The notes under the pieces: generated by a model
The model's input: only the letters and a program-made list of their open reading frames with translations
What the model was told of the DNA's origin: nothing
The model's database searches: none
Shown here: positions 1 to 64,000 of the stretch, in pieces
Layout of the letters: each line of letters begins with the position of its first letter
Position numbering within the stretch: position 1 is the stretch's first letter
From: Malacoraja senta
Taxonomy: Eukaryota
DNA length: 64,000 nucleotides
Direction: 5' to 3'
Assembly (NCBI GenBank): GCA_038087875.1
Contig: CM075989.1
Span: 1,736,001 to 1,800,000, forward strand
Position numbers and translations under genes: made by a program

Positions 1-275
1 TGACTACATGAAGAGCCCGCCAGGGCGCATGCGCGACATATCGCTAGCGCAGGCGGGGGGGGGGGGGGGGGAACGCTCCCCGCAGCGGTAAGCTTAAAAC
101 AGAGACCTACAGATAAGTTTCTTACTCTGAGGTAGTTTTTCGTGTGTCTTTCTGTTCCAGGAAGGGCAACGATGGACAGGACCCGTACCAAGTCCAAACG
201 AGCCGCTAAGAAACTGGCTCAGGAGGACCGCGGAAGTACCGGGAGCCAGCAGCGGCCGACTGCAGCACCGCACCT

Positions 276-1283
276 TTGCGATCAGCGGTCTCTGTCCGGG
301 CACCTGTGCAGCCTGGGTCGCCACAGGCTGACAGGAACGCCAATAGATTGGACACGCTCATGGACTCCGATGTGTCGGGCCATGAGCAAACGGCGCCGGC
401 AAACAGCGACAGTAGTCGCATTACACGTCTGGAGCGGCTAGTGGAGCAATTGCTTCACCGTGACAAACTCCGTGAGCAGGAGTCAAGTCACTACCGGCTT
501 CCGAGGAAGCCCATGGCAGTACCTTTTTCAGGGCTGCACAATGTATCTCCCTCGACAGAGGGGAGCATTGGGAATCATTTCTGGGCTGACTCCGAACAAG
601 GGTTGGCTGAAGATACCTCAAGTGTGCAGGGGGTGCCAGAAGAGAAGATGCTGGGCATGGTGAAAAAGTTTGCGGTGCCTCCACAGTCAGGGCAGCCGCT
701 GAAACAACAACTAGCAGCCAGCATTGACTACCTATCAACCCATCAATTACAAGAACAGGCAGTTAATGAAACTACTGCAAAATACCTGGCACCAGGGAAC
801 TGTACTTCACTGAATTTCCCAGCAGTGAATCCCTCCATCTGGGGACATATTGGTGCAGGTGTAAGGGCACAGGAGGTACAAATGCAGAAAATCCTTCAAC
901 TTTTAACAACTGGGATTACAGCATTTGCCCGGTCGGTGGATGACACGGAAATGACAGAGGCTCAGCAAGATACGCTGGCGTGGCTCTGCAATACACATTT
1001 CAAGATGAACTGTTTCCGTAAGAACTCCATCCTCCCAGCCTTGAACCCCAAATTTGCGTCTCTGTGTAAGACCAACACCACACCGCCGCCAATTTTGTTA
1101 TTTGGGGGCAACCTGTCCAAACAGGTTAAAGACCTGGATGAAGAGGCGAAAGCCGCCGGGCTCATCAAGGCATCGGGGAAAATACCTCGGCGACAGCACC
1201 CCTACGCATCCACCAGCAGGCCACGTCACATCGAAGCTGGTGAAAGCTCGAAGGCCGCAACTCAAGGACAAAGGTCTTTTTAG
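276..1283 (+). pseudogene. DIRS gag-like ORF1 (copy A), C-terminus cut by a 1-nt loss in a T run
   Basis: 335-aa ORF homologous to ORF 5952-7049 (VNxxIW, PALNPKFAxLC, LLFGxxL); occupies the ORF1 position. Confidence 0.85.
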
Positions 1284-1390
1284 ACCGCGGCCCAGAGCGA
1301 CCTTCGTGGAAGATGCGCCAACCCTGAATACCAGCACCTCAATCGGCCAAGAAACAGAAGAAAAAGAGATGAACACCCCACTGGGTAACC

Positions 1391-3325
1391 ATGGAGGTAG
1401 GTGGGTCTGGTTCCTCCCAGGGACTTAGCGGGTGCAATGGATACACTTGTTGGTGGTAGGTTACACTGGTTTAATGAGGCATGGAGATCAATAACCTCTG
1501 ATTCTTATACACTGCATAGTGTTCAAGGGTATGAAATTGAATTAGAAAACAAACGCCTTCCTCCGGTTCAGCATGCGCCCATCAGATCATTTATTCTATC
1601 ACAACAAGAGAAGTTGGATGGTCATGCTGAAATTAAGAGGCTTTATACTAAGGGTGTAATTGAGAGATCTCAACATGAGTCTCAGAATTTGTGTCAAACA
1701 TTTTCACAAAAAAGAAAAAAGATGGTGGATGTCGCATCATTATTGATTTAAGACAATTGAACACATTTGTGCAGTATACTCACTTCAAAATGGAAACCTT
1801 TGACACGGCCAAACAATTGATTTCCGAAGGCTACTTCATGGCATGCATCGATTTAAAAGATGCATACTATTCGGTCCCTATACACAAGGATCACCGCCGA
1901 TATCTGAAGTTTAACTGGATGGGGCAGCTTTGGCAGTACAAAGCACTACCTAATGGGTTGACCTCAGCCCCCAGATTATTCACTAAATTACTGAAACTAG
2001 CTATGGCGGTTCTTCGGAAACAAAAACATATAGTCATGGCGTATTTAGATGACATACTAATCATGGGTAAAACCTATGAATTACCCTATTAAGCTGTTAC
2101 AGCTACCATAGGTCTATTTGAGAAACTGGGGTTTATCATACATCCAGATAAATCAAAGTTAACACCATCCACGAATATGGATTATTTGGGATTCACCATT
2201 AATTCAGTTCACATGACTGTGACTTTACCTAGGGGAAAGGCAACTGAATTAATGGAAGTTTGCAGCAACCTTGCTGTCATCAGTCAACCATCTATCAGAC
2301 TAGTAGCAAGGGTAATTGGCAAAATCGTAGCTGCTTTTCCAGCGACACACTTTGGACCTTTGCACTATCAAAATTTACAGAGAGCAAAGGTGCGAGCACT
2401 TAAAAATCATGCTGGTCATTTCGATAGACCAATGCAATTACCAACAAAAGCTATTTTGGAACTGCGATGGTGGACAAATAACATTCGGCGTTCCTACAGC
2501 TCCATTATTATTTGCAACCCGTCAGTTGTATTACAGACTGATGCCAGCGCTCAAGGTTGGGGTGCCACCAACACCATCTCCAGTTGTGGGGGCAGATGGG
2601 ATGCGCATGAATCATCTTTGCTTTATACACTTGATATCAATTATTTGGAAATGTTGGGAGCATTCTATGGTTTGAAGGCGTACTGTTCAAAAATGCATCA
2701 TTTGCATGTTCGCCTGCAAATAGATAATACCACTGTGGTGGCTTATATTAATCACATGGGTGGAATCAGATCGATATCATGTGATGATCTGGCCAATTCA
2801 ATCTGGCAATGATATATCCAGAGAAACATTTGGATATCTGCTATTTACCTACCAGGTAAATTTAATTCAGTGGCAGAGACCAGGTCACGGAAATTTAATG
2901 ACAACACTGAATGGATGTTGGACCCCAAAGTGTTTGCAGATATCATAGCAAGATATGGAACACCAGATATCGATCTATTTGCATCTAGGCTTAACCACCA
3001 GTTGCCGACATATGTTGTGTGGGAACCAGACCCTGGGGCAGCAGCGATGGATGAATTTTCGCTGCACTGGGGAAATTTGTTTTTCTATGCATTTCCCCCC
3101 TTCTGCCTCATCAGTCGGGTCTTACGCAAAATACAACAAGACTCTGCGTCAGGTATTTTGGTAGTACCCGCCTGTCCTACCCAGCCATGGTTCCCTGTGG
3201 TTCTCGACATGGTTTCAGAACCATGTATGGCCGTCACTAAAAGACCAGACTTGATGGTCCATCCTGTAACTGGCGAAAGTCATCCATGCCATGACAGGAC
3301 TAATCTGTTAATTTGCAGAATTTGA
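1391..3325 (+). pseudogene. DIRS pol: reverse transcriptase, RNase H and DNA N6-adenine-methyltransferase-like domain (disrupted)
   Basis: IDLKDAY, LPNGLTSAPRLF, YLDD; RH TDAS, INYLE, DNTT; MT DLFASRLN...YAFPPF; several stops and frameshifts. Confidence 0.93.
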
Positions 3326-4294
3326 ATAGGCCACTTCTGGATCTTGGACTGACGGACCGAACCATCAACATGATCACGGCGGCACAAAGAGAGTCTACCA
3401 GAAAACAGTACCTGACTTACATCAGGAAATGGGAACGTTATTGTTCCAGGACTAATGTTGAGTATAACTCAGCCATTGTAACTAATGTCCTGGAGTTCCT
3501 CTCTACCCTTCATTTTGATGAAAGGCTTAGCTACAGTGCCATCAACAGCGCCAGGAGTGCCCTATCCACCTATTTGTGGCAGGGATTCGACCACCATTCA
3601 CTGGGGTCTCACCCCTTGGTTTCCAAACTAATGAGGGGTATATTCAACTCGAATCCCCCAGGGCAAGATACTCTAACATTTGGGATGTGAGTATTGTGTT
3701 GACGTTGCTTCGGGGTTGGTCACCAGCAACATCCCTGTCCCTGGAGAAACTTACCCTTAAATTGGTAATGCTGATGGCACTGGTCTCGGCCCAGCGGGTG
3801 CAATCGCTACACAAATTACGTCTGGACTCGATGGTCAAAGGGACTAATAATATAACTTTTTATATTCATGAACTGGTAAAACAAAACAGACCAGGGTCAC
3901 CAGGCCTTAAACTAGAGTTTCGGGCATACCCTACAGATGTTCGCTTATGCGTTATGACACATCTGTTACTTTACATAGAACTAACAGCTAAAGTAAGAGG
4001 CAAAGAATTGGCACTTTTAGTGAGCCACAAAAGACCTCACAACAGGGTATCGGCCCAAACAATATCTAGGTGCTTCGACAGGTTTTAGGGGCAGCAGGGG
4101 TGGATACTGATATTTACAAATCTCATTCCACCAGGGCTGCAGCCACATCGGCAGCACGGCACATGGAGGTTCCAATGGATCACATCTTGGGTACGGCAGG
4201 ATGGTCCAGGGAGAAGACCTTCCAAGAATTTTATAATAAGCCAGTTGCTAAGCCTGTGACTTTTGCAGATACTATTTTGAGTTCTGTTTTATAA
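3313..4294 (+). pseudogene. DIRS tyrosine recombinase (disrupted)
   Basis: STRKQY..W, SYSAINSARSALS, SAQRVQSL, HSTRAAATS, GWS..TF..FY; two frameshifts. Confidence 0.93.
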
Positions 4295-4466
4295 TACGCC
4301 CCGAAGGATAGGAGTCATTATTATAATTTGTGTTAATAAATCACTTATTGTTTCTTTTAACAATTGATTCATGTCCGGATTTGTTAACATACTTCCTCCT
4401 CAGTCTACGACAGCAGGGTGTGAAGCATGGACTCGTTCCGTGGCATGAAATCACAGAGCTTTAAAA

Positions 4467-4579
4467 TCTTCACGTAGTCACTCACGTGAATCTGAAGTAA
4501 AATAGTTAAAATAAATGAGAACTTAACAGTTTGAAGTTTGATCTTTATTTTATGAGGAGTTACGTTGAGGGATTATGTG
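4467..4579 (+). promoter_or_regulatory. ICR of DIRS copy A
   Basis: First part is complementary to the element 5' end (as seen in copies B and C), second part to its 3' end; joined at GAAGTAA|AATAG. Confidence 0.9.
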
Positions 4580-4793
4580 CCCTCCACGCCCACCCTCTAT
4601 TATAAAGGGCAGCTGGTATTATTGTTCTTATCTTACTATGTTATTTCGACTACCGTATCTGTGATTTCACACCACTGCTTTGAAGATATGTCGCTCATGC
4701 GCCCTGGCGGGCTCTTCACGTAATCCCTCAACGTAACTCCTCATAAAATAAAGATCAAACTTCAAACTGGTAAGCTCGTTTAATCTTACTATT

Positions 4794-5814
4794 AATGATA
4801 ATAGTAACCTCCCTCAACCGGGAGGAAACTATAAACAGAACCGAACATAGAGTTGGCAAATACCCCAGGCCTGGCAATGGGTTAGTTTTAAAATGTTTGG
4901 AAGATCGTTCGTTTGACCATCCTGCAGCCGCTAGGATGTGGTCCCTCGAAACGTCCATAACCCTGCTGCTGATGTTGTTGCAGCCCTGGTGGAGTGAGAC
5001 TTTAAAATGTCAGTGTCCTCTCCTGTATAAGCCAGAACCCGTTAACCACCTGGAGATGGTCTGTAGTGATACCTACTTATGACGCTTTATGTAACTAACA
5101 AATATTGCTAGTTCAGAGTCTTTAAGCTCTTAGTGACCTTAACATACTGGTGTAGATGTGTGACCACAAACAACAGAAGGTCCAAGGGATATGCCAACAA
5201 GTCTAGTTTAAGACCTGATGCCCCTGGTCTATTCTGCTTGACTAAGACATAACCATAACATGTTATTTTGCTTGCAGATATAATCATCCTGTCCAGTCCC
5301 TAGCTTAAGCAATGACTGGACCCGTTGCGCTGGACTCAGCGCCGTGAGTACAACCACTTTGTAAGTGAGTTTGACCAAGGACAGGGATGTAGCTGGATCC
5401 CACAGGTGAAGCGGCGTTAGCACAATGTTAACATCCCATATCTCTGCGTACCTGGGACTGGGAGGTTTTGAGTTTGAAGATACCCTTCATAATTTAGATA
5501 TCAGAGAGCGAGACCCGACAGAGTGGATTCTACTCCCCGCAGCCAATATGAAGAGAAGGCACGTTCGGAAAAATAAATGGCACTTTAACTTAATATTTGT
5601 CAAAACCCATATAACCTGAACTTCAAGAAGTCAGTCATCCATGCCGAAACATATGTAATATTAGCATAAATCAACTACTTCCCATCTCCTTATGAGGAAA
5701 ATACAGCTATTTGGTGCTATCCCTGCAATCTGCAGTGAGCATGGCTATGGTTTGGGTTAACAACCCGAGCCATAGGAACGGTCTTCTCTGAGTCTGCAAG
5801 TCAATGAATTGATT
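4794..5814 (-). mobile_element. DIRS copy D, YR and 3'UTR segment (degenerate host of copies A and B+C)
   Basis: Minus-strand YR remnants (AQRVQSL, HILAAAGWS); collinear with copy E 21310-22310. Confidence 0.88.
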
Positions 5815-5951
5815 TTACTTTGGAGTCACGTGAGTGACTACGTGAAGAACCCGCTCAGTGCACAGGCGCGACAGGGGGGCAGCAACAGGCGGCAGGACCG
5901 CTCATAGAGCGCACCGCTATCCCCGAGACCGAGCCAAGCCCAGTCCTGCTA

Positions 5952-7049
5952 ATGCCTGAACAGCGGACAGGGAGAAAAGCCACCAGAAAAACTAACCGGC
6001 CGGTAATTTCCGATTCGTCGGATGGGGACATGTCTCCACCTAAACGGAGGAGAGACAGCCGCCTGAGCTTACAACAGCTCTTGGAGCAGATGCTCCAGCG
6101 GGATACGCAGAAAGAGCGTTCTCACGGAGGAAGGTCAGGCACCTCCTCCACAGTGTCTTGTGCACTGCCCTCTGCTCCCTCATTACTGGAGGCTAGCATT
6201 GGTGACCAGGGTTGGGCTGGTCTGGAACAGGGGCTGGCGGACGAGCTCGGGAGTATGCAAGGGGTGCAGGAGCAGGAAGAGCTGCTGGATGTGGTGGACC
6301 GCTATGTAGCAATCCCACATGCTGGAAGACCGCTGGAACCGAAAATGGTGGCTAGCATCAATCATCTTTCAAATAAGCCCTTGCAGGAGAAGGTGCTTAT
6401 TGAGGCGCTAGAACTCTACACAGCACCAGAGAACTGTGAGGGCCTCAGAGTGAAGAGTGTGAACAGCCAGATCTGGGGGCACGTGGGGTCACACATTCGT
6501 AACCATGAACTAAAGCTACAGCGGATCCTAAGGCTCCTGACGTCGGCCATCACAGCCTTTGCTCGTTCTGTGGAAAGCACGGAGATGGATACCTGCCAGC
6601 AGGATGTGCTGGCACTGATGTGCAACACACAATTTGAGATCAATAATCTCCGGCGTGAAAACATAAGACCTGCCCTCAATCCCAAATTTGCTGGGTTGTG
6701 CAGAGCCCCAGCTCCAGAAACGGATGCTCTATTATTTGGGAAAGACCTCAACAAGAAACTGAGGGACATGGAGGAAGCAGCGAAAACATTCGGCCTCATG
6801 CGGGCAGGCCCCGGGACGAGCAAACCAAGACCTACAATACCCAAGCGGCAGCACCCCACGGCATTCACCAGTCGACGTCCTCAATATGGGACTGGTGAAA
6901 GCTCGGGGACCGCATTTTATCCCCAAAGATCTTTTTTAGATCAGGGCCCAGAGTGGACCCCATGGAAAATGCGCCACCCCCCAACATCGCCAGCAGGGCC
7001 GACAAGCAAAGCCTACAAGAACATGAGGAAACAAAAGAAACGCCAATAA
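5952..7049 (+). CDS. DIRS gag-like ORF1 (copy B), open reading frame; N-terminus probably truncated
   Basis: 365-aa open frame homologous to the other copies; basic C-terminus. Confidence 0.8.
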   Translation: MPEQRTGRKATRKTNRPVISDSSDGDMSPPKRRRDSRLSLQQLLEQMLQRDTQKERSHGGRSGTSSTVSCALPSAPSLLEASIGDQGWAGLEQGLADELGSMQGVQEQEELLDVVDRYVAIPHAGRPLEPKMVASINHLSNKPLQEKVLIEALELYTAPENCEGLRVKSVNSQIWGHVGSHIRNHELKLQRILRLLTSAITAFARSVESTEMDTCQQDVLALMCNTQFEINNLRRENIRPALNPKFAGLCRAPAPETDALLFGKDLNKKLRDMEEAAKTFGLMRAGPGTSKPRPTIPKRQHPTAFTSRRPQYGTGESSGTAFYPQRSFLDQGPEWTPWKMRHPPTSPAGPTSKAYKNMRKQKKRQ

Positions 7050-7051
7050 CC

Positions 7052-8987
7052 ATGGAGGTAGGTGGGTCTGGTTCCTGCCAGCATATAGAGAATAAGGGTG
7101 CTTTACTAACAGGGGGGAGATTACACTTGTTTAAAGAAGCATGGGGTACTGTCACGAGTGATACGTATATACTCAACAGCATTAGTGGATATAAAATTCA
7201 GTTCATGTCATAAAAAACGCCGCCAGTTCAACATTGGCCCCAAAGGGTATTTTCTCCCTCCGTCAAAGAGAAACGTGAGGGACAAGCTGAACTGGTGAGA
7301 CTTATCACAAAGGGGGTCATCGAAAAGACCAAACATGAACCTTTGGAATTTGTATCAAATATATTCACTAAAACCAAAAAAGATGGTGGATGTCGCATCA
7401 TCATTGACTTAACATCACTAAATAAGTTTGTTAAGTATATACATTTCAAAATGGAGACATTTGTTACTGCCAAACAACTGATTTCCAAAGGATACTTCAT
7501 GGCAAGCATTGATCTTAAAGATGCTTACTATCTAATACCCATACACAAGGATCATTGCAGATACCTACAATTTATCTGGTTGGAGCAGCTGTGGCAGTAC
7601 AAAGCATTGCCCAATGGGCTAACTTCAGCCCCAAGATTATTCACCAAAATATTGAAAATAGCCATGGCAATACTAAGAAAACAAAAACATATTGTCATGG
7701 CATAACTGGATGATATTCTGATAGTAGGGAAAACGATGGAATTGGCTGTGGCAGCAGTATCAGCTACAAAACAGCTCCTCGAAACTCTGGGGTTCGTCCT
7801 ACATCCAGATAAATCTAAGTTGAAGCCATCCACTATCATGGACTACCTGGGCTTCACAATTAACTCAGTCCATATGACTGTTACCTCTCCAAAGGAAAAA
7901 ATGGTTGCATTAGCACAATCATGCAACAATTTAATGGTCAACAAACGACCAACTATTCGACAAGTAGCAAGAGTGATTGGGAAAATGGTAGCAGCATTTC
8001 CGGCTACACAATTTGGACCTTTGCACATATTAAAATTTACAAAGAGCAAAGGTACAGGCACTAAAACGACATACTGGTCACTATGATCGTGTCATGAAAT
8101 TACCCACTGAAGCAATATCAGAGCTACAGTGGTGGGCAGAAAATGTTTGGCATAGTTTCAGCTCTATCATCATCACTAACCCTACTTTAGTTCTTCAAAC
8201 AGATGCCAGTGCTCAAGGCTGGGGAGCAACTAACTCCATATCCAGCACAGGTGGTAGATGGACTAACCTAGAGTCATCATTACTACTGACACTGGGCATT
8301 AACTATCTAGAGATGTTGGGCGCCTTTTATGGTTTAAAAGCATATGTATCTAATATGCAGCACTTGCATGTTCAGTTACAGATTGATAATACTACGGTGG
8401 TGGCTTATATTAACCATATGGGCGGCATAAAATCATTATCATGCGACAAATTGGTCAATGTGATTTGGCAATGGTGTGTCGAAAGACATATTTGGCTATC
8501 AGCTACTTATCTACCAGGTAAGCTAAACACAGTGGCAGACACCAGGTCACGCAAATTCAATGACAACATCGAATGGATGTTAAACCCTAAAGTATTTGCT
8601 AAAGTTATTAAGCAGTATGGAACGCCAGATATCGATTTATTTGCATCAAGACTAAATCACCAGTTACCTATGTATGTCGCTTGGGAACCAGACCCAGAGG
8701 CAGCAGCGCTAGATGCCTTCACGCTGGATTGGGGAAATTTCTTCTTCTATGCTTTCCCTCTCTTCTGCCTCATCGGTCGGGTACTTCGCAAAATACAGAT
8801 GGACTCTGCTTCTGGAATTTTGATGGTGCCCGACTGGCCTACACAGCCATGGTTCCCGGTTCTACATGACATGGTGGTTGAGTCACCAATGGTCTTTCCC
8901 AGTGATCCAGGATTATTAACTCAACCAGTATCAGGCATAAGCCACCCATGTCATGAGAAAATTAAACTCCTGCATTGCAGGTTTTGA
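7052..8987 (+). pseudogene. DIRS pol RT/RH/MT (copy B, disrupted)
   Basis: MEVGGSGS..GGRL start; IDLKDAY; YLDD mutated to stop-LDD; TDAS; DLFASRLN. Confidence 0.93.
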
Positions 8988-9957
8988 ATAGACCTTACCT
9001 GGAACTGGGATTGTCCGAACGAACCATCACCACCATGTCGGCATCCCTTCGAACATCCACCAAGAGGCAGTACTAAATCAGCTTAAAAAAATGGGAGAAG
9101 TACTGCCAGGAAACAGGGACAACGTATGCAACAGACACAGCCACCAACGTACTGGAGTTCCTGGCCCATCTACACCATGATGAAGGGATCAGTTACAGTG
9201 CCATCAACACAGCGCGGAGTGCTCTTTCTGCTTACCTCAAACCAGCAGGACAACAGGCAATGGGATCCCATCCACTGGTGGTAAAACTGATGAAGGGCAT
9301 TTATAATATCAAGCCCCTAAACCCAGGTATACCCATATTTGGGATATCAGTGTGGTCCTGACATACCTCAGGGAATGGCCACCAGCCAGATCCCTCAGCC
9401 TCGAGCAATCTACACTAAAGACGCTCATGTTGATGGCACTTGTATCCGCTCAGAGGGTCCAGTCACTACACAAGTTAAGGCTGGACAACATGGTGACCAC
9501 CCCAGATCAGATCACATTCATCATACAGGGTCTGGTGAAGCAAAGCAGGCCAGGAACAGCGAATCCACTGGTGGTATTCCGGGCCTACCCACAAGAGCCA
9601 CGGTTGTGTGTCGTGACCCATCTACAACATTACATAGACACAACCCACAATATCAGAGGGAGTGAAAAAGCCTTATGGGTCAGCCACAAGAAACCTCATG
9701 GCCGGGTAACGAGCCAAACCATTTCAAGATGGCTCAAACAGGTACTGAAGGCTGCCGGAATAGATACTAATACATTTAAATCTCATTCCACTAGGGCAGC
9801 ATCTACATCAACGGCCGAGAGAATGGACGTACCGGTTGACCATATTCTGAATACAGCAGGATGGTCGAGGGAAACGACATTCAGAACTTTTTATAATAAG
9901 CCGTTGATGAAACCTGATTTATTTGCAGAGAAAATATTACAAGCTGCAAATATTTAA
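8981..9957 (+). pseudogene. DIRS tyrosine recombinase (copy B, disrupted)
   Basis: SAQRVQSL, HSTRAAS, GWS..TF..FY; a stop and a frameshift in the 5' third. Confidence 0.92.
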
Positions 9958-10123
9958 TTTAAGCCCGGGGGAGCTATTTAATTTTGTTATTGTTAATAAA
10001 TACCTTTTTTGTTTCTTGAAAAACAGATTCATTGGTTGATTACGATAACACTTCCTCCCTCAAGAACTTCGGCAGTGAGTGAAATAAAACTGTTCCACGG
10101 TTTGAAATCACAGAGCTTTGAAA

Positions 10124-10236
10124 TCTTCACGTAGTCACTCACGTGACTCCGAAGTAAAATAGTAAGATTAAACGAGAACTTACCAGTTTGAAGTTTGATC
10201 TGTATTTTATGAGGAGTTACGATGAGGGATTACGTG
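10124..10236 (+). promoter_or_regulatory. ICR of DIRS copy B
   Basis: Reverse complement of the joined right-end/left-end sequence at about 10385-10497. Confidence 0.92.
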
Positions 10237-11804
10237 CCCTCCGCTCCCACCCTCATTATATGGATCAAACTAATAAATTGATGTCTCCTTTTCTTTACTA
10301 TGTTTACTTCAAATACCTGTGTCTATCTGTGATTCCACACCGCTGCTTGGAAGTATGCCGCGCCTGCGCACTGAGCGGGTTCTTCACGTAATCCCTCATC
10401 GTAACTCCTCATAAAATACAGATCAAACTTCAAACTGGTAAGTTCTCGTTTAATCTTACTATTTTACTTCGGAGTCACGTGAGTGACTACGTGAAGACCC
10501 CGTCCAGCACGCATGCGCGACATTAGCGTTCACGCAGTGCAACAGCGACGACCGGGAGTACAGGCGCTCCCGCTACACGTCGGTGAAAACTAAACAGCGG
10601 ACCATCAGGTAAGTCTTACACTGAGGTCGTAATCCGCAAGCTGTGCTCTGCTCTCTATTCCAGAGGAACTGGGAACAGGAGCAGCACGGCAAAGGAGAAA
10701 ACCGCCCCCCGTTCGACTCCAACAGAACGGGAGTGCTCCATCAGTGGGGGGCGAGAGGCGGCACCGGGACCGCATATGCGGCGGTCCACCCTCATCGAGA
10801 CCGAGCCGAGCCCAGTCCCGCTAGCGCAGCCTGATGAGCGGCAGCGGGCTGGAGGAAAAGTAAAAAAAAAACAAAAAAAAAACGGCCGGTTATGTCTGAC
10901 TCCGATGAGGAGGGTCCGCCTTAGAGCGGCAGAACTAGCCGCCTGAGCCGAATGGAAAGGCTCATGGAGCAACTGCTCCAATGAGACTTGCTTCAGGAGC
11001 TAGAGCAGTCTCGCCAGGGGGATCAGGCACTCCCACAGCAGTGCTCTACAATGCACTGGCCATCGCTTTCCCCTCAAAGCAGGGCAGCGTTGGCGACCAG
11101 GGCTGGGCTGGTCAGGAAGAGGGGTCATTGGCTGAAGATGTCGGGAGTACGCTTGGGGTACAGGATCAGGAAGAGCTGCTGGGTGTGGAGATTCGCTATG
11201 TGGTTTCACCACGAGCAGGGCGGCCATTGGAGCCAAAACTGGCAGCCAGCATCAACCACCTGTCCCTCAAACCCCTACAAGACAGGTACTTAATGAGGCA
11301 CTAGAGCTGGAAAACTGCAGTTCGCTCAATGTACCGGCTGTTAACAGCCAAATCTGGGGGGGGGGGACAGAGTATCCGGAACCAGGAGCTAAAATCCTCA
11401 AGCTCCAGACGACAGGGATAACAGCCTATGCTCGTTCCGTGGATGGGGTGGATATGACCACAAACCAGCAAGACACTCTGGCTCTGCTGTGCTACACCCA
11501 ATATGAGATAAATAACCTCCGCAAGGAGAGAATAAGACCTGCCCTCATGAGGGCAGGCCCCGGAACGAGCAGACCCACACAAAAAACCAGACGGCAGTAC
11601 CCCACCGCGTCCACCAGTCAAGGTCAAATTTATGTAACTGGTGAAAGCTCGGGGTCCGCATACTATCCCCGAAAGCCTTTTTAGGCCAGGGCCCAGAGCG
11701 GACCCCATGGAAAATGCGCCACCCCCAATCAGCAGTACATCAGCAGTACATCCAGCAGTATAACGACGGATGAACAAACGGAAGAAAGGAACACTACCAT
11801 AACT

Positions 11805-13690
11805 ATGGAGGTAGGTGGGTCTGGTTCCTACCAGCATGTAAATGGGGAACTGTACTAACAGGAGGTGTCTCACGAATGATAGTTATATACTTAACAGTAT
11901 TCGGGGATACAAAATAGAGTTCATTCAAGAAAACATGCCACCAGTTCAGCACATACCCCAAAGGGTCTTTACCCTCTCAGTCAAAGAGAACTAGAGGCTC
12001 AAGCAGAACTGGGGAGGTTACTTACAAAGGGTGTCATTGAGAAATCCAAACATGATCCTTTGGAATTTGTCTCAAATATATTTACCAAAAGCAAAAAAGA
12101 TGGTGGATGTCGCATCATCATTGACTTAACCTCACTAAATACCTTTGTTAAGTATGTACATTTCAAAATGGAAACATTTGTAACTGCTAAACAACTGATT
12201 TCCAAGGATACTTTATGGCAAGCATTGATTTAAAAGATGCCTACTATTCAGTACCCATTCACAAGGGTCATCGCAGATACCTGAAAATTTACCTGGATGG
12301 GGCAACTATGGCAGTATAAAGTATTGCCTAATGGGTTGACATCAGCCTTAGACTATTTACCAAGATATTAAAACCAGCCTTGGCAACATTAACGAAACAA
12401 AGACATATTGTCATGGCATATCTTGAAGATATCCTAATAGTTGGCAAAACCATGGAGTTGGCTAAATCAGCTGTATTAGCTACCAAACAATTGTTTGAAA
12501 CCGTGGGTTTGTCATACATCCAGATAAATCTAAGTTGACGCCATCCACAACTATGGACTGTCTGGGATTCACAATTAACTCAATCCACATGTCTGTAACG
12601 TTGCCAAAAGGTAAAGCAGCAGAATTGGCACAGATGTGCAACAATTTAATGGTAAGCAATCGACCAACCATCCGACAAGTGGCAAGAGTAATTGGCAAAA
12701 TGGTAGCAGCATTTTCAGCTACACAATTTGGACTCCTGCACTATCAGCACCTACAAAGGGCAAAAGTACAGGCGTTGAAACGACATACAGGTCACTTTGA
12801 CAGATCCATGAAACTACCCATTGAAGCAATATCACAGTTACAATGGTGGATATAACACATTTGGCATAGTTCCAGCCCTATCATCATCAATAACCCAACG
12901 TTAACTATACAAACAGATGCCAGTGCTCAAGGCTGGGGAGCAACTAATACCATATCCAGCACAGGTGGTAGATGGACTAACCTAGACTCGTCTTTACTAC
13001 AAACACTGGGCATAAATTATTTGGAAATGTTGGGTGCGTTTTATGGTTTTAAAGCATATTCTAGGAATATGCACAACTTGCATGTTCATTTACAAATTGA
13101 TAATATCACGGTGGTGGCCTATATTAACCATATGACCGGAATAAAATCGATATCATGTGACAATTGGGTCAACACAATCTGGTAATGGTGGGTCGATAGA
13201 CATATTGGCTATCAGCAACTTACCTACCAGGTAAGCTAAATACAGTGCCAGGTCATGCAAATTCAATGATAAACACCGAATGGATGTTAAATCCTAGAGC
13301 TTTACTAAAATTACAAACCAATATGGCACACCAGATATCGATCTCTTTGCATCCAGACTAAATCACCACGTACCAATGTATGTCCCTTGGGAACCACACC
13401 CTGAGGCAGCAGCGATAGATGCATTCGCGCTGAACTGGGAGACAGATTTCTTCTATGCTTTTTCCCCTTCTGCCTTAATCTGTAGGGTACTACGCAAAAT
13501 ACAGATGGACTCTGCCTCAGGTATTTTGATAGTACCAACTGGCCTACACAGCCATGATTCCCAGTGGTCCTCGACATGGTCATCGAAACTCCTATGACCT
13601 TTCCCAGTAGCCCAGACCTATTGACGCACCCTGTATCAGGCATAAGTCATCCATGCCATGCCAAAATTAACCTACTGGGTTGCAGATTAT
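11805..13690 (+). pseudogene. DIRS pol RT/RH/MT (copy C, many lesions)
   Basis: DGGCRIIIDL, IDLKDAY, RPTIRQVARVIGK, TDAS, DLFASRLN fragments. Confidence 0.9.
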
Positions 13691-14660
13691 CAAAAGACCA
13701 CTGCTGGGACTGGGATTGTCTGACAGGACCATCAACATGATGACACCGTATGTCCACCAGGAAACAATACCTATCGAGCATCAGGAAGTGGGAAAGATAC
13801 TGCTCGACTACTGGGACAACGTACTCATCTGCAACCATAACCAATGTACTGGAGTTCCTGGGGGGCCTTCACCATAATGAAGGATTGAGCTACAGCGCCA
13901 TCAATACTGCCAGACGTGCGCTGTCAGCCTACTTAAAACAGGTGCCAGGACAACAGGCCATAGGGTCTCACCCGCTGGTGATCAAACTCATGAGGAGTAT
14001 CGTCAACTCCAACCCTCTTAGACCTAGGTATACACAAATCTGGGATGTCAGTGTGGTCCTGACATACCTAAGGGGATGGTCCCCAGCCAGGTCTCTCACC
14101 CTGGAAAAGCTAACCCTGAAAACGGTCATGCTGATGCTACTAGTCTCAGCACAAAGAGTCCAGTCCCTCCACTTACTGCGACTGGACAACATGGTTATAA
14201 CACCAGACCGGGTCTCATTCACCATTCAGGAGCTGCTAAAGCAGAGCAAGCCAGGAACTTGAGTCCTAGTTATGGATTTCCGGGCATACCCACCTGACCT
14301 ACGGTTGTGTGTCATGACTCACTTATTCACTTACATCAACACAACAAGAGATTCTCGAGGGAGAAGGGAAAAAAAAATATATAATAATAATAAATAAAAA
14401 AGCCTTATGGGTCAGCCACAAGAAACCTCATGGTTGGGTGTCGAGCCAAACCATCTCGAGATGGCTCAAGCAGGTACTGGGAGCTGCTGGAGTAGATACT
14501 GATGTATATACATCTCACTCCACCAGGGCAGCATCCACATCGGCGGCTAAAAGAATGAACATGGAGAAAACGTTCCAAACGTTCTACCACAAGCCGCTAG
14601 CAGAACCTGTGTTATTTGCAGAAAGAGTTTTAAAATCTGCAAAAATATATAATTTAAGCC
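13686..14660 (+). pseudogene. DIRS tyrosine recombinase (copy C, disrupted)
   Basis: STRKQYL..W, SAQRVQSL, HSTRAAS; A-rich insert at about 14368-14400; GWS segment deleted. Confidence 0.9.
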
Positions 14661-15158
14661 CGGGGGGGGTGCATTTTGTCTTTTGTTATTGTTTAATAGA
14701 TACCATTATTGTTTACAAACAGATTATGGTTGATTACGATAACATACTTCCTCCCTTGAATGACTTCGGCAGCGAGTGAAGTATGAACTGTTACACGGTT
14801 TGAAATCACAGAGCTTTAAAATCTTCACGTAGTCACTCACGTGACTCCGAAGTAAAATAGTAAGATTAAACGAGAACTTACCAGTTTGAAGTTTGATCTG
14901 TATTTTATGAGGAGTTACGATGAGGGATTACGTGACCTCCGCTCCCACCCTCAAATATATAGATCAACAGGTATCTTAGTTCTCCTTTTCTTTACTATGT
15001 TTATTTCAATTATTGTGTTTCCTGTGATTCCACACCGCTGCTTTGAAGAATGTCGCGCATGCGTGCTGGACGGGGTCTTCACGTAATCCCTCATCGTAAC
15101 TCCTCATAAAATACAGATCAAACTTCAAACTGGTAAGTTCTCATTTAATCTTACTATT

Positions 15159-18100
15159 TTATCATGCAGAGGATGGTTTACCGAGTTAAGGCTAAACCAG
15201 CAAATCTTTGTGTCTAGAAATAACCACATAAGGTTCTATTATCATTCCCCACATCAGCAGGAACCATGGCTGTAAAGGCCAGTCATGCACTACGAAGAAG
15301 CCTGAAGCAGGAACTAGCTGATTTTTTTGCAAGACCCGTCTGATGAGGCAAAATGGAAGGAGACATAAAAGAACATTCCTCCCCAGTGTAGCGAGAATGC
15401 ATCCATCGCCACTGATATGCCACATATTGTTTGCAACTGGTGATTGAGCCTGGATGCAAATATCTGGATCTTTTAGTGTTCCATCGAGCTACAATGTCAT
15501 TAAATACTTTGTGATCCAACATCCATTCTGTGTTATCATTGATTTTACATAATGATACACCAGTGCCAAATGAGGGTAGGTAAACTATCACTGGATACTT
15601 TAACTTGGTTGCACCCATGTGATTAACATACCACCACCAAAGTGCATCAACTTGGACGAGCATCCAGATCATGCATATCCGCACAAACCTTTAACCCATA
15701 GAATGCACCTAGTGTCTATAGGTAGTTGATACCTTTAACTGAAGAATTGGCAACTCATGCAATCCCATCCGCCTCCGTAACTAGAGATGGTATTAGTAAT
15801 TTTCCATCTTGAGCAATAGCATCAGTTTGTAATTAACTGAAGATTTACTGCTGAAAAGTTAGTGGAGCAATGCTGAATACTGTTTGTCCACCATGGTGAC
15901 TTTGATGGTTTCAGCTGGAATAGCATAGGTCTGGTAACAATGACCTATGTGGTACTTGAGAGCTTGCTCCTTTGTACGTGTACACTGATAATGCAAAGGC
16001 CAAATAGCACAGCTGAAAGCCAATATATTGCCAATTATAATTGATGAATATGGCTGCTTGATAACACCAACAAGGTTGTTACAGGCTTCAATTAATTCCA
16101 ATCTTTTGCCTCAGGGCGGAATCCCAGACAAATGAATAGAGTTAAAGGTAAATCCCAATAAATAATCATTTCAGTTGGTATCAACTTAAATGTAACTGGA
16201 TGGGTGAGAAACCCAATTTCTCAAATATAGTTTGGTGGCTGATACAGCTAATTTAACAAATTACAGCGTTTAGAATGTCATCCCGCTGGCCATGAGAATT
16301 GTTTTTTAGCTCTGAGCAGTTGAAGCACTGGTTTTAGTAATTTGGTAAATAACCTGGGAGCTGAAGTTAGCCCATTTTGCAACGCTTCTAAATGTATCAT
16401 TGCCCCATTCAGCTAAATTTCAAATATCTCCGGTGCCCTGTGAATGGAAACTGATCCCATGGAAGTTAAACAGTCACGAAGTTTCCTATTCAGAAATGTC
16501 TATACTGCACATGCGAGTTGAACCTGTTGACAATGAACAGGCCACATCTGCCATAATTGCGAGCCTGCCTTGAAAGGCAACTCCCTTGCTTGTTTGCTGT
16601 GCAATATAAACTAATCTCATGTTATCATTGTCATCTGTACAAAAACCAAGTGTAAATATTACCAACTTGTATCCGTGACAGGAGGCATCATATGGCTCCA
16701 TCTTCATCCTTCATACCTCCGAATGGGAGGACTTATGCAACCTGAACCAGGAGCTGCCTCAGGCATGTGCGCATGTATTGTAGCACCATCTCCATCACTA
16801 CGTTCGATCGAGTGGGAGGAATTGCAACCCTGAAACAGGTGTCGCTTCAGGCACATGTGCACTTCCGTAGCACCCTCTACCACTCCGTTTCTTTGAGTGG
16901 GAGGAAATTTGCAACCCTGAACCAGGAGCTGCTACCTGACATGCCTTAGGATGGAGCGTTCTTGACTGCGATGAGTCGCAATCTTGTCTGACATAGTTGC
17001 CCAAGACTTGGCACTCACTCTGAGTTGAGGTTTGTCAGGTTGCTTCCTTCAGCAGCCGCCAGGATTAGTTGCTCCTTTCCGATGCCAATGCAGTCTACAG
17101 GGAAGGACTGGAGCGCCTCTAGCCCCCGTATGCCAGACATAGTGGGAGAAATGCTGGAAAAACCTGCCAGTTATTTGTCATAGGCAAAGACGTTTACATA
17201 AACGAAGACGCCCACCCAGTTAAATCAAAGATTTGATTACTTTATTGATATGAATAAACCCGGAGTCTCGGGGAAGAATCTTCCACAGTCCCTTTAATGA
17301 GCGGAATTACCATGACACCACTATGTGTAGAACTGAAACAATTAATCAGAGGGTATCAGCATAATGGTGCCTACCCTGTATAGCCATATACTTGAAAGAA
17401 TACACTATAACTGCTAATGCCATGGAGGCGTAGGGGTGTTTATGCCGTTAGTAACGCTCATGAATGGAAGCATGTGCCATGGACATTCCTCCGGGGTTGG
17501 GGTCAGTCACACACTGACCCATGCATGCCTCTCTACAGAGAGGGAGATCTGTGAGCAGCCCTGTACCCAGGTGCTGCCGTAAACCTTCGTGGACCTTGTG
17601 CTGATATGGCCCTGTTATAGTCGACCATATCAGGCTGGGTAAGACGTCCGAGGACGTATCCTAGCATGTCGGAGGGGACCCTCCTGGCCAGGCTCGTCCA
17701 GCCCGGGCCTCTCCGACTTTGTTTGGTTGCCTACCTTTGGGCTGCCCAAGTCGAAGTCGCTCCACCGTGCGAACCCGACGGCCACCGGCTACCCGCTCTC
17801 CCGTGGTCTGTAGCCGACATCTCTGTAGGTAATGTAGTGGCTTATCCTCCAAGCGGGGTTGCCTGGGTGCTCCTGGCACCAGTCTGAATCCGCTGGCTCC
17901 ACCGCCAGCGAACCGAAAAGGCGAATTCGACCGCCGCCCGCTACCCAGCATTCCGTGGTCTCCGTAGCGGGTTCCCCGTGGACCCTGTAGAAGGGATTCC
18001 CCGCAAAGTCCATGTCGGGTTTTCCCCGCGGTTTTCGCAGCCGGGATTCCCTCTGCGGTCCCTGTAGAAGGGCTTCCCCACGATGTCTGTGGTCGGGCCC

Positions 18101-18402
18101 CCCCCCCCGAGCCGGATCCCCGCAGTTTTCGCAGCCGGGATCCCCCCCCTCCCCCCGTGGTCCCTGTAGAAGGGAGCCGGGTGAAGCCGGGATTTCGACC
18201 CCGGAACGTCTCCAGCTAGAACTCTGTAAAGAGCCTCCTGCAAGGAGAAAACAGACCTGGAAAAAGTTCAAACTTACCATCAGGTTTGACCGCTAGTGGA
18301 GCAGCGCTCCCACCAGCCGTCGTTGCGCAATGCGTTAGACGATATGATGCGCATGCGGGCTGGCGGGGTCTTCACGTAGTCACTCACGTGACTCCGAAGT
18401 AA
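15159..18402 (-). mobile_element. DIRS copy D, 5' part (left ITR, gag, deleted RT/RH/MT)
   Basis: Minus-strand left end TTACTTCGGAGTCACGTGAGTGACTACGTGAAG at 18402; NDNTEWMLD, YVNHMG and SAPRLFTKLLK remnants; continuous with 4794-5814 once B+C are removed. Confidence 0.88.
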
Positions 18403-18461
18403 AATAGCCACTTATGCCGCTGACTCTAGACCTCTCATACTTTTATAAACCTCCTGCAGAT

Positions 18462-18845
18462 CAGGGTTCAGAGAAAGATTAAGTGGAGGAACAGCATCTC
18501 ATATTTCGCTTGGGCAGCTTACAGCCCAGCAGTATGAATATTGATTTCTCTTACTTCAAGTAACCCTGGCATTCCCTCTCTCTCTATCCCTCCCCCACCC
18601 AAGTTGCACCAGCTTCTTGTTTTCACCCAACAAACAGCTAACAATGACCTGTTTCCTTTATCACCGTTATTTTTTGCATATCTTTCATTCATTGTTCTTT
18701 ATCTCTCTACATCATTGTCTCTATCCCTCGTTTCCCTTACCGCTACCCAGTCTGAAGAAGGGTCTCGACCCGAAACATCACCCATTCCTTCTCTCCAGAG
18801 ATGCTGCCTGTCTCGCTGAGTTACTCCAGCTTTTTGTGTCTATGT
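18462..18845 (+). mobile_element. Penelope-like element 3' fragment (GIY-YIG C-terminus, 3'UTR, hammerhead motif)
   Basis: EEQHLIFRLGSLQP..MNI matches 32370-32447; CTGAAGA-stem-GAAA at about 18752-18776. Confidence 0.88.
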
Positions 18846-18847
18846 AA

Positions 18848-19305
18848 AATTAAGAGGATGTTGCCAGGACTAGAGGGTGTGAGCTATATGGAGAGGTTTT
18901 TGTAGGCTGGGTCTTGGAGCGCAGGAGGATGAAGAGTTATCTTATAAAGGTGTATAAGATAATGAAAGGAATAGATCGGGTAGATGCACGGTGTCTCTTG
19001 TCCAGAGTAGGTGAATCGAGGACCAGTGGACAAAGGTTTAAGGTGAAGGGGAAAAGATTTAATAGAAATCTGAAGGGTAACTTTTTCACACAAAGGGTGG
19101 TGGATGTATGGAACAAACTGCCAGAGGAGGTAGTTGAGGCTGGGACTATAACGATATTTAAAATATATTTGGACAGGTGCATGAATAGGACAGGTATGGA
19201 AGGATATGGACCGAACACTGGGAGGTAGGGCTAGTGTAACTGGGACATGTTGGCCGGTGTGAGCAAGTTGGGCTAAAGGGCCTGTATCCACACTCTATGA
19301 CTCTA
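18848..19305 (+). mobile_element. CR1 LINE 3' fragment
   Basis: ERRRM..LIKVYKIMKG, NFFTQRVV.VWNKLP; CTATGACT-type tail. Confidence 0.88.
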
Positions 19306-19960
19306 TCTCTCATTTCTTTCCATCATATTAATGGCTCTTTAGCTCTTTTTAAATCTTTTAGTTCCTATTGGATCTGGACTTGTGACAGTTTACTGCATCT
19401 TTCTCCTTGGCACTGGAGTGGCCGTTCAATGTATCAACAATAGCAAAAGGGGCACAGGATCTGAATAAATGTCACAGCTGGTAGAGCAACAGTCCCACCC
19501 AGAGCCAGTAACAACTGCAAATGTCACTGAAAAGAAATTCAGCCTGGTATTTTTATTTCAATTCCACGTTTCCTATTCAGGTGGCTGCAGTATCTTCCTC
19601 CCACCCCCAGCGGCTGCCTGTTCGTTCATGAGCACTCACTTTAAACTGCTAAAAACTATCTGTGTGGGAACATTACTCTGATTTCCAGCAATTGGAAAGT
19701 TCTGCAGTTTAACATAGACCAGTAACAAAAATCACATGCAGAAATATTCAGAGCAAATAATAAGGAGCCTGATTGTGGGCAAATATTGTCCACAATCGAT
19801 GTATTCATCGAGTGACAGAGAAAGACCTCTGCTCTCTGCCAAATCTGCACAGTTAATGAATTGCCCACTTCCCTGCTTTGCCTGTGACTCGAGCAGAATT
19901 ATTACACACAATTGGTTACTTGACTGGCCTGGTAAAAGCGGAATCTGTCACAGTTTAATG

Positions 19961-20157
19961 GTGTGTAGAAAGGGACCTGCAGATGCTGGTTTAAACCGGA
20001 AAGAGACACAAAGTGCTGGAGTAACTCAGCAGGGCAGGCTGCTGCCTCTAGAGAGAAGGAATGGGTGATGTTTCAGACTGAAGAAGGGTCTCGACCTGAA
20101 ATATGACCCATTCCTTCTCTGCAGAGATGCAGCCTGTCCTGCTGAGTTACTCCAGGA
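19961..20157. repeat. Inverted pair of PLE tails centred on the hammerhead motif
   Basis: CTGGAGTAACTCAGCAGG arm vs CCTGCTGAGTTACTCCAG arm. Confidence 0.8.
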
Positions 20158-20158
20158 T

Positions 20159-20358
20159 NNNNNNNNNNNNNNNNNNNNNNNNNNNNNNNNNNNNNNNNNN
20201 NNNNNNNNNNNNNNNNNNNNNNNNNNNNNNNNNNNNNNNNNNNNNNNNNNNNNNNNNNNNNNNNNNNNNNNNNNNNNNNNNNNNNNNNNNNNNNNNNNNN
20301 NNNNNNNNNNNNNNNNNNNNNNNNNNNNNNNNNNNNNNNNNNNNNNNNNNNNNNNNNN
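20159..20358. other. Assembly gap (200 N)
   Basis: Run of N. Confidence 1.
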
Positions 20359-22752
20359 CTACCAAATTCACCAATTTGGGTCAAATATATTCCCTCGGAA
20401 AAAAAAAAAAAGAAAGGATGGAGGATGTAGGATTATTATAGACTTGACAAGTCTGAATCCTTTTGTTCAGTGTCTGTTCACTTGGAAGAAATGAAGTATC
20501 TTAAATTTACATGGATGAACCAGTTAGGGCTCTGCCTAATGGGTTAACGTCCGCTCCCAGAATATTCATGAAATTGTTAAAATCTTACTATTCAGCGTTG
20601 CTCCACTAAACCTTTCATCCGTAAATCTTCAGTCAATTCCAAACTGATGCAATTACTCAAAGATGGAAAATTACTAATACCATCTCTAGTTACGGAGGCA
20701 GATGGGATTAGCATGAGTTATCAATTGTTCAGTTATGGTATCAACTGCCAATGGACACCAGGTGCATTCTGTGCATTAAAGGGTGTGTGAATATGCATAA
20801 TCTGCATCCACAAGTCCAAGGTGATACACTTTGGTGGTGGTATATGTTAATCACAAGGGTGAAATCAAATCAAAGTATCCGGTGATAGTTTACCTAACCG
20901 CATTTAGCACTGGTGTATCATTATGTAAAATCAATGACAACACAGAATGGATGTGCGATCACAAAGTATTTAATGACATTGTGGCTCGATGGAACACTGA
21001 CGATCGAGAGGTTTGCATCCTGGCTCAATCACCAGTTGCAGAAAATACGAGGCATATCAATGGCGATGGGTGCATTCTCGTTACACTAGGGAGGAATGTT
21101 CTTTTATGTCTTCCTCCATTTGGCCTCATTAGACGGGTCTTGCAAAATTCAGCAAGTTTCCCACTTCCGGCATTTTCGTAGTTCCTGCCTGGTTTATATA
21201 CCCATGGTTCCCGCTGATGTGGAGAATGATCATAAAACCTTACATGGTTATTTCTGGACACAAAAAATTGCTGGTTCAGCTGTGATGTGGAAACCATCCT
21301 CTGCATGATATAATCAATTCATTGACTTGCAGACTCTGAGAGACCGTTCCTGCGGCTCGGGTTGTTTAACCAAAAGCCTTGGAAGTGCTCACTGCAGATT
21401 GCAGGGATAGCACCAAATAGCAGCATTCCTCATAAGGAGATGGGAGGTATGGTTTATGCTTATTTACATTTAACTCAGCATGGATGACTGACGCCTTGAA
21501 ATTCAGTTTATATGGCATTTTATAGCATTAAGTTAAAGTTCCATTTACTGTGCCTGAAGTACCTCCTCATCATTTGGCTGCGGGGAACAGAAACCACTCT
21601 GTCGGGTCTCATCCTCTGACATCTAGATTATGAAGGTTATCGTCAATTTAAAACCTCCTAGGCCTAGGGACACAGAGATATGGGTTGTTAACATTGTGCT
21701 ATGTCACTTTGCCGAAGGGCTCCAACAACATCCCTGTCCTTGGTCAAACTCACTGACTAGTGGTTATGCCATGGCGCTGAGTACAGCGCAACGGGTCCAG
21801 TCATTGCTACACTGGATAGGATGATCATATCTCCGGGCAATAATAACATGTTATGTTTATGATTAAGTCAAGCAGAGTAGACAGGGACATAGACCAAACT
21901 AGATGTTGCATATCCCATGGACCTTGGGTTGTGTGTGATCACGCATCTACACCAGTATGTCAAGGTCCCTAAGAGCCTTATAGACTCTGACTAGCAATAT
22001 TGTTAGTTACATAAAACCTTGTTAGAAGGTATCACTCCAGACCTTCTCCAGGGGGTTAAATGGGTCTGGCTTATGCAGGAGTGAACATTGACATTTTGGG
22101 TCTCACTCCACCAGGACCGCAACACCTCAGCAGCAGGGTTATGGACCACATCCTAGCGGCTGCAGGATGGTCAAACAAACGATCTGTCCAAATATTCAGA
22201 ATAAACCCATTGCCAGATCGGGGGTATTTGCCAACTCTATGTTAGGTCTGTTTCATAACTTCTTCCCGGTTGAGGGAGGTTACTATTGCCACTATTGTTC
22301 ATTAATAGCATCAACATGTTTATATCTATGTCATGTCTGAATGCGTTATTAATGTTCACTCATCATTGGCCTACTGATGCAGTTTATGACGCCTGGACTC
22401 GTTTCCACAGCATGAAATCACAGAGCTTTAAAATCTTCACTTGACCGAAGTAAAATAGTAAGATTAAACGAGAACTTACCAGTTTAAAGTTTGATCTTTA
22501 TTTTATGAGGAGTAACGTTGAGGGATTACGTGCCCTCCACACCCACCCTCTATCATAAAGGTCAACTGGTATTCTTGTTTCTCTTATCTTACTATGTTTA
22601 ATTCAATAACTGTTGTCTGTGATTTCACACCGCTGCTTTGAAGATTGACACGCATGCGTGCTGGCGGAGTCTTCACGTCATCCCTCAACGTTATTCCTCA
22701 TAAAATAAAGATCAAACTTCAAACGGGTAAGTTCTCGTTTAATCTTACTGTT
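20359..22752 (+). mobile_element. DIRS copy E (degenerate; 5' part lost in or before the gap), same lineage as D
   Basis: RT, RH/MT and YR remnants; ICR about 22434-22532; right ITR ending AATCTTACTGTT. Confidence 0.88.
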
Positions 22753-22767
22753 ATAAATCACAATTTT

Positions 22768-23435
22768 AGAACATAGAACATAGAACAGTACAGCACAAGA
22801 ACAGGCTCTTTGGCCCACAATGTCTGTGCCAAACATAATGCCAAGACCATCTGTTATTCACCTTCACACAATCCATATCCCTGCATATCCCATATTCCTT
22901 GTATATCCATATACCTATCCAATAGCCTCTTTAGTGCAACTATGATATCTGCTTCCACCACCAATCCTGGCAACGCATTTCAGGCACTCACCACCCTCTG
23001 GGTAAAAAAGAAAAATCCTGCCCCCACACATCTCAATTATAAACTAAACTGAACTCGTCCAAACTTTGCCTCTTTGGCCTTAAAGCTACTGTACGTCCTC
23101 TAGTATTTTATTTTCCATCCTGGGAGAAAAGGTTCTGACTGTCTACCCTATCTATATCTCTCATAATTTTATATACACCTCCCCGCAACCTCTGGCATTC
23201 CAGAGAAAGCAATTCAAGTATGTCCAACCTCTCCCTGTAACTAATACCCTCCAATCCGGCCATCATTCTCATAAACCTACTCTGCACCCTTTCTAAAGCC
23301 TCCACATCCTTCCTGTAATGGGGCGACCAGAACTGCACGCAATACTCCAGATGTGGCCTAACCAATAGAGCTGCATCATGACTCATGCTCAATTGATTCA
23401 TACTCAATGCCCTGACCTATGAAGGTAAGCATACC
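22768..23435 (-). mobile_element. CR1 LINE 3' fragment
   Basis: LVRPHLEYCVQFWSPH..KDV..LERVQ; (TTCTATG)n tail. Confidence 0.88.
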
Positions 23436-23830
23436 TTTAGAAAAGAATTCCCAAACTTAATTTCAATTCATTTTAATAAAGTATCTGAGTAACAGCGAAT
23501 GGACATAACATTTGTAAGAATCTCGATGTCATCTGGAGCTGTGTAGCCACCAAACTCATTTCAGAGTGAGAGGGATGTGGGTTTGCACTTCAGAAACTGG
23601 GGCATAAAAGTCGAGGCTGACCCTCTCATTGAGAGTGTGTAGGCAGGAACTGCTGGTTTACACTGAAGATAGACACAAAATGCTGGAGTAACTCAGCGGA
23701 TCAGCCAGCATCTCTGGAGAAAAGGAATACAGGTAGGTGACATTTGGGGTCAAGACCCTTCTTTAGACTCTTGTTGAGTGATTGTTTTACGGGAGGATAA
23801 GATTCTATTGCCACCAGTCCCCTCGGGTAG

Positions 23831-24530
23831 TTCAAGGTTTCAAGGTTTCAAGGCCAGTTTATTGTCACATGTACCAATTAAGGTAAAGTGAAATTCGAAT
23901 TACCATATAGCCGTACTAAAAAAATGCAACAAGACACATGACTACATAAAAATTTACATAAACTTCCACCACAGTGCATTCCCCATGTTCCTCACTGTGA
24001 TGGAAGACAATCAAGTCCAATCTCCTTCCTCTTTATTCTCCCGCGCTAGGGGGCAGTCGAACCATCCACAGTCGGGGTGATCGAAGTCCCCGCAGCCGGC
24101 GGTCAAAGCCCCCACTTCGGGGTGATCGAAACTCCTGCGACTTGGAGTCCCTGATGTCGGTCTCTAACCAGAGACCGCGGGCTCCGCGATGTTAAAGTCC
24201 GTCGGCACCCACAGTTGGAGCCCCAAAGATGACCCCCGCCAGGGATCGCGGGCTCCGTGATGGTAAGTCCCGCTGGCTCCCATGCTGGAGCCACTGGTCA
24301 ATCTCCAGCAAAGGCTGCCAACTCCTCGATGTTAGGTCGCAGTCCGGACGGAGATACGATACGGGAAAAATCGCACCTCTGTCGAGGTAAGAGATTAGAA
24401 AAAGTTTCTGCCAACTCCCCACCCAAACCCCCACATAAAACAAGCTAACGAACACTGAAAACATACATTTAACATATACAAAACAGACACAAGGAAGGAA
24501 AGGACAAACAGACCAAGTTGAATAATGGCA
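23831..24530 (-). mobile_element. Non-autonomous retroposon with a Rex1-like 3' end
   Basis: Minus-strand end TTCAC...CATGTGACAATAAA plus (CCTTGAAA)n, resembling the Rex1 tail at 43620-43670; GC-rich non-coding body. Confidence 0.55.
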
Positions 24531-24777
24531 TTGTTGTAAAAACGCAAGATGAGAGCTGTGGATCCGTGAGCAATGCTTTCTCTCAGTACTCTTGTATACA
24601 GAACTTATAACACCCAAGGCCAGCACTCAGCGAGTGCAACACTGCACGAAATGCTGTCTCTTGGTAAAATCTTTAAACTGGGGCACATTTACTCTGGGGT
24701 TGGCGTATATTTTAAGAAACATGGGGAAGTTATTGCCAATGCTTTGGTCATGATAACCCTTCAATCACTTCAATCAT

Positions 24778-25060
24778 GGTGGCACAGCAGCAGAGGAGCG
24801 AGACCCAGGTTTGATCCTGACTAGGGTTGCTTGTCTGTACGGAGTTCGTATGATCTCCCTGTGACCGCGTGTGTTTTCTTCGAGATCTGCATCCTCCCAT
24901 ACTCCAAAGACATACAGGTTTGTAGGTTAATTGGCTTGGTTTTAGTGTACATTTTCCCCTAGAGTGTAGGGTCGTGTTAGTGTGCGGGGATCGCTGATCG
25001 GTACGGACTTGGTGGGCCGAAGGGCCTGTTCCATGTGTACCTCCAAACGAAACTAAAAAA
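24778..25060 (+). mobile_element. HE1-like tRNA-derived V-SINE
   Basis: Degenerate A/B boxes, V-core-like centre, CR1-like tail GGGCCGAAGGGCCTGTT. Confidence 0.8.
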
Positions 25061-25409
25061 AATACAATGTGCTGGAGTAATTCATCCAGTCAGGCAGCAC
25101 AGGACCCGAAACAACACCTATCCATGTTCTCCACAGATGCTGCCTGACCTGCTGAGTTACTCCAGCACTTTGTGTTTTGCTCAAGATTCCAGCATCTGCA
25201 GTTCCTTGTTTCTCCTTCAATCACCAAGCTGGTTATTTCCTTGCTGCATTATACATAAACCTCTTTGACAGTGATACAGAAATTGCTATTGAATCCGTGC
25301 CTTCAAATGTCAATGAATGCTCTAAAATACATGGTCTTATTCAGAGGCAGAGGAAGGGCTTCACTCAATAGTCCAAAACCAGCTGTGAGAAAGATTGCAG
25401 GACCAGGGC

Positions 25410-25900
25410 AAATAATCAGCTTTAGAAGATCTGAGTTAGGCTGCACTTGAAGTATTGTGGTTGTTCTGGTCAGCACATTGCACAAAGCATGTGGAGGCTT
25501 TGGAGAGGGTTCAGAGGAGGTTTACCAGAATTCGGGAGTATTTGCTACAGGGAGAGGTTGGGCTGACTTGGATCATTTTCTCTGGAATGCTGGAGGTTGC
25601 GGGAAGATGTGATAGAACTATATAAACCAATGAGAGGCATAGATACGGTAGATAGTCAGAACCTTTCTCCCAGGATTGAAACATCAAATATTTTAAGGTG
25701 AGAGGGGCAAAGTTTAAAGGACATGTGTGGGGCAAGTTTTATATACAAAGGATGGTGAGTGCCTGGAATTTGCTGCTGGAGGTGGTGGTTGAAATAGATG
25801 CATTTAGATAGGCATGTGGATATGCAGGGAATGGGCGGATATGGGTTATGTGCAGGTAGATAAGTGATGATCTTGGCATTATGCTCATCACAGACATTGT
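25410..25900 (+). mobile_element. CR1 LINE 3' fragment
   Basis: Homologous to 22768-23435 on the opposite strand. Confidence 0.8.
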
Positions 25901-25902
25901 AC

Positions 25903-26190
25903 TTTTAGTTTAGTTTAGAGATACAGCGTGAAAACAAGCCCTTTGGCCCACCGAGTCCGCGCCGACCAGCAATCCCCGCTAGGGACAATTTTACATTTAT
26001 ACCAATCCAATTAACCTGCAAACCTGTACGTCTTTGGAGTGGGGGAGGAAACTGGAGATCTCGGAGAAAACCCACGCAGGTCACGGGGGAGAACGTACAA
26101 ACTCCGTACAGACAGCACCCGTAGTTAGGATTGAACCCGGGTGTCTGGCGCTGTGAGGCAGCAACTCTACCGCTGCGCCACCGTGCCACG
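25903..26190 (-). mobile_element. HE1-like V-SINE
   Basis: GGCACGGTGGCGCAGCGG A box, GGTTCAATCC B box, (CTAAA)n tail. Confidence 0.9.
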
Positions 26191-26876
26191 TTCTTGTGCT
26201 GTGCTGTGCTAAGTTGTGTGTTCTATGATATTTGATTTAACACTCAGCCACAATGTCTGTTGACAGGGAAATAGAGCCAACATTTCAATTAATGACCTTT
26301 CCCCTGAATCGGCCCATTTCTGAGCCACCATCAACAAAACATAAAGAAGACTATTCAATAGATTTCATGTTGGAAGCAATTGTACTGAGAGCGAATTCTG
26401 CTGTGGCCATAATACACCGAGTCCTCCAATCTGTACGTGATCATGACATGAAGCATCAAAACCCTGACCATCCATGGCATCTTGTGTCAGACGTCTACCT
26501 GAGTTATACGGCAAAGGGTGAAACCTCTGAGTGAATGATTCCTTTATTGTCACATGTGACAAGTCAGTGATGATCTCTGTTTTGTGTACCCTAGGTATGC
26601 AAAGAGTCGCCACATAAAAGGTGTCGACAAGGTTACAAAGTATCACCAGGTCCTCCTTTGTTCTCCCCCTCCCCCCTCACACTCTCGCCCCCCCCCCACA
26701 AAGGTTCCCCCACGCCAGCTCCTCCTTTGTTCCCTACAGCGCGTCCTATGGCTGCCACGTGGCCTGGCCTCGACTGCCAGCACCCTCAGTGACCGCCACG
26801 ATCCTCCTCAGCGATCGCCAACTCGACCTTCTCGACGACCGCCGCCGAGTGCCCTCCTGATGCCTCCAGAGTCTGG

Positions 26877-27175
26877 TTTATTTATTTATTCATTGTTTAT
26901 TAAAACCAAAAATAATTTATTCAACTATTCACAACAATATGTACAATACTAAATTATTCAAAAACAAATACAACACAATACAAGTTTTAAAAAATCCTTA
27001 AACAATCTATATTACAATCCTTGTCAAGGATGCATGCCCAGCGATCGCGGACATCCCGTGGACTGTGCGTAGTCCCTCTCTAGTACCACCCGGGCACGAA
27101 CTTAACCCCGGAAAAGTGGCAGTCAGCCAGCTCGGGCAGAGCCCTCTTCCGCCTGGCGCCGTGATTCTCTGGCCG
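26877..27175 (-). mobile_element. Tx1/L1-clade LINE 3' fragment
   Basis: ESRRQAEEGSARAG.LPLFRG.VRARVVLERDYA-like C-terminus; (AATA)n tail. Confidence 0.65.
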
Positions 27176-28019
27176 CCATAGGCTCCGTCGACTCAGAGTC
27201 CTGCTGGGGCAGTGTGTGAGAGAGCACCATGGACAGCAAGGTGTGTTCAGTATCACAGCAGCGATCTGCTGACATGAAGCAGGATATAGAGTAAGGTAGA
27301 CACAAAATGCTGGAGTAACTCAGCGGGACAGCAGCGTCTCTGGAGACGTTTCGGGTCGAGACCCTTCTTCAGATATACAGTCTCCTTCTACGTTGCAAAT
27401 GTATTGGTTCCCAGAACTGTTCAATTCCAAGCAGCATCTTTTGATTCTCATCCCTAGTAAATCCTCACAGTTATTACTTCCAAAATATTCAACGTTATTG
27501 AAATATACTAATAGCCTGACTAATACGAGCTTCTCTAGCATCAAGGGCTTAGCCTCCGATCCACCAGCAATGTTTAATTTATATAAAATATAATGAAATA
27601 TTTGACACAAAGCTGAGTTGCTGTTTATTTAAACCACTGCAGATTTACACCAATGCTCAAATCTTCCAAGAGAAAATAATGAAAGACTGAGTTACAGTCG
27701 GGAGTGGCAGTATATTGTTAGGCAATGGGTCCCCTATTCTAGGAGCCACATATTCCCTTTGACAGCCACCTTTACTTCTCTATCTCTCCTTGTTGGAATA
27801 CATAAAGTACAAAACAATATGATTTGTTGTGGTTGCCTTTAACATTTCCTGCTTGCAGCCTCTCTCTTCCTAGCCCCCCCCCCCCCTACACCTCCTCCAT
27901 TTTGTTTTAGTTTTTCTAAGGTTGGTGTTTCTGCTTTCTCCTCTTGCTCAAAATTGCTTAAAATTTAAATCCTACTTTTGCATGTCTTTATAACTCCTTA
28001 CCAATCTTAAGAGTCATAA

Positions 28020-28305
28020 AGGCGGTGCAGCGGCCTTACAGTTGCTGCCTCACAGCACCACAGACCCAGGTTCGATCCTGACTACGGGTGCTGCCTGTAC
28101 AGAGTTTGTACGTTCTCCCTGTGACAGCGTAGGTTTCCTCCAGGAGCTCCGGTTTCTTCCCACACTCCACAGATGTGCAGGTTTGTAGGTTAATTGGCTT
28201 CTGTAAATTGTCCCCAGTATGTAGGATGGAACTAGTGTACGAACTGTTCGCTGGTCGCTGTGGACTCGTTGGGCCAAAGGGTTTATTTCCATGCTGTATC
28301 GCTTA
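28020..28305 (+). mobile_element. HE1-like V-SINE
   Basis: GGTTCGATCC B box, GCTCCGGTTTCTTCCCAC core. Confidence 0.88.
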
Positions 28306-28635
28306 GATAAAGCTGGGAAACAGACCCTTCAGCCCAACATATCCATGCAGACCAACATGCCCCATCTAAACTAGTTCCATCTGACCTCAGGGGTCATATC
28401 CCTCTCAACCTTTTCTGAATCTTCCATTCATCCTGTAGTTTACACCTTTAAGAGTGACCATGTTGTCAGCTGAGCAATGCTCCACTTGCCCTGAACATTG
28501 GGGCAGAACTAGAGTGATACAGTGTGGAAACAGGCCCTTCAGCCCAACTTGCCCACCCCAGCTAACATGTCCCAGCTACACTAATCCCACCTGCCCGCGT
28601 TTGTCCCATTGCCCTCCAAACCTGTCCTACCCAGT

Positions 28636-28664
28636 CTGAAGAAGGGTTTCGGCCCAAAACGTTG
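28636..28664 (+). ncRNA. Minimal type-I hammerhead ribozyme motif in the 5' PLE repeat (GAAA mutated to AAAA)
   Basis: CTGAAGA-A-GGGTT/TC/GGCCC-AAAACGTT. Confidence 0.6.
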
Positions 28665-28798
28665 CCTATTTCCTTTGGTCCATAGATGCTGCTGCACCCG
28701 CTGAGTTTCTCCAGCATTTTTGTGTACCTTCGATTTTCCAGCATCTGCAATTCCTTCTTTAACACTTTGTCTACTCCACTGCGACATCTCCTCAAGGT

Positions 28799-31700
28799 AT
28801 GCCTACTTTGAAGAAGTTCTCCTCCTCTCTCCGGAGACTGTTCCTCAACCACCTCTCTAACTGCCCCATCTCTGTGATCCCCCCTGCCCTCCTACTCTAC
28901 GACCACATCCTTACCCAAACTCGATATCACAGCCACATCTGCTTCCTCGGGGCATGCCTGCGCCTCCATCTCATACCTCATGGCTTCCAGCTCCAGTTCC
29001 CTACTTCCCAGTTCGGACCCCAGCCGGACTATCGGTACCGACTGGCTATCTACTGGCATACCCAACAATTCTCCACCCGGGCACTGAGATCCACACAGAC
29101 TGCGATGCGCCGGCACCAGCAGGACCTCGCATTGACCCTCCCGGAACTTCGGGCCTCACTCACCCAGACCTGCAACGGACCACAACTGTACTTTATCCGC
29201 CGGAAGATCCACCTCTTCAATAAAAGATTCCTGGCCCACCTCAACTCCACCAAGGACCTTAAATTAGCCCGCCTCCAGGCCGCTCCCACCGCCAACACTC
29301 CGCGACTCGACCGCCCGCAGGCTCCGGGCCCCAACTCCGGCCCGCATCGCCTGCCCCAGTCCCGCGACGCCATCTTGTCCACGGGGAGCGCCTCCAGTAC
29401 TCACCAGGACGCCATCTTGTCCACGGGGAGCGCCTCCAGTACTCACCAGGACGCCATCTTGTCCACGGGGAGCGCCTCCAGTACTCACCAGGACGCCATC
29501 TTGTCCACGGGGAGCGCCTCCAGTACTCACCAGGACGCCATCTTGTCCACGGGGAGCGCCTCCAGTACTCACCTGGACGCCGCCTTCACCGACCTCCACG
29601 TCGATGCTGCCGCCGACCTTCACCTGCATACCAATGACGCCCAGCCTCGCCGCTTCTACGGTAACTCAGACTTCCTCCCCCTCGCCGATTCCTCCGAACC
29701 TCGCCGCCCCCCGGGACCTCCCAACATCATCGCCGCACTGGGCCCGCCGAACATCACAGCCGCACCCGGTCCTCCCAACATCGTCGCCGCACCGGGCCCT
29801 TCCAGCATCGCCGCCGGACCGGACCTACTCTACACGACCGCCGGACCGGGGCTCCCCGAACATGGCCGCCGCACCGCACCCTACACACCCCGTCGCCTCA
29901 CCGGGCTGGTCGAACCGCGCCGCCCCACCGACCATCGGCCCACCGGGACCTCCCACGCATCGCCCGTGAACCCCGACCATCGGGTCCGCCGACCCTCGCC
30001 ACTGCACGTCCCTCCAGCAGCCCGCAGCCGTCGCCTCGCCTGCAGAATGAACTCTGTACTGGGCCTGAAGCCTCCACGCTGCTCACTCCCACTCTCCTGG
30101 GTTTGACTCCACTGGGTCCTAGCGCTAGTCTGCCTATTCCTGGTTACCTCAGTGTTAGTTCCATTGATTCTTCCCCATCCTTCTCCAACTATGGGACCCC
30201 TTCTCTTCCCCACCCACACTACAGCCCTCTCACCCCCCACCCCCTGACCACCCACCACCCACCACCCCCCCACCACACATCGCCTCGTCCCCATTCCACC
30301 CACCTGCCTTCCTCCAGCCCCAACCCCCATCCCTGCTGGGTGTTCACCATCCCCCCCGACCTCCCCCTCTCCGACATCAAACGGTCTGTCCTCAGCAGAG
30401 GTCTTACCTTTGACCCCCTCCGTCCCCACCTCAATGAGTTCCATGCCCTCCATGACTTGGAACGCTTCTACCGTCGCCTCCGCCTCACAGCGCACTTCCC
30501 TCGTAGCCTTCCGGCTTTAGAACTCTTCATCAAAAACTGCCACCGTGACATCAACCGCCTTAACTTCTCCACTCCCCTGTCTCACTCCAATCTCTCCCCC
30601 CTTGAACGCACTGCCATCGACTCACTCCGCAACAACCTAGATTGGGTTATCAAACCCGCCGACAAGGGAGGTGCCGTGGTAGTCTGGCGCGTCGATCTCT
30701 ACAAAGCTGAGGCCACGCGCCAACTCTCGGACACCTCCTCCTACATACCTTTGGACCATGACCCCACTGACGAGCACCAGGCCACCATCTCCAGCACCAT
30801 CACCAACTTCATCCACTCCCACGCCCTGCCCGAACGAGCCTCCAACCTCATCGTTCCCCAGCCCCGCACAGCCCGCTTTTACCTTCTCCCCAAAATCCAC
30901 AAACCTGACTGTCCCGGTAGACCCATTGTCTCTGCCTGTTCTTGCCCCACCGAACTCATCTCTGCCTACCTCGACTCCATACTATCCCCCTTGGTTAAAT
31001 CCCTCCCCACCTATGTTCAAGACACCTCAGACACTCTCCGTCATCTCCGCGCATTCCACTCTCTAGGCCCTCACCCCCTCATCTTCACCATGGACGTCCA
31101 GTCATTGTACACCTCCATCCCCCACCAGGATGGTCTCGAAGCCCTCCGTTTTTTCCTCGACCGAAGAAGCAACCTATACCCGGCCACTGACACCCTCCTC
31201 CGCCTAGCGGAGCTGGTCCTTACCCTCAATAACTTCTTATTTGACTCCTCCCATTTCCTCCAAATACAAGGCATAGCTATGGGCACACGCATGGGCCCCA
31301 GCTACGCCTGCCTCTTTGTCGGGTACGTAGAACAATCCTTGTTCAATACGTACCAGGGCCCCATCCCCGACCTCTACCTCCGCTACATCGACGACTGTTT
31401 GGTGCCACCTCCTGCACCCACACACAACTGACTGACTTCATCCGCTTCACCACCAACTTCCATCCGGCACTCAAATACACCTGGACCATTTCCGACACTT
31501 CCCTACCATTCCTTGACCTCACTATCTCCATCGCAGGTGATAGACTTCATACCGACATACACTACAAACCTACTGACTCCCATGGCTATCTGGACTACAC
31601 TTGTTCCCACCCTGCTTCCTGTAAGGACTCCATCCCCCACTCTCAATTCCTCCGTCTACGCCGCATCTGCTCCCAGGATGAGGCGTTCCACACCAGGGCA

Positions 31701-32447
31701 TCCAAAATGTCCTCATTCTTCAGGGAACGGGGGTTCCCCTCCTCCACCATAGATGAGGCTTGCACCAGGGTCTCTGCCATACCCCGCAACACTGCTCTCT
31801 CTTCCCATCCCCCCACTCACAACAAGGGCAGAGTCCCCCTAGTCCTCACCTTTCATCCCACCATCCGTCACATACAACAATTGATCCTCCGTCAGTTTCG
31901 CCACCTCCAACGTGACCCCACCACTCACCACATCTTCCCATCTCCCCCCATGTCTGCCTTCCGCAAAGACCGCTCCCTCCGTAACTCCCTTGTCAATTCT
32001 TCCCTTCCCTCCCGTACCACCCCCTCCACGGGTACTTTCCCATGCAACCGCAAGAGATGCAACACTTGTCCCTTCACCTCCCCCCTCGATTCCATTCAAG
32101 GACCCAAGCAGTCGTTCCAGGTGCGACAGAGGTTCACCTGCATCTCCTCCAACCTCATCTATTGCATCCGCTGCTCTAGATGTCAGCTGATCTACATCGG
32201 TGAGACCAAGCGGAGGCTTGGTGATCGTTTCGCTGAACACCTTCGGTCGGTCCGCAATAACCTACCTGACCTCCCGGTGGCTCAGCACTTCAACTCCCCC
32301 TCCCATTCCGTATCTGACCTCTCTGTCCTGGGTCTCCTCCATGGCCACAGCGAGCAACACTGGAAATTGGAGGAAATGCACCTCATATTCCGCTTGGGCA
32401 GTCTACACCCTGGGGGCATGAACATTGAATTCTCCCAACTCTGCTAG
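28799..32447 (+). pseudogene. PLE polyprotein: N-terminal domain, RT, Cys linker, GIY-YIG endonuclease (frameshifted)
   Basis: HICFLGAC..LIPHG; KPADKGG, LPKIHK, DVQSLYTSIP, GIAMG, RYIDD; FPCNRKRCNTC; LIYCIRC..C..IYIGET; EEMHLIFRL. Confidence 0.93.
29366..29575 (+). repeat. 42-bp coding tandem repeat, 5 copies (DAILSTGSASSTHQ)
   Basis: Near-perfect GACGCCATCTTGTCCACGGGGAGCGCCTCCAGTACTCACCAG units. Confidence 0.97.
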
Positions 32448-32565
32448 CCCTTGCTGTCCCCTCCCCTTCATCAGCCCTCTGGTTGTCTCCTCCCATCCCC
32501 CAGCCCTCGGGCTCCTCCTCCGCCTTTTTTCCTTTTTTCCTTTCTTCTCCCCACCCCCTATCCGT

Positions 32566-32593
32566 CTGAAGAAGGGTTTCGACCCGAAACGTT
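32566..32593 (+). ncRNA. Minimal type-I hammerhead ribozyme motif in the 3' PLE repeat
   Basis: CTGAAGA-A-GGGTT/TC/GACCC-GAAACGTT; PLEs are known to carry such minimal hammerheads. Confidence 0.72.
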
Positions 32594-35500
32594 GCCTATT
32601 ACCTTCACTCCATAGATGCTGCTGCACCCGCTGAGTTTCTCCAGCATTTTTGTGTACCTACCATGTACCTGTCTGTTTCTTAAACATTGGGATAGTCCCT
32701 GCCTCAACTACCTCCTCTGGCAGCTCGTCCCATACAGCCACCACCCTGCATCTGAAACTTTCCCAGTAATCTCATATATTCCACAATATCAGTTTGACAT
32801 TCCCTTATCCTGGCTGGATTCTGGACGGTGAAAGGGATTTCTTCAGCTGGACAGACAGATGGATGTGGAGTTAGATTCTCCAGCGATTGCGATTTATCCA
32901 CGGGGAATTCTACCACTGTTCCTCCACCTGGTACGTTCAGTGAGTTCACATGTGTGCTGCTTTTGGTGCTGGGCTTGATGTTGTGTAGAGAATATCTGAC
33001 AGATCCTCAATCACCATCCTTCCAACTGGCCTTCCCCCCCCCGCTCACAGTCAGCATTACGTCTTTGCCATTTCTCATGCTCAAATCCCATGCAATTGCT
33101 TTTGATGAAAGATGACCAAATTATGGTAGATGGCTCAGCCATTCCCCAGATCATTTAAAGGTGAATTCTGCAGTTTGTGATGGAACGGTGCAGCAGTGGT
33201 GAGCTTGTTGGAAGAAGAGCCAGTGTTCTGGAACGTCGATACAGAGATTCATTCAAATCCCACCGTGACAAAGGAGGGAATTTAACTTCAAATATTGACA
33301 TCAATCTGGATTTTAAACAAAAGTCAGTCTGAACAACATTAACAATTCTGGATTGTTGCAAGATCTCATCGTTCACTCATGTCCTTCATGGAAGTTGAAT
33401 GAATTTAATGAATGAATCAATGACACTTTATTGTTACACTGATATTCTTTACTTTGCATATACAAGGTATGCAAAGATGCACCACACAAAGGGTGCCAAC
33501 AAAGTTACAAAGTATCCCGCACCAGGTCCTTCTTTATTTCCCCCCTCCCTCACGTTGGTTCCCCACACCAGGTCCTCCATTCTTCCCCACCTTTGTTCTC
33601 CTAAATTCTCCTTTGTTCTACATTGATCCTTCCTTACATGGTGTGGCCTATACACCGAATCCTCTCAGCCCGGGGAGTGGAGGATGCAGATTGCCTGTCT
33701 ACACCCAGTACACAGGAATTGCTTCCATAAAATCACATGGTGAGATTCTCTTCATAACTAACTCTAAGCATCTTGTTATCCTTATTAGAGTAAACTGTAA
33801 TAATGCAAAATACAGCAAAACTCAACCAAATAGATGAATGTACTCACAAACAAATAGACGTAAACACTAGTGCATGCACGGACACCATACCCCGACACTG
33901 CTGGCCATTGGGAGTTGACGGAGGAACGCTAGAATACAGGTGGAGGGCGATGTCGAAACGTTCTTCCACTCAAGAAGATGATTGACCTTGACCTCAGCTC
34001 CACTGAATGAATGCCACTTTATTACCACATGTGACAAGTCACAGTGAGATTTTTGTTTTGCTTACACAAGGTACGTAAGGAGTTACAAACAAATTCCATT
34101 TAGTCCCCACTGGCCCCCTTTGTTCACGGCGGCCGTCTGATCTCCGACACCCTCCGCTGACCCGTCCTCGACCGCGGGCCCCTTCCTCGACCGCGGGCAC
34201 CCGTGACCCCGACCCCGACCACCAACAAGTCCTCTCCTGACGGCTCTGTGACGCTGACCCCGAGTCCGGCCGCGGGGCCCCGATGCCCAGCTTCACCGCG
34301 GGCTCTTGGGAGCGTGTACCATCCATGGCCTCATCCCCACTGCTCTACATAATCCATGGCTCCCCCATAGTCCAAACTATCACCTCTCCAGGCCTTGAAT
34401 ATATTTGATAACTCAACTTCCTTGAGCAAGTGGGGTAGTAAAGTCCAAAGGTTAATAACATGGGGAGAAGAATTTCCACCTCATTGCTGCCTTCATTGTA
34501 GACCCCAACTGTCTGAATGCAAGCCTAGTTCATGGTGGGGGTGGGGGTGGGGGGGGTGGGTGGGGGATGGAGGGGGGGGACAGGGGGTGGGAGGGGATGA
34601 GAGGTGGGGGGTTGGTAGGGAGAGGGGAACATTACCTCAATCTCTGACCTGACATGGACCCACAGAATCTTGAATGATTCCAAACAGTGCAGTAAATACT
34701 CCCACGTACGTTACGCCACTGCGTGAATTCATAAGCATGGAGCTCTCCTCCTCCTGCCTTCCTGTATTCAACACATATGTACTGTTCACACTTTGTGGAA
34801 AATGGCAGAGTAGTACCAGAGGCCACAGCCTCAGAATAAAAGGACATACCGTTAGAAAGGAGATGAGAGGGTGGTGATTCTGTGGAGGCCAAGTCAATGG
34901 GTATTCTTCAGGGAGTGATTGACAGATTCTTGATTGGTTTGGATGTCAGGGGTTATGGGGAGAAGGCAGGGGAATGGGTTTGAGAGGGAAAGATAGATCA
35001 GCCAAATTGAATGACAGAATAGACTTGATGGGCCGAATGGCTTAATCCTGCTCCTAGAAGATTAATTTATGAACTTATGAACATCCATCCTCATATTCCG
35101 TCTGGGCAGCTTCTGTTTATTCTCGCTTGCCCTCTTCCCTTTTGCCCATCTAGATTTGAACCATTTCTCCCATTATCCCACCTTCCTTTACCCAGCCCAC
35201 CATCTCCTTCCACCTAGATCCCCTCTTCTGGCTTCACAATGCATGTCTCTTCTCTCCTTATCTCACAGCCTAATGTCTCCTTCTCATCTGGGGCCTTTAT
35301 CCACCCATCTGCTAATCAAACCCTCTCACCTGTATCCACCTATCACTTGCCAGGCTTTGTCCCGCCCCAAACTCTCTTCCATCTTTCTTCCCTTCACTGC
35401 CCCCATGATTAGTCAGAAGAAGGGTCCCAATCGATACGGTCTATTCATAGATCCTCCAGAGATGCTGCCTGACCCACAGTTACTCCAGCACGTTGTGCTT

Positions 35501-36137
35501 TCTGCACAAGAATCCATCATCTGCAGGTTTTTGTGTCTGCTGCATCAAACCTCAAAAGGGCATAGGTTTACCTGCTCAAATACCCCAGCAATCAGCTCGT
35601 GAACCCTCTCTGAACTATTCCAAACAATGACACCAGAATTATGACCAGGATTGCAGTTGTGGTACCACCAAAGCCCTGTACAGGTGCTGCTAAAATTCCC
35701 TCTTTATATATTCTGGCCCCTTGTGATTAATAATTCTACCGGCCCACCTACTTACCTGCTGAGTGAGGTGTTCACTGAGGGCGCTGGAGTGCATGATGAC
35801 CCACCTGTGAAGTGGGCCAATGTTCAAAACCTGTGGGGTTGGTTGGGCATCACTAAAGCTTGGGGCAGCGCAGGTTTGTGTTCCCACGGTTACATCCAAC
35901 ACGCTCCACAGAAATCAATTTTGTTCCTTGCTTTTCTCTATTTACAGCACAAATCAGATCAGACAGAAATGAGAGGTAATCGTGGAGAATTGTGTCCCTT
36001 GCTTTCTTCACCGTGGCTCTGCTTATCAGTGCACGGATCAAATGACCAAGCTCAAAGCAACACTGACGGGACAAGAACAAGAATCAATCCATGTGTTACT
36101 CCAGGTGTCAGGTAGTGTCCTGTATGCCATCTGGCAA

Positions 36138-36805
36138 TCTTAGGACCCGACAGTCCTTTCAGGTGAGGTAGAGGTTCACTTGCACCTCCTCCAACCTCAT
36201 TTACTGTATCCGCTGTTCCAGGTGAGGTCTCCTATATATCGGAGAGACCAAGCGCAGACTGGGCGATCGTTTCACTGAACACCTTCGCTCAGTCTGCCTT
36301 GGCCTACACGATCTCCTGTTTGCCAAACACTTTAACTCCCCCTCCCATTCCCACACTGACCTTCCTGGCCTGGGCCTCCTCCATTATCAGAGTGAGGCTA
36401 AATGCAAATTGGAGGAACAGCACCTCATATTTCGCTTGGGCAACTTACACCCCAGCGGTATGAATATTAACTTCTCTGATTTCAAATAACTCTTGCTTTC
36501 CCTCTCTTTCCATCCCCCCCACCCTAGTTCTATTACTAGTTTCATGGAGCTCCTGATTAGTTTTACTGTTTGTATGCCTCCTTGTCACCTTCCCTTCAGC
36601 TAACAATGAACCATTCTACATTTCCTTCATCTGCTTTGATCTGTTCTTTTCACACCTTACACGTGCTTTGCACCCTTCCATATCTCGTTGCCCTCTCCCG
36701 TGACTCTCAGTCTAAAGAAGGGACTCGACCCGAAACGTCACCCATTCCTTCTCTCCAGAGATGCTGCCTGTCCCGATGAGTTACTCCAGCATTTTGTGTC
36801 TATCT
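36138..36805 (+). mobile_element. 5'-truncated PLE (GIY-YIG and 3'UTR) with 8-bp TSD
   Basis: Homologous to 32100-32447; TCTGGCAA at 36130-36137 and 36806-36813. Confidence 0.9.
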
Positions 36806-37526
36806 TCTGGCAAACTGACGGACTATCCCTTCCTTCGTGGAACCTGTCTGTGTTGACGGTGTTACAGAGGCAGGCCGTCTGATCTCACTCAAACTCACTC
36901 GAACCTGCTCCTGAGGGAGGCATCTGAGAAGAAACTCTCTCTTGGATATATCCCAAGCATTATTGTCAGAGCATTGATAATTTCCACAGAGGGACTTTAT
37001 GCAACAGCTGTACAAGATGTTGCTGAGGCCACACTTGGAGAACTATGTGTAGCAAAGAACTGCAGGTGCTGGTTTAAATCGAAGGTAGACACAAAATGCT
37101 GGAGTAAATTCTGACTACATTTTATCTCTGTACTGCCTACTCCCTTGACATCAGTCTGAAAAGGGTCGCAACCCGAAATGTCACCCATTCCTTCTCTCCA
37201 GAGATGCTGCCTGTCCCGCTGAGTTACTTGAGCATTTTGTGTCTTCCTTGGGGAACTATGTTCACTTATGATCACCCTGTTATAGGAAGGGTGCCATTAA
37301 GTTGAAAAAGAGTGCAGAGAAGTTCGAGAATGTTGCCAAGACCTCAGGATCTGAGCTATAGGGAGAGGATGGGCAGCCTAGGACTTTAGTCTTTGGAGCA
37401 CACAGAGCTGTGATCTTATTGAGATGTATAAGAACATCAGGGTGAATTTATAACATCTTTTACCCAGGACAGGGGAATCAAGAACCAGAGGACATAAGTT
37501 TGTGTGAGGGCAAGATTTAATAAGAA

Positions 37527-37997
37527 TTAGACTAAGTGGGACCCGTTGGGTCCCAGCATCACACGGGAGGGCTGGTCCCCCAATGCAATATTCCACCTCT
37601 CCACCAATTCCAATATACACACGCACACACACACACTCTCACACATACATACACTCACACTCTCACACTCTCACACTCTCACACTCTCACACTCTCACAC
37701 ACATACACTCACACTCTCACACACATACACTCACACTCTCACACACATACATTTACACACACACACAGACTCACACACACACACATACACTCACACTCTC
37801 ACACTCTCACACTCTCACACTCTCACACTCTCACACACATACACTCACACACACACACACATACATTTACACACACACACATACACTCACACACACACAC
37901 ACATACACTCACACACACACAGACTCACACACACACAGACTCACACTCACACACACACAGACTCACACTCACACACACACTCGCACACCCACACTCG

Positions 37998-38029
<32 letters not shown>

Positions 38030-39032
38030 TACACACTCACACTCACATACACACTCACACTCACATACACACTCACATACACATTCACACACACATACAT
38101 ACACTCACACTCACATACACACTCACATACACATTCACACACACATACACTCACACTCACATACACACTAACACACAGACACACACATACACACTCACAT
38201 TCACACTGACTCACACACCAAATATATGACAGTAAACTTTCTTGAATCTACTCACATGGCTGAGCGTGGCCTCTCCGCTGTGGGGCTTCCGCAGTCAGCG
38301 GCATTTCCACAATCAGCTCCACCTCTGCACTCACCGGAAATGACGCAATCGGCACGACCTGTCCACTAAGCGGAAGTCACGAAATGAGCGAGACTTTTGG
38401 ACTAAACACAGTCGGATCTAATAAAGCATTTATTCCTTCCAAACACAGTCGGATCTAATAAAGCATTTATTTCTTCCAAACACAGTTGGACATAATAAAG
38501 CATTGCAGTTTTAATCACAGACAGGGCAGCAGGCCAAACAACTCATGGCATTGTCATTTCATTTAATTTCCAATTAAGCATTGCACTTTCAAGCACAGGC
38601 AGGACAGCAGGCCAAACAACTCATGGCATTGTCATTAAGGGCTAACAAATCATTTATTGCAAGTACATTGCAGACTCACAGTTCAGTTGATTCACAGCTT
38701 AGAATGACATTCGTGGCCTCTCCCTCGCGACCTTGCACAATGACTGACTCACGTCCAGGTATCTGGGGTTTTATAGTCCTGCCCCCCCCCCCCAGGAAGT
38801 GGCGTTACCTTCATCGCGGTGATTGACAGGCAGAGGACCAATCAGCTGATCTCAAGGCTATTTAAACACTCATAACTTTTTTATTTTTCATCAATGGGAA
38901 AAATCCTCGGGGCTGGCTCAGCGGGGGAGGACTGTGAGTAAGATGGCCAAAAATCACAGCGATACAGGGTAGTGTTTTTTCTAAAATCAATATACAGCGC
39001 AGTCAGGAATATGAGACTTTTAATTATATAGA
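37527..39032 (-). mobile_element. Non-autonomous Helitron inserted in a CR1 fragment
   Basis: Minus strand starts TCTATAT and ends with hairpin TGGGACCC-AAC-GGGTCCCA then CTAA (CTRR); A|T target, no TSD. Confidence 0.8.
37614..38220. repeat. Compound (CA)n/(CACT)/(CATA) microsatellite inside the Helitron
   Basis: Directly visible. Confidence 0.97.
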
Positions 39033-39059
39033 TGAGGGGCAATTGATTTACTCAGAGAG

Positions 39060-39630
39060 TCATAGAGACACTAAGTGATACACCGGCCAACATGTCCCAT
39101 CTACACTAGTCCCACCTGCCAGCGTTTCGTCCATATCCCTCCAAACCTGTCCTATCAATGTAACCGTCTAACTGTTTCTTAAATGTTGGGATAGTCCCTG
39201 CCTCATCTACCTCCTCTGGCAGCTTGTTCCATACACCCGCCACCCTTTGTGTGTAAACGTTACATCTCAGATTCCTATTAAATCTTTTCCCCTTCACCTG
39301 AAACCTATGTCCTCTGGTCCTCGATTCACCTACTCTGGGCAAGAGACTCTGTGCTAGAGACCCGATCTATTCCTCTCATGATTTTACACACCTCTATAAG
39401 ATCACACCTCATCCTCCAGCGCTCCAAGGAATAGTCCCAACCTACTCAACCTCTCCTTATAACTCAGACCCTCTAGTCCTGGCAACATCCTCAAAATTCT
39501 TCTCTTTACCCTTTTCAGTTTGACATCTTTCCTATAACATGGTACCCAGAACTGAACATAATAGTCTAAATGTGGCCTCACCAAGGACTTACACAACAGG
39601 ACCATGACCTCCCAACTTCTATACTCAAAA
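39060..39630 (-). mobile_element. CR1 LINE 3' fragment
   Basis: LVRPHLDYYVQFW, TRGH, QRVAGVWNKLP. Confidence 0.88.
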
Positions 39631-39799
39631 GTGGTGGGTATAACAGCATTTAAAGGACACTTGGACAGGTACATGCATAGTAAAGATTTAGCGGGATAGT
39701 GGTCAAACATGGGCAAGTGGGATGAGCTTGGACAGGACATCTTGTTCAACATATGTATAACACAGCAAAGTTGAACATCTATGTTCAACAGATGTATAA

Positions 39800-41752
39800 C
39801 ACAGCAAAGAGTAGCCGGTAACCAGAGGATTGGGAAACTTTCATAGGACAACAGAAGGAAACAAAACGGGCAATACGGGTTGAAAAGATGAAGTACGAGG
39901 GGAAGCTGGCCAGGAATATAAAGAAGGACAGTAAAAGCTTCTTTAAATATGTTAAGGGAAAAAGAATAGCAAAGTCAAATGTGGGTCCCTTGAAGGCAGA
40001 CACGGGTGAAATTATTATGGGGAACAAGGAAATGGCAGAAGAGTTGAACAGGTACTTCGGATCTGTCTTCACTAAGGAAGACACAAACAATCTCCCAGAT
40101 GAACTGGAGGACAGAGGATCTAAGGGGGTCGAGGAACTGAAATAAATTTTCATTTGGCGAGAAATAGTATTGGGTAGGCTAATGGGACTGAAGGATCATA
40201 AATCCCCTGGGCCTGATGGTCTGCATCCCAGTGACCTCAGTGAGGTGGCTCTAGAAATAGTGGATGCATTGGTGATTATTTTCCAATGTTCAATAGATTC
40301 AGGATCAGTTCCTGTGGATTGGAGGATAGCTAATGTTATCCCACTTTTCAAGAAAAGAGCGAGAGAGAAAATGGGGAATTACAGACCAGTTAGCCTGACT
40401 TCGGTGGTGGGAAAGATGCTGGAGTCATTTATTAAAGAGGTAATAATGGGGCATTTGGATACCAGTAAAAGGATTAGTCGAAGTCAACATGGATTTATGA
40501 AAGGGAAATCATGCTTGACTAATCTTCTGGAATTTTTGAGGATGTGACAAGTAAAATGGATGAAGGGGTGCCAGTGGATGTAGTGTTTCTAGACTTTCAG
40601 AAAGCCTTTGATAATGTCCCGCACGGGAGACTGGTGACTAAAATTAGAGCACATGGTATTGGGGGTAGGGTGTTGACGTGGATAGATAATTGGTTGGCAG
40701 ACAGGAAGCAAAGAGTATGAAGTGAACGGGTCCTTTTCAGAATGGCAGGCAATGGCGAGTGGAGTGTTTACCATATATATTAATGATTTTGATGAGGGAA
40801 TTAGGAGCAACACTCGCAAGTTGCGGATGACACAAAGCTGGGTGGTCAGCGTGAAGTGTGAAGAGGATGTTAGGAGGTTGCAGGGTGACCTGGACAGGTT
40901 GAGTGAGTGGGTAGATGCGTGGCAGATGCAGTATAATATAGATAAATGTGAGGTTATCCACTTTGGCGGCAAAAACAAGGGGGCAGATTATTATCTCAAT
41001 GGGGTTAGGTTAGGTAAGGGGGGAGGTACAGCGAGACCTGGGTGTCCTTGTACACCAGTCACTGAAAGTTGGCGTGCAGGTATAGCAGGCAGTGAAGAAA
41101 GCTAATGGAATGTTGGCCTTCATAACAAAAGGATTTCAGTATAGGAGTAAAGAGGTTCTTCTGCAGTTGTACGGGGCTCTGGTAAGACCACATCTGGAGT
41201 ATTGTGTACAGTTTTGGTCTCCTAATTTGAGGAAGGACATCCTTGTGATTGAGGCAGTGCAGCGTAGGTTCATGAGATTGATCCCTGGGATGGCGGGACT
41301 GTCATGTGAGGAAAGATTGAAAAGACTAGGCTCATATTCACTGGAGTTTAGAAGGATGAGGGGGAATCTTATAGAAACATATAAAATTATTGAAGGACTG
41401 GACAAGCTAGATGCAGGAAAAATGTTCCAATGTTGGGCGAATCAGAACCAGGGGCCACAGTCTTAGAATAAAGGGGAGGCCATTTAAGATTGAGGTGAGA
41501 AAAAACTTTTTTCACCGAGAGTTGTGAATTTGTGGAATTCCCTGCCACAGAGGGCAGTGGAGGGCCAAATCACTGGATGGATTTAAGAGAGAGTTAGATA
41601 GAGCTCTAGGGGCTAGTGGGATCAAGGGAAATGGGGAGAAGGCTGGCACGGGTTATTGATTGGGGACGATCAGCCATGATCACAATGAATGGCGGTGCTG
41701 GCTCGAAGGGCCGAATGGCCTCCTCCTGCACCTGTTTTCTATGTTTCTATGT
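39800..41752 (+). mobile_element. 5'-truncated CR1 LINE (RT region, disrupted)
   Basis: KSPGPDGLHP, NYRPVSLTS, QHGF.KGKSCLTNL, LDFQKAFD, LVRPHLEYCVQFW; (TTTCTATG)n tail. Confidence 0.93.
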
Positions 41753-42275
41753 AATATGTACCAGTTGAGCCAAAGACCTTGTTTCTGTGCTGTACGACCA
41801 CCTTTCCATGACTAGCAAATATGAAGTAACAGGAGGCTATTAAAACTCCCTCCTTTTCTCGTCCACTGGTTGAAATGATCACACATAATCCATTCGCTAC
41901 CTCCTGTGAGACACAGTGGTGCAGCTAGAAGAACTGCTGCCTCACAGCACCAGAGAACTGGTTCAATCCCTGATACTTGTCCATACAAGGTCTCCATGGA
42001 AAACACATTCTTTCTTCACTCTCGTCAAATAGAAACTGCCAGTGTAGATTATGCAGGTCGTCTTGAGATTCTTAATTGCCGATTAATTACCGTTGTGGAA
42101 TATTAAGAAAATAATTTATCCAGAATTAATGAGTTCACATTTTCCGCACTAAATTAAACCCAACATCAATAAACTGGCATGCACTGAAGGTACCTCTCAC
42201 AGAAGAGGAAGCTGACTGGTTCAATTTTGCCAGCACTTGCATATGTAACAGCAACATGCTCGGATTTAACTAAAC

Positions 42276-42502
42276 GTGTAGGAAAGAACTGCAGATGTTG
42301 GTTTAAACCGAAGACAGACACAAAACGCTAGAGTAACTCAGCAGGTCAGGCAGCATCTCTGGAGAGAAGGAATAGGTGACGTTTCAGGTCGAGACCCTTC
42401 TTTAGACTGGAAATGTCTCAACCCAAAACGTCACCTCTTCCTTCTCTCCAGAGATGCTGCCTGACCCACTGAGTTACTCCAGCTCTTTGTGTCTAACTTC
42501 GG
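42276..42502. repeat. Inverted pair of PLE tails (hairpin)
   Basis: GAGTAACTCAG...GGTGACGTTT arm vs AAACGTCACC...CTGAGTTACTC arm. Confidence 0.85.
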
Positions 42503-42752
42503 ACTTAACTAATGTCACTCCAGAGGCTGTTGGTTGGTGGTTGAAATGTCCTCTCTGCTCATTCTTCCCACTGAGGGTATTTAGCATAGAATGGGACTGC
42601 AATGTTTAGTTCCTCAGCACATTGGAGCATTTGAAAGTCAGTAGCAAGCCCTCTAATACTCCAGCAGAAGTTATCATTAACATTGTTAATGATGGTTATC
42701 ATATGAACATGATAAGTATTTAACTACTTCTGTTATCTCCTTCTGTTACTAT

Positions 42753-43050
42753 GGCACAGTGGTGCAGCGGTAGAGTTACTTCCTTACAGCACCAGAGACC
42801 CAGGTTCAATCCTGACTACGGGTGTTGTCTGTGTGGAGTTTGTATGTTCTCCCCATGGCCTGCATCGGTTTTCTCCGGGTGCTCCGGTTTCCTCCTACAC
42901 TCCTAAGACTTGCAGGTTTGTTGGTTAATTGGCTTCAATAAATTATCCATAAGGTGTAGGCTAGAAAATATGTGTGATCATTGGTCGGCACAGACTTGGT
43001 GGGCCGACAGTCCTGGCTCCACGCTCTATCTCTGAAAGTAAAACTAAAAC
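42753..43050 (+). mobile_element. HE1-like V-SINE
   Basis: A/B boxes, GTGCTCCGGTTTCCTCC core. Confidence 0.88.
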
Positions 43051-43332
43051 ATAAGGTGGGCTGGAGTTGTGGTGAGCTGGTCCATTTGAAGGCCTGTTGT
43101 TTTTTATTCATTTTTTAAAATCTGGGCATCATTGTCTGGTCACATTTATTGCCCATCACAAATTGCCCCTCAGAAAGCGGTGGCATGGATCTTTATGAAT
43201 TCCTGCAGTCTTTCTAGTGAAGGCAATTCACGGATATTATTGCATGGAGAGATCTCGGATTAGACTAGGTGGTGCTGAAAGGACAGTGATATCTTTCCAC
43301 GTCAGGGTTGTGAATAGCTCAGAGGGGAACAC

Positions 43333-43670
43333 TCACCCTGGCAACTCCCTCCTCTCTCCTCCCGCGTCGACCAAAAAGTACACAAGTGTATAAACGCACA
43401 CCACCACATTCAGGGACAGCTGTTATCAGCCAACTGAATCATTCTACCACAACTAGAGAGCTAAACTACTATCTACTCATTGGTGACACTCAAACTATCT
43501 TTGATTAGACTTGAATGGCTTTATCTTGCACTAAGCCTTATTCCCTTATCATGTATCTGTACACTGTAAATGGCTCGATTGTAATCATGTATTGTCTTTC
43601 CACTGACTGGATAGCACGCAACAAAAGCTTTTCGCTGTACATGTGACAATAAACTAAACTGAACTGAAAC
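43333..43670 (+). mobile_element. Rex1/Babar LINE 3' fragment
   Basis: HPGNSL...KY.S..THTTTFRDS-like C-terminus; ATGTGACAATAAAC plus (TRAAC)n tail. Confidence 0.65.
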
Positions 43671-43954
43671 CGAACGTTATGTTCTACCATGTGCCTGATG
43701 TCCATGTCCATCTTGATGATAGAGGTCCTGATGGAAAGGACTGTCAGAAAAGCCCCAGTCATAATTGCAGTGCATTTAGTCCATGGTATCCTGGCAACCA
43801 CTGTGTACCAGTGGTGGAGCATTGAATGTTTAGCATGGGGTATGGGTTGTCAATCAAGTACGTTGCTTCATGCTGGATGGTGACAAGAATGTTGTTGGAG
43901 ATGTAACATCCAGATCAATGGAGAGTATTCCATCACCCTCCCGACTTTCTTTGA

Positions 43955-44345
43955 TTGGTTTTCTCCTGGTGCTCCGGTTTCCTTCCACACTCCAAAGACT
44001 TGCAGGTTTGTAGGTTAATTGGCTTCAATAAATTGTCCCTAAGGTGTAATGAGGACTATATGTGTGATCATTGGTCGGCACAGATGATGAACCAGGCCCG
44101 ACGGCCCACCAAGTCTGTGCCGCCCAATGATCACACGTACACTAGTTCTATCCTGCACCTTATGGACAATTTATTGAAGCCAATTAACCTATAAACTTGC
44201 AAGTCTTTGGTGTGTGGGAGGAATCCGGAGCACCCGGAGAAAACCAACGCAGGTCATGGGGAGAACGTACAAACTCCACACAGACAGTACCCGTAGTCAG
44301 GATTGAACCCGATTCTCCGTTGCTGTAAGGAAGCAGCTATATCGT
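43955..44345. mobile_element. Tail-to-tail inverted HE1-like SINE pair
   Basis: Plus-strand partial copy 43955-44083; minus-strand copy 44095-44345. Confidence 0.85.
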
Positions 44346-44939
44346 TCTACAGTGAAATTATTTGTTTTGCATAGAATACACCAAAGTATGCGATGTGTGG
44401 GGCTCAGAGAGAGTTACAAAGTGTTCAACGTTGTCCCCAATGGCCCCTCTTCATTCTCGGCTCCCCCCCATCCCAGGTCCTTCTTTGTCCTCGACTGACC
44501 GTCGGAACCCACGCGGGTCCATCCGACCTCCGGCACCCACCACAGGCCCGTTGTGGGTGGTGGAAAGGCAATGTATTGCTCATCATTGGCAACCTGATCT
44601 TGTGGCCACAGCATTTACGCCATGGGCCCAGAAGCGTTTCCCTGGGAGATTTCTGTGGGGACTCAGCAGTGATGCTGTGGACGAGTGTCGTACAGAGCTG
44701 ACAAACTCTCTCCTGCTGGGATAGAACAAGCCCAGCACCTTTGTGCTTGAATGTTACTTGAGGCTTATCCGGTCAGGTCTGCAGTTTGCTGTTGACCTTT
44801 CAGTCTGTTTCATCTGCTGAAGCGTTGTGTCTGAACCAACACGGTGCATCCAGCAAACATCCCCTCTGGTGATGGAAGGAAAGTGATCAATGAAGCAACT
44901 GAAGCAACTCGATATCCCGTAGCTGGGCTCTTGCTCCCT

Positions 44940-45800
44940 CTCCCACAGTCACAACGACAGAGCCCCTCTAGTCCGCACTTTTCACCCCACCAACCGTCGC
45001 ATACAACACATAATCCTCCGACATTTTCGCCACCTCCAACAGGACCCCACCATTAGCCACATCTTCCCATCACCACCCCTTTCCGTTTTCCGCAGAGACT
45101 GTTCCCTCCGCAACTCCCTGATGAACTTATCCCTTCCCACCCTTCCCACCCCCTCCCCAGTTAGCTTCCCCTGCAACCGCAGGTGATGCATTATACCTCC
45201 TCCCTCGACTCCATCCAAGGACCCCGACAGTCCTTTCAGGTGAGGCAGAGGTTGACTTGCACCTTTTCCAACCTCATCTACTGTATCGCTGTTCCAGGTG
45301 TGGACTCCTATATATCGGCAAGACCAAGCGCAGGCTCAGTGTTCAATTCGCTGAACACCTTCGCTCAGTCCGCCTATGCTAAGCGATCTCCAGGTACACT
45401 TTAACTCCCCCTCCCATTCCCACACTGACCATTCTGTCCTGGGTCTCCTCCCTTGTCAGAGTGAGGCCCAGTGCAAATTGGAGGAGCAGCATCCCAATGG
45501 GCAGCTTACACCCCAGTCTTGATTAATCTAACTTCAGGTAACCCTTGCTTTCCCTCTCTCTCTGTCCCTCCCCTACCCAAGTTCTCCAACTAGTTTCAGT
45601 CCCCGTGATTAATTTTACTGATTGTATGCATCATTGTCACCTTCCCCTTGATCAACGTCTGCTTTGACCTGTCATTTTCACACCTTACCCTTCCATATCT
45701 CTAGTCTCCCTCTCCCCTGACTCTCAGTCTGAAGAACTGTCACCCATTCCTTCTCTCCAGAGATGCTGCCTATCCCGCTGAGTTACTCCAGCATTTTCTG
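44940..45800 (+). mobile_element. Degenerate 5'-truncated PLE
   Basis: Homologous to 31830-32447 plus 3'UTR. Confidence 0.85.
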
Positions 45801-46049
45801 CATATCCACAAATCTCTTAAATGCCACAATCGTACCTGCCTCTACCACCACCCTCTGGCAACACATTCCAGCAACCCACCACCCTCTGTGTGAAGAGGCT
45901 CTGGTCAGGAAAAAGGAGGAGTATGTCAGAGTTAGGCAGACAGGATCAAACAAATCACACCATGAGTATATGAAGTGCAGGATTACACAAGAAATCAATC
46001 AGGAAGGCAAAGTAAGGACTCAAAATGGAGCTGGCAGGCTAAGTGTAGG

Positions 46050-46470
46050 GAACGTGAACTATGGTGAGTGTTTGATGGCACTGGGCCTGTACTGGCTGGA
46101 GTTTAGAAGGATGAGGGGACCTCATTGAAACTTATCGAATCGTGAAAGGCCTGGTGTTTCCACTAGTGGAAGAGTCTAGGACCAGAGGGCACAGCCACAG
46201 AATAAAAGGATGTAACTTTATAAAGGAGATAAGGAGGAATTTCTTTAGTCAGAGAGTGGTGAATGTTGAATTCATTGCACAGAAGGCTGTGGAGACCAAG
46301 TCAATGGGTATTTTTAAGGCGGAGATTAACAGGTTCTTAGTATGGGTGTCAATGAATATGCGGAGAAGGCAGGAGAATGGGGTTGAGAGGGGTAGAGATT
46401 AGACATGATTGAATGAAGAAGACTTGATGGGCCCAATAGCCTAATTCTGCTATGATTTAGGAATTTATGA
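46050..46470 (+). mobile_element. CR1 LINE 3' fragment
   Basis: LGLYWLEFRRMRG, SRTRGHS, NFFSQRVV. Confidence 0.85.
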
Positions 46471-46524
46471 AAACCCCAAGAGATTCTACAGGTATATTAA
46501 TCTGTTCAGTGCCACTTCTGAGTA

Positions 46525-46820
46525 AACAGTGGTAGACTTGCTGCCTCACATCCCCGGGTTCGATCCTGACTACAGTTGCTGTCTGTATGGAGTTTGTACA
46601 TTCTCCCTGTGACCACATGGGTTTTCTCCAAGATCTTCAGTTTCCTTCCCACACTTCAAAGACGTACAGGTTTGAAGGATAATTGGCTTGGTATAAATGT
46701 AAATTGTCCCTAGTTGTGTAGGATAGTGTTAGTCTTGGGGGATCGCTGGCCGGCGTGGACTCGGTAGGCTGAAGGGCCTGTTTCTGCATTGTATCTCTAA
46801 ACAAAACTACACAAAACAAA
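46525..46820 (+). mobile_element. HE1-like V-SINE
   Basis: B box, core and CR1-like tail. Confidence 0.85.
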
Positions 46821-47516
46821 ACCCACCTTCTCTTGCAGCTTCTGGCTGTAAAACTGGTCATCACTCACTGTAGCAATGTTCAACTCTGCTCAAAGTTCAA
46901 TGAATGCAAGTTTTCCAGATTTTGTTTAATAGCAGAAACATTGAGTTTAGTTATTAGTCTGGGATACTAACGCCATCAACATCAAACACTTTCATGTACC
47001 TATATCTCTGTCCCACAGCCACATGTATTGAGTTTATTCTGATGTGTTCCAAATTGGTCCAGTCAGTGAAATTTCCTTTTGCAACTGGGTGATCGATGAC
47101 ATCTAATCTGAAACAGATCCAGTCTCTCACACAAGTCTTCTCACTGTTATGAAAATTCATCAAAAGAAAGATTTAAGAATTTTTCATTGAGCCAGATAAT
47201 CTAGATTTAAGGTTTGCCTTGAATAGGGATCAAAGGTAGTTACATTTTGACTTTGTCATTATAAACTGTTTAAACCAATAAATAAAACAGAACAAAAGTC
47301 CACACTGATGCACACATGCACGTTGAAAGTGACAGCAGTGATTCATGATTTAATATAAAGCCGATCTAGAGACGGATTTGTTTCAACTCTGCCTTTTCAA
47401 ATCGTTGCCTTAATTGTTGAAAATCAAAAAAAACTGTACCCATTGCAAATCTGAAATAAAGCCAGAAAATGCTTCAAACATTCAGCATTCTGGAAAGAGA
47501 AAACCAGTTAACCTGT

Positions 47517-48008
47517 GGCGACCTAATTGGCGAGTTTAGAAGAGTTTAGTAGAGTTTGAAAAAAGTGTCATGTTGAAGACCTCCTTCAGCTGTGTTGAAG
47601 ACTAGCTACGACTAGCTTCGGGAAAATTGGACACCAAATAGTGGAGAGTGAAGACGACTTACTTCCATTTCCTTCGACCTCCCTTCTACTATGTTGAAGA
47701 CTATCTACGACTACCTTCGACTACCCTCGATTACCTATGTATAACATGCCGACCTACTGCGACCTACCTCAACTAAACCTACGAGTAAAAAAAATATAGA
47801 TTTTTTCAATGGCGACCTTTTTTTACTCGCGGGCATTTTTCAGCATGTTGAAAAATACGCCGCGACCTACCTGAGGCCTCGAGTACACGGGGACTACTCT
47901 CAAGCATGAAGGAGAGTTACAAAGACCTCCTAGACCTCGTGTTAGCCATGCTGCGAGTATGAGTCGAGGGCAAACTCGCCAGAACTCGCGGATTAGGGAC
48001 AGCCCCTT
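47517..48008. mobile_element. Probable Harbinger-type MITE remnant
   Basis: CCTAATTGGCGAGTT vs AACTCGCGGATTAGG subterminal inverted match; right terminus GGGACAGCCCCT followed by TTA; internal CGAC(C/T)A repeats. Confidence 0.5.
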
Positions 48009-48094
48009 TAGCAATTCATGCCAGAGACATTGGGTAGTAAGGTCCTTACTAAAGTCATGAAGTTGATAGTCTCAGTGCTTTGAACTGTACTTTG

Positions 48095-48380
48095 GGTGGC
48101 ACAGTGGCGCAGCAGTAGAGTTGCTGCCTCACAGCGTCACACCGGGTTCGATCCTGACTACGGGTGCTGTCTGTACGGAGTTTGTACGTTCTTCCCGTGA
48201 CCACGTGGGTTTAACCCCGGGTGCTCCGGTTTCCTCCCATGCTCGAAAAAAGAACAGGTTTGTAGGCTAATTGGTTTGGTAAAATTGAAAATTGCTATAG
48301 TGTTGGTGTGCGGGGATCACTTGTCAGCATGGTCTCGGTGGGCAGAAGGGCCTGTTTCCACGCTGTATCTTTAAACTAAG
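48095..48380 (+). mobile_element. HE1-like V-SINE
   Basis: A/B boxes, V core, tail. Confidence 0.88.
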
Positions 48381-49024
48381 AGGTGGAAGATTCAGGCAGA
48401 TTTCCCATTGGTGATCACTGAATCCCAAGCGATCAGATTGGTGGTGGGGGGAGGGGGGGGGGAGGATTTGGGCAGCTGTGCCATGGCCATAGCACAGAGA
48501 ACAGTACAGCACAGGAACAGGCCCTTCAGCCCACAATGTCTGTGCCGGATATGCTGGAGTAACGCAGTGGGTCAGGCAGCATCTCCGGAGGACATGGATA
48601 GGTGACATTTTGGGTCAGAACTGATTGTAATAAGGGGAAGAAAACTGAAAAAGTGAAGTGCATGTGGGTCCATGCCTGGCAAGTGATAGGTGGATACAGG
48701 TGAGGGGGGGGGGAGGGGGGGGGTTATTGGCAGATGGGAGGACGAGGGGCAGAGATGAAAAGGAAACAGAGGCTGATGAGGAGAGAAGAGGAGGATTTTG
48801 TGAATCCAGATGAGGGATTATAGGTGGAAAGGACAGGGGGAAATGGGGCTGGGATAGTGATAGATAGGAGAGGGGAAGAGTAGTGGGGGTTGTTGGGGTG
48901 GGTAGGTTTCAGGTAGGTAGGTTGAATTCACTGTTCATACTGTTAGTTGTAAACATGGAGTGTTCAATAACACAAATTGCCCTCTGTAGTCAACTGTATA
49001 CAGTCAATCAGTAAATTATATCCT

Positions 49025-49610
49025 TGCCAACCGGGGGAGCTCGGAGAAAAGATGGGGGAAGAGCCATGGGGGAGAGGGAGGTATCACGGGGGAGGGGGCA
49101 GGAGCCAGCGAGGGGAACCAGAGGGGAAAGGAGTGCAGCTGTGGGGCGTTGCGATGGCAGTGCGTTTGGGACTCACAGCGAGCGCTGGATGCTTTCCGCC
49201 ACTGGGATCAGACTCTCCGCTTTCCATTTGTCGACATTGCCGCGCTGCTGGGATGCTGGGCTGCTGGGGGTCCCTCCACTTTCCTCAGCTCCAGTAAAGA
49301 CGCGATGGCGCAGGAAGGGGCGGACCGTCCAGGGGAGTGACAGGGGAAGAGACTAATCCGCGCTCCGCTGGAAGGCAGGAGAAGAGATCGATCTGCGCAC
49401 GTGCGGTTTTTAAGATTTTTAAACCTCGCTAACTTTGACAACATTCAATCTATCGGAACAAAACTTGGTGGACTCGCAGCACAGGAGAACGGTGTGTGAA
49501 CTGGCGAAAAGTCATAGCGCTATCGCGAACTGTTTTTGCGCAAATAGAATGACCGCCAAACTAGCAGATAACAAGATCAGAGTTTTAGTTATGTATAGAA
49601 GATAGATAGA
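49025..49610 (-). mobile_element. Non-autonomous Helitron 5' fragment
   Basis: Minus-strand start TCTAT...TCTATACATAACTAAAACTCT resembles the 5' end of the element at 39032; 3' hairpin not found. Confidence 0.5.
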
Positions 49611-49858
49611 TGAGGAAAAACGTTTTCACCCAGAGAGCTGTGAATCTGTGGAACTCTCTGCCACAGAAGGCAGTGGAGGCCAATTCACTGGATGTTTTCA
49701 AGAGAGAGTTAGATAGAGCTCTTTGGGCTAACGGAATCAAGGGATATGGGGAGAAAGCAGGATCGGGGTACTGATTTTGGATGATCAGACATGATCAGAT
49801 TGAATGGTTCGAAGGGCTGAATGGACTACTCCTGCACCTATTTTCTATGTTTCTATGT
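49611..49858 (+). mobile_element. CR1 LINE 3' end
   Basis: Matches 41495-41752. Confidence 0.88.
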
Positions 49859-50120
49859 TGATACATTCCCAAGCTTTCAATGTGTTCCTACACAGCAGAA
49901 ACCCGTAGCTTGGAAGGCCTCACCACTTGCCCTGCACTGTGTACAGGAGAGCCCAGAGACTGTAGCGTTGTGGCTGCTCAGGACATGTTCTCTGAAATCC
50001 CCAGACTGATTGTAGACTTTTTGATGCAAATCCCAGCAATGAAATGACACCTGGAGTGGTGAAAAGGACGGTGAGAGGGCCGCTGACATTGAGGGAAGCC
50101 AGCCTCAGGAACCCCTCAGA

Positions 50121-50191
50121 CCAGGTGGTTCAGGTACCCAGGTGGTTCAGGTACCCAGGTGGTTGAGGTACCCAGGTGGTTGAGGTACCCA
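50121..50191. repeat. 17-bp tandem repeat, 4 copies (CCAGGTGGTTSAGGTAC)
   Basis: Directly visible. Confidence 0.95.
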
Positions 50192-50311
50192 GTGCGTGGA
50201 AATCACTTACATCTTGTGCCTTTTTAAATCATTTGAGTTGTAAACCATAATTATTACCAACTCACCTACATTTAGCCAATATCCCTCTAAACCTGTTCTA
50301 TCCATGTATCT

Positions 50312-51807
50312 GTGTAGGAAGGAACTGCAGATTTTGGTTTAAACTGAGAGATAGACACAAAATGCTGGAGTAACAGAGAAACCAGCAGCATCTCTTGACA
50401 GAAGGAATGGGAGACCCTTCTTCAGACTGAAAGTCACAGGATAAGGAGCAAGAGATATATAGACAATGATGTGGGGAGATATAGAATAAATGAATGAAAA
50501 ACATGCAAAAAAAGTAACAATGATAAAGGAAACAGACCATTGTTAGCTGTTTGCTAGGTGTGAACGAAAAGCTGGTGTGACATGGCTGGGGGAGAGATTG
50601 AGGGAGAGGGAATTCAGTGGTTACTTGAAGTTAGATAAATCAATATTCATACCAGTTTGAAGAAGGGTCTTGACCCAAAACGTCACCCATTCCTTCTCTC
50701 CAGAGATGCTGCCTGTCCCGCTGAGTTACTCCAGCATTTTGTGTTTACCTTCTATTTAAACCAGCATCTACGGTTCTTTGCTACACTTAATATTCATACC
50801 TCTGGGTTGTAAGCAAAATATGAGATGCTGTTCCTCCAATTTGCGTTTAGCCTCACTCTGACAATGGAGGAGGCCCAGGACAGAAAGGTCAGTGTGGGAA
50901 TGGGAGGGAGAATTAGTGTTTAGCAACCGGGAGATCAGGCAGGTCCAGGTGAACTGAGCGAAGGTATTCAGCGAAACGATCGCCAGTCTACCTTTGGCCT
51001 CGCCGATGTCTAAGAGTTCACTTCTTGAACAGTAGATGAGTTTGGAGGAGGTATAAGTGAACCTCTGCCTTACCTGAAAGGACTGTCGGCGTCCCTGGAC
51101 AGAATCGAGGGAGGAGGTATAGAGACAGGTGTTGTATCTCCTGCGGTTGCAGGAGAAGGTACCTGGGGATGTGGGTGGTTTGGGTGGGATGAGTTAATTG
51201 GGGAGTTGTGGAGGGAACGGTGTCTGTGGAAGGCGGAAAGGGGTGAAGATGGGAAGATGTGACTAGTGGTGGGATCCCGTTGGAAGTGGCAAAGATGTTG
51301 GAGGATTATCTGCCGTTTGTGATGTCCAATGGGGTGAAAGGTCAGGATTAGGGGGACTCTGCCTCCGTTGCGACTAGGTGGAGGGAGAGCAAGGACGGAG
51401 CTGCGAGGTACCGAGGAAACATGTGTGAGGGCCTCATCTATGATGGAAGAGAGGGACCCCCATTCCCTAAAGAATGAGGACATCTTGGATGTCCTGGTAT
51501 GGAACACCTCATCTTGGGTGCAGATGCCGCGTAGACAGAGGAATTTGGAGTTGGGAATAGAGTCTTTGCAGACAGCAAGGTGGGAAGTAGTGTAGTCGAG
51601 ATAGTTGTAGGAGGTTTGTAATGGACGTCAGTCGATAGTCAAAGGTAGACACAAAATGCTGGAGTAACTCAACGGGACAGGCAGCATCCTGGAGTAACTC
51701 AGCGATAGTCTATTTGTGATGGAGATGGTGAGATCACGAAAAGGGAGGGAGGTGTCGGAGTTGGTCCAAGTGAATTTGAGTGAAGGATGGAAATTGGTGG
51801 TGAGGTC
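50312..51807 (-). mobile_element. 5'-truncated PLE (RT C-terminus and GIY-YIG) carrying nested PLE tails, inserted in a CR1 3' end
   Basis: TNFHPSLKFTW, MSSFFRE.G, VPLILTFHP; nested tails at 50655-50787 and 51635-51700. Confidence 0.88.
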
Positions 51808-52652
51808 AATGTACCTATCTAATTGTTTCTTAAAAATTGCACTCTGCATCTTAAATATTGACTTTGTGCATCTCAAGATTTTATACACCTCTATAAAGGT
51901 TCTCTACTCATCCTCCTGTGCCTCAGGGAATAGAGACCCAGTCTACTCAACCTCTCCCTGTAGCTCAGACCCTCAAGACCTGGCAACATCCTTGTAAATC
52001 TTCTCTGCACCCTTTCCACGTTAATAATATATTTCCTATTACATGGTGCCCAGAACTACAATATTCTAAAAGCGGCCTCGCCAACATCTTATACAACTGC
52101 CACATGACCTCCCAACTTCTAAACTCAATAATTCTACCCCCTGTCTCTCTCCTCCATTGTAGTGAGCATCAGGGATGTACATTTGTACACATCAGGGACA
52201 ACTTGTCCCTTGTGAGTTGTGAGTACAATGTTTAGGTGACACACCAGTTGCTAGGAAATCACAAGTTAGAAAAGAGAAACAAAATGTCTTGCAATTATGA
52301 CAAGCCTTTTGTGATTTAAAGACAACCTGACATGCTTTACAATCAACAATTTTGTGTTTGATGTGTTGCTGCTATTATAACTAAGAGAACCCTGTGGTCA
52401 CTTTGTGGCCAGCAAGGCCCACAAACAACAATGAGATACAAAGAAAGGTAATCATTTTCTCCAATGTCCATTGTTACTCAGCACTATGATAATGTCTAAA
52501 GAGGGATCTTACAGTCATAGACATAGAGTGATACAGTGTGGAAACAGGCCCTTTGGCCCAACTTGCCCACACCAGCCAACATGTCCCAGATACACTTGCC
52601 CCACCTGCCTGTGTTTGACCCATATCCCTCCAAACCTGTCCTATCCATGTAC

Positions 52653-52793
52653 ATCTTCTTCTTGCGTATGGCGTGCACAGCCTAAAGTTGTAGGACAACT
52701 TGTTCTATTTGATCTTATTTGATTGTGCATGCTGGGTTGATTGCATTCGTCGAAACAGGGTGGACCACGTGAAGGTTGCCATCTTCCACCCCC
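52653..52793 (-). mobile_element. Short retroposon 3' end with (GAA)n tail (possibly RTE-type), 10-bp TSD
   Basis: TSD ATCCATGTAC at 52643-52652 and 52794-52803, inside minus-strand CR1 52515-53000. Confidence 0.7.
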
Positions 52794-53649
52794 ATCCATG
52801 TACCTGTCTAACTGTAGTCCCAGCCACAACTACCTCATCCGGCAGCTTGTTCCATACACTGTGTGAAAAAGTTACTCTTCAGATTCCTATTAAATCGTTC
52901 CCCCTTCACCTTAAACCTTTGTCCTCTGGTCCTCGATTCCCGTACTCTGGGCAAGAAACTCTGCACATCTACCCGATCTATTCCTCTCATGATTTTATAC
53001 TTTGACCTGATCTTGACCCGAAACGTCACTTCCTCCTTTTCTCCAGTGATGCTGCCTGATCCCCTGAGTTACTCCAGCCTTTTCTGTCTATCGTCAACAC
53101 TCTCCCTTCCCTCCGTGGCTGTAGCCTGTAGCAGCGGGAGAATGAAGACTCACTCCCCATCAGTCCAGAGGGCAGTGGAGAGCACACCATGTGGCTTTTG
53201 ACAAGAACCGTAGTGGTTGTGATTGGTACCTGGTCCAGTTGCAATACACCTCAGCTCTGCTTTGGTACAACTTTTACCCAACTTCACACGTTTTTGCAGT
53301 GCAATTAGGATGTTAAAAATTGTTGCAATCCAATATAAAGGCAGCTGCTTTTGTATCATAGAACCTGACTCCTCCTTAAAGAATCAAATTTCCATGCCGT
53401 TAGTGCAGGTTGTGGGGGTAAGAGATCACGGAGGAGGATTTGTGGTTCAGGCTAGATTCTCTGTTCTCATTGCTCTACTGAAAACTGTTCCTCGATATTG
53501 GTCCCATATTTTTTCTTTGCATACTGTATATGTTCTAAAGTACTACCATCGATCACCCATTCACACTAATTCTATGTTATCCCACTTTCCAATCCATTCC
53601 CACAAACTAGGGACAATCTTTCAGCTTACAATTAACCTTGGATAAGCTA

Positions 53650-54050
53650 GGGTAGCTTACAACCCATGGGTATGAATATTCACTTCTCTAACTTCAAGTA
53701 CCCCTTGTTTTCTCTCTTTCTCCATCCCTCCCTCATCCTAGTTCTGCAACCTGTTTGACTGACCTTCTGATTAATTTTTTTCTTTGTGTGTCTCAGTGTC
53801 ACCTTCCTCTAGTTAACAATATCTATTCTTCATTTTCCTTGAACTTCGTCCCCTTTCTTCCCTCATTTTCACACCTTATCCTTCTATATCTCTGTGTCTC
53901 CCTCTCCCCTGACTCCCAGTCTGAAGAAGGGTCTTGGTCCGAAACGTCACCCATTCCTTCTCCCCAGAGATGCTGCCTGTCCCGCTGAGTTTCTCCTGTA
54001 TTTTGTGTCTATCTTCGGTGTAAACCAGCATCTGCAGTTCCTTCCTACAC
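53650..54050 (+). mobile_element. PLE 3' end with intact hammerhead motif
   Basis: CTGAAGAAGGGTCTTGGTCCGAAACGTC at about 53921-53948. Confidence 0.85.
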
Positions 54051-54489
54051 AATTAACCTACAAACCCGCACGTATTTGTGATGTGGGAGGAAACCAGAGG
54101 AAACACATGCGGTCACAGGGAGAACGTATAAACTCCACACAGGCAGCACCCGAGATCGGGATCGAACCTGCATGCGTGGTGCTGTGAGGAAGCAGCTCTA
54201 TCAGCTGCACCTCTGTGCCATTAAGGCTGGAGATTTGAGAATCTCTGCAATAATCTCAGAATCGAGCTCTGGGACAGTAGGGATCAGTTAGTCACGACAC
54301 ACACTCTCCCACAATGCGGCTGCCTGCATTGCTCTATCCTACCTAGTTACAATTGACCATGGCACCGATATAGAAACATAGAAACATAGAAAATAGGTGC
54401 AGGAGAAGGCCATTCGGCCCTTCGAGCCTGCACCGCCATTCAATATGATCATGGCTGATCATCCAACTCAGAGCCCACCAGTAGTGGTC

Positions 54490-54780
54490 TTTAGTTTAGT
54501 TGAATTTAGAGATGCAGTGTAGAAAGAGGCCCTTCGGCCCACCGAGTCCATGCTGACCAGTGATCCCCACACACTAACACTATTCTACACACACTTGGAA
54601 CAATGATACAATTTTACCGAGCCAATTAACTTACAAACCTGTACGTCTTTGTGATGTGGGAGGAAACCGGAGCACCTGGAGAAAACCCGCGCAGGTGATG
54701 GTGACAAGGTACAGATAGCTCTTGTGGTCAGGATCGGATCTGGGTCTCTGGCGCTGCAAGGCAGCAACTCTACCGCTGCA
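54490..54780 (-). mobile_element. HE1-like V-SINE
   Basis: Core and (CTAAA)n tail. Confidence 0.85.
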
Positions 54781-55216
54781 TTTACAGGTTTGTTTTTCAT
54801 GGTTCAATTGGATGCCATGGAATGTGTATAATTCAGCATCCGACCAAGGGATTGGCTGGGGCATTGTATCTGGACTTTGTAATGGGAAAGACATGCTGTT
54901 GATGAAACATTTCCATCTGATGTTTCCACTAAAATATGAATACATCACAACCCCTCTGAAAGTTAAATGACGTCACTGGACCCGATTGTCTTTCTGCATG
55001 TGATGTTTTCAGACCTTCACAAAACTCGTGTTGTAGAGTATTCCCATGTATGGATGTTTTTTAAAAAGTCTTTCATGGGATGTGGGTTTTGCAGCCTAAG
55101 CCAGCATTGAATTGCCCATCCATAACTGTCCTCGAAAAGGAGGTGGTGAACAGCCTTCCTGACGTGTGGGTATATCCACTATGGGGTCAGGGAGAGAGTT
55201 CCATGATTTCAAGTGA

Positions 55217-55420
55217 CGGCACGGTAGAGCTGCTGCCTCACAGAACCAGAGTCCTGAGTTCGATCCTGACTACGGGTGCTGTCTGTACGGAGTTTGTACG
55301 TTCTTCCCGTGACCTGCGTGGGTTTTCTCTGGGATCTCCAGTTTCCTCCCACACTCCAATGACGTACAGGTTTGTAGGTTAATTGGCTTCATTAAAAATA
55401 AATTGTAAATTGTCCCTAGT
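55217..55420 (+). mobile_element. HE1-like V-SINE (3'-truncated)
   Basis: B box and core. Confidence 0.82.
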
Positions 55421-55747
55421 GGAACGAGAAGGTATTTCCGAGTCAGGATGGTGTGTGGCATGGAGGCCAACCTCCACCCACCAGTCTCCTTGCTTTTGCT
55501 ACTCTTATCCTTCCAGCTGGTAGAGGTCGTGCTTTGTAAGTGTGGTTTCAAGAGACTCTGTGCTTTGCTGCTGTGCATGCTGTCGATGGTACAAACTGCT
55601 GCTACTGTATATTAGGAAGATACACACAAAATGCTCCAGTAATTCAGCGGGTCAGGCACCATCTCTGGGGAAAAGGAATAGGTGATGTTTTGGGTCAACA
55701 CCTTTCCTCTGGCTCTTTAGTGGTGTGGTGAGTGCTTAGTTGTAGCT

Positions 55748-56062
55748 TTAGTTTAGTTTAGTTTAGTTTAGAGATACAGCACGGAAACAAGCTCTTCGAC
55801 CCACCGAGTCCACACTGACCAGAAATCCCTGCACATTTTACACTATCCTAAACACACTAGGGACAATTTACACTTATCCAAGCCAATCAAACATGCAGGA
55901 GGAAGTCTCGGAGAAAATCTCGGAGAAGACCCATGCGGTCACGGAGAGAACGTTCAAACTCCGTACAGACAGCTCCTGTAGTTGGGATTGAACCCGGGTC
56001 TCCGGCGCTGCAAGAGCTGCAATGCAGCAACTCTACCGCTGCTCCACTGCTCCACCGTGCCA
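55748..56062 (-). mobile_element. HE1-like V-SINE
   Basis: B box and (CTAAA)n tail. Confidence 0.82.
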
Positions 56063-56890
56063 ACCTAAATAGGATGCCCATCAAGTGGGCTGCTATGTCC
56101 TGTTGCTGACAAGCCTCTCTGTGTGTTGTTGAAGGTGCACTCATCCAGGCAAGTGAAGAGTGTTGCAGCACCACACTCCTGTCTTGAGCCTTGCTGATGG
56201 TGCACAGGTCTGGGGAGTGAGGAGATCAGATACTTACCCCAGGATTCCCAGCCTCTGACCTGCTCTAGTGGACACATTGTGTTTATGACTCCAGTCCAGT
56301 TCTGGTCAACAGTAACCCCCAGGATATTGGCAGTGAGGGATTCAGTGATGGGAATGCCAGGGGGGTGATAGATAGGTTATATTTGTTGAATATTGTCATT
56401 GTCAGGTACACATGTGGCACAAATGGTAAATGCAGTCCAGGACTAGATGTTGTCCTGGTCTTACTGCATTCGTAGCATGCTTGATAAGCTGCGAGTCATA
56501 TGATATACCTGCACTGTATCCTGATGTGTCTGGTTAGACCAGAGACTCCCAGGACTGGAAGGTCTCTACCAATACATGTGCATAGTTTGAGTGTTTGACC
56601 TTTTGTAAATTAACCCGCCACATCTTGATGTTTATTTGTGAGTCCTAATGTATTTGTTTAGACACCACACATGTTCTCATCAGGTTCCTTGCAAAGTTTA
56701 ATGTATCTTTTCACAGAAGCAATCATGTGGGGTTGCCATAGCAGAGTGAGGGTCAGGCATCCCAGAGACTTGTTTCATTGTGCGGACTCTGGATAAGAAA
56801 TGGGGAAGAGTGCAGCACCAGTACAACACAAACCAAGTCATCCCATTCTCATCATTTACTTTTCAAATTTTTGATTCAATAGAAAACAAC

Positions 56891-58600
56891 TAATATATTT
56901 GTTTCAAGCGACCCCAATATATATTCTGAAATATTTTTTCAAAAAACTAGATTCTAATATCACTAATTTTATATGGGATTATAGAGCACACAGAATTCAA
57001 CGAAAGCATTTGTGTAAACCTAATGAAGCGGGGGGTTTATCACTACCTAACTTTACGTATTACTACTGGGCAGTGCATATTAAGAACATAATGTACTGGT
57101 TGGATAGTTCAACTCACCAGTCGGAGTGGATAAGAATGGAAAAAGAGGAGTGTTTCCCGTACGATATAGGAACGATCTTGTTCTCACCAATAAAATTGAA
57201 TAGTATAATATATAAGAAGAACCCAATTATTCACAATACAATAAGAATTTGGAAACAAATAAAATTATCCTTGAAATTAAATAATCTATCAGTATTAACC
57301 CCAATTCTGAATAATCCTGCATTCAAACCATCTCTTATCGACAAAACATATAAACAATGGGATAGATTGAGGATTAGGAAAGTAGGAGATATGTATGAAC
57401 TGGGCAAATTGTTATCATTTCAACAATTAAAATTAAAATTTAAACTGAATGATAATCAATATTTTAAATATATACAGATATGTGACCTTATGAAGAAATA
57501 TATACATAGATTTCAAACTATATTTTTAGACCCTTTAGAAGAAGCAATGAATATTAAGGCTGATTCACAAAAACTAATATCATATTTTTATAATAGTATA
57601 TTAAATAGAGAATTACCCTCAACAGAGGCACTAAGAGAAGATTGGGAACATGAACTAATGATAAAGATCCCGAAAGATAGATGGGAAAAGTATCTGATGA
57701 ATACACATAATTGTTCCATTAATGCAAGACATAATTTAATTCAATTTAAATTATTACATAGACTATATTATTCAAAAACGAGGTTGAATAAATTTTACCC
57801 AAATGTCTCTCCCAGATGCGATAAATGTTTGTTTCAAAATGCCAATATAACACATTCATTTGTAGGATGTACAAAGTTGAATACATTTTGGAGCGATATA
57901 TTTGATATATTTACAAAGCTCTTCAAGTCAAGAATAGAACCTAATATGGAATGGATTATATTTGGAATAACATTAGAAGATATTAATTTAAACAAAGACC
58001 AAAAAGTATTCTTTAATTATGGGTTAATAATTGGAAAGAAATTGATACTTAAATTTTGGAAAAATACAGCTATACCAACTATTAAAATGTGGATTAGGAA
58101 TATGACGGACATAGCACACCGTGAAGAAATGAGACTCCGCCTAATAGATAAATATGACCAATTCTTAAGGAGTTGGTCCCCTTTCATCGACTTTTTGGAA
58201 TCATCTGATGCAGCAGTACTGTAAAGATTACTGATTTCAGGTCAGGTCGTGGATAGATTTACATCTCCAAACAAAGATTTGAAAATTTCTTTTTTAAGGG
58301 TCTTTTTCTACTATTTCTACTTTCTATTTTTTCTTTTCTTATATACACACTTCACATTTTTCTATATTCTACTATTTATTTTTCCTCTTTCTTTTCTCTA
58401 TTTTTTTCTTTCCTTTTTTTTTTTTTTTTACCTCCTTTTCAAAAACATAATACTAGAGGTTGTACATAGAATGCATTACGTTATGACATAGTTGGCACCT
58501 AAAATTAGGTGCCACTGTATTGTTTTGTATTGTATTAACTTCTAATAAAATAAAAATAAAAAAATTAAAAATTTAAAAAAAAATTAAAAAAATAAAAAAT
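56891..58600 (+). mobile_element. 5'-truncated L1-clade LINE (ORF2 C-terminus open, 3'UTR, A-rich tail, 8-bp TSD)
   Basis: GGLSLPNF..YYWA, QFKLLHRLY, CDKC...HSFVGC; TSD AAAACAAC at 56883-56890 and 58601-58608. Confidence 0.92.
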
Positions 58601-59004
58601 AAAACAACCTGTTTCAAGAAAGGATAGTGGTATCTCATCCACTAAAGTCTGTCACAATCTTCACCACACGGGTCAGTGTAGGGACGATCATACTGTGAAG
58701 AATATTGCTCCTGAGAAGCAGGCAAGACATACCAATCTGCAGTTATTGACCAATGGGCAGACCCAGATAGACAAGTAGCATGGATGAGTTGGGCCGAAGG
58801 GCCTGTTTCTGAGGACGGCTTAATTGTAATCATATATCGTCTTTCTGCTGACTGAATAACACGCAAATAAACAAACAAACAAACAAAATATGAAATCTAT
58901 TTACTATACTTCAGTACACGTGACAATAATCTAAACTAAGCCAAACTGTGTTCCATGACTCTCTGAAGTGCTGTGGTCCTACAGGTGACAATGTTTTAGC
59001 ATTT

Positions 59005-59305
59005 TAGTTTTTAGTTTTAGAGATACAGTGTGGAAACAGGCCCTTTGGCCCACCAACTCCGCACCAACCAACGATCCCTGCATACCAACACTATCCTACA
59101 CACACTGGGGACAATTTACAATTTTACCAAGCCAATTAACCTACAAACCTGTGTGTCTTTGGAGTGTGGGAGGAAACCAAAGATCTTGGAGAAAACCCAC
59201 TCAGGTCACGGAGAGAACGTAATACTCCGTACAGACAGCACTGGTAGTCAGGATCGAACCCGGGTCTCTGGCGCTGTAAGGCAGCAACTCTACCGCTACA
59301 CCACC
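59005..59305 (-). mobile_element. HE1-like V-SINE
   Basis: GGTTCGATCC B box, core, tail. Confidence 0.88.
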
Positions 59306-59328
59306 AATGCTCCCAATAAATTGGTGAT

Positions 59329-62300
59329 TGTAATGTTTTCATGCATATTCATGTATATGTTAATTAGTTGGTGTTATATATAAGCAGAGAATGTTGGGTA
59401 TTAAATCTCTCTTGTGATCCAGGCAACCTACGTGTAAGTTGTTATTCTTTCTGCCGTCCGGAATATAACAAAATTGTTGACGAGGAAGGGAGGGTTTGTG
59501 AACTTATCTTTTAAATACAGTGCAGGATTGTTTTGCAACATGCAGTATTGTTTAACATTTTAAACAGTAAATACGGAGTTGTGTCGCAGTTGTTTGCGAG
59601 CTGGACACGAGAGGCCACAGATCCTTCTATGCAGGGGACTGTAGTTTAAAACAGCGGCTGTACAAATCAGCAAGAGTTTGTCAGGCTATCTCTATGTTGT
59701 GTCTACGTGGCAAGATGTTGTCCTTGTGATTGTATAAGATTTTATTTTGTCGAGTTCCTCAAGCTGAATAGCCTTTGTACAGCTAAGTTTCAGGTGAATT
59801 GTTATACCAGAACAGACAGGAAATCAGGGCTTTTGAACGTACTTTAAAAAAAAAGAGAGAATGACACAATAGCAGCATCCACGGGCTAAACCTTGGCACT
59901 TTTGACAAGAGTAGAGAGCCGTTCAGCTCCTATATGGAGAGAGCAAACATGTTTTTCACGGCAAACAACATAATGGAGTTTAGTGGTGAAGGAGAGATTG
60001 TGACTGAAACAAATAAGGCCGTTTGTGAACGCATGAAAGCGATTCTGCTCACGGAGATCGGTCCTGAAGTGAATCTCCTTGCACCCTTAAAGGCAAAAGA
60101 CGTGCCATTCAATGACATTATGAAGAAGTTGGAGGAGCACTTCAACCCAAAGCCTCTGAAAATTGCAGAAAGCTATAAATTTGACACTAGAAACCGGAAG
60201 CAGAATGAGACAATCGATGAGTACATTGTTGCCTTGAAAAACATCTGTTTGCATTGTAACTCTGGAACCTTTCTTGGACGCGCACTATGCGACAGATTTG
60301 TTTGTGGTCTAGTGGATTAACGAATTCAGTCCAAACTCATGAACACTCCAGATCTTACATTCGAGAAAGCATGCAGGATTGATACCACAATGGAGATGGC
60401 ATCAAAGAATGCTCGCGAGTTTCGTCCACCACAGACTGCAGTGGCCGTTTACAGTCACAAGGCAGTGAATATGGCCAAACCAAGAGGCGCTAAACCAAAA
60501 CCGAAGTATGGCGGGGAGCCGAGTTCAGCCAGTTGTTATCGTTGCTACGGTAATCACTCATCCCAATTTTGTCAGTTCAAAATGGCCAAGAGCTATAACT
60601 GCCAGAAGAAAGGCCATATCGCCTCAGCATGTCGGGCCAAGCTTAAAACAGGAAACCAACAATCTGCAGGAATCAAGCGACAACACCAGAGAGAAGTTCA
60701 TAACTTGGAGGTGAACCATGATGGAAATGAACTTGCGTTGTACACCATTTATGCAACCAACATCTATAAGCCTACAACCAGCAAGGACTTTCGAACTAAA
60801 CTATTGATACATGAACAGTTAATCGATATGTGTATTGACACGGCAGCAGATTGTTCGGTCATGAGCAGAGACCTGTACGAAACAAAGTTCCCACAGATAC
60901 CATTGTTTGCGAGTAAGGTCAAGCTGAGAACCTACTCGGGCGAAGTTTTGGAGACTTGTGGACAAATGAACTGTAAAGTTCAGCATAATGGTCAGTCAGT
61001 AACACTGCCCATCATAGTAGCCAGCTACAGAAATAAACCATCCCTCCTTGGAAAGGATTGGCTGAGTAGAATAGAATTAGACTGGAAGAACATTTTTAGC
61101 ATCGATTTGTCCACATCACGTCTTGAAAACGTCATAAGCAAACATGCAAACATTTTTGCTGACAGTTACACGGAAATATCAGGGTACTCTGCACACATTC
61201 GACTTAAGCACGATGTGAGACCTGTGTATTGTCGACCAAGACCTTTACCATATGCACTAAAGCAACAAGTGGAGGAAGAACTCGACAGGTTAGAGCGGAA
61301 TGGAGTATCCATGAAGACAGACCAGAGTAACTGGGCAACGCCAATTGTGGCCGTACCCAAGGCCAACAAAACTGTTCGCCTATGTGGTGACTACAAAGTC
61401 ACAATCAATCAAGCCGCTGATGATGAACAATATCCGTTACCAACCTCGCAAGATCTGTACGCAGAACTTACGGAGCAAGAGTCTTCGCTAAACTGGATTT
61501 GTCTCACACTTATGCCCAACTCATTGTCGACAAGGAAAGTCAGCAGTACTTGACTGTCAACACACATAAGGGCTTGTATTCATATACAAAGCTGCCCCAT
61601 GGTGTGAAATCCTCCCCGAAATGTTTTCAGTCTTGTCATGGACAAGATGTTACAAGGCTTTCCGCACTGTGTGTGCAACCAGGATGACCCACTGATATTC
61701 ACAGAGGGCATGGTAGAACATCTGTAAATCCATGAGCAAGTTCTCAAACGACTGAACTGCCACAACGTCAAACTGTGACAAAGTAAATGTGCATTTGCGC
61801 AGTCAGATGTGGTCTACCTAGGACAAGGAAGATGCCAACGGACTTCGCCCTGAGAAGGCGAAAGTGGAAGCATTAGTGAATGCTCCAAAACCCAACAATG
61901 TGTCAGAGCTACGATCATTCCTTGGGATGGTGCAGTTCTATTCACGATTCCTTCCAGATTTAGTAACTGTGCTAAAGCCACTACATCATCTGCTACAAAA
62001 AGATGTGAAATGGACGTGGGGAAAGGAACAGCAACGTGCATTTGACATCTGCAAGGAAAACTTGACAATTGACAAATTCCTTGTTCACTACGACACAACA
62101 CGTGAGATGAAGCTTGCTTGTGATGCTTCAAGTTATGGTGTAGATGCAGTGATCTCCCACGTAATGAATGACGGACAGGAAAAGCCTATTGCTTTTGCAT
62201 CCCGCACCCTATCACCAAGTGAACGCAACTATGCACAAATAGAAAAGGAAGCACTCAGCATCGTGTTCGGAATCAAGAAATTCCATCAGTCTCTTCTCGG

Positions 62301-64000
62301 CAGACCATTCACCCTCGTGACTGATCACAAGCCACTACTAGTGATACTGGGTCCCAAGTCAGCTATACCTTCCATGGCGGCATCAAGGATGCAGCGTTGG
62401 GCAATTTTGCTGTCCCAGTATGACTACAAGGTAGAGTACAGAAGCTCCAAGTGCAACTGCAGTTGCAGATGCGTTGTCCCGTTGCCCCATGAGAACTCTG
62501 ACGTGGTAAGTGAGAACTCAATCTACACAATGCAAGTGGTAGATGAAGACTTTCCAGTGACTGCAACATAAATTGCAGCAGAAACAGAGAAAGACAATGT
62601 GCTGAAGTGGGTCTATGAACAAACATTGAACGGTCGGACTGAAATCGATTGTGGATTGAACTCAGTTCTGAACTCAGAGCTGAAGCCTTTCCATAATCGA
62701 TGCCATGAATTATCATGTGAGCAGGGATGTGTTAAGTGGGGTTACAGAGTGGTTGTACCAGAGTCTTTGAGAAACAAAATTATGAACGAACTTCATGCTG
62801 AACATCCTGGTATAGTAAGCATGAAGTCAATTGCCAGAAGTTTTGTGTATTGGCCTGGTATTGACAGTGACATCGAGTCACTGGTGAGCAAATGTAGTGT
62901 CTGCCAAAATTGCCAGAGTAAACCACCAAAAACACCACCCTGGTCATGGCCAAGTAGACATTTTCAGAGAGTTCATGTAGACTTTTGTGAAAAGGGTAAT
63001 GATCACTTTCTGGTGCTGGTAGATAGTCATTCCAAATGGATTAAGGTTAAACATATGGGGTCAAGCACTACTACTGAGTGTACCATAGATGAGTTGAGAT
63101 CCATTTTTGCATGCCATGGTTTACCGGAAGAACTTGTTTCTGATAATGGGCCTCAGTTTCGTTCAGAATGGTCCAAAGAGTTCATGCAGCGGAATGGTGT
63201 AAAACACACACTTGTTCCCCCATACCATCCAGCCTCCAACGGGGCGGAGGAAAGGTCTGGTAGAGTTGTCAATGATGCTCTCATGAAGCAGGTTTTGCAG
63301 GGTAGTTCAAAGCTCAGCATGAAACATCGTTTGGCTAGTTTCTTGCTGAAGTACAGAACCACACCACACTCAACAACGGGTTACTCACCTGCATAACTGT
63401 TGATGAAGAGAAGGCTAAGAATACGCCTAAGTCTAGTTCAACCCAATTTGGCCTTGAGAGTTGAGCAAAAACAGTTGTCAAAAATGCCATTTTGACTCCC
63501 ACAAAAAGGAGAGGTACTTCAAGCCAGATGAGCAGGTTCATATTCTCAGTCCTCCCAACAAGTCCAGTTGAGACAAATGGGATGTTGGGGAAATGGTGGA
63601 AGCATGTGGAACAAAAAGATACTGTTGAAGTTGGAAATAGGATCAAAAGTGTTCATGTTGATCAAATGATTCCAGCCAAAGATGAACCAAAAACTGAGCA
63701 CAAAGTCCTAATCCCTGATTTTCATCTGAAAGTGAGTTGGAAGAGACCACTGTGATTGAAACACAAAGTTCAGTTAGTACAGACAAAGAAACAGATTCCT
63801 CTGGTCAAAGTCAGGGTACTAAAACAGAGACAAACAAGCCTACAGTTGAGTCAACACCGAAACCTGTTACACCTGTTACTGTTAGATGATCAGGCAGGAT
63901 CTGTAAACCAGTAGTCAGGTTAGGGTTGTAAGTTAAATAACTCACTGCACAAGTAAAACAAAAATGTGTAGATATGTAAAATAAATATATTATGCTTATC
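59329..64000 (+). mobile_element. Ty3/Gypsy LTR retrotransposon (Mag-like); 3' LTR not in window
   Basis: Putative 142-bp 5' LTR TG..CA (59329-59470); PBS-like TGTTGACGAGG at 59475; gag-PR-RT-RH-IN order. Confidence 0.9.
59934..63750 (+). pseudogene. Gypsy gag-pol (two Zn knuckles, protease, RT, RNase H, integrase), disrupted
   Basis: DRFVCGL; CYRC..H....C; DTAAD; VRLCGDYK; CDASSYG, YAQIEKEAL, TDHKPL; HPG..M..YWP, HVDF, SDNGPQF, PYHPASNG. Confidence 0.93.

Follow-up and report, generated by a model that had tools for sequence, protein, structure and literature searches.

Two ordinary DIRS1-like retrotransposons, here designated B and C, stand in an uncommon and precise arrangement in the DNA of Malacoraja senta. 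They are joined tail to head and, as comparison with a paralogous sequence indicates, the pair occupies one ATT site in a third DIRS element, D, which is older and inverted. We assign a probability of about 0.6 to the reading that B and C entered one after the other, each through recombinase-driven insertion at a single ATT in D, which would have been regenerated by the first event.

Composition of the DIRS nest

The window, i.e. the whole stretch of 64,000 nucleotides analysed here (assembly GCA_038087875.1, contig CM075989.1, positions 1,736,001 to 1,800,000), contains at 1-22755 a nest of five DIRS1-like elements with the following features.

1..4794, plus strand: DIRS element A, with the left tip beyond the window and the right end abutting D at ATT
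4800..5817, minus strand: downstream piece of host element D with the tyrosine recombinase (YR), continuous with the upstream piece in the paralogue E
5812..10463, plus strand: DIRS element B; pol and YR nearly intact, with a few stops and frameshifts
5812..5873, plus strand: left inverted terminal repeat (ITR) of B, starting at ATT inside D; 36/37 to its own internal complementary region (ICR)
5838..7049, plus strand: gag-like frame of B, 43-50% identical to frames of A and C
7214..7705, plus strand: reverse transcriptase (RT) piece of B (PF00078, E 6e-08)
8034..8987, plus strand: RNase H / putative methyltransferase region of B, by homology to the matching frame of A
8984..9957, plus strand: tyrosine recombinase of B (PF00589, E 3.1e-10 for 9307-9954), with one break
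10124..10236, minus strand: ICR of B, reverse complement of the junction 10385-10497
10356..10463, plus strand: right ITR plus right extension of B; 82/82 to its own ICR
10385..10497, plus strand: right end of B joined to left end of C, exact reverse complement of both ICRs
10461..10463, plus strand: ATT core common to B and C where they join, within ATTTTA at 10461-10466
10461..15158, plus strand: DIRS element C; gag, pol and YR decayed, ends near-perfect
10461..10524, plus strand: left ITR of C; 37/37 to its own ICR
14822..14934, minus strand: ICR of C, identical to that of B
15049..15158, plus strand: right ITR plus right extension of C, terminating within D at ATT; 81/82 to its own ICR
15156..18405, minus strand: upstream piece of the older host DIRS element D with probable left end, gag-like region and pol
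20373..22753, plus strand: DIRS element E, interrupted upstream by a gap in the assembly; right end GTT

B and C are DIRS1-like retrotransposons with a YR, an RT, ITRs plus a right extension, and an ICR complementary to both ends. NTT is found at both ends and is shared with the target (ATT at 5812, 10461 and 15156); the proxy for the empty site described below has one ATT. In B, the RT is located upstream of the YR on the same strand, and homologous frames are present in A, C, D and E. The YR of B also matches a PHROG integrase, its best named protein match is from Leucoraja erinacea (56%), and the R, HSTR, W and F/Y columns are conserved across the 28 rows of a YR alignment. The gag-like frame of B gave no match in a Pfam search. 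The methyltransferase designation comes from the frame of A, which matches PHROG 111 DNA methyltransferase (E 1.2e-04); searches of Pfam and PHROG with the homologous RNase H / methyltransferase frame of B gave no match. Relative to C, B is without ~240 nt behind the left ITR; the loss begins at the inner edge of this ITR (window 5873-5880) and takes away the 5-prime leader and likely the gag start. The leaders of A, C and D contain a GGTAAG/GTAAG ... AG segment (111-161, 10609-10663 and 18277-18238, respectively) that is short-intron-like by sequence.

B and C are clearly distinct from each other. Their identity is 80.1% over 4379 aligned columns; it amounts to 82.3% for RT-RNase H and to 71.5% for the initial portion of the YR. 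When left and right ITRs are compared, the own pairs (55/67 in B, 58/69 in C) agree better than the cross pairs between the two elements (49/68 and 52/67). Private changes are enriched at third codon positions (20/16/54 by position in B, 33/22/43 in C), which argues for separate histories of B and C under selection. A tandem duplication or rolling-circle homodimer that diverged later would have accounted for the identical ICRs and the head-to-tail layout, but it is refuted by the family-specific ITR pairs and the 80% identity, the bodies differing by 18-28%, and we give it a negligible probability. The original prediction had likewise described the pair as neither a duplication nor a homodimeric circle, and this description stands.

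A single target site in element D

Element E is a paralogue of D (84-87% identical) and was taken as a proxy for the empty site. Both pieces of D align to E and meet there at one point. The left flank of B and the right flank of C are contiguous in E, with one ATT common to both, so that B and C together fill a single site in D and no target sequence was lost. The empty site in E reads ATTATA, and ATTTTA is present in the window at all three junctions. Judging from its spacing, the left end found at the upstream piece of D probably belongs to D itself. The right end of A adjoins D at ATT ~1 kb from the site of B and C, and ATT is thereby present at both sites for which an empty-site proxy is available. 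Both A and the first of B and C entered the body of D, not an end. In a tree of the RNase H/methyltransferase region the elements group as (D,E),(A,(B,C)), with values of 100/100 for both inner branches.

D has a 149-nt tandem duplication at window 16695-16926 and short imperfect repeats in its GC-rich 5-prime region (window 17990-18175), and the gap that cuts E upstream consists of 200 N (window 20159-20358).

The B|C junction

Over 113/113 letters, window 10385-10497 matches the reverse complement of the ICR of B (10124-10236) and equally that of the ICR of C (14822-14934), an agreement which as sequence is far beyond chance. The order at the junction is right end (CTTACT), core (ATTTTA, 10461-10466) and left end (CTTCGG), and the ICR copies have the opposite orientation. 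The direct passage from the right end of B into the left end of C, which had been predicted from inspection of the letters, is thus confirmed, and the join, which is known from the assembly sequence, is real and well defined there. The junction strand has a long hairpin fold (z -3.26), which results from the ITRs and is without power to discriminate between models.

Three exact 113-nt copies lie within 5 kb of one another and an assembly gap follows 5 kb downstream, and a join known from an assembly only might be an artefact, for instance a mis-join through the repeated terminal sequence. Among 23 public runs listed for the stretch, all of them contig-only, the share of its words present was 20-63%. 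We consider an artefact very unlikely: the two outer junctions agree base for base with a single target site in D, each element has a matched ITR pair of its own, and the overlap between the end of B and the start of C comprises nothing but the core.

Conserved ends and a three-base-pair core

B and C have the same ICR (113/113), to which the ICRs of A and E show 90-95% identity, whereas the bodies of the A, E and B/C groups share only 50-74% identity. Since the ICR is common to these families, any tail-to-head join at the core equals the ICR and looks like a circle junction. The term "perfect circle junction", used in the original prediction, therefore holds as a description of the exact match, but the match is automatic for any join at the core and neutral as to mechanism. 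As evidence for a mechanism it was rejected, because all families here share the ICR.

Beyond NTT the sequence at the ends differs between elements. The right end of A continues ATT-AAT and that of E GTT-ATA, and a long fixed target site was not found, as the other ends have only NTT in common with their flanks. By this comparison of ends the recombination core is 3 bp (NTT) and not ATTTTA; a requirement for ATTTTA as target was rejected on account of the right ends of A and E and the ends of the relatives described below, all of which show NTT only. For the same reason, the availability of ATTTTA, against which the frequency of such joins was originally to be judged, is the wrong null. Each end of B and C keeps the core ATT plus one half-site, and the use of such an end as a target is represented by one join.

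The ICR of E has a 14-nt deletion (window 22437-22450) in the part matching the left end. Its 3-prime end module (22379-22753) is closest to that of A (4413-4794), with 88% identity in the spacer that separates the ICR from the right ITR; this spacer is only 74-78% identical to those of B and C, and the body of E is 55-65% identical to A, B and C. The likeness of the two end modules suggests either an exchange of end modules between deep DIRS lineages or a very strong constraint on them.

Ends of distant relatives

Eighty loci of relatives were taken, and the 47 loci of at least 4300 nt were examined for left ends, which were found in 34 of them, at 32 distinct sites. These left ends comprise 29 with ATT, 2 with GTT and 1 with AAT, the last probably a coordinate slip. 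A search of the 80 loci with the right-end motif yielded 19 plus-strand rows, which were reduced to 13 distinct sites by dropping 2 ICR copies and 1 flankless row and by merging 4 rows of one site; it misses some ends, including those of A and C in the window. The rows dropped were those of L012 and L066, inverted pairs that meet at their ICRs and look like assembly chimeras, and of L036, where the flank is missing. Without exception, the 13 distinct right ends terminate in ATT, and an ATT-W-W context, which is also kept by the target of B and C, is present in 11 of the 13 sites.

The right-end motif was absent upstream of all 32 distinct left ends, and none of the 13 right ends was directly followed by a left end. 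This zero among 45 distinct ends comes from a biased sample and is weak, because the distant hosts are represented by short-read assemblies, which would be prone to break where two ends meet. Nesting as such recurs among the relatives, as the right end of one of them lies in the YR gene of another DIRS element in the same orientation (L060:166-200). Metagenome relatives with recombinase identities of 36-54% retain the right-end motif. The exact 24-nt end motif occurred in 0 stretches of the viral and 0 of the metagenome contigs, and a YR alignment search of the viral contigs gave no confirmed relative. At L066:4856-5282, possibly an assembly chimera, two facing elements have bodies of 65% and ICRs of 94% identity and would thus repeat the pattern of diverged bodies and conserved ICRs.

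Two successive insertions or one mixed circle

According to the published DIRS model, integration takes place by recombination between the circle junction and a trinucleotide that matches it, and this trinucleotide is left on both sides of the insertion (PMC3266345; PMC7192593). The circular intermediate itself belongs to the model, and amplification of its junction from Dictyostelium DIRS-1 cDNA did not succeed (PMC7192593); a circular cDNA intermediate of B and C is presumed here from this model. For B and C, a first circle would have recombined with the ATT in D, leaving an ATT plus one half-site at each end, and a second circle would then have recombined at either ATT. A full circle junction would thereby have been recreated, because all families here share end sequences, and with ends common across families a related recombinase could plausibly have used them. 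Several observations are consistent with such successive insertions: the flanks of B and C are contiguous in E with a single shared ATT, the trinucleotide is left on both sides in the published model, the ends of relatives are predominantly ATT (13/13 right, 29/32 left), and existing DIRS copies serve as targets, as for A, for the B/C pair and for the relative at L060.

The order of the two insertions can be approached through the ages of the elements. Mismatches between terminal copies amount to 3/138 in B and 1/138 in C (Fisher p 0.62), i.e. the ends are alike in age. Mismatch between end and ICR is a rough clock: the ICR of A (window 4467-4579) differs from A's own right end at 8/80 positions, though A abuts D, whose left end matches 37/37. 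The changes in A appear mostly in the ICR copy, and A is without an indel over 2.2 kb of pol and YR. Over the same 2.2 kb, C has 11 frameshifting indels and B 2, one of them at the alignment edge (p 0.022 for B versus C). Neutral decay estimated from codon positions is ~2.9-4.3% for C and 0-2.6% for B, a wide range that depends on an assumed codon-position ratio. With a decay of 2.5-4.3%, 7-12 mismatches would be expected in the ends of C, and 1 was seen (P <= 0.008). On the simplest reading, C is a decayed copy with recently renewed ends that was moved by the proteins of another element. Alternatively, local gene conversion could account for the fresh ends of C, and assembly errors for several 1-bp indels of C that are located in homopolymers. 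Within the scheme of successive insertions, the contrast between 11 versus 2 indels and a single mismatch in 138 end pairs would place C last, as a defective copy mobilized in trans that landed on the right end of B; we hold this order with less confidence than the scheme itself.

The similar age of the ends of B and C (p 0.62) and the width of the decay estimates speak against successive insertions, and a dimer circle that integrated once would yield an identical sequence. Such a mixed circle of B and C could have formed before integration in two ways. In one, the ICR of either element would have acted as a splint for the single-stranded cDNA end of its partner; in the other, the recombinase would have fused two monomer circles at their junctions. 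Cross-splinting would be possible, as the two ICRs agree in 113/113 positions, and DIRS-1 cDNA is described as comprising linear and circular single strands, with the ICR acting after synthesis of the first strand (PMC7192593). The similar end ages fit a single event, C, whose body is too broken for self-movement, has in B a sister family that is almost intact, and a second strike by chance is not required. However, the parts of PMC7192593 drawn on here report no dimer intermediate, the identity of ICRs is general among the families and does not single out B and C, and B too has stops and the 5-prime deletion. Overall, we regard integration as a preformed mixed circle as a possible but less probable origin.

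Chance and the question of preferred ends

The chance of a second strike on an end was calculated for insertion already confined to the nest, with 5 visible ends. Per insertion, an end would be struck with a probability of 0.4% (RTT), 0.7% (ATT), 1.2% (RTT-W-W) or 17% (ATTTTA), and at least one such strike in 4 insertions has a probability of 1.5%, 2.7%, 4.6% and 53%, respectively. Under the NTT-type nulls, which are the supported ones, the B|C join is thus unlikely as a chance event, though a possible one for a feature picked from many windows. The low value of 0.4-1.2% per insertion weighs against two successive insertions if the second was unguided.

A special case of successive insertion, put forward in the original prediction, would be that integrated DIRS ends are preferred, att-like targets for related recombinases and that mixed arrays grow cassette by cassette. 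In its favour, unguided strikes are rare (1.5-4.6% for at least one in 4 nest insertions under the NTT-type nulls), the conservation of the right-end motif down to 36-54% recombinase identity is what may be expected of a binding arm, and mixed arrays arise in this way among bacterial elements whose integration restores the site (PMC12715192), which could serve as an analogy. Against it, the B|C join is a single case picked from a scan, in an array of two units only; stacked ends were found at 0/32 left and 0/13 right ends of relatives, in short-read assemblies that would tend to break; and if a 6-bp match were favoured, a chance strike within the nest would reach 17% per insertion. A preference for ends, if there is one, would be less than absolute, given that A and the first of B and C inserted into the body of D. 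We consider a general preference for ends rather doubtful; for the narrower proposition that the flanking half-site raised the odds of the second landing, the chances are roughly even.

A broader view would be that deeply diverged DIRS families of this animal share one recombination site, that any of their recombinases can move and stack any copies, defective ones included, and that favoured ends or ICR-splinted dimers build mixed arrays resembling integrons. We put this forward tentatively and think it more probably wrong than right.

Relation to known systems

The DIRS1-like retrotransposons described by Piednoel et al. (2011, PMC3266345) resemble the elements of the nest in their gag, RT/RH with a putative MT, and YR, in their ITRs, right extension, ICR complementary to both ends and terminal NTT, and in having no further target duplication; in the portions of that paper used here the description concerns single elements, whereas B and C form a precise tail-to-head join of two families. 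DIRS-1 of Dictyostelium likewise nests in existing copies (Cappello 1984, cited in PMC5633606), but it inserts into its own copies with no apparent sequence preference (PMC5633606), and the targets in the window are other families, one of them being exactly an element end. For dimers of Drosophila transposable elements, double insertion at a preserved site has been identified as the main route (McGurk and Barbash 2018, PMC5932611). These dimers also arise from two insertions at one preserved target in head-to-tail orientation, but their junction contains a target duplication, while in B|C the element's own recombination site is restored; DIRS has 0 occurrences in the text of that study as far as it was accessible. 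TATE elements in the telomeric repeats of Leishmania (PMC6681497) are likewise YR retroelements arranged in tandem at one relative position; unlike the elements here, they are of the split-direct-repeat type and use a host telomere repeat as target. In Xer/dif-integrating IMEX of Vibrio, a regenerated site allows different elements to stack (PMC12715192), but these rely on a host recombinase and a long fixed site, whereas the elements of the nest encode their recombinase themselves, use a core of 3 bp and have a preference that is hypothetical. The accessible text of a Xenopus survey (PMC9210276) does not contain the words tandem, nested or target. In the literature searched, we found no report of a precise mixed DIRS dimer, although the descriptions of vertebrate DIRS elements by Goodwin and Poulter may mention such an arrangement.

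A mixed join with a known empty site displays the 3-bp core rule in a chromosome and bears on the choice of targets by DIRS recombinases. If ends were favoured targets, or if families shared one site in trans, this would help to explain clusters of DIRS elements such as the DIRS1 pericentromeric hot spots reported in notothenioid fish (PMC6387122). If the reading of a shared site is true, the B|C join would represent a frozen copy of the circle junction that was not amplifiable from DIRS-1 cDNA. Either unit might also be able to excise through the restored junction. If the join is due to a chance double strike, it is an instructive but ordinary nest.

Other elements in the window

Outside the nest, a strongly C-skewed element at window 28763-32447 has an RT match followed by a GIY-YIG match, both below the Pfam cut-off, and is Penelope-like. 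A zf-RVT LINE-like frame is located at window 56875-58224, and the window also contains SINE-like repeats. At window 59865-63396 there is an LTR-type retroelement whose zinc knuckle, protease, RNase H and integrase are spread over several frames interrupted by stops.
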